Assembly: GCA_050273025.1 (NCBI GenBank)
Contig: CP158635.1
Location: forward strand, 9,796,001-9,860,000
DNA from: Cenococcum geophilum
Lineage: Eukaryota
Direction of reading: 5' to 3'
DNA length: 64,000 nt
Part shown: one piece after another, positions 1-64,000 of the stretch
Layout: each line of letters starts with the position of its first letter
How positions within the stretch are numbered: position 1 is the stretch's first letter
The notes under the pieces: model-generated
Databases searched by the model: none
What the model was told of the DNA's origin: nothing
Seen by the model: only the letters and a program-made list of their open reading frames with translations
Made by a program: the position numbers and the translations under genes

Positions 1-3000
1 TTTTTCTAGATAAACTCTTTTAGTGCTTTCCCTTCTTCCTTAGTAAGCTTATAGATTAGAAAGAACCTTAGATTTATTCCTAGTTTTAATTCTATCTTAT
101 AGTCCTATACTGCGTATTTTAATAGCTTTTCACTTTTTAGTGACTATAGCTTTTTGCCGTATTTATAGTATCTCTTTAGTATATAACTTAACCCTTTCTC
201 GGTTTCCTTATATATTACTTTAACTTAATACTATACTATCTTAGCCTATTACTACATTTTACGGCATTAAGTATCTTTAATATTAACCTAACCTATAATC
301 TAATTAATCTTTAGATTATATTTCTATAACTAAGGCATTCCTAATACTACCTTATTATTCCCTAATAGTAATATATTAAAAGACATTTTAATTTTTTTTT
401 TTTTAAAATAGTTATCTAAATAGGTCCTATTTTAAGGTTAATAATACTTTCTCTATAGGCTATTAGATTTCCTAAAATCGTAACTAATAAATAAGGGTGC
501 TCTTTTTGCCTATATAGTAGCCCTATCCTTTTAATTACTACTAGTAAGATATAGTTCCTTATTACTCTACTATCTACTAATACTTTAAACTGTTAATCTT
601 ACTATTTAACTTATAAATTTAAGTATTATCCTTAAATTTCTTTAAGGGTCTAAGGCTTTACTACTAGCTCCCTCTAGTCCTATAGGCCTTTACTTTTCCT
701 AACTATTAGCTACTAGATCCTTATATATTTAGCTCTTTTTTTAGCTAATATTTTATTTACTTTTTATTCTTAATATACTATAGATATATATTCTCTAGGC
801 ATTCCCACTACTATTATCCATTTAAGTATTTTTCCGTAAAGAATCTTTTTAGTTAAAGTATTAAGTTTCCTAACTTCTAGACTTCTACTAGATGCCAGCT
901 ATATATATACTTAGTATTTCTATACTATTACTTATTTAGCGCCTAATATATCCTTATAGGGTATTTTTAATATTTATCCTTTAGTGCTTTATATATATTA
1001 TATATATTATTTATATAAGCTATCTATAATAGGGTATAATATACTAGGTAACCTAGGTTAACTCTTAGCTTATTTTTATTCTTAAGTTTAAACCTTTATT
1101 ATATTAATCTAAACGTTATAACTTTATTTATAGGTACTAAGATATATCTCTTACTTCTTTAGTCCTCTAATTATTCCTTTAGATCCTTTAATATTATAAT
1201 TAAGGCTCCCTTAATATAGTTTATTGCTTTTTCCGTAATTAAGTGGTTTTAAATAACTTTCTCGTCTAACTATATATAGAAATCTTCCTACTTATTACTA
1301 TATTATAATAGCCTTTTATATATTATTTTTTAAATCTAGTTAAAACCCTTAGGTCCTCTTTATTTTCTAGTTTAATAAGCTACTTAACTTTTAGTATGCC
1401 TGCTCTTAACCTATTAGTAATTCTTTATATTAGTGCTCTATCTTATATATAATCTAGTATACTAGCTCTTATATCTAGTCCTTATTTTTACTATATAAAG
1501 ATTCTTACTCTAAACTTATCTATAGTTTCTTAGTATTTATGTTTTATAATTAGATCCTTAAAGTTTTCTTACTTCTTAATTATAGTGTTAACTTTTTAAT
1601 CTTTAGGCTGAACACTTTATTCCCCTAGTAAGTCTTTTAGGTCTATATATTTATCTCCTAGTCTAACTACTATTTATACTATAAATTCTCTAATCTATAG
1701 TAAAGCCGCTTACTTCTTACTTATAAGTGTTTTTATTTATACTTTAAATTCTCAGTCCCTTAGATTTTTTAATCCTAAGCTTACTTCTTCCTTAAGCTAT
1801 ACTCTAGCCTTAGTTTAACTAGGCTTTACTAGTATTCTTATCTTATCTTAAGAGTTTTAAATCTTACTTATTTTATCTTAAGAATTTTATACCTTTAGGA
1901 AACTCCGTCCTAAGCTTATTTATATATTACTAAACTAAGCTATTACTCTGCTTTATTAGTTATTATCTATTATAGGTCCTTAAGCGTACCTTATCTTATT
2001 TTAAGAATCTTAGTTATCTCTTATCTTATTTTAAAAATCTTAAGCCTTTAGCCTTTTACCTTTATTAAGTAGTAAGCTAGCACTAGCAGTTATCTGCTTA
2101 CTTAATTACTTTTAAATATTACGCCTTCTATCTTATAAAGCGATAGATACTATATCTAATAGTATTATAATACCCATTACTAAACCTTACTCTATAGCGG
2201 TTTTAGTCTCTACTTTAATTACATTATTAAGGTTTAGATACCCCTAATTAGTTCCTTTCTTTACCTTATTACTATTAATTAATAAGTACTTTAACTCTAT
2301 TATTATTATTACTAATCTTTATCTATATATTACTATAATATCTTAATCTAGCTTATAAAGTTAATTTTATTCTTTATCTAACTTTTTAGTTCCCTTAAGT
2401 TCTCTTAACTCTAGCTCTTATAGCTAATAGCTTACGCTATACTTAGCGTCTTTATAAATTTAGTATACGTTATTATAATAAAATATAAAACTTTTAATTA
2501 AATATTCTTTTATTCCTTATAGTATATTATTATCCCTCTATATATATATATCGTATACTATTAGTCTAGTTCCCTTTACTATATAGTAATTCTAACCACT
2601 TCTATAGTCTTTAGTAAAATAACCCTATTTTCTATAATTTATATAAGCTCCGTTTTTAAACTATTATTTTTACTATAAAGTTCGCTTAAATATCTTTTAC
2701 TACTAAAATCCTTAGTTTAGCCTATACTTCTTAGTTCTATAATTACTTAATCCTTAACTTCTAGGTTTCTATAATTATTTTCTTTATTTTTTATAGATTT
2801 CTTTAGTACTACTTAGGTCTATTAGCTCTGCGCTATACTATAGTTTCTAATTTAACTTTAGTTATTACGTACTCTACGTCTTATATAACTATAGAACTTT
2901 ATCCTAGCCTTTCTTAGCCTATTCCCTTTAAAAGATCCTATTATTAATTCTAATTACTTAATCTATTAATTCCCTAAGGGTGTCTATATCTTCTATTAGA

Positions 3001-4107
3001 ATAATTACGTCTTAAACTTTTACTTTAAGTCCTTATTTATACTATACTATAAGCGCCTTATTATTCCATTTAACCTATATAGCTAATATCTAAAACTGCG
3101 TTATATACTTAATTACTAAGGTTTGCTATATTAGGTCCTAAAGCTTTCTTTTTACTATAGTTATTACTTTTAGGTCCCTAAATATTTATATTAATTATTC
3201 CACAAATTTAGTCTAGCTTAAAAATATATATTATACTTCCTAATTAGTAGTTGTTATGCCATTATCTTATACCTCCATAAGGTAGAATTTAAACTATTTA
3301 AGCGCCCTTTCTATTAGAAATAATTCTGCGTACGCTACCTAATCTATAGGTATTACTAACTTTGCTCCTTTTTATATAACTTTAAAGTATATTTATATAA
3401 AAAATCCTTTAAGCTTTAATCTCTCTCCTAAAAATCGTTTAATTAAAGGTAACTTAACTTTAGCTGCTCCTATTTTATTAACCCTTTATTTAAGTGTCTT
3501 ATTATTATCTATTAACTAATTAACTATTACCTATAACTATCTAACTGTAATTAGTTACGAGTTAGTATTTACTATATTAGTATTATTACCTAACCCTAAA
3601 GTTGTTGCTGCCGTTAATAGCGTTATTATAGCTGCTTTTAGTGGTATATTATTTAACTTCTATTACTATAACCGTAGTAGTAATTATATAACGGAACCTT
3701 ATAGTAGGAACTACAGTGAATTTGTTAATAGGCTAGGTATATAGGTAAAGCAGGAAGTTAATAACGTAATAATAACTAGTAGAGTGGTTGCCTAATAAAT
3801 TAACTCTAATTATATTTTAAGAATTACTATAAAAAGAGAAACTATCTAGGTAGGGACTAAGGGTCCTTAAATACACATCCGTACTCCTATAAAAGTCCTT
3901 ACTCCGTCTACTTTATTTACTCTATTTACTTTATTGCGGATCCTATAGATTATATAGATTATATAGATTATATTATATAACCTTAGTTACCATTCCTTAT
4001 TATATAGCTCTACCGGTTCTATCTTAAACTATACCTATATTAACTAACTAGCTTCTTTTAACTCTTCTCTAAGTAGTTATAACATTGTACTTAAAGCGTC
4101 TGTAATA
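1..4107 (-). mobile_element. Gypsy/Ty3 chromovirus LTR retrotransposon family A, 5' part (5' LTR, gag, protease, start of RT), RIP-inactivated; continues off the left edge
   Basis: Reverse-complement colinear with 5823-9056 plus 14891-15790, and direct match to about 50640-54741; LTR at 3687-4107; stop codons throughout. Confidence 0.9.
3687..4107 (-). repeat. 5' LTR (421 bp) of family A copy 1
   Basis: Ends TATAAC...GTAATA (RIPed TGTAAC...GTAACA); inverted copy of 5823-6243 and 33301-33721. Confidence 0.9.
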
Positions 4108-5822
4108 TCCGCGACCTTTATAACTACCTCCACACTTAATATAATTACCTTTTCTTTTACTGCAGACAACTTCTATAACGTCTTTTATACTATTTTTGCC
4201 TTCTTAGTTATAGTAAAGCCTACCTTTACTAAGTATCTAGAAGAAACTAGAGTTAGCTTAATAAAGCGTATTACCTAGCCTAAATATAATAATCTTATTT
4301 CCTAGCTTGTAGATCTAAATTATATAGCTTATTTATAGGTAGAACGTAACGTTAAATTAAAGGCTAAGTAACGGTGGTATATAAGAGAGGATATTCCCCT
4401 AGAGCTATAAGGTCTTTAAAGGCGTTTAATAAAGCCTAGTAAGCGGGCCTTAAAGGTAGTTCCCGAGCTAGATATTTACGATATAATTATAAGGAAGTAT
4501 AGTAATATTAAACACTTAAGGCAGAAGAAGACTTACTATATAATTTCGACTAAGTATTACGGTATAAGATTTATTAAAGTTAAATATCTACTTAAGCACT
4601 GTCGAATCTATAAGGAGTAAGTATGTAAGAGTACATATATTAGATCCCGCCGCGCTTGCGAACAAGTTCGCAAGCACTCCGTGTCTTTTTGGCCGAATAG
4701 CGACGTTGGGGCGGGAAACGTTACAAAGTATTACTTTTAGAAAAAATCTTAGTTATATATATATACTAATATTCTTATAAAAAGGCTTCCTCTACTATAA
4801 GGCCTCTACTTAATATAATTGTCTCTTTAGCTCCCTTTAATTATATCTAAGGCGATCTAATTAATATACGCTTTAAGCCTAATAGCGAATATAAATGGAT
4901 CCTATAGATACGCGATTACTTTAGTAAATACTATACCCTTTACCCTCTTAAGTAGAAGACTGCTGAGGAAGTCGCTGCCGCTATATTATAATGGATATAT
5001 TACCACAGTGTTTACCTATATATTTAGTAAAGTAATAACGGTATAGAGTTTAAAGGCGCCCTTCTTATATTACTTTATCGCTATAGAGTAAAAGTTATTA
5101 ATAGCTACCTACGCTACCCTTAATTGTAAGGCCTTATAGAGTAGGCTAATAGCTTTATAAAAAAAAGCTTTATATAGTAAAGTAACTCTTAGGAACTTTA
5201 TAATAGGCAATAGCTTACCTAATTGTCGCGGCCTTAATTAATCGCACGTACTACGAATTAATTAGCTGTACGCCTTTTTACTATCTATATAGGAGAGATC
5301 CTTAGGCTTCTACTTTAGTGGCGCCTAATTTAAGGGCTATAGTAGAGCCTCCGCCTAATATTAAAGTCTTTAAAGCTAAGAATAAGGATCTAGATGGTAA
5401 TAAGGAAGTTTTAGGCCCTCTACTAAAAGAGAATAGTAATAGGCGAGAGGCTGCCGAATAGGAGCGCGATAAGAAGGATAATTGCTCTATTACTTTAAGC
5501 GCCCTTACTGCTTCTAATAAGGATCGCGATGATATTTCTAATATAGGAGATAATAGTAATTAGCTCTTAACCTTAGGTAAATCTTCTAATAAGGAAGATA
5601 AGGATTCTAATAATAGGAGCCTTCTAAATTTAGGAACTGCCTCTATAGGCGACCGCAATCTATCTAAAAAGGACCGCGATTTAGCTAATAGATTATAAAG
5701 GTAGGAGACTTCTGCGAACTATACTCTATTTAATAATAATAGCCTTTCTCCTAATTACTTACTAATCTTAATTTAAACTCGTTAAATTTAATTATTAGAA
5801 TTAAGTGGATTTAGGTAGCCTC
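4108..5822 (+). mobile_element. Ginger/TDD-like (KRBA2/SCAND3-type integrase) DNA transposon, 5' segment, RIP pseudogene
   Basis: Translation gives an HHCC-like region (IKHLRQKKTY...LLKHCRIY), a putative intron at 4617-4780, then GDLINIRF..YKWIL*IRDYFSKY..LYPLK*KTAEEVA and SNNGIEFKGA..KVINSYLRYP*L*GLIE*AN. This reads as RIPed QSDNGxEF...GRPRHPQSQGLVEQAN. An acidic linker follows. No RT is associated. Confidence 0.75.
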
Positions 5823-6243
5823 TGTTATAAACGCTTTAAATACAATGTTATAACTACTTGGAGAAGAGTTGGAAGAAGCTAGTTAGTTAATATAAGTACG
5901 GTCTAAGATAGATCTTGTGGAACTATATAATAAGGAATAGTAACTAAGGTCACATAATGTAATCTATATAATCTGTATAATTTATAAGGTCCGCGATAGA
6001 GTAGATAGAGTAGATAAAGTAAACGGAGTAAGGACTTTTATAGGAGTATAGTTGTATATTTAAGAACCCTTAGTCCCTACCTAGATAGTTCCTCTCTTTA
6101 TAGTAATTTTTAGAATATAATTAAAGTTAATCTATTAGGTAACCACTCTACTAGTTATTATTATATTATTAACTTCTTACTTTACCTATATACCTAGCCT
6201 ATTAATAAGTCCACTGTAGTTCCTACTATAAGGCTTTATTATA
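5823..6243 (+). repeat. 5' LTR of family A copy 2
   Basis: Starts TGTTA; direct repeat of 33301-33721. Confidence 0.9.
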
Positions 6244-9056
6244 TAATTACTACCACAGTTATAGTAATAAAAGTTAAATAATATGCTACTAAAAGCAGCT
6301 ATAACAACGCTATTAACGGCAGTAATAACCTTAGGGTTAGGTAATAATACTAGCATAGTAAATACTAACTCGTAACTAGTTATAGTCGGATAGTTATAGG
6401 TAATAGTTAATTAGTTAATAGATAATAATAAGGCACTTAAATAAAGGGTTAATAGAATAGGAGCGGCTAAGGTTAAGTTACCTTTAATTAAATAATTCTT
6501 AGGAGAGAGATTAAATCTTAAAGGATTCCTTATATAAATATACTTTAAAGTTATATAGAAAGGAGTAAAGTTAGTAATACCTATAAATTAAGTAGTATAC
6601 GCAGGATTATTCCCAACGGGAAGGGCGCTTAAATAGTTTAAACTCTACTTTATAGAAATATAAGATAATAGTATAATAACCACTAATTAAAAAGTATAAT
6701 ATATGTTTTTAAGCTAGACTAGATTCGCGGAATAATTAATATAAATATTTAGGGACCTAGAAGTAATAACTATAGTAAAAAAAAAGCTTTAGGACCTAAT
6801 ATAGCGAACCTTAGTAATTAAGTATATAACGTAGTTTTAGATATTTACTATATAGGTTAAATAAAATAATAAGACGCTTATAGCATAGTATAAATAGGGA
6901 CTTAAAGTAAAAGTTTAGGACGTAATTATTCTAATAGAAGATACGGATACCCTTAGGGAATTAATAGATTAAGCGATTAAGATTAATAATAGGATCTTCT
7001 AAAGGGAATAGGCTAAGAGAGGCTAGAATAGAGTTTTATAGTTATATAAGGTGTAAAGTACGTAATAATTAAAGCTAAATTAGAAACTATAGTATAGCGT
7101 AGAGCTAATAAACCTAAGCGGTACTAAAAAAACTTATAAAAGATAGAGAAAATAACTATAGAAACCTAAAAGTTAAGGATTAAGTAATTATAGGACTAAG
7201 GAGTATAGGCTAAACTAAAAATCTTAATAGCAGAAGATGTTTAAGTGGACTCTATAGTAAAAGTAATAGTTTAAAAATAGAGCTTATATAAATTATAGAA
7301 AATAGGGTTATTTTACTAGAGACTATAGAAGTAGTTAGAGTTACTATATAGTAAAGGGAACTAGATTAATAGTATATAATATATATATATAAAGGGATAA
7401 TAGTATACTACAAGAAATAAAAGAATATTTAATTAAAAGTTTCGCGTTTTATTATAATAATATATACTAAATTTATAAAGACGCTAAGTATAGTATAAGC
7501 TATTAGCTATAAAAGCTAAAGTTAAAAGGACTTAAAAAACTAGAGAGTTAGATAAAGAATAAAATTAACTTTATAAGCTAGATTAAGATATTATAGTAAT
7601 ATATAGATAAAGATTAGTAATAATAATAATAGAGTTAGAGTACTTATTAATTAATAGCGATAAGGTAAAAAAAAAGAACTAACTAGGGGTATCCAAACCT
7701 TAATAATATAATAAAAGTAAAGACTAAAACCGCTATAGAGTAAGGTTTAGTAACGGGTATTATAATACTATTAGATATAGTATTTATCGCTTTATAAGAC
7801 AAAAGGAGTAATATTTAAAGGTAATTAAGTAAGCAGATAACTGCTAGTGCTAGCTTACTACTTAATAAAGGTAAAAGGCTAAAGGCTTAAGATTTTTAAG
7901 ACAAGATAAGAGATAACTAAGATTCTTAAAATAAGATAAGGTACGCTTAAGGACCTATAATAAACAATAACTAATAGAGTAGAGTAATAGCTTAGTTTAG
8001 TAATATATAAATAAGCTTAGGATAAAGTTTCCTAAAGGTATAAGATTCTTAAGATAAGATAAGTAAGATTTAAGACTCTTAAAATAAGATAAGAATACTA
8101 ATAAAGCCTAGTTAAACTAAGGCTAGAGCGTAGCTTAAAAAAGAAATAAGCTTAGGATTAAAGAATTTAAAGAACTAAAAATTTGGAGTATAAATAAGGA
8201 CACCTATAAATAAAAAGTAAGTGGCTTTACTATAGATTAGAGAATCTATAGTATAAATAGCAATTAAACTAGGAGATAGATATATAGACCTAGAAGACTT
8301 ACTAGGGGAATCTAGTATTTAGCTAGAAAATTAAAAGGTTAATACTATAATTAAGAAGTAAGAAAACTTCGAGAATCTAACTATAAGACGTAAATACTAA
8401 GAAACTATAGATAAGTTTAGAGTAAGAATCTTTATATAGTAAAAATAAGGACTAAATATAAGGGCTAGTATAAAGAATTACTAATAGGCTAAAAGTAGAT
8501 ATATTAAGAGCTAAGTAGCTTACTAAACTAGAAAATAAAAAGGATTTAGGGATTTTAACTAGGTTTAAGAAAAGGTATATAAAAGGCTATTATAACGTAG
8601 TAATAAGAAGATACTTCCTTATAGATAGGCCGTATACACTCTAATAGCTATACTAAAGGTAGTATAGGTAAAGACATAATAATAAGTAGGAAGATTTCTA
8701 TATATAGTTAAATAAAAAAGTTATCTAGAACTACCTAATTACGGAAAAAGTAATAAACTATATTAAGGGAGCCTTAATTATAATATTAAAGGATCTAGAG
8801 GAATAATTAGAGGACTAAAGAAGTAAAAGATGTATCTTAGTACCTATAAATAAAGTTATAACGTTTAGATTAATATAATAAAGGTTTAAACTTAAGAATA
8901 AAGATAAGTTAAGAGTTAACCTAGGTTACCTAGCATATTATACCCTATTATAGATAGCTTATATAGATAATACGTGCAATATATATAGAGTACTAAAGGA
9001 TAAATATTAAAAATACTTTATAAGGATATATTAGGCGCTAGATAAGTAATAGTATA

Positions 9057-12000
9057 TATTAGACTTATAAGGGGATATCACGTAGCTACGGTTCGTAGAT
9101 AGTATAATAATTATTATTTATTCTTGATTAATTAATATTATAGGAATAAGGAAAGGGGTAAGGAACTAAAGGTTCCTTACCGCGCTAGGGCCACGTTAAC
9201 ACGTGACGACCGCTTACCTCATTCCCGATACTAGCAACTCTTCTTTTATAGTTACTATCTATATACACTTATAGATTGCCACTATATAAAGATACAAAGC
9301 TAAGGGAAGAAAGAAGAAGAAGAAGGGCGTTAGGGGTTAACGCGAAGACGAGTAGGCCGCTAAGGCGCTAGTCGTAAGCGAGCCAATAGCGATTTTCTAT
9401 CCCGGGGATGGAAAATCCTAATTAGCTGTTTAGAATTAGGGTCTGTAGAATCCTTCTACTCCCTTTTAACCTAACCTTTAACTTATATATATAGAGTATT
9501 CGTATTAATAAACGTCTCTAGTGCCTTATTTAGGTTTACCTTTATTATCACATCTACCAGGTTATCTTAGCCATTAATCTATTAAATCTTAAAGAGTTCT
9601 TAACGCTTATAGGATTACTAAAGGGCTATAATATTAATTATAAGACGCTTTTTCTTTATAGTACTAAGCTTAACTAAATACTTATAGAGGAAATATAAGT
9701 TAGTATATACAATTATAGGAATAGTAGGAAGTTTAAGCCAATCTATAATTATCTTAAGGGTAGTTCTAATTATAATTACTATATTAACTCCGCCAACCAT
9801 TCCATATATCTCTAACACTAGAACGCTTTAAGTAACGCGCTTACTCTTAGTTAAGCTCTAATAGATAAGATTACTATAGATTATAAAGTTATTCTCTCTA
9901 GTAGATTTATTTATAATAATAATCTTATATCCTAGCTAGGAGCTAAAATCTTTATTATTTATAAATAACCTATTAATAAATATAAAGAGCTTAGTAGCGG
10001 AAAGATTAATAGATATATAGAGTAATCCCTAATTAAAATGGGTTATTTACCAGAAAAGGCGCTTATTTAGGGTAAGAACGTCCTCCTTAGTTAGTTCCTA
10101 GTATTAAGTGGTAATAGAGAGATTAAAGGAAGCCTTAGGCTAACAGATAGAAGCAACATAAGCTCTATAAGCGCGTTACTCTATATATCCTTACTTTAGG
10201 GAATTAATATTAATAACGTTAATCTTCTTACCTTAACCCTTCTAGCGTAAAGTAATAAAGTCCTTATTTAGGGAAAGGATACATCCATTAAAGAGCAATA
10301 GCGTTATTACATTAAGTCTTTCCTTTAGCTTTACTATAAGATTTACCTTTACTAGCTTATCTTTCTTAAAAGCTAAGAATTAATTATCTCCTAAGATAAT
10401 TATATTATTAGTTTATATACCAACAATTCTAAATAGAGTTCCCGTAGTTATAATAAGGAAGTAGGGATTAAATATAGAGGTAGTTATTAAAAGCTTCTCT
10501 TTATAGTACTTACTATAGGTAGCCCACTAATAAGTTCCTACCTCTACAATTCTATATAGTGGCTTAAGCACAACTATAATCATATCTTTAGGATATTGGT
10601 GGCGAATTTACTCCGGAAGATATGCCAATATTAAGCGCTAAAGGCGCGTCTCTAATTAGGTATAAGCCTAAGTAATATCTTATAAATAAACTGCCATTCC
10701 GTTCTTTATTAAGGAGAAAGCTAGTATAACAATAACTTACTAACTAGCTCATTAAATTATAGGGGATTGCATAAGGATCGTCTCCTTGCCGTCATTGTTA
10801 TAGCCTTAAATAATAAGCCTTAATTTCTTAAATAGGGCGTTAGTAGCCTTACCCTTAATCTCATTAACTATTCTTAACTTAAAGATGCGAATTCTATTAA
10901 ACTTAGTAGGGTTATACTTCTTGAATTTAAAGACTCCTCTTATAATAAGACTGTCAATTTCCTACTTATTAAATACTTAGAAAGGAGCTCCTAGAGTTAT
11001 AATACAACCTTCCTTTTAGAGCTATTTTGCGAGCTTAAAGTCAGCCTTCTCTTTAGCTATTATAAAGGCCATTAATAACTTAACTCTACTCTCTATAATA
11101 GCAACAAATTGCTCTTTAAAATTAATAAGATATTAGCGATTTTATAATCCCTTTAGGCGACCTCTACCGCGTTATGGTTATAGCATATCTACTATAATTA
11201 TATCAGAATCATAGTCGCCTTCTAGGGCACGTTAATCGTGGTTCTCCTCTAGGGCATCTTCTAGGGTATCTTCTAGGGCATCCTATAAAGGCTTAGAACT
11301 ATTATCTTTATAGTAGGGCCTAATAACAGTTAAATAGAATTAAGTAGGTCTATAGGGCATCTAAAGAGTACAAGTTTAACTATTAATTATAATAATTTTA
11401 TGTAGGCCTAACCATCCTCCCTTTTTACGCCATACCTGTACTTTAGATTGGAGTGGCAGATTAAGCGTAGTTAAGGTATTTAGGCCATTTCTTATTCCTA
11501 GTACATTATTAACCTAGCGCGTAGCATATAGACGTTATACCTCCTTTATTACTTTGCGAATAGCCTTAGCTTATTACACAATAAAGGGAAATAGTAGAGA
11601 ATTATTAGTTATTTAAGGGTAGGCGCTAAAGACTAGCAATATAGGTATAAGCCTATCTGGGCTAGCGGAATTATTAATAGCCTTAACAGCTATTTATAAG
11701 ATAATTTCTTTGCTAGCGTCCTCTAGTTCTAAAGAAATAATCTTATATACTCGGCGTAATAGCATATAGTATCGCTCCACTTTTTTAATACTATTATATG
11801 CCTTAATAGGGACTTCCTTAACCTTAATTGCCATTACTTTTACCTATTATCGAAACTCCGTAAATAAGAAGTTCTTTCCTACGTTATAAATAATTTAATT
11901 AGGGGGTTCTAGGTAGACATTAATCCAATATAACTAAAGGGTATCCCATACGTTCCTAGCTAATATATCCCTTAAAAAATATACGGCTTAGAAGAAGGTT

Positions 12001-14885
12001 AATAAGTTAACAGCTTAGAGGACTGGCTTACCATTAAGATATATAACATTAATAATAATATAGAAGTTAAAGTCGTAGTTATCTTTAAGGGTAAACTTAA
12101 ATTGGCTAGGGGACTTCTAGTTTATTTAGCAGTAATAGCAGTACTTTATAAAATGCTTAATTGCCTTAACCTTAACTTTATAACCTACTTATTAAAGAAC
12201 CCTAAGCAGTTAGTAAATAGATAGGTGGCTAAAACAACAGTGTAGTTAACGTAGCTCTAACTTAGTTAAGTAACTTTAAGTAATACTTCTTTTTAGTTAT
12301 TAGAGGAGTAACTAAGGGTAACCCCACTTACGTATAACGGGCACCTAATTGTCTCCCTAAATAAGTATATTCTTAAGGTTATTAAGCTTAACACCTAATT
12401 TATTTATATTTTAGATATAGAATAGAAACGGGGTGTTTATAGGAATAATATAGAAGGTAATATATCCTAATAAGGTTTGGACCTTAATTATACCAAAAGA
12501 AATTATAGTACCCTTACTAAAGCGAATTATATATTAGCCTATCGTTAATTAGTTAATTTAAATAGAGCTATTAAGCTACTAAAGAGCTTAAACTTAAGGT
12601 TCTTCTACTATAGATACTCCTGCGGCTTTAGTATCTAGTATAATACTATAAAAGACATTCGCCAAGTATTTATTATTAAAGGAGAACGCGGAACTTTCCT
12701 TTAGCTTATTAAAGATATCTAACTTTATAACAGAATAGAACGTAGATTAGTTATTAAGAATAGCAACAGTTTATATGCCATTTACCTTACCATACTTAGT
12801 AAAGTATTAGTTAGGAAAGTAGTCCTTAATATCTATATCTATAAGGAGCTATTTAGCCTTATTAACCTTATCCTTAAGGTCTTTTATGCCTTTATATTAG
12901 ACTAAAAAGCTTTAGAAGTAGGCTATAGTAGCCTTATAATTTCTAACGTTTCTTATACTCTATTAGAACTTATTATATACCTCCTTTCGCTTATTAAAAG
13001 AGTGTCTATTTAACTAGCAATTTAGCTTCTTATAAACATAGCACTTCTTTTAATAGTTATTCCGAAATAAACCTTTACAAGGACCTCCACAATTGCTTTA
13101 TAGTTAATATTAATTATACCCTCTACCATATCCCCTACTCCGGCCACCATATATTTAATTAGTCCAGTTATAATTATATTAGTTTAGAATCCCGGTTTAA
13201 ATAGGGTTTTTAGTATAGAATTATTAGGATTTTTATATTTATATTATAGTGCCTACAGCGGAGCGTAGTTTAGTATATACTTCTTTAAATATATCTATAG
13301 GTTTATATAGCGCCAAGTTATACTTAGAAACGCTATAGCATACTAAGATAACCTAGTCCCTTAGACTATTCTTATTTTAATAGGTTTTAGTAAGACCACA
13401 TTAGATTTTTTAGAGTTTATTAAAGAGTAGTTAAAGACACTCTAGGCGAGTTATTATTAGGTTAAAAGCGATAACTCTCTAGAATATAATCTCCCGCTAT
13501 TTAGATATATAGAGTTAGCGGTTTTTATTAGTTTTAAAGTAGGCTCTAGTAAGCTAAAGTATTATATTAAAGCTATAGTTTTTACCTACGATATAGTCGT
13601 AATAGAACATTACTGCCCGTCCCTTTAATATAATAGAGAAAGCATAATAGAACTAGTGGCGTTAAATTCTAACCTTATTACAGCAGTTATAAAAAACCTA
13701 TAGTTTTACTCCAAGTATATTATATAATTCTCCTCTAAACTTCTTCTCTTTATCTAAATATACCTTTATTAGATTCGTAACTTCTTAAAATAGAGGCTTA
13801 TTAGTTAGCTAGGATAGAGGAGTTAGAGGTAATAGAGGTAGAGGAAGAGCACCTCTAGGTAGGAGAGTACCTTTAGGTAAAAGAGTAGCGTTCTAGGGGT
13901 TTTATTCCAAATTAAAGTTGCCTTTTAAAGAATATAGGTTAGTTTTAGGTTTCTATAGTTAACATATAATCTTAGCTTCCGTCTATACTAGTTTTTCTAT
14001 ACTAGTAAGAACGGCGTAAATATTACTAGTAATTAGGTTACCGTCCTTAGTAACGTACACCCTATTCCTTTAGAGGGAGTCTTAAAAATCCTAAATAATA
14101 TTAATATTACTAAGTACCTAGGTATCAACGGTCCATCCTATAAAATCCTCCCTAAAGTATTCCTATAACTATAAATTGGCGTAATAGCTATCTTAGTAGA
14201 ATAGAATATAGTATAGAAAAAAGCCGTTCACTTATTTTACAGTATAGGTTATTATATTAAAGGTAAATGCGTCCTAATCTTCATTAATAAGTTTCGCGTA
14301 TATAGCTACCCCTAGTGGTAAGGAGTCTCTCTAGTTATTTAGAGTAGCTATAGTTATATCTTCAGAGGAAGGGAATATTAGTAGTATAGGGATTATTGTT
14401 TAGTACGCGTTTATAATATATATTTGCAATTATAGGGCTTAGGACTAGTTCTAGCCTTAAATCGCAAAGACTTATAAAGCGTATTATTCTGCGTAATAAA
14501 CGCAAGAATCTATAATCTAGGGAAGGCTTAGGACCAGTTCTAGCCTTTAAATCCTTAGATTTATGGAAGAGTTCTATTTAAGGTTTAGAACCAGTTCTGA
14601 CCTTAAAAGATAGCTTCCCTTAGCACGAGTAGCACTGGTACAGTGGCTCGTCTCTTCTTAGTGAATACCTAGCTATTCTATAGCATAACTATAAAGTTAA
14701 CCACTAATCAGTGTTGGACTCATAAGGGGATATTACGTAGCTACGGTTCGTAGATAGTATAATGATTGTTTTTTGTTCTTAATTAATTAATATTATAGAA
14801 ATAAGGAAAGGGGTAAGGAACTAAAGGTTCCTCACCGCGCTAGGGCCACGTTGACACGTGACGACCGCTTGCCTCATTCCCGACA
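9057..14885 (-). mobile_element. Copia/Ty1 LTR retrotransposon, GalEa-like, RIP-inactivated, nested in family A copy 2
   Basis: 174-bp LTRs at 9057-9230 and 14712-14885; TSD GTATA (9052-9056, 14886-14890); RNase H end LYKYLVKLSTIKKKRLIINIIAL (ORF 9618-9818); CTGATTAGT directly after the 5' LTR on the minus strand (14703-14711). Confidence 0.9.
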
Positions 14886-16104
14886 GTATAGAAATACTAA
14901 ATATATATACGGCTGGCATTTAGTAGAAGTCTAAAAGTTAGGAGACTTAATACTTTAACTAAAAAAATTCCTTATAAAAAAATACTTAAATAAATAATAG
15001 TAGTAGGAATACCTAGAGAATATATGTCTATAGTATATTAAGGACAAAAAGTAAATAAAGTATTAGCTAAAGGGTAAGCTAAATATATAAGAATCTAGTA
15101 GCTAATAGTTAGGAAAAGTAAAGGCCTATAGAACTAAAGGGAGCTAGTAGTAGAGCCTTAAACCCTTAAAGGAATTTAAGAACAATACCTAAATTTATAA
15201 GTTAAATAGCAAGATTAATAGTTTAAAGTATTAGTAGATAGTAGAGCAATAAGAAACTATATCTTACTAATAGTAGTTAAAAAAAATAGGGCTACCGTAT
15301 AGGTAAAGGGAGTACCCTTATCCCTTAGTTATAATTTTAGGAGATCTAATAGCCTATAGAGGAGGTATTATTAATCTTAAAATAGGACCTATTTAGATAA
15401 CTATTAAAGAAAGATAAATTAAGATGTCTTTTAATATATTACTATTAGGGAATAATAAGGTAGTATTAGGAATACCTTAGTTATAAAAATATAATCTAAA
15501 GATCGATTAAATTATAGGTTAGGTTAATATTAGAGATACTTAATACTATAAAATATAATAATAAACTAAGTTAGTATAGTACTAAGTTAGAGTAATATAT
15601 AAGGAAACTAAGAAAGGACTAAGTTATATACTAAAAAGATACTATAAATATGGTAAGAAGCTATAGTTACTAAAAAGTAAAAAGCTGTTAGAATATGCAG
15701 TATAGGACTATAAAATAGAATTAGAACTAGAAATAAGTCTATAAGCTTACTAAAGAAAAAGGGAGAGCACTAAAAGAGTTTATCTAGGAAAACTTATAAA
15801 AGGGATATATTAGACTATTATAGTTATTAGTAGAATATCTAGTACTATTTATACTAAAGAAAAACGGAAAACTTAGGCTATGCATTAATTATAGATAGTT
15901 AAATAGTATTACTAGGAAGGATAGATATCCTTTACCCTTAATTAGTAAGATTTAGGATAGGATTAGTAATATATAAATCTTTATAAAGATAGACCTAAGA
16001 TAGGCGTACTATTAGATTAGAATTAAGGAAGGTAATAAATAAAAGGCAGCCTTTAGGTTAAAGGAAGAACTATATAAACTATTAGTTATATAATTTAGGC
16101 TTAT

Positions 16105-19100
16105 TGTATAATTACAGCACCTGTCGTACCAACCGCGTGCTTACGCGCTCGGTACGCCGAGTACGCGTTTACGCGTTTGGTGCACCAACCACCCGCTTAC
16201 GCGTCTGGTGCACTTCTAAAGCACTAACTAATCAGGGGGGAGGCGCATCAGTATATAGACTACGTAGTCTGCTTCATACAATCGACAGTCACCACCGTCT
16301 AAATGAGCATACGATACTATACGTATTTCATGCCCCTAGACACGACTCACTTGTACTATTAAATTGGTACAAACACTGATTAGTGAGCGCGCACAGATTA
16401 GCAATCACTCGACACCTCCCCCCGAGCGATACTCGACAGCGACCACCCGTTCATATCCTAGTACGACCTACTAGAAGGTCGGAAGTTGGGGATTACGGAC
16501 CTATTACCAACTCTATATACTTATTTAAGTCTTAGTACGGTTTACTGGAAGTATAATAGACGCGAATACAGACCTATATAGGAACCCCCTACCCTTGAAC
16601 CTCGAACCCCTATCCTTACTACACCTCCCCCAGACCCCTTATGGAGACCCCTTACCCTTCTACAAACCGCTACGGACCCATTAATTACCTTTACGGACCG
16701 TTACAAGCCCTTACAGAAACCCCCTACCCTCCTGCAAACCCTTATGGACCTATTATCCGCCTTTACGGACCACTACAAGACCCTTCTACCCGCTACGTAC
16801 AATACTACACAGTATGGCAGATATCAGCAAGCAAGTTAGCGAAGGTCAAAAGAAGTGGAGTCAAGGAGTCGACCTTACGTCTACAAACGACGTTAACGAC
16901 TACATTTAATTCAAACTCCTTAAATACGGATACTTTAAGCCTACGAACGATGACATATGGGAGTAATATAAGGAAGACTTTGCGGACTTTATGGAAGCTA
17001 CTTTTAAGGCCTACAGCCTTATGACCATCCGTAACCTACAAACCCTCCTCCGTAACTACGGCGTATGGGTTAAAAAAGATAAACACGTCACTATTGCACG
17101 GTCTTTATATAATGCAATATATAAGGAGGACCAAATGGAATAGACTAAGGAAGAAATCCTAGACCAGTTCAATACTACTAAGGAACTCTTTGCTTCTTCC
17201 AAACTTAATATAATCGCTAGCTTTATATCTAACCCACTTAACTAAATTTATCCTATAGACCTAAACGCCTTTAGAATTAATCTTATGGGCTAGAGTATAC
17301 CTAGTACCCAAGTTACGGACTGTAATACCCCTATAAACCAAAATACGGACCAAAACACTTCCGCTGCTTAAGCCATAGATCCGCAAACTATATGTCCGCA
17401 AGCTACAGATCCGTAAGCTATATATCCGCAAGCTATAGATCCGCAAGCTATATATCCGCAAGCTATAGATCCGCAAGCTATAGACCCGCAACCTACCTAA
17501 GTAAAGACCTATGGTAAGGAACTAGCCAACCTGGCTAAGCTCTATACCGACGAATCTAAGTATAGCGGTAAAAACGACAACTTTAACTTTAAACTAACCA
17601 TTTTTACGGACCTCTGTTAGAAGGCTGACATTCCTAAATAAAAGTTCAGCCAAGCCTACTCTACCATACTGCGCGGCCTAGCACTTAACCACTACTATAC
17701 CAACCTTAAGAGCAACCCCCTTGGTGTCCCCTTTGATAAGCTATGTGAAGCTACCCGCAACTACTTTGAAGGACCGGAATATAGGCGTGATATCCTTACC
17801 CAATGGAATGCGACCAAGCTACGGACCGTAATTGACAAGAACACCAAAAAATCGACTATAGAGTGTCTGCAAATCCTTATTAAAGACCTCCGGTACCTAT
17901 AGCACGGCCTTAACGCCAAGCTTCGAATAGACGACTTCCTACACAATAAACTTATTACGGCTTGCTAGGAAGTAGAGCCCTGCAAGTACGCCTATTATAA
18001 GCCTGCAGACACCTTAGCTGGCCTTATTAATGACCTACGCTCCTCTATTGTAACGTACGAAGTCTTAAACCCACCAAGCAGCACTTAAGCCTTCGCTACG
18101 GATATTTAATATCCGCAAATAGACTCAGAAGCCTATTTTACGGACCGCCGCTACCGCCAGCAGTACCTGTACCGACTAAACCCCACCCGTAACCCCCGCA
18201 GCAACCCCTGTACGAAAGTATATCCACGCAGACAAACTAGCCAGAAGTGCTTCGTATGTGGTAAGGAAGGATGTTAGTCTATAAGGTATACCTAGGAAGA
18301 ACGTAATAAGTCTAGGAAGAGACTTAATAACTAGATTAACCAGTTCATTTTAAAATACAAAGGAGAGGAAGTAGAGGAGCCCCCTGACAAGTCAATAGAA
18401 GCCCTTATAATTAACTTTAACTCAAACGCTTAGGAACAGGAGACCTCAGAGACATTCCTAACTACTTTTAGACCTTTTACGGACAGTCAAGCCTTTAATA
18501 CTATGACCGTATTAGCCAACCGCTCCTTTATATATTTAATTACACCCGAAAACTGGCCCGCAAGTACACCCATTAAACCCATTACGGACGTTACGGACCG
18601 CGAACAGGACCCATTTACATATATTACTACAAAACGCTATACCCCCAAAGAATTTTATAGCGTTATAATCGATATAGGTGCCTCTAAGAAGTCTACTACA
18701 GGTTACGGATAATACCTTGCATATAAGACTACCGTAAATGATAATACGGACATTAACACTATGCAAGCTGGGGCCGTAAACGTCCAATTTGGCATTAGTT
18801 CAACCGCATTAATTAAATCAGTTGCAGTTAAGACCCCAATTAGCCTAGTTAACTTCCATATAGTAAAAGCGGACACCCCTTTTTTACTTTGCCTTGCGGA
18901 CATAGATAGGTTACAGGTTTACTACAACAATATTACGGACACCTTAATCGGCCCCGCAACTGCCCCAGAAAGCAAGTATATTACCCTACTAATTATACGA
19001 CGATTTAGACACCCGTTCCTTATATAGGGAGAGACTTTACAGACCTATATTTAGGAATCTTTCGACTATAACCCGTGCTACCTTACCAGTACGGAGATCC

Positions 19101-22100
19101 ACCGTCTATACCGCCGTTTCGGCTACCTGTTAGCCGAAAAGCTATATAGAGTCCTTGAACGCTCTGGACACAACAACGTCGATAGGAAGGCAGTTAATTA
19201 CCTGACCAAATACTGCTCCTTTTACTAGAAATACGGACGTTCCCCAGGCCGATTCAAGTTCACCCTTTATAAGGACCTTAACTTTAACCACTTAGTGTAC
19301 GTAGACATTATGTACATTAACGGCAGCCCAGTATTACACATAATTGACAAGGCAACCCGCTACTAAGCCGCCCGTTAGTTGCAAAATATATCTACAAAAC
19401 ATACTTAGGACATTTTACGGACCTGCTGGATTAACACATACCTTGGACCCCCTAAGTATATCACCCACGACGCTGGTAGGAACTTTATCAGTAAGGAATT
19501 CCAACAGTATACTATGGCCATAGCTATTTTAACAAAAGCCGTTCTAGTTAAGGCGCACTAGTCCGTTGGACTTATTAAGCAAGCTCACCTAGCTTTATAA
19601 AGAGCTTACCAGATTATTACGGACGAGTGTAAGAATATCCAAAAAGAACTGGCTTTACAGATGGCTGTAAAAGCCGTTAACAATACCGCTAGCCCTAACG
19701 GACTAGTACCTACCCTCTTAGTCTACGGAGCCTACCCAAGGATAAGCAAACTGGACCCTCCTGCCCCATCTGTTACGGATCGAGCAGCTATAATACGGAA
19801 GGCAATGGCCGAAATAGTCAAATTACGGGCTAAATAAACTGTCAATAACGCTTTACACTACCGCAACGGACCTAATACGACCCTAGTACACAACCTCCCG
19901 CTTAACTCTGAAGTCCTCATGTGGCGGAAAAGCGGCAATTGGACTGGACCTTACCGTCTACTAGCCGTAGAAGACGAGACCTACTGTGTATAGCTCCCTA
20001 GCGGACCGACAAGCTTCAGAAGCACGTCCGTAAAACCCTATTTTTGGTCCGAAAACACCCATGACGTTAAGCCAGACGAACTAGAAGTAACCGCCGAACT
20101 AGACGAACCAGAAACGACTGCCGAATCAGATAAACTGGAGGCACCCTTACCTACCCCAGAGGTCCCCTAGAAACCCACTGAACCTACTAAACCTGCCGTA
20201 AAGCGTGGCCGAGGACGCCCCTGTAAGAATCCCGTAACGGAGAACCACTTAACCTCCGCAGGCACATCCGTAAAGCAATCTCCGCCTGCGGATATATTAG
20301 TTCTAGTATAGGAAACCCCTTTTACGGACTTACGGCGTAAAGAGATTAACGGACTACTTAAAAAGGGTGTCTTTGCGATTGTAACGGAGAGAGACGTTCC
20401 GCAAGGCGTCCATATATTTAACTTACGCTTCGTTGACAAGATTAAGCACCCTGGTACTGATAAAGCCTTTAAGAAATTAAGGCTTGTTATATAAGCTTAT
20501 AACGACTAGGGAAAGGACCTAATCCTTACGCAATCGCCTACAATTTAACGGGTCAGTTAACGGATTATACTCGCACTTACGCCTAGACTACAGTAAACCA
20601 AATCCGTAGCCCTTTACTTACGGGATATCTCATAAGCCTACGTGTAGTCTAATACCTACCTAAGCAGGGATATCTTTATACGACTACCCTATAAGCTTAA
20701 CCTATAACCAGGAACAATTTTATGGGTTATAAAACCTCTTTACGGAGTACCAGAAGCCGGAAACTATTGGTTTAAGATATACCACCAGCACCACGTCAGT
20801 AAACTCAAAATGGAACAGTTGACCTACGACCCCTACCTCCTATACAGCCCATTAAACGGCCTTAGTATTATTGGACTCTAAATAGACAATACCCTCTTCT
20901 TAGTAGACCGGACATTTACGGACGCTAAAGAGACTAAACTGTAAGAAGCTAAGTTCCTGGCAAAGCCGTAAGAGCAGTTAACTGAGCAGACTCTAATTAA
21001 GTTTAACGGAGGCTTAATTACACAAAAGGGCAACTTAATCCAGCTAACCCAGAAACGCCAAGCTCAAAACCTAAAGCTTGTTACAGCAAAGCCTACGGAC
21101 CTCACTAGTTCCCGCGGAGAGACCCGTAAGACCATAAATACAAAGGACCAATACGCTACACAGCGTGTAAGAGGCGCCTATATTGCCACAGTTTGCCAAC
21201 CCGAATCTGCCTACGACTTGTCCTTTACGGCCTAGGCAGTAGATCCGCAAGAAGAAAATATCAAGCAGCTTAATAAGCGCATTCAGTGGCAAATTAACAA
21301 TGCAGTAAGGGGACTTACTTTCGTACCACTAGACCTAAGTTCCCTTAGCTTACTGGCATTTACGGACGCCTCCTTTGCCAATAATAAAGACCTGTTATCA
21401 TAAATTAGCTTTATAATTGTACTTACGGACCGCAATCAGGACGCAAATATACTATACTAGTCTTTAATTAAGTGCAAACGAGTAACCTGTAGTATACTAG
21501 CTTTTGAATTATATGCACTAGCTTATGGATTTAATATAGCAGCCGCAATTAAATTAACGGTCTAGAAGATTCTACAACTGGAGTAGTTACCCCTGGTTTT
21601 ATGCACTAATTCAAAGTCCCTTTACAACTGCCTAGTTAAACTAGGTACGACATAAGAGAAGAGGCTCATGGTCGACCTAATATGCTTACATCAGGCCTAC
21701 GAATGACGTGAGATTACGGAGGTCAAATAAATCAGTAGCGGAGACAACCTAGCAGACGCTATAACTAAGGCAAAGCCGTGTTAAGCTCTTAAAACCCTAA
21801 TCAACACAAATAAGCTCAACCTAAAGGTTATAGAATGGGTAGAGCGAGACTAACGGAGCATTTACGGTTCAGCCACGGCCCGTCGGAAGGCCGTATGGTG
21901 TATTCACGGCCCGTTAAAAGGCTGTATAGTTCATTTTACGGACCGTAAGCAGGACTTACGGCCAGCTTGGAGCACCATTTGGAAGGCAACCCAGAAGGCA
22001 CCTCAGGAGGGATTTCCTATGTATTTTCTTATGTGTTTTATGGTTCTATTAAGACAATTACGGAGGCTATATATAAGTGGTTTCATTTTCCAAGTACCGC

Positions 22101-22374
22101 CAGTGTATAATTACAGCACCTGTCGTACCAACCGCGTGCTTACGCGCTCGGTACGCCGAGTACGCGTTTACGCGTTTGGTGCACCAACCACCCGCTTACG
22201 CGTCTAGTGCACTTCTAAAGCACTAACTAATTAGGGGGGAGGCGCATCAGTATATAGACTACGTAGTCTGCTTCATACAATCGACAGTCACCACCGTCTA
22301 AATAAGCATACGATACTATACGTATTTCGTGCCCCTAGACACGACTCACTTGTACCATTAAATTGGTACAAACA
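16105..22374 (+). mobile_element. Copia/Ty1 LTR retrotransposon, GalEa-like, full length, lightly RIPed, inserted in the RT of family A copy 2
   Basis: 271-bp LTRs at 16105-16375 and 22104-22374; TSD CTTAT; CFVCGKEGC*SIRY knuckle near 18248; protease IDIGA near 18670; HRLYRRFGY integrase start near 19100; RT GL*IDN (QTDD) near 20875; KRLMVD and ADAITK at the RNase H end; order PR-IN-RT-RH. Confidence 0.95.
17371..17491 (+). repeat. 15-bp coding tandem repeat (GCTATAGATCCGCAA-like, about 8 units) in Copia gag
   Basis: Directly visible; it also produces the spurious minus-strand RIYSL-repeat ORF 17261-17491. Confidence 0.85.
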
Positions 22375-24484
22375 CTTATAAACGCACTAATAATGTTCTA
22401 GAAACGTATTAATAATATATTAAAAGAATACTTAGATAAATTTATTATAGTATACCTTAATAATATTATTATCTACTTAATAAGTAAGAAAGAGCACGGA
22501 GAATACGTTAAATAGGTTTTAAGGAGACTATAAGAAGAATAAATGCTAGTAGTAATTAAAAAATGCGAGTTCTTTACTAGGAAAACCGATTTTATTAGAT
22601 TTATTATTAAACTAGGCCAACTTAATATAGATTTAAAGAAAATTAAGGCTATAGTAAATTAGTAAGAACTAGAGAACGTTATATAGTTAAGGTTGTTTCT
22701 AGGGTTTTGCAATTACTATAGAAGGTTTATAGCTTAATAGTTAAAAAATATTAAGCTATTTATAAGGTTAATAAAGAAAGAAGAACCTTAGGTATAGGGA
22801 GAAGAGTAGAGGAAACTATTTAAGGAGGTTAAGGAGTTATTTACTTAAAACCTAGTCCTTAAAATCTACTAACTAAAACTAGAAATAGTGGTCGAAATAA
22901 ATATATTAGACTTTATACTAGGGGTATACTTTCTATAGAAATATAAGAATAAATAGTACCTAGTAGCATACTATAGTTAAAAGATAACACTACTAGAACT
23001 AAACTATAACATCTATAATAAGGAGTTATTAGGTATAGTTATAGCACTTTAGAAATAAAAAGCATTCTTATAAGGTATGAAAAAGCTATTTATAGTTAAG
23101 ATAGATTATAAGAACCTAATAGGGTTCCTAATAATAAAAGAACTTAATTAGAAATAGGTTAGATAGGTAGAGATACTTATAAAATACTATTTTAAGATTT
23201 AGTATACTAAGGGTATAGATAATATATAAGCAGATACTTTAAGTAAAAAAGCTAAACTATAAAATAATAAAAAGCTATTAGGGGCTTTACTATAAAAAGA
23301 CATAGACGGTTTAATTAGATATAATTACCTAAAAATTATAGTAATAAGAGAAATTAGTTAGACCTATATATTACTAAAAAGTAATTAGTTATAAAAAATC
23401 TAAAATGTATAAATAGAGGATCCGAACTTAGAGTAATACAAAAGCTAAAAAGTAACGTATATACTAAAAAACATTATAAGAGAATTTATTAAGTTATTTT
23501 ATAAGGGATTAACTTAAGGACATAATGGAGCTATGGGCTTAGTATTAAAACTTTAAGAGAAGTATATTATTAATAGAATTTAGGGACTAGCGAGATAAGT
23601 TATAAAGGAATAAACTAGCAAGATATAAGCTATATAGAGGGCTATAACCTATTAAAATACCAAAGAGACTATAGGAGGTTATATTATAGGACTTTATTAT
23701 AAAGTTGCTAAAGTTAAAAGATCCTATTACCGGATAAGATTATAATATAATTTTAGTAATAGTGGATAAGCTAATAAAGTGGGGATACTTTATAGCATAT
23801 ATAGAAGAAATCTTAGTAGAAGATATTGCTAAAATCTATATTAAAGAAGTGTTTATAAGGTATAAAGTACTAAGTAAGATTATATTAGATAGGGATTTAA
23901 GATTTATAGTAGTATTTTAGGAGGTATTCTTAGCGGAATAAGGAGTTTAAGCAGTAACTTCTACCGCATATTATCTATAAATAGACGGTTAAACAGAAAG
24001 ACTAAACTAGATACTAAAATAGTATTTAAGGCATTACGTTAATTACGTATAGAATAATTAGGTATTACTATTACCAGTTATATAATTCGCATATAATATA
24101 ATACTGTAAGAAGGAATAGGGATATTACTATTTAAGGCGAATTACGGATATAAGCTAAGAATATTGCTATTACCGCGCTAGGTAAAGAAAATAAGTAGTA
24201 TAGCTAAGTAAAGAATGGAGATACTAATAAATCTTTATATAAACCTTACGGAAATAGCTAAGGTGGTACAGCAAAGAATAAAAAAGTACTATAATGCTAA
24301 GAGATTTAAGGGACTAGATTTTAAGGAGGGAGATAAAGTGTAGCTACTATATAAAAATTTTAAAAGTTAATAACTAAGTAAGAAATTAGACTACGTTAGA
24401 CTAGGACCTTTTAAAATTATATAAAGAATTTCACTAGTTATACTTAAGTTAAACCTACTAAGATTTACCCTATATAGTATATTG

Positions 24485-25493
24485 GCCGTCAAAAACAGAC
24501 TCTGCACCTATACGTGGTGACGGCTACAAACCTAAGTCTTTAAAGTTTAGACTTAGAGCCAACGCAGAGACGTTATACAGCGTGCGATACGACCTAGTGG
24601 TGGTGGTAGGTATTATAGGCGGTGGTAAAAAGTTTTCACATAGGATGGTGAGATCTCAAAAACCACCACTAAGTGCCCCTTACGAACAACAGCAACACTA
24701 TTCTCCTATTAAGGCACCTGTATAATCCAATATGGATACGCGGCATTCAATAACATCCCCTAACCCCCAGTAGAGAGCATTAACGACCTCTTATATTGAT
24801 AAATAAGCGATTGCGAATGAACGAGCAACGAGCAAATATACGGCCCCTTTTAACCCCTAGGGCGATCGCCCGCAGAGCATGCGGTTACTTGCCATTAACT
24901 ATTAAATACTACCTAGTAGCCTAGACAATACCGTACGGTTTTCCTATCTCCTCTTAAGGAGTAGTAACCCTTGGCGAGGGCCTAGTGACTAGGGCCTAGG
25001 CATAAAAGATACTTAGGCACACACGTCCCGCTCGCCTTTTAGTATAGTGGTAGTTTATAGATAAATCCCCCTTACGCCTTTAATAGGCCTTAGGGGGGGG
25101 AAGGTATGGCGTATATAGTAATGGTTAATAAGAGATAGTATATAGGGGGTGGTTAAAATATAGAATACAACTATAAGTGTATAGTAATTAAATGGTAAGG
25201 CCTAGCTAGGACGTAGTGAACCCTAGCTAGGATAAGCTAGAGAAGGAAGTAGTGGTTTTTAAGGAGTTTAAATATTTAAGGAGGACAGGACGTAGCCGTA
25301 GGCCTATAGGGCCGCCGCTACGGACGGACATAGCAAACCGGGGTTTTTTATCCTACTGAGGTGGCTTATAGGGTTTTTCCTCCCCCAAACTGCAGGGTTT
25401 TCTTCCTATAAATTATAAGTTTTCCCCCTATAACGGAGTAGTCTGCGTGGGCCTAGATAGGATCCGTATTAGACGTTAATCAAGAATTACTAC
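24485..25493 (+). mobile_element. Probable 5'-truncated non-LTR (LINE-like) insertion
   Basis: Interrupts the family A integrase tail relative to the copy near 48180; flanked by the 10-bp duplication TAGTATAT(T/C)G (24475-24484, 25494-25503); ends in AATTACTAC, a TAC-type tail. No clear RT motif recognised. Confidence 0.55.
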
Positions 25494-25678
25494 TAGTATA
25501 TCGCGATACTAGAACTAGTATATAGGAATATTAAGCCACTAGTTTATAAAGTAGACATATATAAAGAATAGAAAGAAGATAAATAGTAAGTTTTAAAAAT
25601 CGTTAGCTATAAGGACGTTAACGATAAAATATAGTATAAGGTAAAGTAGATAGGCTATAATAAGACTACCTAGGAGCC

Positions 25679-28600
25679 TATAAGGTAAGGATATAGATAG
25701 GGAGTCCAATAATAGAACAATAGGTATATTGTATAGATAGAGACAAATCCTTAAGGGAAAAGGAGAAGTCTATGTGCGAGGTAGGAAGGGTTTTCCCTAG
25801 GTATGTACTCTATACGTGCCTTACGGGCAAGTCACCCCTAGGTTGCCTTAGGGTCGCCTATACTTTATAGCTATATAACTATCTACTTAGGTTTTACCTA
25901 ATAATGTCCCCCCCTTTAAAAAGGGTCGTCCCCGATCCTTTATATACTTAAGCCTTAATAAAACCCCATAAAAAACCTTAGTAAGGAAAAAATTTAGAGG
26001 GGAAAGAGCGTCTTAATTTTTTATATAGAGGGACAGGTGGTATATATATACGGCGCGAAGATGTTAAGGAACTTCGACTAGCGGTTAAAGTTATCTAATT
26101 AGTTAGATTTACCTTGCTAAGACTCCCCTATATTTAACTAAGCTAGTAGCAATTTTATATACCCGGTATAGAAAATCCTAATTAGTCTATTTAATAGGTA
26201 GAGCTAGTGGAGCTTCATACCGTCGCCTAAATTTAGTAGACTAGAAATATTCCAAAGCTCGCTTATATAGGTAGGTTGCTAGTACCTTGCGGGTAGGTTG
26301 TAGGTTATTTATATATAGCCAGATTTATAGACAGTAAGGCTATATACCTATTAAATCCGCTACTAACCCTGCTTTAGCCTTACGCTATACCAGTATAGCG
26401 CTATATATACTTCGTGGGTAGGTTATAGGTTATTTATATACAGCTAGATTAGAACAGTAAGGCTATATACCCGTTAAACCCGCCGCTAACCTATATTTTA
26501 GCCTTATACATTATCTACGTAGTATATACGTAGAGTAGTGTATAAGTTATTAGTATAGGTTACTACTAGCGGGTTACTAGTAGGTTATAGACCTTGGTTA
26601 AATAGACCCCGGTTATAAACGGGCCTATTCTCTAATATATAAATAATCTGCTTAGCTAGTATAGAGTAATAAACTAAGTTTAGGAAGGGTGCTTTCTAAA
26701 TTAAGGCTGTAGTTCTTACAGTAATCGTTACTTATTCTTTAATCCCTTAAAACGTCCTCTACTCCACTTTAATATAGGTTATATTTTAACAGCGGCGCTT
26801 ACTTTTCGCCTACGCTTTAGCTATAAGGCTAGGGTATCCCGCTTACAGTACTTATCTAGTAGTTATTAATAATTCTTAAGTTCTATCTCGTATTTCTATT
26901 TATTATACTTATTTAACCATCCTAGCTATTTAATAAGGTACTATAGTTGTCTAGTATAATCCTAGTAGGCGATAATTGCTTCTACTTCCTAGCTACCTTT
27001 CTTAAGCTCTTTTACTGCCAGGGGTTAAAACCTAGGGCGTGACCTATAAGGCTCTAGTATGGAGATATAAAAGACTAGGTGGAGCTATGCTATAGTAGGT
27101 AGAAGCTCTAGCTTATATACTTGCTGCCCTACGCGCTTTAGGATCTAAAACAGTCCTATAAACTTATAGTTAAGCTTTTTATAGGGACGTTTCGTGCGGA
27201 TATTCTTAGAGGAGAGTAGGACTTATTTACTAATAGCGAAGTGCGTAGCTAGGTGGTGATAATTATAGTATTTTACCTAAAGCTTTTAGGCGTGCATTAT
27301 TAACGCCGCCGCTACCTTACGTGTAAGGCGTAGGCGTTATAGGTACGTCTTTATAAGTTAGACATTTGTTAACTTAGACCCCTTTCCACCTTACTAGGCG
27401 TCTTAGATACTGTCTAGGACTCTATCTAGGACGTTTAGTAGCTGGCTATAGGCGAGCTTAATAGGGGAACGCTTTATTATAGCATAGACCTTAGAGTTAT
27501 AGGTAAAGGCTACTTCTTTAAGTAGGGAGGCCTAATTAGACTATTCCCAGTTTATAAATATATGTAGGTATACCTTAAGCTCCTAGTTCTAACGCTCCAT
27601 CTAACTATCTGTCTATAGGTAGAATGCGGTACTAAGTTTATATTAAACGTAAAGATAGTAGTATATGGTGCTCTAGTACTTGCTTATAAATACACTACCC
27701 TTATTAAAGATAATATTATTTAGAGGCCCTATTTATATAAAGACTCTAAATAAGAGTTCTATAAGTTACGTAGCATTAATTATCTTATATACTAAATAGT
27801 AGCGCACTAGCTTTATAAAACGGTCTATAAGGATAAAAACGGAGTTATACTCTACGCTATTAGGAGTCTTAGACTCTGGGAAATCCGTAATAAAGTTAAG
27901 TAAATAATACCACTAGGCTTAGGTGGGGGCCTAAAGAGGCTGCAACTCACTATAGGGTTTATAGCGGCGCGATTTAGAGCGTTAGTAGGTATTATAATTA
28001 TCTAGGTATTTGCGGAGGTCCTAGGTAAGGCCGTTTTAAGTATATTTCCACGCAATTACCTTAAAAGTATGGTTAAAACTATAGTGGCCGCCTATAGGAT
28101 TATTATGATTCCGCTTAAGGATCTCCTATTATAGTAGTATATAATTCGGCACCTAGACCTTATTATTTTGCCTTAGGAGTCCTTAATTATTAAGGGTGTA
28201 GTCCTTATTACTAGTAGGAACTTATTCCTAGGTTAACTAATTATATATAGAGCGTGTAAAGGCGTCCCTTTTTTATACTCCATAAATAAAATTAACTAGT
28301 AACTTAAGGGGGTATTCTATAAACGCCGTTTTGGCTAAAGCAGCTACTACTACCTTTTACTATAGCACGAGACTCTGCGTAAAGTCGGTGCTAGCGAAGT
28401 AACGTATAATATATAGGTGACTCGCTAGGTTATTGCGGGGGACCGTAGCCTAGGCTAAGGGGTCTTCCCTAGGGTTAAGCGCTATTAGGCCAGTTAAAGT
28501 AGTCTTAAAGAGAATAGTAGGACACTCTAGTCCGCTAGCGCTAAGTTCGCGAGGGTTGCTTATATGCTGCACGCATGCTACTTACTAGTTTAGTGTAGTA

Positions 28601-31600
28601 GCACTAGGGCCGCCCATAAGGCCTATAACCCGTAACTTTTACTGTAATATAGGTAGTATAGTATTAAGGAGTGTCCTCTTACTGCTATCTTTAAAGCCTT
28701 TAGTATAATCCAGGCGCTAGAATAGTATATTGGCAGGATTTACTTTACCTAGCTTATATTTAATCTTAAAATTAAACTTAGCTAGTTTCTTAGCGTACTG
28801 GGTCTAACAAGTAGATAAGCTCTTAGTAGTTATAAAGTACCTAAGATTATTATAATTGCAGAGCACGCGCATTATATACGCGGCGTATTTAAGGTAATAG
28901 CGCTACGTCTTAAAGCATTACACTATAGCGAGTAGTTCTTTATTATACGTATTATACTATACTTCTAGGCTAGTAAGCTTCTAACTATAATAAGCGATTA
29001 GGTACTAGTAGAGTTAATCCTCCTACCCCAAAGGCTGTAGAAGTATACCGCTATAGGTATAATTAAAAGCATTAGTAATCACTATTAGGGGTAGATTAAG
29101 GTTAAAGTGGCGAAGTAGAGGAGCCTGCGTAAACGTAGCGTGTAGCTTGCGGAATACCTACTACGCGTCGTTAGGCTAGGACCAAGTTTAGTACCATTTA
29201 GTAGGCCCTTTTAACTTACGCTACTTCTTCTTCTCCCTATCTAATATTGGGTCGCGATATACCTATACAAGATATGCGTATAGGGGGTATACGGTATCTA
29301 AGTAGTTCTAAATAAATCGCTTATAGAAGTTAGTAAAGCTAAGGAAGACCTAGATGTCCCTATAGGACTTAGGCTTAGGCCATTCCTTAATAGCTTTTAC
29401 GCGGTTAGGGTCCATTATAATACCCCTAGGGGTAATAATAAAACCTAGGAACTTAACGTTCTTAGTATAAAAGATATATTTTAATAGTTTAGCGTATAGG
29501 CCCTAAGCGCGGAGCTGTTGTAGTACCTGCTTAATATACTTAACGTACTTATCCTCGTTATTTAAGTAGATAAAAATATTATTTAGGTAAACTATATAGA
29601 TAGTATCTACTAGGGTTCCTAGAGCTTTATAAATATAGCTCTAGAACGTCGTAGGGGCGTTAGCAAAACTAAAGGGTATTACTAGGTACTTAAAGTGACT
29701 ATAGCATATCTTAAATACGGTCTTCTATTCGTCTCCCTTTTTGATATAAATTCTATAGTACGCATTACGAAGATCTAGCTTTATAAATATCTTCGCATGG
29801 CTAAGCCTATTAAAGAGTTCGCCGACCAGTAGTAGGGGGTACCGATTTTTAATCGTAATCTTATTTAGGCGTCTGTAGTTAACGCATAACTATATTATAC
29901 TATCTGCTTTCGGTACAAAGAGGATAGGCGCTCTAGTAGGCGACTTGCTAGGCCTAATCTAGCCCTTTTTAAGAGCACTATCTAAGTACTTTTATAAGAT
30001 CTGCAACTCTTTCTGTAAAAGGTTATAGAGGGGCATTTATGGTAGCGTCTTGCCTTCTTCTAAGTTAATCGCATAGTCGTACTCAGAGTTCTATAGTAGC
30101 ATACTTACTAGCTTATTAAAGAAGACATCAATTTCCTCCTTATATACATTTGGTAGGCTAGGGGCCACAGAGGTTAAAGCAACTATTACATAGTAGTGTG
30201 CTTCCAGAAGCCAGTGAAGAGAAGGGTGCAGCCGACATGCGTTTTGTAGGTATGCTTGTACTAAGAGTATATACAGCTCTACTACAGTATACTTAATAGT
30301 TTTGGGGTTTTGATTACCTCCCCCTTATATATAGGTGGTCTGCGCCAGCACTAAAGGGTCTCTATAGGTACTCGCTACTAGTAACGGCAGGTCCTCTACT
30401 ATATTTATAACCGGTATCTCTACGTCCGGAGAGTCTATACAGGTACTCGCTACTAGTAATAATAGGTCCTCTATTATATTTACAACCAGCATAAAGAAGG
30501 AGTCTTCTAGCTATAGTGAATAGACTATTTCACTAGCCTTAATATCTACTAGGAAAGCGTTAAGGGTAACTATTTAGAGGCGTCTAGGGTCTAAAATACC
30601 CTAGATGAACTGTCTAAAATAGAAGCTAATTAATAGATCTACTTTCGCGAGCCAATCCTATCTAAGAACTATATTATAACTATTAAATAAGCCGCCCTAA
30701 AAGGCCTGCGGGTTAATAGTGTAAGGGGTACCCTAGGAGTTGCTAGTGGTAACCGTTAGATTATAAGCATCCTAGATTATTATCTAGTTGCTATTAAAAA
30801 AACGTGCAATAGGTTTATATAAACGTAGTATATAGCGTATAGGCAGGTTAAACCTATAGACGATATCTTAATTAATAAGGTTAATTTGGCACCTATTATT
30901 ATATAAGGCATATAGGCGGACTTTACCTTAGGGCGTATCTATCGCAATATATACCACAATACGTTTCTTTTCTCCCTCTATATTAGGCCCTAGTTATAGT
31001 TAAGAGAGATACACTACTAGGGCTTTAGGTTTTCTAAAGCCTAAGCTAACTTCTCTTTATTAGCCTGCTTCTAGTATTCCTTATAGTAGCCGCCTACGGT
31101 CCTTTAACTTACCTACGTAGCACTAGTATCTAAGAGGTCCCTAAAGATATCTAGCTTTTAGATAGTCTCCTTAGAAGTTTACTTAGAAAAGCGTCGCCCT
31201 TTTTAGGTTCTATTCCCTAAGCCTAACTCTATAAAGCCTATACTGCAACCGCGCTTTATACGCAATAATTTGCCACTACTACTTACGCAATCTTCCGCGA
31301 GCTTTATGGTATTAAGCAATTACTCTACACAGCGGATTTCGTTAAAGAGGTCTTTAGCGGTTCTTACCTATTAGGCGAAGTTCTAGCGGAAGAGCTCTGC
31401 TTATAGGTAGGCTAGAAGATATAAGAACTAAAAGTCTACCTATTGTTTAGGATTAACAAAAGGGGTATATAAGAAGAGGTCCTCTAAGCTATATATACGG
31501 GCTAGAAAGACGTTAAACCTCTAGTTCTCCTTTATAACAGCCGTATAGTACGTTATAGTGTTATTAAAGCGTCTCACTATAGGGTTCCTAATCTGGTCTT

Positions 31601-32493
31601 AAACCATAGTCTTAAATTTATCCCATAGTAAAGGACCCTTATCATTAGTGCCTAACCAGCAATAAACCAGTTAGGTGATTATCTTCTCTTTTACAAGACC
31701 TTTAATGGCCTAGCGCGTACGTTACTCGCAGTTGTAGTCAGCGTCATTAACCTCAAATTAGTTCTTAACTACGGCAATCCACCGGTTAAAATGCTGTTAA
31801 GTAATACTGCCAATATTAGGTAGTAACTTCTTAACTAGGGCGTTAAGATTTAATTAGTATATGCATTCGCTACGTAACTTATACTCTTTACTAAAGAGGT
31901 AATAGGAGGGCTTTATTAAATTAATAATGCTCCGTAAGTTAGCTATTTTCTTAACTAGCTTATCTAGCTCCTTTATATTAGCGGTATTAGGTAGGACGCT
32001 AGTAACCTTACTAAGCTCCTATTAAGCCTAGGTATATAAGTCAAACTAGTCTTTAGCGTTTATAGATATCTGATTATTTTAAGATTTAGAAAATGGCTTA
32101 GATGCTACTAGTATACTTCTAGCAGTTTTGTTTACACTAAATCCTAAGGCGTTCTACAGTTGCATCGCCAGCGTATTACCATTAGGTGTAGGCGTCGGTT
32201 TTCTTTTTAGAGGCATTGTAGAAAAATTGAACCGGCTATCCTCCTAAGGGGATTGGTAAGGATTTAAATATAAGGTAAAGATATAGATAGGGAGTCCAAT
32301 AATAGAATAATAGGTGTATTATATAGACAGAGATAAATCCTTAAGGGAAAAGGAGGAGTCTATATGCGAGGTAGGAAGGGTTTTCCCTAGGCACGTACTC
32401 TGCACATACCTCACGGGCAAGTCACCCCTGGGTTGCCCCAGGGTCGCCCATACCTTACGGCTATATAACTATCTACTTAGGTTTCACCTAACA
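25679..32493 (-). mobile_element. Second Gypsy chromovirus family (D), full length, RIP-inactivated, nested in the chromodomain of family A copy 2
   Basis: 225-bp LTRs at 25679-25903 and 32269-32493; TSD GAGCC/GAGCT; PPT (rc AAAGGGGGGGACAT) at 25904; RT YLNN near 29585; chromodomain EVEAIIAY..YLIK*LGW about 26900-26995; order PR-RT-RH-IN-CHD. Confidence 0.92.
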
Positions 32494-33300
32494 GAGCTAC
32501 TAAAAAATTTAAAAAAACGCTATAAAAAAGGTACAGGAGTATTAGAAGGGAAAAAATTAGGTAATATTAATAAAGAAGGATTACTAAAGAATAAACCACC
32601 TAAGAGGGACCTAGAAGGAGCACCTACCGAGGTATTTAGAAATATTTTCTCCCCTATTAGAAGAGAATCCGTTCTTTTATTACTAAGTTTCTATAAACCT
32701 TATTCTATAAGTTTCCACTCCTTAAAATATACCTTTTTATAAACTTTTTTAAGATGGATTAACTAAGCAGATATAGCAAGCTAAAAATTAAAAGCGCGTT
32801 GCTAAGTATTAGTAGCCTCCTTTTTAGCGTTACGGGAATAATAAAGTTTAGTAAGAGTAACTAAAAGCTTATTGTTAAGCTTTATAGTAGTAAATTAAAC
32901 CTAAAACCCTATAATAAATTACTTAGGGAACTTAAAGACTATTAAGAGTAATAGGACGCGTATATTTAGCGTTAGAAATAAAGCGAATATTATAGAATAA
33001 TTAAATATTTGCTTTAGTACACTCTAAATATAAAGAGGGTTGCTAAGATAAAGGACTTGCTAGTGTAATATAAACTAACCCCTTTTTTGCATAATAAGAA
33101 TATGGAGATAGTATTATCTTACCTAAAGATAATATTGTAGTAATAGCATAAGACTAACGAGCTATAGAAGAAGAAGATGGAGCCTTAGGTATAATAAGTA
33201 AGGATATTAACTAAATTAATTAGATAGATATTATACCTCTAGTAAATAACCTAGAGATACTAGGTATCTTTAAGAACAAAGATAGAGAGGAGGGAGATAG

Positions 33301-33721
33301 TATTACAAACGCTTTAAGTATAATATTATAACTACTTAGAGAAGAGTTAGAAGAAGCTAGTTAGTTAATATAAGTACGGTCTAAAATAGATCTGGTAGAA
33401 CTATATAATAAGGAATAGTAACTAAGGTTATATAATATAATCTATATAATATATGTAATCTATAAGGTCCGCGATAGAGCAGATAAAGTAGATAAAGTAG
33501 ACGGAGTAAGGACTTTTATAGGAGTACGGTTGTGTATTTAAGGACCCTTAGTCCCTACCTAGATAGTTTCTCTCTTTATAGTAATTCTTAGAATATAATT
33601 AGAGTTAATCTATTAGGCAACCACTCTACTAGTTATTATTACGTTATTAACTTCCTACTTTACCTATATACCTAGCCTATTAATAAGTCCACCGTAGTTC
33701 CTGCTATAAGGCTTCGTTATA
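33301..33721 (+). repeat. 3' LTR of family A copy 2
   Basis: Direct repeat of 5823-6243; preceded by the PPT and followed by TSD GCCTC. Confidence 0.9.
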
Positions 33722-34960
33722 GCCTCTACCTTTACTAAAAGGCTTTTTTATACTAAGCTAAGAGGCTAGTATACGGGAGGTAATTAAGACAATAGATAAA
33801 GAGGCCAAAGCCTTAATAGTAATAAGATCTAAACCTACCGCAAATCTATAGCGTATAGCTAAGAGAGCTCTGCAATCTATCTAGCGGCAAGAGCAATTAT
33901 ATTTAGATAACTAGATTAAAGATTTAGATAATCCTTACTATACCCCTAAAGGCTACTTTATAAATAATCTTACTATTTAAATTAAAGCTCTATAATTATA
34001 GCTCTATTGCGAAGCTAGTAGAGCTAGCGTTCTACTAGTAGATCTTTAAGAGTATTATAATATAGTTATACCTGCTTTTAGGCGTAAGTTAATTTAGGTA
34101 ATTAAGAACTCTAATAACCCTATTTATACTATTCCACCGTAGCTAGAGCTTAAGCGGTAGGTGTTAAAGAAGCTTAAAGAGCGCTAAAAGGAACTATAGC
34201 TGTAAAGGCGTTTAGCAGAGTTAGGCTCTATTTACAATATATTAGATATTTATAAGAGAGTTTAATAGCAATTAGCTTACTCTCGCGACTAGATAAAGAA
34301 GAAGTATAGTATATAGCACTCTATTACTATATTTAGTGTAGGCAACTTAGTCCTTTTTCCAATTCCTAAAAAGCTTTAAAAGGCCACTAAGATCTCTTAT
34401 ATACCTAGCTATATCTACAAGATTTAAAATCGAGGCTACTATAAGATTTGTACTTAATATAGAATTGTAAAAGAGCCCTTCCTTAGCAGCGAGCTTATTA
34501 AACTAGAAGAGACTTATAACGCTTAAATTTCTATAAGTGTTAGTAAGATTATACTACTTTTAAAAGTAGTAAAAGCTTACCTAACTACTATACGGCCTAC
34601 TAGCTGTGCGTATAAATAAGGATATAGTAATTACTAATATAGTTATTAAAAAGGAAATATAGAGTGTTCTATATACTGCTATAGAGGGAAGCCCTATATA
34701 AATTAACTAATAGAGGGTTCTGTAGAGCCTCCTATAAAAGGCTATAGAAGGCTTACTAATACTTAGCTTAGCCCTTAATTAAAGCGAGCCTAATAGGAGA
34801 CCTTATTATAAAGCCCTATACTACCTTAATTAATAATAGCAAATTAAGAAGGTAATTAATTAAGCCCACTATAAAGGCTGCGTAAGGCGAAGGAAAAGAA
34901 GATTATAAAGTAAGCAAGGTTGGCGTAATTAGGAGAAATCTAAATTACAATTACGCTAAA
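33722..34960 (+). mobile_element. 3' continuation of the Ginger-like element (right boundary uncertain)
   Basis: Rejoins 5822 across the TSD; FSVGNLVLFPIP..YKICT*YRIV near 34332-34470; Cys-rich tail CAYK*GYSNY*YSY*KGNIECSIYC at 34605-34680 (de-RIPed CACKQGCSNHRCSCRKGNIECSIHC). Confidence 0.65.
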
Positions 34961-35483
34961 CCTAAATAGGTAATTAGTTTATAGCTAGTAGAACCTTAGG
35001 GGGCCCTTTTTTAATAGATCTTAGTAATATTAGAGCTTTATAAGATTTTTAATTTTTGGTGTTAGAGAACGTAATTAATTACCTTCTACTTAATTAGCTT
35101 CTACTACTTATAGGCTATATCTATAACGCGGAAAAGCCTTTAAATATACTTACTAATCGCAGCGTAATCTGGTTTAGATGGAATTTAATAATATTATGGT
35201 GGTTAGGGGGGTGGTAAAATTTAATCTCTAGAGCCTTGTAAAATCTTGTTAGAAAATTAAGATCTTATATTTTTATTCTAAATATGCCCCACTAGATGAT
35301 TAATTGTAATATTAAGGATATATTACTACTTATTTTACACCTAAAATTAATTAAATTATATATTCACCATTATTTGCAACCATCTACTACACCATATTTT
35401 CTAAATCTGCTCGTAGAAACGGCTAAAAAGCTCTACTAAAAGGCGTTATATAGCTTTAAAAGTTCAATATAATATTAAATCTT

Positions 35484-35620
35484 TTCCGGAATGAAGCAAT
35501 TGTTCTGGAATCAAGACAATAAAACCGATACACGATTTGTTCCTCTTTGAAGACGATCTGTTCCGGTATGAAGCAGAAATAATCCGGAACGAGCCGTGTG
35601 CCGGTATGAGGCAGAACACA
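35484..35620. repeat. Cluster of five CCGG(A/T)ATGAAGCA-like repeats, probable transposon terminus
   Basis: Units at about 35484, 35503, 35560, 35582 and 35600; block ends in ...GAACACA. Confidence 0.45.
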
Positions 35621-35659
35621 TATCTATGAGCCCGAAGCCAAAATTAAGCGATCAGCTCC

Positions 35660-36312
35660 ACCAAAAAACGATTTGATCGTCGTCTACTTGGTGTTTTGGA
35701 GTCGTTGCCATTGGATTCAACGCTCGTGCCTTAATAGAGTTATAATAACCTCTCTCTCACCATCCTTCTGTTGCTCCTCATATAGACGAAACTTTTGCAA
35801 GGCCTCTATTACCTTATTAAGTTTAATTCGAGGTTGTTGGGATTCCTCCTCATCTGTTTCTGCATCGCGATCTAGCCCGGCGTAGAGCTCCGCTACATGC
35901 TTAATAAGATCTTTAGTAGAGTCCACCACATCTTCGCCCGGAAGGTAAATGAAATTTGAATATTTATAAGCTCACGGATCCTTCTGGCAGCACGTAGTTA
36001 TTCAGCCATATATTTTAAGATCTAGGCATAATAAATAAGATAGAATTAAGTATGGAGAGTAAGATCTAAGTATCATTCTAGTAGATTTTAATCGTTGTGT
36101 AATGAAGATTAATGGCTGAACTTACGGTGAGGAAAGGCCAAATCTGACGAATTAAAAACTCCTTATACCGATTCTGGTGGGGCCACCTCTACGATATCGT
36201 CAAATGTCAGAATATCGTAATATTACACCAAAAAAGGCTTGATCAAGGGGTGTAGATCGTAATATAGAGTAGATCGTTATAACACCGTTATCGTTATAAG
36301 GGGTTTTTACTG
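35660..36312 (-). mobile_element. Internally deleted pogo/Tigger-like (Tc1/mariner superfamily) DNA transposon remnant
   Basis: Terminus TA|CAGTAAAAACCCCTTATAACG on the minus strand at 36312; ORF 35717-35929 plus the downstream ...TK*TTIKSFF resembles a Tigger/CENP-B transposase C-terminus; DDE core absent; second TIR not found. Confidence 0.65.
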
Positions 36313-36909
36313 TAGGACGAATTGGTAGAGTGTGGCGCGCACTTGCTGCTAAGCCGTGGCTCGATTAACTTCGTAGCCACGACTCGAAGGACGGGGTGGA
36401 AGCAGTGGGGCTATGCCAGAAGCAGCAGGGAGCTCGAACTAGAAGATTTATTTATTAATGGCATTTCCATTTCAGAAGCCAAAAAAATCGGCCGCAGTCA
36501 ACTGCTGAGAGGAGTCAATCACGAATGGTGGCCACCGGAATACGAGAAGGCGGAAGTGACAGTCGCAGCTCACTATAGCTTCAGGATTTCTATTCATAAA
36601 TCATCTGCATTGATTCACCATTAGCTAAGCTAAGAGCGGTTATGTGCAATTTATGTTATATTGCTTTTCCTCCACTGTATCTTTTCGTATTCATGTTCGT
36701 GCTTCAGTTATGTGGAGAGCGTTATTTGAATAATAGAAGGCGCTGTGGCTGCGGTTGCTTGCTTTTCAACAAATCATACCAAAGTCTTTCACTTACATTT
36801 AATATTACCTCTGTAGCTGGTGGAAGCGCAGTAGATTGTTTGCTCACCAGGGCGCACAAATCAAATTAGGATACCTCGACCAGCGCCGCGTGTAGAGTAG
36901 GCTGAAAAT

Positions 36910-38589
36910 CTATGAATCCAAGACCCTTAGCATCTCATCTACACTTGTGAACTTCTCTCTTTCTTTACCCATAGCCTTTCCCCTCTCTTTCTCTGCCTCG
37001 TCGATTCTCTTCCAGTCTTCCCACGAGACAGGTCTCAATCCCTTCTTCTCTGCCTCATTTTTAATTCCATCCCAACCAAGCCCCGTGTTTGAATCATTGT
37101 TAGAATTGAGGAACGGCACCTGTTGCTCCCAATCCCTTACAATGACATCAGCGGAAGTGAAAGCATCATCCATCGTACTTGCTATTACACCCGTAGGTCC
37201 TCGTTTGACCCATCCAGCACAGTACATTCCGGGTAAGTGGCCTGCAGTGACAGCTCCGGGGCCACTCTGGGGATTTATAATACGGCCATATGGGTCGTTA
37301 GGGATAATTCCCATGCGATCATCGAAAGGAACATTTAACTCAGCAAGACCAGGAAGAGCGGAGGACTTATACCCCACTGAGGGAAAAGCCAGGGATGCTG
37401 GAATATTTTTGATGTGACCAGTTGAAGTGACTTTGACATTACGGTTGAAGGGATCGGAGTCGGGCAGGAAAGAATTTTTTTTGAGATCTATGCTTGAGAG
37501 TTGGGCGGGAGTTTCAGAGAATGATTTGAATGCCGTAGGAGAAAGTAGGAAAGATAAAGCCCATTTTTTCGTAGCCGAAGATGCAGGGGATGCCGATCCC
37601 TTGGTGAGGACCTGAGTAATGCGTTTTTGCGCCCGCGGTAATTTCGCAATCTCAGCTGGAAAGAGGGACGAATCAATCGGTTCAAATGATACATATGGAA
37701 GGTTCATGAGCTCGCGCACTTCTTTGATAGTAAAGGCAGCCTCATGGTTCTATTAGTGAGGTGAAGGTTTAGTCAAATGCAATACGACCTACCTGCATGG
37801 GACCTCTTCTTCCAATAACCCTAACAGATCCCACTCTACTACGGGCTAAGGTTTCTAATGCTTGCTCCGTAATATCTGTCTTCCGCAGTGCGTCTACGTC
37901 GGTCAGTAATATCCGCGCTACGTCCAAAGCGACATTCCCCTGTCCAATGACGAGAGCTTCTTCTCCGGTGTCGAGTTTTGGATTTAGATTCGCATACTCC
38001 GGAAGACCATTATACCAACCAATAAAAGCACGCGCAGAGTATACACCATTTAGATCCTCTCCGGGTATCCCAAGCTTCTTGTCTTTTGACGCCCCATAGG
38101 CAAAGAGGATTGCATCATAGTGCGATTTCAAGGAAGCGAGAGGGATGTCGTGCCCAATGCTGACGTTGCCGATTAAATTAAAGCGTGGTGAGGAGGCTAC
38201 TTCTTCGAATTTTTCTTGACAGTTCTACAATGGCTAGATTAACAGTCATATTGTAAGTGGTATTGAGAAGGCCATACCTTGACTTCCGGATGGTCTGGCG
38301 CCACTCCAAATCGCACCAAACCATAAGGCACAGGAAGACGCTCATACATGTCGACTACAGCATCTTGTATCTTATGCATTATACGGTACGTTGTATAAAA
38401 CCCAGCAGGTCCCGAGCCGATAACCGCAAGACGGAACGGCCTGCTCCTTGGTGTCGCATTGGTGAAATTGCGCTGAGGGCCTCGAGCTCTATTGAAGTTG
38501 TTCTTAAGTGGTTGTTTCCCTGATAAGCCATTTGCAAGTTTCCTTGTGCAGCTTGAACAAATGTATAGTGTGCTGCGAAAGACTTGCAT
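36910..38589 (-). CDS. ARH1: Mitochondrial NADPH:adrenodoxin (ferredoxin) oxidoreductase, about 524 aa; exons 38589-38278, 38224-37793, 37740-36910
   Basis: Motifs AVIGSGPAGFY, PYGLVRFGVAPDHPEVK-NC, VIGQGNVALDVAR, GRRGPMQ-AAFTIKE, GWVKRGPTGVIA and REKF; basic N-terminal presequence; GT-AG introns of 53 and 52 nt join the three ORFs in frame. Confidence 0.95.
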
Positions 38590-39046
38590 GATCAACGGGA
38601 AACTGGAAGTTTGGAGGTGCTTGAAATCTTCAACTTATTCGCGTACCACAAAGTCATCGTCATTGGCGCTCAACACAAAACTCGAACAACGCCACTATTG
38701 ATGGGCAGATTCCGAGCTTGCAAATAGTAAAATCGAGCTGCATATCTCCTTACCACACGATTTCTTTTCTTTTAGCCGATCACATCTACATATTGGGCGC
38801 TGCATGACGCCAAAAACGCCATGTATAGAATATGCACAGACCTCTGCGTTGCTATGGGCGACGCCCATTTGTATACCTCGACCTCTGCCCCCACCCATGA
38901 TCCAATCTTCAGGCATTCCTCTGTTAACCGAAGTAATTACCCTCGTTAATTCTGGTATATGCTCTGCATTCCTCAACTCTCCTTCTAAGTGCGAGCTGCT
39001 AAGCATTGCATTCCTCCCTCGTTTATCAATTCCAGCAAAGTAGAAG
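38590..39046. promoter_or_regulatory. Probable bidirectional promoter/5' UTR region (457 bp)
   Basis: Lies between two divergent start codons; pyrimidine-rich tracts; no individual site assigned. Confidence 0.5.
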
Positions 39047-41085
39047 ATGGGCGGTGGGCAGCCCTACCTGTACGATCCACCGAAAAGATACTCCGCGGTT
39101 GATCCTTACGATGGATTCAACCCGAAGGCTGTGACAATGGCGAGCCGGCAGCCTCCTCCACCTCCGAAACCAAAACCAGAGGGCCCTTTAATCAATATCA
39201 ATAGGCACCCAGACAGCTACTTAACCGTACCCTATGGAAACACCAATGCGAAGCCCATGAGCCCAAGGACGAAGGCAAACATTAAATGGGCAAGATGGAT
39301 ACAGCTGTTTTTCCGAGTACTGCAGTTGCTTGAGGCAATTGGCATGCTGATTTGTGTTATTTGCATTCGAGGAACTCAGGGTACTGAAGGGTGGATTATT
39401 AGGATACCAGTAATTAAGCCACTATACCCACTACTTTATGCCGGTTCTAATTGTTTTCATAGCCGGGAGTTGATATTCTTTCAGGCCTGTATGCGGTATA
39501 CCATCTTCTAAGAACTGCAAAAGCGCGTACGCCAGCCAGCTCCGCAAGCTATCATTTTTTCGCACTTATGATGGATTCCGGTCTTATCCCATTTTATGTT
39601 TTCACGGCATTGATGGCAAACCGTAATTATAACGAGAAACCCGGAACGGATGGTCGATGGCGTACCTTCTTTCCCACTGACGAAGATGCCAATAAAGTTC
39701 TCAACGCAACTTGGCTCATTGCCGTGACCGCCGGAGCTCTACATTGTGCCTCTCTCTTTCTGGATCTATACCTTGTCCTCATGTTCCGAAAGATTTCTCG
39801 GCTACCACCGGACATGAATCCGTTGGAGGACAATCTTACTTCACGCCGAAAGACCAAACATAAGCACAAAAACTCGTCAATCTCTGCCATTACCCCCTTG
39901 ACAGCGGATGAGAAGCGGATGAGCGCTCAGAGCGGCAGCACTGTGTCTCTCCCAAACCGTCAGTCTCAAGCGGATCCTCTCATGCCAAGCCCTGATGCTA
40001 GCAAAGTGTCGTTCTTCCACACCCGCACCAACTCAGACATCAGCTACTCTCCGCACAATCCTACAACCGCTCGACTCTCCCGCACTGATCTCCACCACCG
40101 GGAAGACCTACACCGCAGAAATGACAGCGATAGCGAAACTCTAAACCAGCGGAAATCTTTCCTGGAGGCTCAGTCAATTCGAAGATCACGGCCGAACTCC
40201 CAAGCCCCTTCACAGCGTAACTCTTCTTTTGTCTCTTCATTGGGCCCTGACAATGACAATGACAATGATGATATGAACAATAACCCACCTCAAAAAACCA
40301 GCCGCGAAAGCCTACAGTCTGACAATTGGTTCGTGCACTCTACTGCTGAAGACAACCCATACGTCACGCATCCGTCCCCTACAAAGAATCGATCCAAGGC
40401 CCGATCAAACACTACCTCCCGCGGCTACAATGCTCTCCCACTCTCCGGCAACGTGTCAGACGACGAGCAAATGATGCCGCAACCACTCCGCATGAACCCG
40501 CCCACACCCCCTCCAGCCTCCCGTCCAACCACCGCAACGACAACGACAACCACCAGCACCTACAACAACCCTGATCCAACCAATCATCCAAACCTCGCCC
40601 GCACCCAGACCGTCACCTCCATCAGCACAGACGCCACATTTACGCGCTCACCCAAGCGAGCCGGAACACCCAAAGGCCGCTACTACGGCGACCTCAGAGC
40701 CGCAACCCAGGGCATCCGCAACTCAGCCTCCAACACGACTCTCAACTCACCCACAAAGCCATACTACACGCAGAAACGGCCGACCAGCCCCTCGAAACTC
40801 TCGCCCAAGAAGCCGTTCTCTTCGATCCGCCGGACAGGCGAGACGGCGTACACGCCTATCGAGCGGCAATCACCACGTGTCGTCAGCCGGTCCGGTATTG
40901 ATATCGACGGCGACTATGAGTCCGACTATGCGGTTGATCTGGGAATGGGGGGAGGCCGTCGTAGGGATGTTAGCGGGAAGATTGCTGAGGAGGGACGGGG
41001 AGGCACTGGAGGGCGGTGGGGTGCGGTGGGCACGGGTGGTGGACTAACGTTTAGGAAGGTGAGCGGAGTTGCGTACAGTGCGTGA
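39047..41085 (+). CDS. Uncharacterised fungal membrane protein, about 661 aa, with roughly four N-terminal TM helices (MARVEL-like layout) and a long Ser/Pro/Arg-rich disordered tail; exons 39047-39409 and 39463-41085
   Basis: Intron 39410-39462 (GTAATT...TTCTAAT...CATAG) joins ORF 39047 in frame to ORF 39568-41085; four hydrophobic segments; no RIP signature. Confidence 0.85.
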
Positions 41086-42254
41086 TCCGCTGGAAGATGA
41101 GTTTCAATAGAAAGAGGAGGGTTGGAGAATAGGTAAGTGATACTTTTGTTTGTTGCTATTGGGATTGGGTGCTGTCTGGTGTTTGGGGCATAGTGCTAGG
41201 CTTTGGATATTACTTGGATTGTTTCGCTCGTGTTGTAAGGAATTGGATATATAGGGGGGATGTCTTGGGTAAAAGTGCTGCCCTTGCGTGTATAGGATTG
41301 GATAGGGTAGATGAGGGGAAATGTGTAATGAAAAACAGATTTGATTATAATTAGGAAGTGTTTGTTCCATTCGGAAAAGGGAATAACTTAATCCAAAATA
41401 ATCCAAAAAGCCGAATTTCAAATAGTTCGAAACAGCGGCTACAATCACCAAACTTAAGAACTTCAATGATATAAACAAAGCTCACCCACCGTTAATGCAG
41501 AGATCACGCTAAAGATTTCTCTACAGTCGTTCACTAGTTGTAAAGTACAATGGTACTATCAGATTTCGAAAATATTTTAGTATGGAATAGAAGGCGGTGG
41601 GTTGATGGTGTTTCTACGCGATTCACGAATTATTGTTCTAGTCTTGTCAAAAAAAATCAGACAACTCATCTCTACATGGGCCGACCATATTCAAGGAAGG
41701 CATACCCTGTAGCAATCTATTTGGGTGGATCTGAAGTCAAATCCAACGCACCATACCTAAGTAGGAATAATGGTTACCTATATAAGCTAGCCCGCCATTT
41801 TGGATCCAATTGGCGCGAGTGTTCGCGCCGGTCGAAATAGATCACTGATACCCTGGAGTAAGGATAGCACCACGGCGTCGCAGTAACCCCAAGGGCTCGT
41901 CACCTTACCGGAACAAACTTACTGGAGATATTCATCAGGAAGAGTCATCTAATTCGGCCAAGATAAAACTGAATCACAGCCAGCTTAATACTGCCAGACA
42001 ACCCAAAATGCGGTCCCCAAGATCAGCAGAAGCCTCCAGAGCCCAACGCCTTGATCGCATCCAAATCAATATCAACAGGCTTCCCCAAGAGCTGGCTGCA
42101 GCAGAAAGTGAGCGCGACATCCTCGCTACCGCCCTTAACAAGTCCATCCATGTAACAGAGCAAGTAAATGTCCAGGGAGAGCAGTGGAATGCTCAAAGCG
42201 GAGGCTATGCGACGCACTTCAAGCCACCAAACAGTCTCCTGTCAACGCTATAGA

Positions 42255-42795
42255 TCAGCCAGCTCTAAGAGATGAAGAAATCGACAGATTACAGACCGAG
42301 CTCGACGAAAGAACAGGACACATCCACCGCGGAGAATGCACGTTCTTCATATGAGTCCTCATTGCAGCGGCAAAGGAAAAGGTATCTGTACAGCCAGGAA
42401 AAGAGCATGTTATTCTGTCATTCAGATGGACGGCCCTGTAATGCTTCTGAGCATATTTGGGACAAGCGAACGTGTCTTCAGTCATCCGCCGGTCAATTAT
42501 AGCGGACAAGCTCATGCGCGGCCTTGTGATGCTCGTTCGCTGTACGGAGATCGAAGAAACTTTTTCCACACTCAGTATTTGGACACGGAACTCTCATATC
42601 AACGTGTAGATGGACGCGTTTATAATGACTTCTTGTATATGAGGCGTGACTGTAATCTTTATTACAGTCCTTCGATGGACATGGATAGCGGCCTTTGTTA
42701 CTGCGTACGATGAGGGTGATGTCTAGGGTTTTCGAACACACTTCGGGGACTTTGGCGTGGTTAGACGACTGCGCAGCCATCTGTGAATTGTCCAT
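42255..42795 (-). pseudogene. Degraded multi-C2H2 zinc-finger gene (about four fingers)
   Basis: CPSKDC..HYKRVH and CPNTEC..HHKAAH, then TGA where the next Cys is expected (42493-42495) and a frameshift into ..HYRAVH and CSFPGC..HMKNVH. Confidence 0.7.
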
Positions 42796-42981
42796 CTCTC
42801 TTCTCGCTAAGGGTTGGGGACGCTAAGAGTTGGGAAATCTGTAAGTCGGGTGTGAGTACATAAAAACATGCGGATCGTCGGGTACCCCCCAACGAAAATT
42901 TTGACCCGAGTTTATAATTAATAAGCCGATTGATTAACCCAAAGCTTCGATTCAGAGCCTTATTATATAGGAGTTTAATTA

Positions 42982-43004
42982 ATATATATATATATATATA
43001 TATA
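42982..43004. repeat. (AT)n microsatellite
   Basis: About 11 dinucleotide units. Confidence 0.9.
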
Positions 43005-43014
43005 GATATGAGGT

Positions 43015-45490
43015 TTTCCAGGGGGGGACCCCCTGGACCCCCCTTATATAGAGCTTTTACTTAATTTAGAAGCAGTAGTAAGGCTAAGGCACCTTAGTTA
43101 CTGCTAGGTAGCTTATGTAGAGCTTTGGTAGAGCCTCGTGCAGAGCTTCGTGCAGAGCTTTATGTAGAGCCTTGTGCAGAGCCACGTGCAGCGTGTAGAC
43201 GTACAGGCGTGCAGACGTGCAGACGTTTGTAGAGACGATTGTATGGGCAATTGTATAGACGTTTGATTGATCGTTCGTATGGGCGTTCGATTGATCGATT
43301 GTATGGGTGTTTGATTGATTGATTGATCGTATGGACGTTTGTATGGACGCTCGTATGGGCGTTCGTACGGGCGATCGTGCAGACGTTCGTAGAGCCGTTT
43401 GTAGAGCCGTTCGTGTAGATGATTGTAGAGCCTTCTTAGTATATCAGTGCTGCGTGTTAGTAGAGCTTTAGAGCTCCGTATTAAGCTTTGAGTAGAGCTT
43501 TGAGTAGAGCTTTAAGCTTAAGGGGGAGAACCCCTTGGACCCCCCCCCCCCCCCCTGCGCACTGCGTGCTCTATTCACTGCGTGGGCAGAGCTCTTGCGG
43601 AGGCTTTGGTAGAGCGTTTGGTAGAGCTTTTGCAGAGCTTTGTGTAGAGCTTTGTGTAAAGCTTCGTATAGAGCTTCTATAGAGCTGTATGTAGGCGTGT
43701 AGACGTTTGTACGGGCGATTAATCGTAGAGACGTTTATAGAGACGATCGTATAGGCAATTGTATAGACGTTTGATTGATTGATTATATGGACGTTTAATT
43801 AATCGTTTGTACGGGCGTTCGTACGGCCAATTGTAGAACCTTCCTAGTATATTAGTACTGCGTGTTAGTAGAGCTTTAGAGCTCCGTATTAAGCTTTAAG
43901 TAGAGCTCCGAGTAGAACTTTGAGCTCAAGGGGGAGACCCCCTTGGACCCCCCCTGCGCACTACGTGTTCTATTTACTGCGCGGGCAGAGCTCTTGCAGA
44001 GGCTTTGGTAGAGCTTTTAGTAGAGCTTTTAGTAGAGCTTTTGTAGAGCTTTAGTAAAGCTCCATGCAGAGCTTTAATAGAGCTTTGAGTAGAGCTTCGA
44101 GCGGAGCTTTGTATAGGCGTTCGTATAGGCGTTTGTACGGACGATTGTATGGGCGATTGTAGACGTTCGTAGAGACGTTTGTAGAGACGTTTATAGACGC
44201 TTGTAGAGATGTTTATATAGGCGTCTGATTGATTGTATAGGCGTTTGATCGATTAATCGTATAGACGTTTAATTGATCGATCGTATGGACGTTCGTACGG
44301 GCGATCGTGTAGACGTTTGTAGAGCTGTTTGTACGGACGATTGTACGGGCAATTATAGAGCCGTCGTAGAGGTGTTTGTAGAGACGTTTGTAGAGCCGAC
44401 TATGAGACTTTCTAGTATACTAGTGCTGCGTGTTAGTGGAGCTTTAGAACTTCGTATAGGGCTTTAAGCAGAGCTTTAAGTAGAGCTTTAAGGGGGAGAC
44501 CCCCTTGGACCCCCCTGCGCACTGCGTGCTCCATTTACTGTGTGGGCAGACCTCTTGTAGAGGCTTTGGTAGAGACTTTGGTAGAGCTTTTAGTAGAGCT
44601 TTTGTAGAGCTTTATACGAAGCTTCGTGTAGAGCTTTTGCAGAGCTTTAGTAGAGCTCTATGTAGAGCTTTAATAGAGCTTCGAGTAGAGCTTTGAGTAA
44701 GGGGAGACTCCCCTGCTCACTATGTGCTCTATTCACTGCGTGGGCAGAGCTCTTGCGGGGGCTTTAGTAGACTTTTGTAGAGCTTTTAGTAGAGCTTTTG
44801 TAGAGCTTTTAGTAGAGCTTTATGTAGAGCTTCTATAGAGCTATGTGTAGGCGTGTAGGGTGTAGACGTTTGTACGGGTATCAATTGTAGAGACGTTTAA
44901 TTGATTGATCGTATGGCCGTTCGTACGGGCGTTTGTATGGGCGATTGATCGATTGACCGATTGGTTAATTGTATAGACGTTCGTAGAGCCGTACGTAGAG
45001 CCGTACGTAGAGACGTTCGTACGGGCGTCTGATTGATTGCATAGGCATTTGATTGATCGATTATAGAGCCGTACATAGAGACAATCGTATGGGCGTTTAA
45101 TTAATCAATTAATTGATTATATGGGCGTTTATACGGGTAATTGTGTAGACATTTGTAGAGCCATTCGTAGAGCCGTTAGAGGCAATTGTACGGTGATTAA
45201 TCGTATGGGCGGTTATACGGCCGATTGCAGAACCTTCCTAATATATTAGTGCTGCGTGTTAGTAGAGCTTTAGAGCTCCGTATAGGGCTTTAAGTAAAGC
45301 TTCGAGCAGAGCTTCGAGCAGAGCTTTAAGGGGGAGACCCCCTTGGAACCCCCCTGCGCACTACGTGCTCCATTTACTGCGTGGCTAGTATACTAGGTGG
45401 GCAGAGGTGCTATAAAGCCTTTAGTAGAGCTTTTGGTAGAGCTTTTGCAGAACTTTGTACGGAGCTTTGTGCAGAGCTTTTGCAGGGCTT
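43015..45490. repeat. Higher-order minisatellite array with units of about 200-630 bp
   Basis: Recurring GGGGAGACCCCCTTGGACCCCCC-type marker at about 43021, 43522, 43930, 44491, 44701 and 45330, separated by GTAGAGCTTT and GATT/GTACGGGCGTT short-repeat blocks. Confidence 0.9.
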
Positions 45491-46524
45491 AATATTTTGA
45501 AGTTCGTCACGTGAATTTTGCCACAACCTACCGCCCGCAAGTTTTTTTTCTAACCAATCAAATTCTGGCTTGGCGAAGTTTGAAAATTGGGACACCTGAA
45601 AGTATAGACCACTCGTACCTCGGGTCAATAAACAAAGATGAAGGATTTCTGCCTTTAAGACTCTTAGTTCTTCTCAAGACCACATGAACTGTCTGCTTAG
45701 GATTGTAGTTACTCTCGACCAATTAGATGGAAAGTGCTATGTGACAGCCACGTGATCCCATCACCTGACTGCCAAGACCTTAGCGTCCTGCAGATGTTCT
45801 TAGTCTATCCTTCTAGCTCATCAGTCTTAGAGAATACAACAACTTTTGATCACTTCTCTGTCTCTGGCTTATAGCAGAAAGTTAGGTATTTATATCTTAG
45901 CGATAGACACTTTTTAGTTGAGTTTCGGCTACTTGTAAATATGGTGGTTGAGTCACCTCGTTAGTCAATTAGCTGAGTACTCGAGTGAATGATTTCAAGA
46001 ACCAAACGCGGGTTTCACAATGAGTTATTGAATTGACTCGACATAAGTAAGATGAGTTTTAACTTCGAGATCTATTCTAAAGACTTTCTTATTATGAAAT
46101 AAGAACAGAGAAGAAGCAAGATCTTCTGGTGAAGCGAATAGAACGTCTGAGACGTTCATTTCGGCCGTCCATCAGATGGATTCCTAAGATAATTACTGGA
46201 TTTCTTGCCAACAGCTGGATGGCTGGATGGCTGGATGGCCGGATGACTGGATCTCAGAATAGATGGACGGATTACTAGATCATTAAGACTATAAGGGTTG
46301 AAACTAAAGAGAATGACGAACAAAGGAAATCTAGTAGTGCCGAACTCCTGCTCTCTATATAGTCCTGTGGTTACTTTGCTCCCTCATGTCCATCCTACCT
46401 GGCGATCAGCCTACATGAGTTCATTATAAATTTAATTACGTAATCTTGGAGGAACCCCACCATCCCGCAACGATATTTCTTGTCAGTTCTCCCTTACCTA
46501 TTATTTCGTCCCTAGGATCTTGTA

Positions 46525-46681
46525 ACGTAGGTGATGGGGTTATGAAGGTGACCCTAGTTATGAAGGTTTTGAACATCAAAGTGTTGGAGCACAGACGAAA
46601 TAAAGCGCATAGACGAAATTTGTTTGCAAAACCTGCAAACCTTTATAACTAGGGTCACCTTCATAACCCTATCACCTACGT
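46525..46681. mobile_element. 157-bp MITE with 45-bp TIRs (Fot1/Pot2-like ends)
   Basis: TA|ACGTAGGTGATGGGGTTATGAAGGTGACCCTAGTTATGAAGGTTT and its inverted copy ending ACGT|TA; two transition mismatches. Confidence 0.9.
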
Positions 46682-46790
46682 TAGTCTTAACACTAGGTTT
46701 CTTAATAAAAGTTAGGTTTATTATAAAGAATAAATTACTATAATTAATATTACTTAAGTCCTTTATATTCTGTTAAAGGTAGAAGTTAGT

Positions 46791-49700
46791 TGTAACGGAA
46801 CCTTGTAGCAATAACTACGGTGGGCTCGTTATTGGGCTAGGTGTGTAGGAAATGCAAGTACAAAAGTCAACAACGTAATAACAACTGGTGGAGTGGTTGC
46901 CTAACAGATTAACTCTAATTATATTCTAAGAATTACTACAAGGAAGAAACTATCTAGGTAGGGACTAAGGGTCCTTAAATATATAACCGTACTCCTATAA
47001 AATCCTTCTTATACGTAATATACGTCTTATATATAAGGTATATAAGTTCCTCTTGTTCCTTTTGTTTAATACGTAGCATATTATATAACCTTAGTTACTA
47101 TTCCTCGTCATATAGTTCTATTGGCTCTATCCTAGACCGTGCCTAAATTAACTAACTAGCTTCTTCCATCTCTTCTCCAAGTAGTCGTAATATTGTACTT
47201 AAAGCGTCCGTAACACTATCTCCCTCCTCTTTATCTTTATTCTTAAAGATTTAAAATATCTCTAAGTCGTTTATTAGAGGTGTAATATCCGTCTAATTAA
47301 TTTAGTTAATATTATTGCTTATTATACCTAAAGCAATTTCTTCTTTATACGCCTAACGTCGTGCTTATACTATTACTGCAATATTATCTCTTAGTAAGAT
47401 TATGCCGTCTCCGTGTTCTTATTGCTTAAAAGAAGGGTTGGTTTATATTACGTTAGTAAACCCATCTTCGCGATAACCGTCCTCTTGCTTAGAGTATACT
47501 AAAGTAAATATTTATTTGTCCTATGATATTCGCTCTACTTCTAATGCTAAATATACGCGATCTATTACTCTTAATAGTTGTCTAGTTCCCTAATTAATTT
47601 ATTTTAGGGTCTCGTATTTAATCTGCTGCTGCGCGGCTAGATAGTAAACTGTTATAAGCCCTTATTAAGTTAGAACGTTCCTATAACACGGAACAGAAGG
47701 CCCTAAATACTTAAATTGCAGCGTCTACTTATCTGCTTTATCTTAAGAAGGTTCGTAAGAAGGTTTGTTCTAAAGAGTAGAAACTTATAGAATAAGGTTT
47801 ATAGAAATTAGGTAATAAAAGAATAAATTCTCTTCTAATAGAGAAGGAAATAGATCTAAGTAGTTCGGCAACTGCTCTTCTTAGGTCCCCCTTAGGTAAC
47901 TTATTCTTTAGTGATCCTTTTTTATTAATACTACCTAACCTAATTTCTTCCGATACTCCTATACCTTTCCTATAGCGTTCTTTAAATTCTCTAGTAGCTC
48001 CTAGGTAGTCTTAGTGTAGCCTATCCACTTAACCTTATACTATGTTTCGTTATTAATATCCTTATAATTAATGATCTTTAATATTTGCTATTCGTCTTCT
48101 TCTTGTCCTCTATATATATCTGCTTTATAGGCTAGTGGCTTAATATTTCTATATGCTAGCTCTAGCATTACAATATGCTGTATAGGGTAGATCTTTATTT
48201 TAGCTAGTAGGTTTAGCTTAAACGTAACTAGTGAAATCCTCTATGTAATTTTAAAAGGTCCTAGTCTAATATAGTCCAATTTCTTACTTAGTCGTTAACT
48301 CTTGAAATTTTTATATAGTAGCTATACTTTATCTCCCTCCTTAAGATCTAGTCCCTTAGATCTCTTAGCATTATAGTACTTTTTTATTCTCTCTTATACT
48401 CTCTTTACTAATTCTATAAGGTCTACATAAAGATTTATTAATGTCTTTATTCTTTCTTTAGCTATACTACTCGTTTTCTTTACTTACCGTGGTAATAACG
48501 ATGTTTTTAGCTTATATCCGTAATTTGCCTTAAATGGTAATATATCTATTCCTTCTTAAGGTGTTGTATTATATATAAACTATATAACTGGTAATAGCGA
48601 TACCTAATTATTTTGTGTATAATTGACATAATGCCTTAGATACTGCTCTAGCGTCTAATTTAATCTTTCCGTTTAACCATCTGTCTGCGGATGGTATGCG
48701 GTAGAAGTTACTGCTTAAACTCCTTACTCCGCTAAGAATACTTCCTAAAATACTGCTATGAATCTTAGATCTCTATCTAATATAACTTTGCTTAGTGCTC
48801 TATATCTTATAAATACTTCTTTAACATAGATTCTAGCGACATCTTCCGCTAAGATTTCTTCTATATATGCTATAAAGTATCCCCACTTTATAAGCTTATC
48901 TACTATTACTAAGATTGCGTTGTAATCTTATCCGGTAATAGGATCTTTTAATTTTGGCAACTTAATAATAAAGTCCTATAATATAACCTCCTATGGTCTT
49001 TCTGGTATTTTAATAGGTTATAGCCCTCTATATAGCTTATACCTTATTAGTTTATTCCTTTAGTAATCTAAATATTCCTTTATAACCTTTCTAGCTATCC
49101 TCTAAATTCCGTTAATAATGTACTCCTTTTAGAGTCTTAACACTAAGCCCATAGCTCTATTATGTCCTTAAGTTAGTCCCTTATAGAAGTCTTCTATAAA
49201 CTACTCTGCTATACTTCTTAGGATATACTTCGCTTCTCGATTTTCGTATATATCCGTCTATAGATCTTTTAGCTATACTTTTAGAATTCTTTATATCTAA
49301 AAGCTTTCTGGTATCTTATAGACTTTCTCTAGTTTATCGTCTTCTTAAGTTGCTGCGATTTTCGGATAATTATACCTAATTAATCCGTCTATATCTTTTC
49401 GCAATAAAGCCCCTAATGGCTTTTCCTTATTTTATAGTTTAGCTTTATGGCTTAGAGTATCTGCCCGCGTATTATCTGTACCTTTAGTATACTAAATCTT
49501 AAAATAGTATTCCATAAGTATCTCTACCCATCTAACCTGTCTTTAGTTAAGTTCCTTTATTATTAGGAATCCTATTAGGTTCTTATAATCTGTTTTAACT
49601 ATAAATAGTTTCTTTATGCCTTGCAAGAATGCTCTCTATTCCTTTAATGCTGTAACTATACCTAATAACTCTTTATTATAGATGTTATAGTTTAACTCTG

Positions 49701-52700
49701 GTGGTGTTATCTTTTAACTATAGTATGCCACTAGGTGCCATTTATCTTAATGCCTTTATATAAAGTATGCCCCTAGTATATAGTCTAATACATCTATTTC
49801 TACAACTGTCTCTAGTTCTAGTTAATAGATCTTAAGAACTGGCTCCTAGGTAAACAACTCTTTGACTTTCTTAAAGAGTTCTCTTTACTCTTCCCCCCAT
49901 GCCTATAGTTCTTCTTTCTTTATTAACCGCGTAAATAGCTTAATATTCTTTAACTACTGCGCTATAAACCTTCTATAGTAATTGTAAAACCCTAGGAATA
50001 ATCTTAACTGTATAACGTTCTCTAGTTCCTACTAATTTACTATAGCCTTAATCTTTTTTAGATCTATGCTAAATTGGCCTAGTTTAATAATAAATTTAAC
50101 AAAATCGGTTTTCCTAGTAAAGAACTCGCATTTCTTAATTGCTACTAGCATCTGTTTTTTTTATAGTCTCTTTAAGACCTATTTAACGTGTTCCCCGTAT
50201 TCTTCCTTAGTTATTAAGTAGATAATAATATTGTTAAAATATACTATAATAAATTCATCTAAGTATTCTCCTAATATATTATTAATACGCTTTTAGAACA
50301 TTGCTGGTACGTTTATAAGCCCGAATTGTATAACTAATAGTTTATATAGTCCTTCCTTTAACCTAAAGGCTGCCTTTTATTTGTTGCCTTCCTTAATCCT
50401 AATTTAATAGTATGCCTATCTTAGATCTATCTTTATAAAGATTTATATATTACCTATCCTATCTTAGATTTCGCTAATTAAGGGTAAAGGATACCTATCC
50501 TTTCTAGTGATGCTGTTTAACTATCTATAGTTAATATATAGCCTTAGTTTACCATTCTTTTTTAGTATAAATAGTACTGGATAACCCGCTAATAACTGCG
50601 ATGGTCTAATATATCCCTTTTATAGATTTTCCTAGACAAACTCTTTTAACGCTCTACCCTCTTCTTTAGTAAGCTTATAGATTAGAAAGAATCTTAAACT
50701 TATTCCTAGTTCCAACTCTATTTTATAGTCCCATACTATATATTCTAACAGTTTTTTACTTTTTAGTAACTATAGTTTCTTACTATACTTATGGTATCTC
50801 TTTAGTATATAGCTTAGTCCTTTTTCTATTTCTTTATAGGTTGCTCTTACTTAGTACTATACTAACTTAGCTTATTGTTATATCTTACGGCGTTAAGTAT
50901 CTCTAATATTAACCTAACCTGTAATCCAATCGATTCTTAGATTATATTCCTATAACTAAGGCATACCTAATACTGCCTTGTCCCGTCCTAATGGTAGGAT
51001 ATTAAAAGATATCTCGATTTATCTTCCTTTAATAGTTATCCAAATAGGTCCTATTTTAAGATTAATAATCCCTCCTCTATAGGTTATTAGATCTCCTAAA
51101 ATTGTAACTAATAGGTAAAATTGCTCCTTTTGTCTGTAAGATAGCCCCATTCTCTTAACTACTGCTAATAAGATATGGTTTCGCGTTACTCCACTATCTA
51201 TTAGTGCTTTAAACTGCTAATCTTACCAATTAACTTATAAATTTAGGTGTCGTCCTTAAATTCCTTTAAGGGTCTAAGGCTCTACTACTGGCTTCCTCTA
51301 GTCTTATAAGCCTCTACTTTTCCTAACTGTTGGCTGCTTAATCCTAGTACACTTAGCTTATTCTTTAGCCAATGCCTAGTTCGCTTTTTATCTTTAATAT
51401 GCCATAAACACGTATTTTCTAGGTATTCCCACCACTATTATCCGTCTAAGTATTCTTCTATAAGGAATCTTTCTAGTTAAAGTACTAAACTTCCTTCCTC
51501 TTAGATTTCTATTAGATGCTATCTATATATATATTTAGCATTCCTATACTATTACTTATCTATTATTCAGTATATCCTTATAGGGTATTTCCAATTCTTT
51601 TCTTTTGGATTCTTATGCATTTTGTATATATCGTCCACGCACACAATCCATAATATCATATAGTGTGCTAGGTGCTTTAGGTTAACTCTTAGCTCGTCTT
51701 CGTCCTTAAGTTTAAACCTTTATTATACTAATCTAAATATTATAACTTTATTTACAGGTACTAAGATGCGCCTCTTACTTCTTTAGTCCTCTAAACATTC
51801 CTCTAGATCCTTTAACGTTATAATTAAGGCTCCTTTAATATGCGTTATAGCCTTCTCTATAATTAGGTGGTCCTAGATAACTTTTTTATCCAACCATATA
51901 TAGAAATCTTCCCACTTATTATTGTGCCTTTGCCTATACCACTTTTAGTATAGCTGCTGGAGTATATACGGTCTATCCGTAAGAAAGTATTTTCTTATTA
52001 CTACATTGTAATAGCCCTTTATATATCGTTCTTTAAACCTAGTTAGAATCCCTAGATCCTCTTTATCTTCTAGTTCGGTAAGCCACTTAGCTCTTAGTAT
52101 ACCTACTCTTAGCCTATTAGTAATTCTTTATACTAGTACTTTATCCTTTATACGTCCTAATATGCTAAATCTCTTGTCTAGTTTCTGCTCTTGCTATGCG
52201 ATAATTCTTTGCCTAAACTCTTCTATGGTTTCTTTTAGTTTGCGCCTTACGCTCTAATTCTTAAAGTCGTCTTGCTTCTTAATCCTAGTATTAATTTTTT
52301 AATCTTTAGTCTAAACACTTTATTTAACTAGTAAATCCTCTAGGTTTATATATTCGTCTCCTAGTCTAATTACTATTTATGCCGCAGATTCTCTAATCTA
52401 TAAAGAAGCTCCTTACCTCTTGTCTATGGGTGTCCTAATTTATACTCCAAATTCTTAACCCCTTAGATTCTTTAGTCCCGAGCTTGCTTCTAACTTAAGC
52501 TTAGCTCCAGCCTTAGTCTAACTAGGCTTACTTAGTATCCTCGTCTTATCTTAAGAGTCCTAGATCTTACTTATCTTATCTTAAGAATCTTATGCCTATA
52601 GGAACTTCTATCCCAAGCTCATTCGTATATTTTTAAACTAAGCTACTACTCTACTCCATCGGTTATTATCCGTTATGGGTCCTTAAGCTTACCTTATCTC

Positions 52701-54741
52701 GTTTTAAGAATCTTAGTTATCTCTTATCTTACTATAAGAATCTTAAGCCTTTAGCCTTTTGCCTTTATTAAGTGCCAAAGTGGTTTACTATCCTACTCCT
52801 TTTGCGTCTTATAAAGTAATAGACATCGTATCTAGTAGGGTTTTAATCCCAACTAATGTTCCCTATTTTATAGTAGAATTATCCTCTACCTCTAGTATAA
52901 CATCTCTAAGGTCTACTTACTCCCAGTAAGCGGCCCTTATTACCTTATCGTCACGGAATGTTTCGCCTAGGTTAAATTTATTATCCTTAATATCCGATCT
53001 GCGAACTAGTTTATTAGTTCCTCTATATCCTATAGGTGCTAGCTTTTATAGCCAATAGCTTGCGCTATACTTAGCGTCCTTATGAATTTAGTATGTGTTA
53101 TTATAACAAAACGCAAAACTTCTAATTAAATATTCTTTTGTTCCTTGTAGTATATTATCATCCCTTTATACGTGTATATTATCTACTAGTTTTATACCTT
53201 TTACTATATAGTAACTCTGCCCACTTCTATAGTCTCTAATATAATAACCCTGTTTTCCGCAATTTATATAAGCTCCTTCTTTAAACCATTTCTCTTATTA
53301 TAGAGTCCGCCTAAATATCTTCTGCTATTAAGATCCCTAATTCGGCCTCTGCTCCTTAGACCTTTAATTACTTAATCCTTATCCTCTAGGTTTTTATAGT
53401 TTACTCCCTCTCTTATAGGCTTCTTTAGTACCACTTAGGTCCATTAGCTCTGCACTATACTATAGTTTCTAACTTAGCTTTTATTGTTGCGTACTTTGCG
53501 CCTTATATAACTATAGAACTCTATTCTAGCCTCTTTTAGCCTATTCCCTTTAGTAGATCCAATTGTTAATCTTAATTACCTAATCTATTAGTTCCCTTAG
53601 GGTATCTATATCTTCCATTAGGATAATCGCGTCCTAGACTTTAGCCTTAAGTCCCTATTTATACTGTGCCATAAGCGCCCTATTATTCCATTCTACTTAT
53701 ATTACTAGTATCTAGAACTATATTATATACTTAATTACTAAAGTTCGTTATATAAGGTTTTAGAGTTTTCTTTCCGCTATAGTTGTTTCTTCTAGGTCTC
53801 TAAATATCTGCGTTAGTCGTTCTATAAATCCTTCCCAACTTAAGAACATAAATCGCACGTCTTAGTTAGTGGTCGTCATTCCATTTACCTATATCTCCAT
53901 AAAGTAAGGTTTAAACTACTTAAGTGCTTTTCCTAATAAGAATAGTCCTATATAGGCTATCCGATCCACGGGTATAGGTAACTTTACTCCCTCTTATAAG
54001 ACCTTAAAGTGCATCTATATAAGGAATCCTTTAAGCTTTAACCTCTCTCCTATAAATCTCTTAATTAATAGTAGCTTAATCTTTGCTGCTCCTATCCCGT
54101 TAAGTCTTTCTTCTAATACTATATTATTAGCTGTTAGCTAGTTAACTATTTCCTATAGCTGTCCGACCGTTACAGGTTGCTATAAGTCAGTATCTGCCAT
54201 ACTAGTATCACCTCCTGTCCCTAAAGTAGTTGCTGCCGTTAATAGTATTATAGTAGCTGCTTTTGGTGGCATATTATTCGACTTCTTATATTAATACTAT
54301 AACTAGGTAGTGATTATATAACGGAACCTTGTAGCAATAACTACGGTGGGCTTATTATTAGGCTAGGTATATAGGAAATGCAAATATAAAAGTCAACAAC
54401 GTAATAATAACTAGTGGAGTGGTTGCCTAATAGATTAACTCTAATTATATTCTAAGAATCACTATAAGAAAGAAACTATTTAGGTAGGGACTAAGGGTTC
54501 TTAAATACACAACCGTACTCCTATAAAATCCTTTTTATACGTAATATACGTCTTGTACGTAAGGTACGTAAGTTCCTCTTATTCCTCTTGTTTAATACGT
54601 AGCATATTATATGACCTCGGTTACCATTCCTCGTCATATAGTTCTATCGGCTCCATCCTAGACCGTGCCTAAATCAACTAACTAGCTTCTTCCGTCTCTT
54701 CTCTAAGTAGTCGTAACATCGTACTTAAAGCGTCCGTAACA
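46791..54741 (-). mobile_element. Gypsy chromovirus, family A relative, full length (7951 bp), uninterrupted, RIP-inactivated
   Basis: 425-bp LTRs at 46791-47215 and 54317-54741; TSD TTAGT; PPT at 47216-47230; gag, PR, RT, RH, IN and chromodomain colinear with copy 2. Confidence 0.95.
47324..48008 (+). pseudogene. Antisense accessory ORF of the Gypsy element: Zn2Cys6-like motif plus coiled coil, with putative intron 47553-47607 (RIPed)
   Basis: IMPSPCSYCLKEGLVYITLVNPSSR*PSSCLEYTKVNIYLSYDIRS; homologous reading in copy 2 (about 32494-33193, minus strand) retains ECTKAN. Confidence 0.7.
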
Positions 54742-54950
54742 TTAGTAGAGTAGTTATTTTATCTAAGTATAGAGATGGAGCACTTTATATATATAAAGCT
54801 ATAATATTTTACGTAATATTTAATAACCTAATCTAATGCGGTCTGTAGTTGTAGTATATAGAATCACTTTCTTAACATATTTAATATAATCTTTTATACT
54901 AATTAAGTAAATATTTAATATTTAATATAAGTTTTAAAATGAGTTTATAA

Positions 54951-57900
54951 TAATAATAATAATAATTTATTACTTAACGTCTAATTTAGATCCCTATTAG
55001 GCCCACGCGGACTACTCCTTATTTACATATAGGGAGAAAACTCTATTTAAGAAAAATGAGAAAACCCCATAATCCATCTCCCCGCCTTTTAGGACTCGCC
55101 TACTTAGCGCCTATAAGTCGCCTATAGTGCTCTACTACCTTACTATTTAACCTCCTTAGGAACCACTACTGCCGTAATAAGCCTACGGACGCGCTAGTAT
55201 TATAAACTATTACTCTACTACTATAGAGTTACTAGGGGGCACCTACTACTCGCCCCCTTACCTTTTATTATTATTTCCCTTATAACCCAGAACTAATTTA
55301 GTATATTTTAACTAATAAGCTACTAGGTAACCGCCTTAAGGCCTTTTTATATTAAGAGTAGTATATTATAGTTCTTTATGCTAGCTACTAAGAGTATTAT
55401 TTCTTAATTAGTGCGTAGGGGGCATAGTAGTATTACGTGTTTTGGTATCTGTTTTGGCTAGCCACATTCGCATCTTAGGCTACCTACTAGGATACCCACC
55501 TAGTAAAGCCAATCTTTTAGTCCTATTATTCCTGTTCTTAAAAGTATTACTATTATATTTTCTACCTTTATTAGGCCTTCTTAGAGCCCTTAGGTATTTA
55601 CCCCCTATAGTATTAATTATGCTATAGCTTAGGTTTATCTTGCCTAAGTTAGCCTCTATACCTTTAACTCCTATTTACCTCTCCAGTATTAGTCTAACCA
55701 GTATTATATTACGGTAGATGGTTTCCTAGCGTTCTTATATGTTTTACTTTAACTCCTTTCTCTATCTTACTGTTATCTTTACTAACCTCTTATACGTCTC
55801 CCTTCCTCCTCTATATAGGCCTAGGCCCTAAAGCGGCATTATTTTTCTTTTACTTTTTTTACCTATTTCTCTAATATCTCTTCCCTACTTTAGGGTTATT
55901 GGTTTATTCTCCTACGGGGCACCCTAAGGTCCCTCTATAGTTTACTTAGGCGTGTTTTAATATACTTTATAACATTAGAGTTGTGTTTATTTTATGTCTT
56001 TTATATTATAGCGGCTTTAATATATAACTATAGGGGGGGGATATTAGATTCCTTCTTAAGCAGTACTATAGCCGTTTGCTTATACCCGCCTATAATACTC
56101 TAAAGGCAGGCTATTTAGACCTTTTAAAGTAGTTTAAGGAGTAATTTAGGGGGGCCCTTTTTAGTTTCTCTAATGGCCTAAATACTAGATCTATATGTTA
56201 TAGTTAGCCAGACGACTGCTATATATAGTAGGCGTAACCTCTAGAAGTATAGACCCTATATAAAATTAATAATCCTAGATAAAGCGATAAACTATACTTA
56301 GCCTTTATAGGCCGCTTATACCGTATATACGCTCTACTAGAGCTTGCTATCTATCTATACTCCTAATACCCTTAGGCCCTAAACTGGTTAACCCCTAAAG
56401 CTTTAAATGCGAATTATATGCTAAAGATTTATAGATTGGTTGCGTTTTCTTATAAAATAAATTAGCTGGTATTTCTTTAGTAAGAATTAGACTCTATAAC
56501 ATTTTGCCTATTCTATATAAATATTATAGGCTTTCTCTAATATTCTGCAATTCTCTACGGCTGTTAGCCCGTATATAATTAGGTTTATATTATTAATAAA
56601 GCTTATCCCCTAGGTCGCCCCTTCCTTAAAGGAGTTAAGTAGGTTGCTTATAAAGAAAAGGAAGAGTATAGGCGAGAGGGGTAATTCTTATAGTATTTCT
56701 GTTGTAACTATAATAGGGGGGCTCTGGTATCCGCTAAAGACTAATAATATTTCTTTCTGGCCTGTAAACCCTTAGATAAATTATATAATCCATTCTAAAA
56801 AGCCCTTTACCCTAAGGATATGCAGGAGACGCTTATAGGGTATATTATTATAGGCACCACTAATATTTAGGCTAAGCATTAATACTATAAAGTCCTTTTA
56901 CATCGCCTATATAGATTTAATAGTGGTAGTAAGTAGCGTAAGTGCTAATAGTATTAAGCGGTTCTTTCTTGCCCCTATTTAGCTTTGTAGTAGTAGGGCG
57001 TATTTCTCTACCGTGTCTGCTATGTATTTTGCTATTACCCTTTCTAAGATCTTGCTAAGGGTGTTTTCTAAGGCAATAGGGCGGTAGCTTCCTAGGATTA
57101 AGTAATCTACTTTACCTTCTTTTTATAAGATAACCGTCGTTATAGATCTTCCGAGTCGCGGGTAGTAGCCTATAGCAAAGTATACTTTGGCTATATCTGC
57201 AAGCTAAGGTGCTATAAGTAGCCCACAGGTTTTTAGGGCCTTATTTAGAATCCTATCTAGTCCTAGTGCTATATTATTTAAAAGGCGGCTAATGGTTCTA
57301 GCCATTTCCTCTATTATTATATCGCTGTCGACCCGTAGGCAAGTCACTGGTATTTCGCTCGTGATATTACTAAGGTCTACTAGAGTCGGTTAGGGGAAGA
57401 ACCTTTTTATAAGGATCTTTGCCTTCTTATCGTTGTTGTTTATAGCCTGTAATTCTCCTACTCTTCATAGGGGTAGTAAGTATAGGTCTTCTGCTAGGCG
57501 CCCTGCCTTTTTCTTTACCCATTTCGCTATAGCCTAAAGGCCCTTATTATGGGGGCAGGTAGTTATATATTAGCTAGTAATATAGTAGAGTTTAATATAC
57601 CTACTTATTTAGGCCTTTACCCCAGTTTTCTAGTGCTTTAGTCCTAAACTATAAGCAGTTAACTGCCACCACTAATTACGGGGAATTTTACCAGTTCTTT
57701 TAAATATCTTATAACGGTATTACCCAAGTACTAGTCTACCCCCCAGTAGTCTATATAAGAGTTTCCTCCTAGAGTTGGTACGCTTTTATATAGCTTAGGA
57801 GCCTTCTATAGCCTCTAGTTTTACGTCTTCTTTATTATTTCCGCCGGCGTAGGTATAAGCTACCGTTTCTAGGGGTTGCAACTCCTATCTTTGCGCCTAC

Positions 57901-59330
57901 TAACGTAATCCTATAAAGGCGTCGTAGCTGCATCCTATAATATAGTTAGGTACACCTTTTACGGACAAGGCCAAGCTACTACCTCTCCCGCCTAAGTAAC
58001 TTCTATTTACTCCTTAAGTATATTTTACTAGCAAGCCGCCCTAGAGGCGAATGGTTCCGTCTATTAATATACTAATACGCGTATCCGTTCTCTTAAGCCA
58101 CGTAGTAGTCTCTTTAGCTAGGGTGTAATTCTGCCTACCTACTAGGTGCACTAAAGGTTAGAGCCCAGTTAAGGGATAAGGTCCTTAGAGCTAGTAGTAG
58201 CTACTACGTACTACGCCTAATAGGAAGCTAGTAGTAATATAGGGGCGTAACACCCTATATACTACTAGTTCCCGTTTTATATTACCTATAAGAGTTTTCT
58301 TATAATAGGCCAACCGTGTCTTATAGAAGGGGGGCCGTAAAGACTAGGTCCCGCACTAGGCGACCTACTCTCCCCCCTCTTACTAACTAAGCTTATATCC
58401 CCCCTTTTTATAAGCTGGCCTATGTCTCTAACTATCAAGTCCTCGTTTAACTGGCCTATGTTTCCCCTATAGCCTCCCCTATATATATACATTAGGTTGC
58501 GTACATTACGTCTATTAAGACCCTCCTGTAAGTCGCCTTATATATATACGCATCAGGTTACGTGCACTACGCCTATTAAGACCCTCCTGTAAGTCGCCTG
58601 TAAGTCAACCATAAGTTAACCGTGAGTTAACTGTAAGTTAAACGCCATAGGGCCGTCAAAGCTGGCCTGTGTTTCCGCTGCCTAGAGCTTTGCGTTGCTG
58701 GCGCGTCGCCGTTGTCTAGGTCGCGCGCACCACGCCTATTAAGACCCTCTTTTAAGTCACCTGGGTGTACCGGATACTAGATAGGCCCTTATGGAGGGCA
58801 GGTAGTTATATATTAGTTAGTAATATAGTAGAGTTTAATATGCCTACTTATTTAGGCCTCTACCCCAGTTTTCTAGTGCTTTAGTCCTAATCTATAAGCA
58901 GTTGGCTGCTACCACCAATTACGGGAAGTTTTACCAGTTCTTTTAGATATCTTATAACGGTATTACCCGAGTACTAGTCTGCCCCCCAGCAGTCTATATA
59001 AGAGTTTCCTCCTAGAGTTAGTGCGCTTTTATACGGCTTGGGAGCCTTCCATAGCCTCTAGTTTCACGCCTTTCTTTATTATTTCCGCCGGCGTAGGTAT
59101 AAGCTGCCGTTTCCAGGGGTTGCAACTCTTATCTTCGCGCCTACTAACGTAATCCTACGGGGGCGTCGTAGCTGCATCCTGTAATATAGTTGGGTACACC
59201 TTCTACAGACAAGGCCGAGCCACTGTCTCTCTCGCCTAAGTAACTCCTGTTTGCTTCTTAAGCATATCTTACTAGCGAGCCGCCCTAGAGGCGAACGGTT
59301 CCGTCTGTTGATATACCGACACGCGCATCC
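54951..59330 (-). mobile_element. Tad1-like LINE, rearranged and RIP-inactivated
   Basis: RT motifs GSYRPIALENTLSKILE (about 57070), LPLSPILFLF (about 56675) and FINN (FVDD; about 56595); (TAA)n tail at 54951-54963; 11-bp TSD TGAGTTTATAA at 54940-54950 and 59331-59341. Confidence 0.9.
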
Positions 59331-59616
59331 TGAGTTTATAAGGTAAATAAATTATTATATATTTAATAATAAGGGCTTATAGTCTAGTAGTATAGTTTCT
59401 ACTCGTAGATTAAAATTTAATGCTAATTAACTTAGGTATGATTTTCCCTTAGCATAGGAGAGGTCTGGGGTATTCCCCATAAGTCTAATTTTTTTATTTT
59501 ACCTAATCCAATTTTTTCTTTCTTTTAGCATAATTTAGGAAAAGTATACTTCTGCCTATTAGGGAGTTACAATTATTAAATTCCTTATACTAAATTTTTC
59601 TTATCGCGGAGTAACT

Positions 59617-61827
59617 TATTAAAGCCCTTAAAATCACTTATAATACAACCGACTACCAATACCATATTAAACCGTCATTTGTCTCACTAGCGTACTACCC
59701 TGTTTTAGTTACTTAGACTCCCTACTTCCTATTACCTAATACTTTCTTTATATATTTATACCACTTAATTTCTATAGATTTACAATTAAGTCGCTTATTT
59801 AATACCCACACTATAAAAGCTTATATATAGCTTAGGTATTAACCTCTCTTTTTAAACACTAACTCTTAGTCTTTATTTACTTTCTAGCTTAATAGTAAGG
59901 TAAATTAATAGATAGGTCCTAGTAAGCTATAAGCTACTAGACTTAAGCTATATATAGCTAAGGACTTCACTACCTCTAGCTATCTAGACCCCTTACCTAC
60001 TATTAACCGTTAAGGTTACTCTTAGGTACTACCTTAAGACTTACTACCCTGTTCTTGTATATCTTACTACTATCTTAGTTAGCGACTTGGTTAACGACTT
60101 GGTTAACGACTTAGTCTTTAACACGGTAACTAAATTAGTCTACTACCCTTTTTCTTATATATTTATAGAGGCTCTAGAGCCATATTTAATAGATAGAGTT
60201 TTTTTTAGTAACTTGTCCGTCCGATAGTTGTAAGCCTAGGCCATCTACTATATTATCTTTAATTTAAAACCCTAATTACCCTATTATTAACTAAACAGTA
60301 AAGGCCTTAAAATGTCCTCTTAATAATCTAAAACCCTTATTATAACGCACACTATAATCCTAGCAGGCCCAAACAATTAAGACTAATAAATTAGTATCAT
60401 TAAGTATAGAGCCAACGGTAAGAATATATAGGAGTATATTAATCCGGATATTAAGAAAAATAATCTGCCTAAATATAGAGTACTGTTAGAGCTATTACCA
60501 TTAGTTATTAATTCTTAGAAGACTATATTCTTAGCCCTTAATAAAGGTAAGAAGGAAGAGCTTTAAGCTTTATAAAAATTATATAATTATATTTATAAGC
60601 GATATAAGAAAGAGGAAGCAGCCCTTAAGTCTCTATGCACCTATATTATTAGCACTATATCCCATAACTATATTAACTATACCTTTAAAGGAAATACTAT
60701 CTATAATATCCTTGTGTTATTTAAGGAGGCAGTTACTCTAACTAATAATACTTATAAGGTTAATCTAGCTACCCAATATTTAAAAATAAAGAAAGCCCTA
60801 AAGAGTTAAAATATTAAGAAGTAGCTCTATAAGTAGGAGAAGGTATATAATAATTATAAGAAGGTTAAACTACCTAAGGTAGATAGCGATTAACTAGTTA
60901 AGGACTTTGTGTATACTATTAAATCTACCTTATTAGGATAGTTAGAATACTAGAAAAACAAATTATAGAACCTTAAAAGGAAGAAGGAAAAACTACCTAC
61001 CCTTTAAGTTATTATCGAGGTCTACCAAAATTATTATTAATTGGACTTAGCTTAGAAGGTAAGGCGCTAACATAGCTCCTACGTAGCTAGCTTTAAAGGA
61101 GAGCTAATTAATAAGCCTAAATTAGAAGATAAACCGGAAGCTAAATCTTTAAGAAGGATAGATAAGAAGGAATGGATAAAGCCGTGCCTATATAGATTGC
61201 TATGCCTATAGAGGAAATGCTTCTACCTTATTAAGTCAATTTAACCGTCGGGTTGGAAACCAAATAATTCAAAAAATATAGTTAATAGAGTAGAAGCTTG
61301 CTAAGGCTTTACCCGAATTTAAGGCCTTAATTAACCAATTAAGGAGCTAAGCCTTATTTAATAAGAAGCTAGAGAATATAGAGAATGTAAAGTAAAAAAG
61401 CTTACCTAGTAAACTATATAGAAGCTTTGCAGTTTATTAAGCAGGAGCTTATATTGCATTAGATTACACTCTCCGTAATAGTATAATTCTAGACCCTACG
61501 ATAACCTTGTATACCATTAACGACAGAGCAAGATTTATAGGTAATATCCAACCGGCTAGTAAGCAGTTATATATAGGATTGGGTATAAAAAACATTAAAG
61601 GCTTTAGAACAGCTAAAGTTATACTTATTACCCCATTAGGAAAGCAAAATATCTATTTTATTAAGGCTATATACGTACTAGGATTTTATATAAATCTAGT
61701 TTATAATTACAGACTTAATAATAAGGGTGTCTTTTAGCATAATAAAGGGAATTACCTCTACTGTCGCGGTGGCGAGAAGTTCGTATATTGCGGATATTAC
61801 CATAGTTAGATAACCCTTAAATATAAC
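59617..61827 (+). mobile_element. Copia-type LTR retrotransposon (5' region, gag, protease), RIPed; left boundary approximate
   Basis: Gag-like ISIIKYRANGKNI*EYINPD near 60390; protease-like NSIILDPTITLYTIND near 61480 and AIYVLGFYINLV; interrupted at 61828. Confidence 0.7.
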
Positions 61828-64000
61828 TGTCGGTATATATTCGTTTCACGTGTCACGTACACAGCACGTGACCTACGCGAGACGCGTATATGTATTAACA
61901 CTGCATTGTAGAATAGAACCTCAAGAATCCAATTACATATCGCACTGCACGTATATTACGTCTATTGCACCGTATTAAAGTATCCCGACACTGATTAGTA
62001 AGCGCGTATAGATTAGGAAACATGTAGATAGCTTGGAAGACAGTTATACTGTCTACCTTACAGTAGATTAGAAGATAGTTATACTTATCCACCTTTCGTA
62101 TCAGCCTATTTTAGTTAAAGAGAAGAAAAGAAATAACCTAGGAGTACTTGTCTGGTATCTACGACGACTACTAGACTTCTTATTCTATCTATTCCAGAGG
62201 ACCACTGCGCAAAATACCTCCTTAACCGTCCCCTTAACTGCCTCCTTAACCGCCCCCTTAACCGTTCCCCTATCTTTACCCTATAAATACCCTTACCTAC
62301 CTAAATAATATATAAACCACAAGATGTTAGGAACAGAGAAAGACTAGGAGGAAGAAGTAGTTAAATAGGAAGATGGAATTAACCTAATAGAAGCCTTTAA
62401 AGACGAACTAACCGACTATTTATAATATAAGATGTACGTATATATAGAGATATACAACTAGCTAGACTTAACACTCTAGGAATTATTCTAGGGAGATTTT
62501 AAGGACTTTATAGTTAATATCTTTACGTAAATCCCCTTATACTAGCTTTAGCAACTATATAACTGCCTAAATATTAAAGGAGTATAGGTTAATATTAACT
62601 ATAAACAAGGCAAAATACTCCCTTAGTCTTTATATAATATAGTATAAGAAGAAGACCAAACTAAATAGAGCAGAGAAATAATTAAATTAGCCAATAATAA
62701 GTACGGACCGACGCTATTTAGATTAATTAAAGTATACATAATAAAGGGCACTTTAGAGGAATAATAATAAGCTAAGACTACTGTAACCTAACTAACTGGT
62801 ATACTAACTACCTCTACCTTTATATTAACTGCTATACCTTAGCCTATAAATACCTCTACTTTTACACTATTTGTTATACCTTAACCTATAATAATATAGC
62901 AACTTTACATATAACCTACGGATAAGGAGAACTGCACTATTACTGTAACTAGCTATAGTAAAGAAATTGCGAACGCAGCTAAGATATATATAGAGGAGTA
63001 GAAATACGGTAGTATAAACAAAAGCCTTAACTATAAATTGATAATATTCTATAATATCTGTAATTAAGCGGACGTACCCTAAGAAGCCTATCTTAAGGCA
63101 TTCCCTACTATATTAAAAGGACTAGCTTTAGACCACTTCTATATAAACCAACTGTTTTACCTACCATTTGCCAAAGTTTATAAGCACCTTTAGAATTTCT
63201 TTAAAGGACTAGGATTTTAACGCAAGAATCTGGACAAGTGGAATACTATTACACTTATAATAGTGATGGTAGGAAATATAGACAAGTCTATAAGCAAATG
63301 CCTCTAATTATTAATCTATAGACTTTATTAATTATAGTATGGCCTTAGACCTACCTTATAAACCATAGACTTCCTTTATAATAAAATCGTCACTTCTTGC
63401 TAGGGAATACCAGTATGTAGATATACAGTCTCCGACCTACTAGATAACTTTAGAGCCCTTATTAATAAACTTTAATCGTCTATTATAGTATATAAGAAAG
63501 AGTATACAGAAAAGATATAAGCCTTCTTTATAGACTAACGATTTTATAGAAGAGATAATAACTATAACCATAGTAATCGCAGCAACCCCCCGTATAACCG
63601 CAACCGAAAGAAACTACGTTGCTTCATATATAATAAGGAAGGATATCGCTTATAGAAACATACTAAGGAGGAGTAAGAAGAGTCTAAGACTAAGTTTAAA
63701 AATAAGTTTAAGGACCGCTTTTAGGAGCGAATAAAGCAATATATTATAGACTATAAAGGCGACAATAATAATAATAATGACTTAGATGATGAGATTACCA
63801 ACGTATTTAATGCTTTAATAATTAACATAGACCCTAGCACTTTAATGGACAAGGACGACCAGGCTATAGTATACTACACTTTATACAGTAAGATTAAACT
63901 AGATAACGCGACCGCTATAGCTTTAGAACTAGCTAACAGAGTATATAGCCACGTAGTTATAACTATTAATACTATAACAGATGTATTCCCTACCGATATA
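61828..64000 (+). mobile_element. GalEa-like Copia element (163-bp 5' LTR 61828-61990 plus gag), continues off the right edge
   Basis: LTR TGTCGG...CCGACA followed by CTGATTAGT; gag AFPTILKGLALDHFY near 63100 similar to 17655; degenerate knuckle CFIYNKEGY near 63620. Confidence 0.85.

Follow-up and report, generated by a model that had tools for sequence, protein, structure and literature searches.

The 64,000-nt stretch of Cenococcum geophilum DNA analyzed here (the window) contains a dead copy of an accessory gene, of a kind already known, located between pol and the 3' LTR of a RIP-mutated Ty3/gypsy chromovirus (element 1), on the strand opposite to pol, and interrupted by a single 55-nt intron. 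The antisense gene was protein-coding and under purifying selection during divergence of its family, and most likely encoded a small zinc-binding regulator. In the window the gene is dead and no function is left for it, both copies carrying stops (8 in copy 1, and at least 9 in copy 2) and having lost the start codon and Cys codons. All feature coordinates are given in Table 1.

Element 1 was classified as a Ty3/gypsy chromovirus by its LTRs, target duplication, PPT, pol order PR-RT-RNase H-IN, and C-terminal chromodomain (weak match). Its 5' and 3' LTRs were 91% identical, with 36 mismatches, all of them transitions, and 0 gaps, and RIP indices over the element were 1.58 for TpA/ApT and 0.49 for (CpA+TpG)/(ApC+GpT). 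The Chromo match was weak (E 0.077) because of RIP, and at E ≤ 0.001 no integrase core domain was called in pol of element 1, SH3_Tf2-1 being called.

Table 1. Positions of the two elements, their parts, and the antisense gene copies in the window
Feature	Position	Strand	Remarks
Element 1, Ty3/gypsy chromovirus, RIP-mutated	46791..54741	-	LTR pair, TG..CA ends, target duplication, pol domains
Target duplication ACTAA, 5 bp	46786-46790 and 54742-54746		both sides of element 1
3' LTR of element 1	46791..47215	-	on plus strand, upstream of antisense gene
PPT (polypurine tract) of element 1	47216..47244	-	AAGAATAAAGATAAAGAGGAGGGAGATAG on element strand; direct reading
Antisense gene, exon 1	47324..47552	+	76 codons and 1 base; start ATA (ancestrally ATG); 2 RIP-made stops
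Six-Cys motif C-x2-C-x6-C-x13-C-x2-C-x8-C	47414..47524	+	positions 3, 5, and 6 are TAT
Antisense gene, intron, 55 nt	47553..47607	+	donor ATACGC 47553-47558; CTAAT 47590-47594; acceptor TTTTAG 47602-47607
Antisense gene, exon 2	47608..47975	+	encodes the long helix and tail; 6 RIP-made stops ahead of the final TAG (47973-47975)
pol of element 1, protease to C-terminus	47908..51222	-	read in one frame
PR	~51222-50953	-	pol domain of element 1
RT	50568-50101	-	pol domain of element 1
RNase H	49899-49507	-	pol domain of element 1
SH3_Tf2-1	48336-48160	-	pol domain of element 1
Chromodomain	~48078-47947	-	pol domain of element 1
5' LTR of element 1	54317..54741	-	LTR pair comparison
Second element, carrying copy 2	5823-33719		pol on plus strand; interrupted by nested insertions
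Antisense gene, copy 2	32520..33192	-	end coordinates approximate

The initial annotation had proposed an antisense, intron-containing gene between pol and the PPT, with an end overlapping the chromodomain, and this layout was recovered as two exons separated by a 55-nt gap, the 3' end of the gene sharing the last ~70 nt of pol on the other strand, with the weak Chromo match spanning ~48078-47947. Translated on the plus strand from 47324, exon 1 reads IPKAISSLYA, stop, RRAYTITAILSLSKIMPSPCSYCLKEGLVYITLVNPSSR, stop, PSSCLEYTKVNIYLSYD..., and its first codon is ATA in the window, against ATG in 16 copies of a set of 56 (related DNA copies from one metagenome scan plus the window). Removal of the intron joins T and GG into a Trp codon and, as the initial annotation had it, restores the frame, which then continues through six stops to a terminal TAG found in 55 of the 56 copies; the product of exon 2 in the window aligns to residues 102-238 of an intact relative, P0193 (E 3e-16).

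Copy 2 was 73% identical to copy 1 at the DNA level (590/807), and 63% identical over the exon 1 peptide (56/89), which agrees with the earlier claim that the peptide was kept despite nucleotide divergence. Transversions between the two copies were distributed over codon positions 1/2/3 as 4/2/14 and 9/4/13, with RIP-type transitions spread evenly. At the fifth Cys position, TAT in copy 1, copy 2 has an intact TGT (33019-33021), as had also been noted.

The 55-nt intron is removed in relatives at exactly the predicted sites. The RIP-altered donor, CTAAT branch, and TTTTAG acceptor of the initial annotation were all located, and across the 56 copies the intron had 0 indels, with a donor G (ancestrally GT...) in 9/56, an acceptor AG in 53/56, and a branch region reading CTAAT or TTAAT. 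The joint 47552 to 47608, which skips exactly 55 nt, occurred in a single contig of each of the metatranscriptome runs X1 and X2, both contigs being from relatives at 80-95% likeness, not from the window copy, and their strand not being readable. These contigs and the intact relatives P0193 and P0195 possibly share their source data sets, with independence not certain, and RNA libraries can also hold DNA. Both P0193 and P0195 read uninterrupted across the intron site, ...DAEW being followed directly by SRV.... The exact 55-nt skip was absent from contigs or reads of RNA runs X11 and X12; in the raw RNA-seq of X12, 18 of 9.29 million reads were placed, all only partially on the stretch, 15 of them less than 90% alike and 0 crossing the intron, making this run uninformative on splicing. 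X1 also had joints that skip 110 nt and 162 nt, together with an opposite-strand joint, all of them probably variants or other family members. Since the intron is antisense to the element, the genomic RNA of the element is unable to splice it out, and it is inherited by every new copy.

Relatives of the gene were numerous. All 42 scored candidates of an exon 1 peptide search matched (E 2.7e-28 to 6e-5), a profile search of a protein library holding one representative per 50%-identity cluster returned 202 proteins at E ≤ 0.001, 118 of them at ≤ 1e-10, and the scan of one metagenome gave 523 relatives among 606 matched stretches. All 56 close copies were dead, with 2-13 stops each. The motif described initially, with three Cys intact and three changed to TAT, was located codon by codon in the window (TGT 47414, TGC 47423, TAT 47444, TGC 47486, TAT 47495, TAT 47522; 3 Cys, 3 Tyr). 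In the 56 copies TGY was retained at the six positions in 31, 41, 23, 25, 50, and 37 copies, the remainder being TAY throughout; among more diverse rows, C or Y occupied the six columns in 140/143, 143/144, 144/144, 134/136, 134/136, and 122/127, and the spacing 2-6-13-2-8 was unchanged in 109 of the 111 diverse relatives compared. All six Cys are present in the intact P0193 (239 aa) and P0195 (152 aa, Met start).

The ancestral product, ~210 residues in length, begins with a short N-terminal helix, followed by the six-Cys motif with its Gal4-like spacing and then by a long, charged helix spanning ~75-90 residues, and closes with a C-terminal tail that is both acidic and hydrophobic. The helix was modeled by AlphaFold2 at pLDDT >90 over residues 77-151, after a linker of ~6 residues following the Cys region, and carries the family motif RLEKVREKVRSKE. 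Its residues are 41-46% charged, and a single stable helix, not a coiled coil, is therefore possible; a crude heptad score was not clearly above shuffled sequences, being reached by 182, 29, and 58 of 500 shuffles. Net charge of the tail was -9 in P0193, P0196, and P0199, whereas the tail of the window copy has 5 D/E versus 5 K/R and no visible acidity. In place of the coiled coil of the initial annotation there stands a long helix, confidently predicted, and the acidic tail of that annotation is seen in intact relatives, not in the window copy.

The assignment of the motif to the Gal4-type Zn2Cys6 family was not supported by Pfam. The family shares the two C-x2-C-x6/8-C halves of Gal4/Ppr1/Put3-type Zn(II)2Cys6 proteins (PF00172), and its spacing lies inside the criterion CysX2CysX6CysX5-16CysX2CysX6-8Cys, as used in the available text of PMC2447501, but one residue beyond the commoner definition CX2CX6CX5-12CX2CX6-8C (PMC4025492). 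Pfam matched no family to the mutated window peptide, and the Zn_clus (PF00172) threshold was missed, the best match being P0195 (E 0.075, 13.6 bits against a cut-off of 21), with P0193 at E 4 and 8.1 bits; Zn_clus matches of any strength were limited to 3 of 21 members of one alignment and 1 of 27 of another. The AlphaFold check for a Zn2Cys6 cluster left the Cys region at a pLDDT of 46-71 in both AlphaFold2 models (21-row and 146-row alignments), with no gain from the deeper alignment, and searches by fold and against the PDB returned no zinc-cluster protein. Specifically, Foldseek on model 1 gave no match at E ≤ 0.001 and a single row at E 8, VIA-align on model 2 gave only generic long-helix matches (Z ≤ 4.4, residues 50-100), and sequence searches of the PDB, queried with P0193 or the family profile, gave nothing meaningful (best, an unrelated chimera at E 0.062, Duo1 at E 0.82, and PPR1 at E 4.4). 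In the ESM Atlas the Cys region fell with unnamed Ascomycota clusters at 0.85 and below, which are leads only, and a cluster with DUF3716 on 28% of its members stood at 0.75, under the lead level. DUF3716 (PF12511) is likewise a small Cys-rich fungal domain; its threshold was missed too, with a weak match in 1 of 21 members (E 0.018) and none on P0193 or P0195.

Our leading reading, held tentatively and at slightly less than an even chance, is that the gene is a RIP-dead accessory gene of a chromovirus lineage whose product acted as a zinc-binding, oligomeric nuclear regulator of LTR expression of the element. The gene is carried by one lineage of Pezizomycotina Ty3/gypsy chromoviruses, tail-to-tail with pol and between pol and the 3' LTR; the six Cys would bind zinc, the long helix would make the protein oligomeric, and the protein would regulate, in the nucleus, the LTR-driven expression of its own element. 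By analogy with HBZ of HTLV-1, a spliced minus-strand gene at the 3' end of a retroelement that is transcribed from the 3' LTR, the antisense transcript may start in or near the 3' LTR. HBZ is a small helical-zipper (bZIP) protein regulating HTLV-1; it differs from the present gene in coming from a human retrovirus, in having no Cys motif, and in being unrelated in sequence. DNA binding, LTR activation, and anti-silencing, the roles suggested by the initial annotation, are putative.

A real gene whose product was not a DNA-binding regulator but a zinc-stabilized adaptor for protein or RNA, serving in particle assembly, nuclear import, target choice with the chromodomain integrase, or action against host silencing proteins, is rather unlikely in our judgment, although several properties of the family are in its favor. 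A zinc-cluster DNA-binding fold drew no support from Pfam or AlphaFold2, basic residues number only 5-6 of the 37 in the Cys domain, whose 13-residue loop is hydrophobic, and the helix combines a high charge with a weak heptad signal. The gene also shows physical coupling to that end of pol where the chromodomain lies, the pol C-terminus being no more than 200 nt from the gene end, on the opposite strand, in 64 of the 66 copies with room to test. There is, however, no pointer to any particular partner, and in the small fungal activators Gal4, Ppr1, and Put3 the parts follow the same order (Cys6 motif, short linker, long helix, acidic-hydrophobic tail), the arrangement of a module for DNA binding and dimerization. 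That the family consisted of miniature Gal4-like transcription factors in the full sense (zinc cluster, dimerizing helix, acidic activation tail), made from a spliced antisense transcript and binding their own LTR to activate the element or shield it from silencing, appears improbable. Besides being below the Pfam cut-off, and having the hydrophobic 13-residue loop and neither a confident fold nor a structural match, the ~210-residue protein differs from the Gal4/Ppr1/Put3 type in being without the middle homology region that is a feature of those proteins. CGG..CCG pairs showed no excess in the LTR, a de-RIP-style consensus from 110 copies containing 2 pairs, about the number expected by chance (4 CGG and 8 CCG in 424 nt).

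Coding constraint was assessed from transversion-variable columns in the 56 copies, which at codon positions 1, 2, and 3 amounted to 13/77, 3/76, and 25/76 in exon 1, and to 23/121, 18/122, and 43/122 in exon 2 (position 3 versus 1+2, Fisher p 7.9e-5 and 1.2e-4). Gaps in multiples of 3 made up 13 of 17 distinct gaps in exons versus 3 of 11 outside exons, and the spliced length was a multiple of 3 in 53/56 copies. In the four least-mutated loci, stops in the gene frame numbered 0-1 for exon 1 and 1-4 for exon 2, against 2-11 in each pol-strand frame; one further row of this comparison (L069), whose assumed exon coordinates were out of frame, was left out. Outside exons, transversion-variable columns amounted to 7/80 in the 5' UTR, 7/55 in the intron, and 0/29 in the PPT, and since these non-coding flanks are less variable than third codon positions, part of the conservation acts on DNA or RNA itself. 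This would suit an antisense RNA that was itself the working product, one that dampened the sense transcript, for example, or fed into small-RNA silencing, with the reading frame secondary, and RNA-level roles of antisense LTR-element transcripts have a precedent in Ty1 of yeast. Such an account is nevertheless very improbable, as the codon-position pattern with position 2 lowest (3/76 in exon 1), the mostly in-frame exon indels, the near-invariance of the six Cys columns and their spacing in diverse relatives, and the intact 239-aa and 152-aa frames are none of them predicted by an RNA-only function. A reading without any gene, in which a chance frame of AT-rich, RIP-mutated DNA mimicked the Cys pattern or a sense-strand frame explained the conservation, is barely credible, for while Tyr codons are common in RIP-mutated DNA and a 90-codon stop-free frame occurs on the pol strand (47738-48010), that frame shares third positions with the antisense gene, its openness therefore being a by-product, and the idea is contradicted by intact homologues with all six Cys, by survival of TGY at each position in 23-50 of 56 copies, by the GT..AG polarity of the intron on the plus strand and its skipping in RNA-library contigs, and by the stops in pol-strand frames.

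The antisense gene is less new than the initial annotation implied, its arrangement matching that of brtn, which Boty-like elements carry in antisense (Zhao 2011, Virology 417:248, as cited in the available text of PMC8365987, PMC7264820, PMC4227169, and PMC5987419). Both are extra antisense genes between pol and the 3' LTR of a chromodomain gypsy element of Pezizomycotina; the two are likened, from these citing papers, by position and orientation, and the intron and six Cys are described here for the present family. No homologue match carried the label BRTN, and a cluster look-up of ten relatives gave only 'hypothetical protein'. In Monilinia, according to the available part of PMC5987419, one transcript resembles both a truncated Pol with chromodomain and BRTN, which fits the tail-to-tail overlap of pol and antisense gene in element 1. 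Antisense additional ORFs at the same place and in the same orientation, kept in most family copies, are described in the accessible text of PMC7264820 for the plant elements Grande1, RIRE2, Retand, and PvRetro13, which belong to other gypsy lineages, are likened here by description only, and have no six-Cys motif in that description. In the portions of the literature available, brtn (known via citing papers) aside, no six-Cys antisense gene of fungal gypsy elements was described.

Plants and Botrytis are known to harbor LTR retrotransposons with extra antisense genes, none of them having a known function according to the available text of the review PMC7264820. As a large family (the 202 library proteins above) in which the six-Cys motif is rigid, intact members exist, and a spliced form occurs, the present genes offer a practical case for finding out what antisense genes do. 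For annotation, the strand opposite to pol carries coding sequence across the 700 nt that separate pol from the PPT in these elements. If the product were a miniature Gal4-like factor, it would be a fungal counterpart of retroviral antisense regulators, and may indicate a possible route for zinc-cluster modules between transposons and host genomes.

The carrier of the antisense gene (element 1) is a Ty3/gypsy chromovirus dead through repeat-induced point mutation (RIP), as follows from its long terminal repeats (LTRs), TG..CA ends, target duplication, polypurine tract (PPT), pol domains and RIP indices. The LTR pair was 91% identical, with 36 mismatches, all transitions, and no gaps; pol was read in one frame (X at stops) across protease, reverse transcriptase, RNase H and SH3_Tf2-1, with a weak chromodomain match (E 0.077) ending at ~47947; and TpA/ApT and (CpA+TpG)/(ApC+GpT) were 1.58 and 0.49, against 0.77 and 1.21 in a genic part of the window, whose fungal DNA contains long blocks rich in AT. 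The third copy of the family is cut by the window start, and its antisense-gene region falls outside the window. Contigs from three metatranscriptome runs piled up on the 3' LTR at 47134-47235 (summed depth 140-2600, against 10-30 within the element), many diverging from the window sequence exactly at the LTR edge (47215/47216), and pile-up and break together suggest that this LTR also occurs solo or flanks different internal sequences. Inside copy 2, a less mutated insertion (16101-22400 (+), GC ~0.43), which matches the integrase core in plus frame 3 (rve, E 5.9e-6) and whose translated ends repeat each other, looks like a nested Ty1/copia-type LTR element.

Coordinates of the gypsy copies and of the antisense gene in the window
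Feature	Position	Strand	Remarks
Element 1, LTR retrotransposon	46791-54741	-	425-bp LTRs, TG..CA ends, 5-bp target duplication ACTAA
LTRs of element 1, 425 bp each	46791-47215 and 54317-54741	-	Repeat-pair comparison
PPT of element 1	47216-47244	-	Direct reading
Antisense gene, exon 1	47324-47552	+	
Antisense gene, intron	47553-47607	+	55 nt
Antisense gene, exon 2	47608-47975	+	
Copy 2, second gypsy element	between 5823 and 33719	pol on +	Split by nested insertions
Third gypsy copy of this family, 5' half	1-4105		77-80% identical to element 1

Elsewhere in the window, direct repeats spaced 12 and 24 nt apart (families D1-D4, D6, D9, D10) densely fill a GC-rich stretch (0.44-0.50) at 43201-45479, which may be a repetitive coding region, and a direct repeat of ~535 nt (57553-58086 and 58796-59330; D7, D8) is 88-92% identical, its copies 1243-1244 nt apart. 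Stop-free frames of at least 180 codons were found only at 39463-41085 (+), 540 codons, and 36910-37749 (-), 279 codons, with an overlapping frame of 183 codons in addition; two of these, scanned against Pfam, gave no match at E <= 1e-4.

In the window the antisense gene is a mere fossil. Its frame opens with ATA, 80 nt past the PPT, and exon 1 translates as IPKAISS...ILSLSKIMPSPCSYCLKEGLVYITLVNPSSR*PSSCLEYTKVNIYLSYD. As the initial annotation had noted, three of the six codons of the Cys pattern are intact (TGT 47414, TGC 47423, TGC 47486) and three are TAT (47444, 47495, 47522), and one of the latter survives in copy 2, where the fifth pattern codon alone is still TGT (33019-33021). The frame-restoring gap described there was also recovered, with a RIPed donor (first bases ATACGC), CTAAT inside and TTTTAG at its end; on its removal a TGG codon spans the junction, and the frame runs on, with six internal stops, to TAG at 47973-47975, within the final pol codons of the opposite strand, consistent with the proposed overlap with the chromodomain end. 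The peptide was likewise found to be kept in copy 2 despite DNA divergence (exon 1 peptide 63%, DNA 73% identical).

The mutated exon 1 peptide, used as query, returned 42 proteins (49-118 residues, E 2.7e-28 to 6e-5), and a profile built on 27 of them matched, at E <= 0.001, 202 of the 1.84 billion representative proteins in the library. Most relatives are RIP-damaged too (C/Y, R/C/H/Y and S/L/F swaps), and two further searches yielded the intact members P0193 (239 aa) and P0195 (152 aa, beginning MPPKVSKRPS and ending where its contig ends), both with all six Cys. Window exon 2 matches P0193 from residue 102 on (E 3e-16). Both proteins are continuous (...SVSDAEW-SRV...) at the site of the 55-nt gap, which is retained in genomic loci of the metagenome scan; in another relative, P0151, the translation passes through the intron uninterrupted.

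Four RNA runs were mapped to 47100-48100 at 80% likeness, bearing in mind that DNA may be present in RNA libraries. The intron was skipped exactly in one contig each of X1 and X2, metatranscriptomes from different studies; unspliced contigs crossing it occurred in X1, X2 and X11, and no such joint was seen in X11 or the raw-read run X12. The skipping contigs derive from relatives of the window's dead copy, possibly of the same origin as P0193 and P0195. Contigs missing exactly the 55 nt bounded by GT..AG are best explained by splicing, and the GT..AG polarity fixes the strand. Across 56 aligned copies (54 metagenome-scan loci and the window's two) the intron had no indels, the acceptor AG was present in 53, and the donor G was kept in 9, the remainder having A, as RIP of TpG would yield. 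The gene very probably was real and spliced.

Since C-to-T and G-to-A are the sole changes that RIP introduces, transversions record non-RIP divergence, and a column was called variable when purine and pyrimidine each occurred in at least three copies. By codon position 1/2/3, variable columns numbered 13/77, 3/76 and 25/76 in exon 1, and 23/121, 18/122 and 43/122 in exon 2 (Fisher test, position 3 vs 1+2, p 7.9e-5 and 1.2e-4), with position 2 lower than position 1 in exon 1 (p 0.015). Between the window's two copies, transversions were distributed 4/2/14 (exon 1) and 9/4/13 (exon 2), and transitions 11/19/15 and 34/24/21. Distinct gaps were divisible by three in 13/17 cases within exons and 3/11 outside; exon 2 ranged from 344 to 389 nt; the start was ATG in 16/56 copies and ATA in the other 40, while 55/56 had the terminal TAG. 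The spliced length was divisible by three in 53/56 copies. All 56 copies are dead, with 2-13 stops apiece. Counted by strand in the four loci with the least mutation (L001, L004, L003, L014; L069 left out), the gene frame was interrupted by at most one stop in exon 1 and by 1-4 in exon 2, against 2-11 in every pol-strand frame. On the pol strand of the window, a stop-free 90-codon frame (47738-48010 (-)), out of frame with pol, is a probable by-product of the antisense gene's codon structure, because third codon positions are shared.

The six columns held C or Y in 140/143, 143/144, 144/144, 134/136, 134/136 and 122/127 cases (146 diverse rows), and the 2-6-13-2-8 spacing was found in 109/111 rows covering all six positions. 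TGY stood in 31, 41, 23, 25, 50 and 37 of the 56 copies and TAY in all others, a split that fits RIP because TpG-to-TpA is exactly its change. The spacing had been likened to the Gal4-type cluster; it lies within the X5-16 criterion of PMC2447501 but exceeds the X5-12 motif given in PMC4025492 by one residue. Zn_clus of Pfam matched 3/21 members, below its cut-off of 21 bits (P0193 8.1, best member 13.6), and DUF3716 matched 1/21 (E 0.018). AlphaFold2 on P0195 gave low confidence for the Cys region (pLDDT 46-65), placed between a helix at 13-28 and a long helix at 77-151 (pLDDT >90); a second run (first 100 residues, 146 rows) left the Cys region no better (pLDDT 50-71), and PDB sequence searches, Foldseek and VIA-align gave no match there. 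The long helix is 41-46% charged, without proline, and its score in a simple heptad test did not clearly exceed that of shuffled sequences; the annotated coiled coil therefore stands as a predicted helix that could form a coiled coil or stay a single stable helix. The acidic tail, absent from the mutated window copy (5 D/E vs 5 K/R), was found past QGLRELE in three intact relatives (12-14 acidic vs 3-5 basic residues, many hydrophobic).

The gene lies tail-to-tail with pol, the pol C-terminus on the other strand being within 200 nt of the gene end in 64/66 testable copies; PPT and LTR edge are in register upstream, and the open frame of P0193 extends back across the PPT into the LTR edge. The antisense mRNA would start in or near the 3' LTR. 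The genomic RNA of the element cannot lose the intron because it lies in antisense, an established principle on which intron-marked retrotransposition reporters are based. The product would be a small nuclear protein that binds zinc and is probably oligomeric; through its acidic tail it may recruit to the element factors that act in transcription or on chromatin. We hold this chain, including the regulatory role, tentatively. CGG..CCG pairs showed no excess in the LTR. The main rival, a protein- or RNA-binding adaptor, compatible with the charged helix but set against the order of Cys motif, long helix and acidic tail, is somewhat less likely. Function as RNA only is improbable given the codon-position bias, although the untranslated parts (variable columns: 5' UTR 7/80, intron 7/55, PPT 0/29) show fewer transversions than third codon positions, so that the DNA or RNA itself is also constrained. 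A chance frame is scarcely credible beside the intact relatives with all six Cys.

In arrangement the gene matches brtn, the additional antisense gene that Zhao et al. (2011) described in Boty-like elements from Botrytis and Sclerotinia. According to papers citing that work, brtn is the additional ORF of BcGypsy1 (PMC8365987) and belongs with other antisense ORFs, located from pol to the 3' LTR, whose function is given as unknown (PMC7264820), and a Monilinia transcript resembles a truncated Pol with a chromodomain as well as BRTN (PMC5987419). A literature search found no description of such a gene besides brtn, and the antisense gene is filed under this already known kind. The family is of moderate interest, because it is large, its Cys motif is rigid and the hypothesis is testable.
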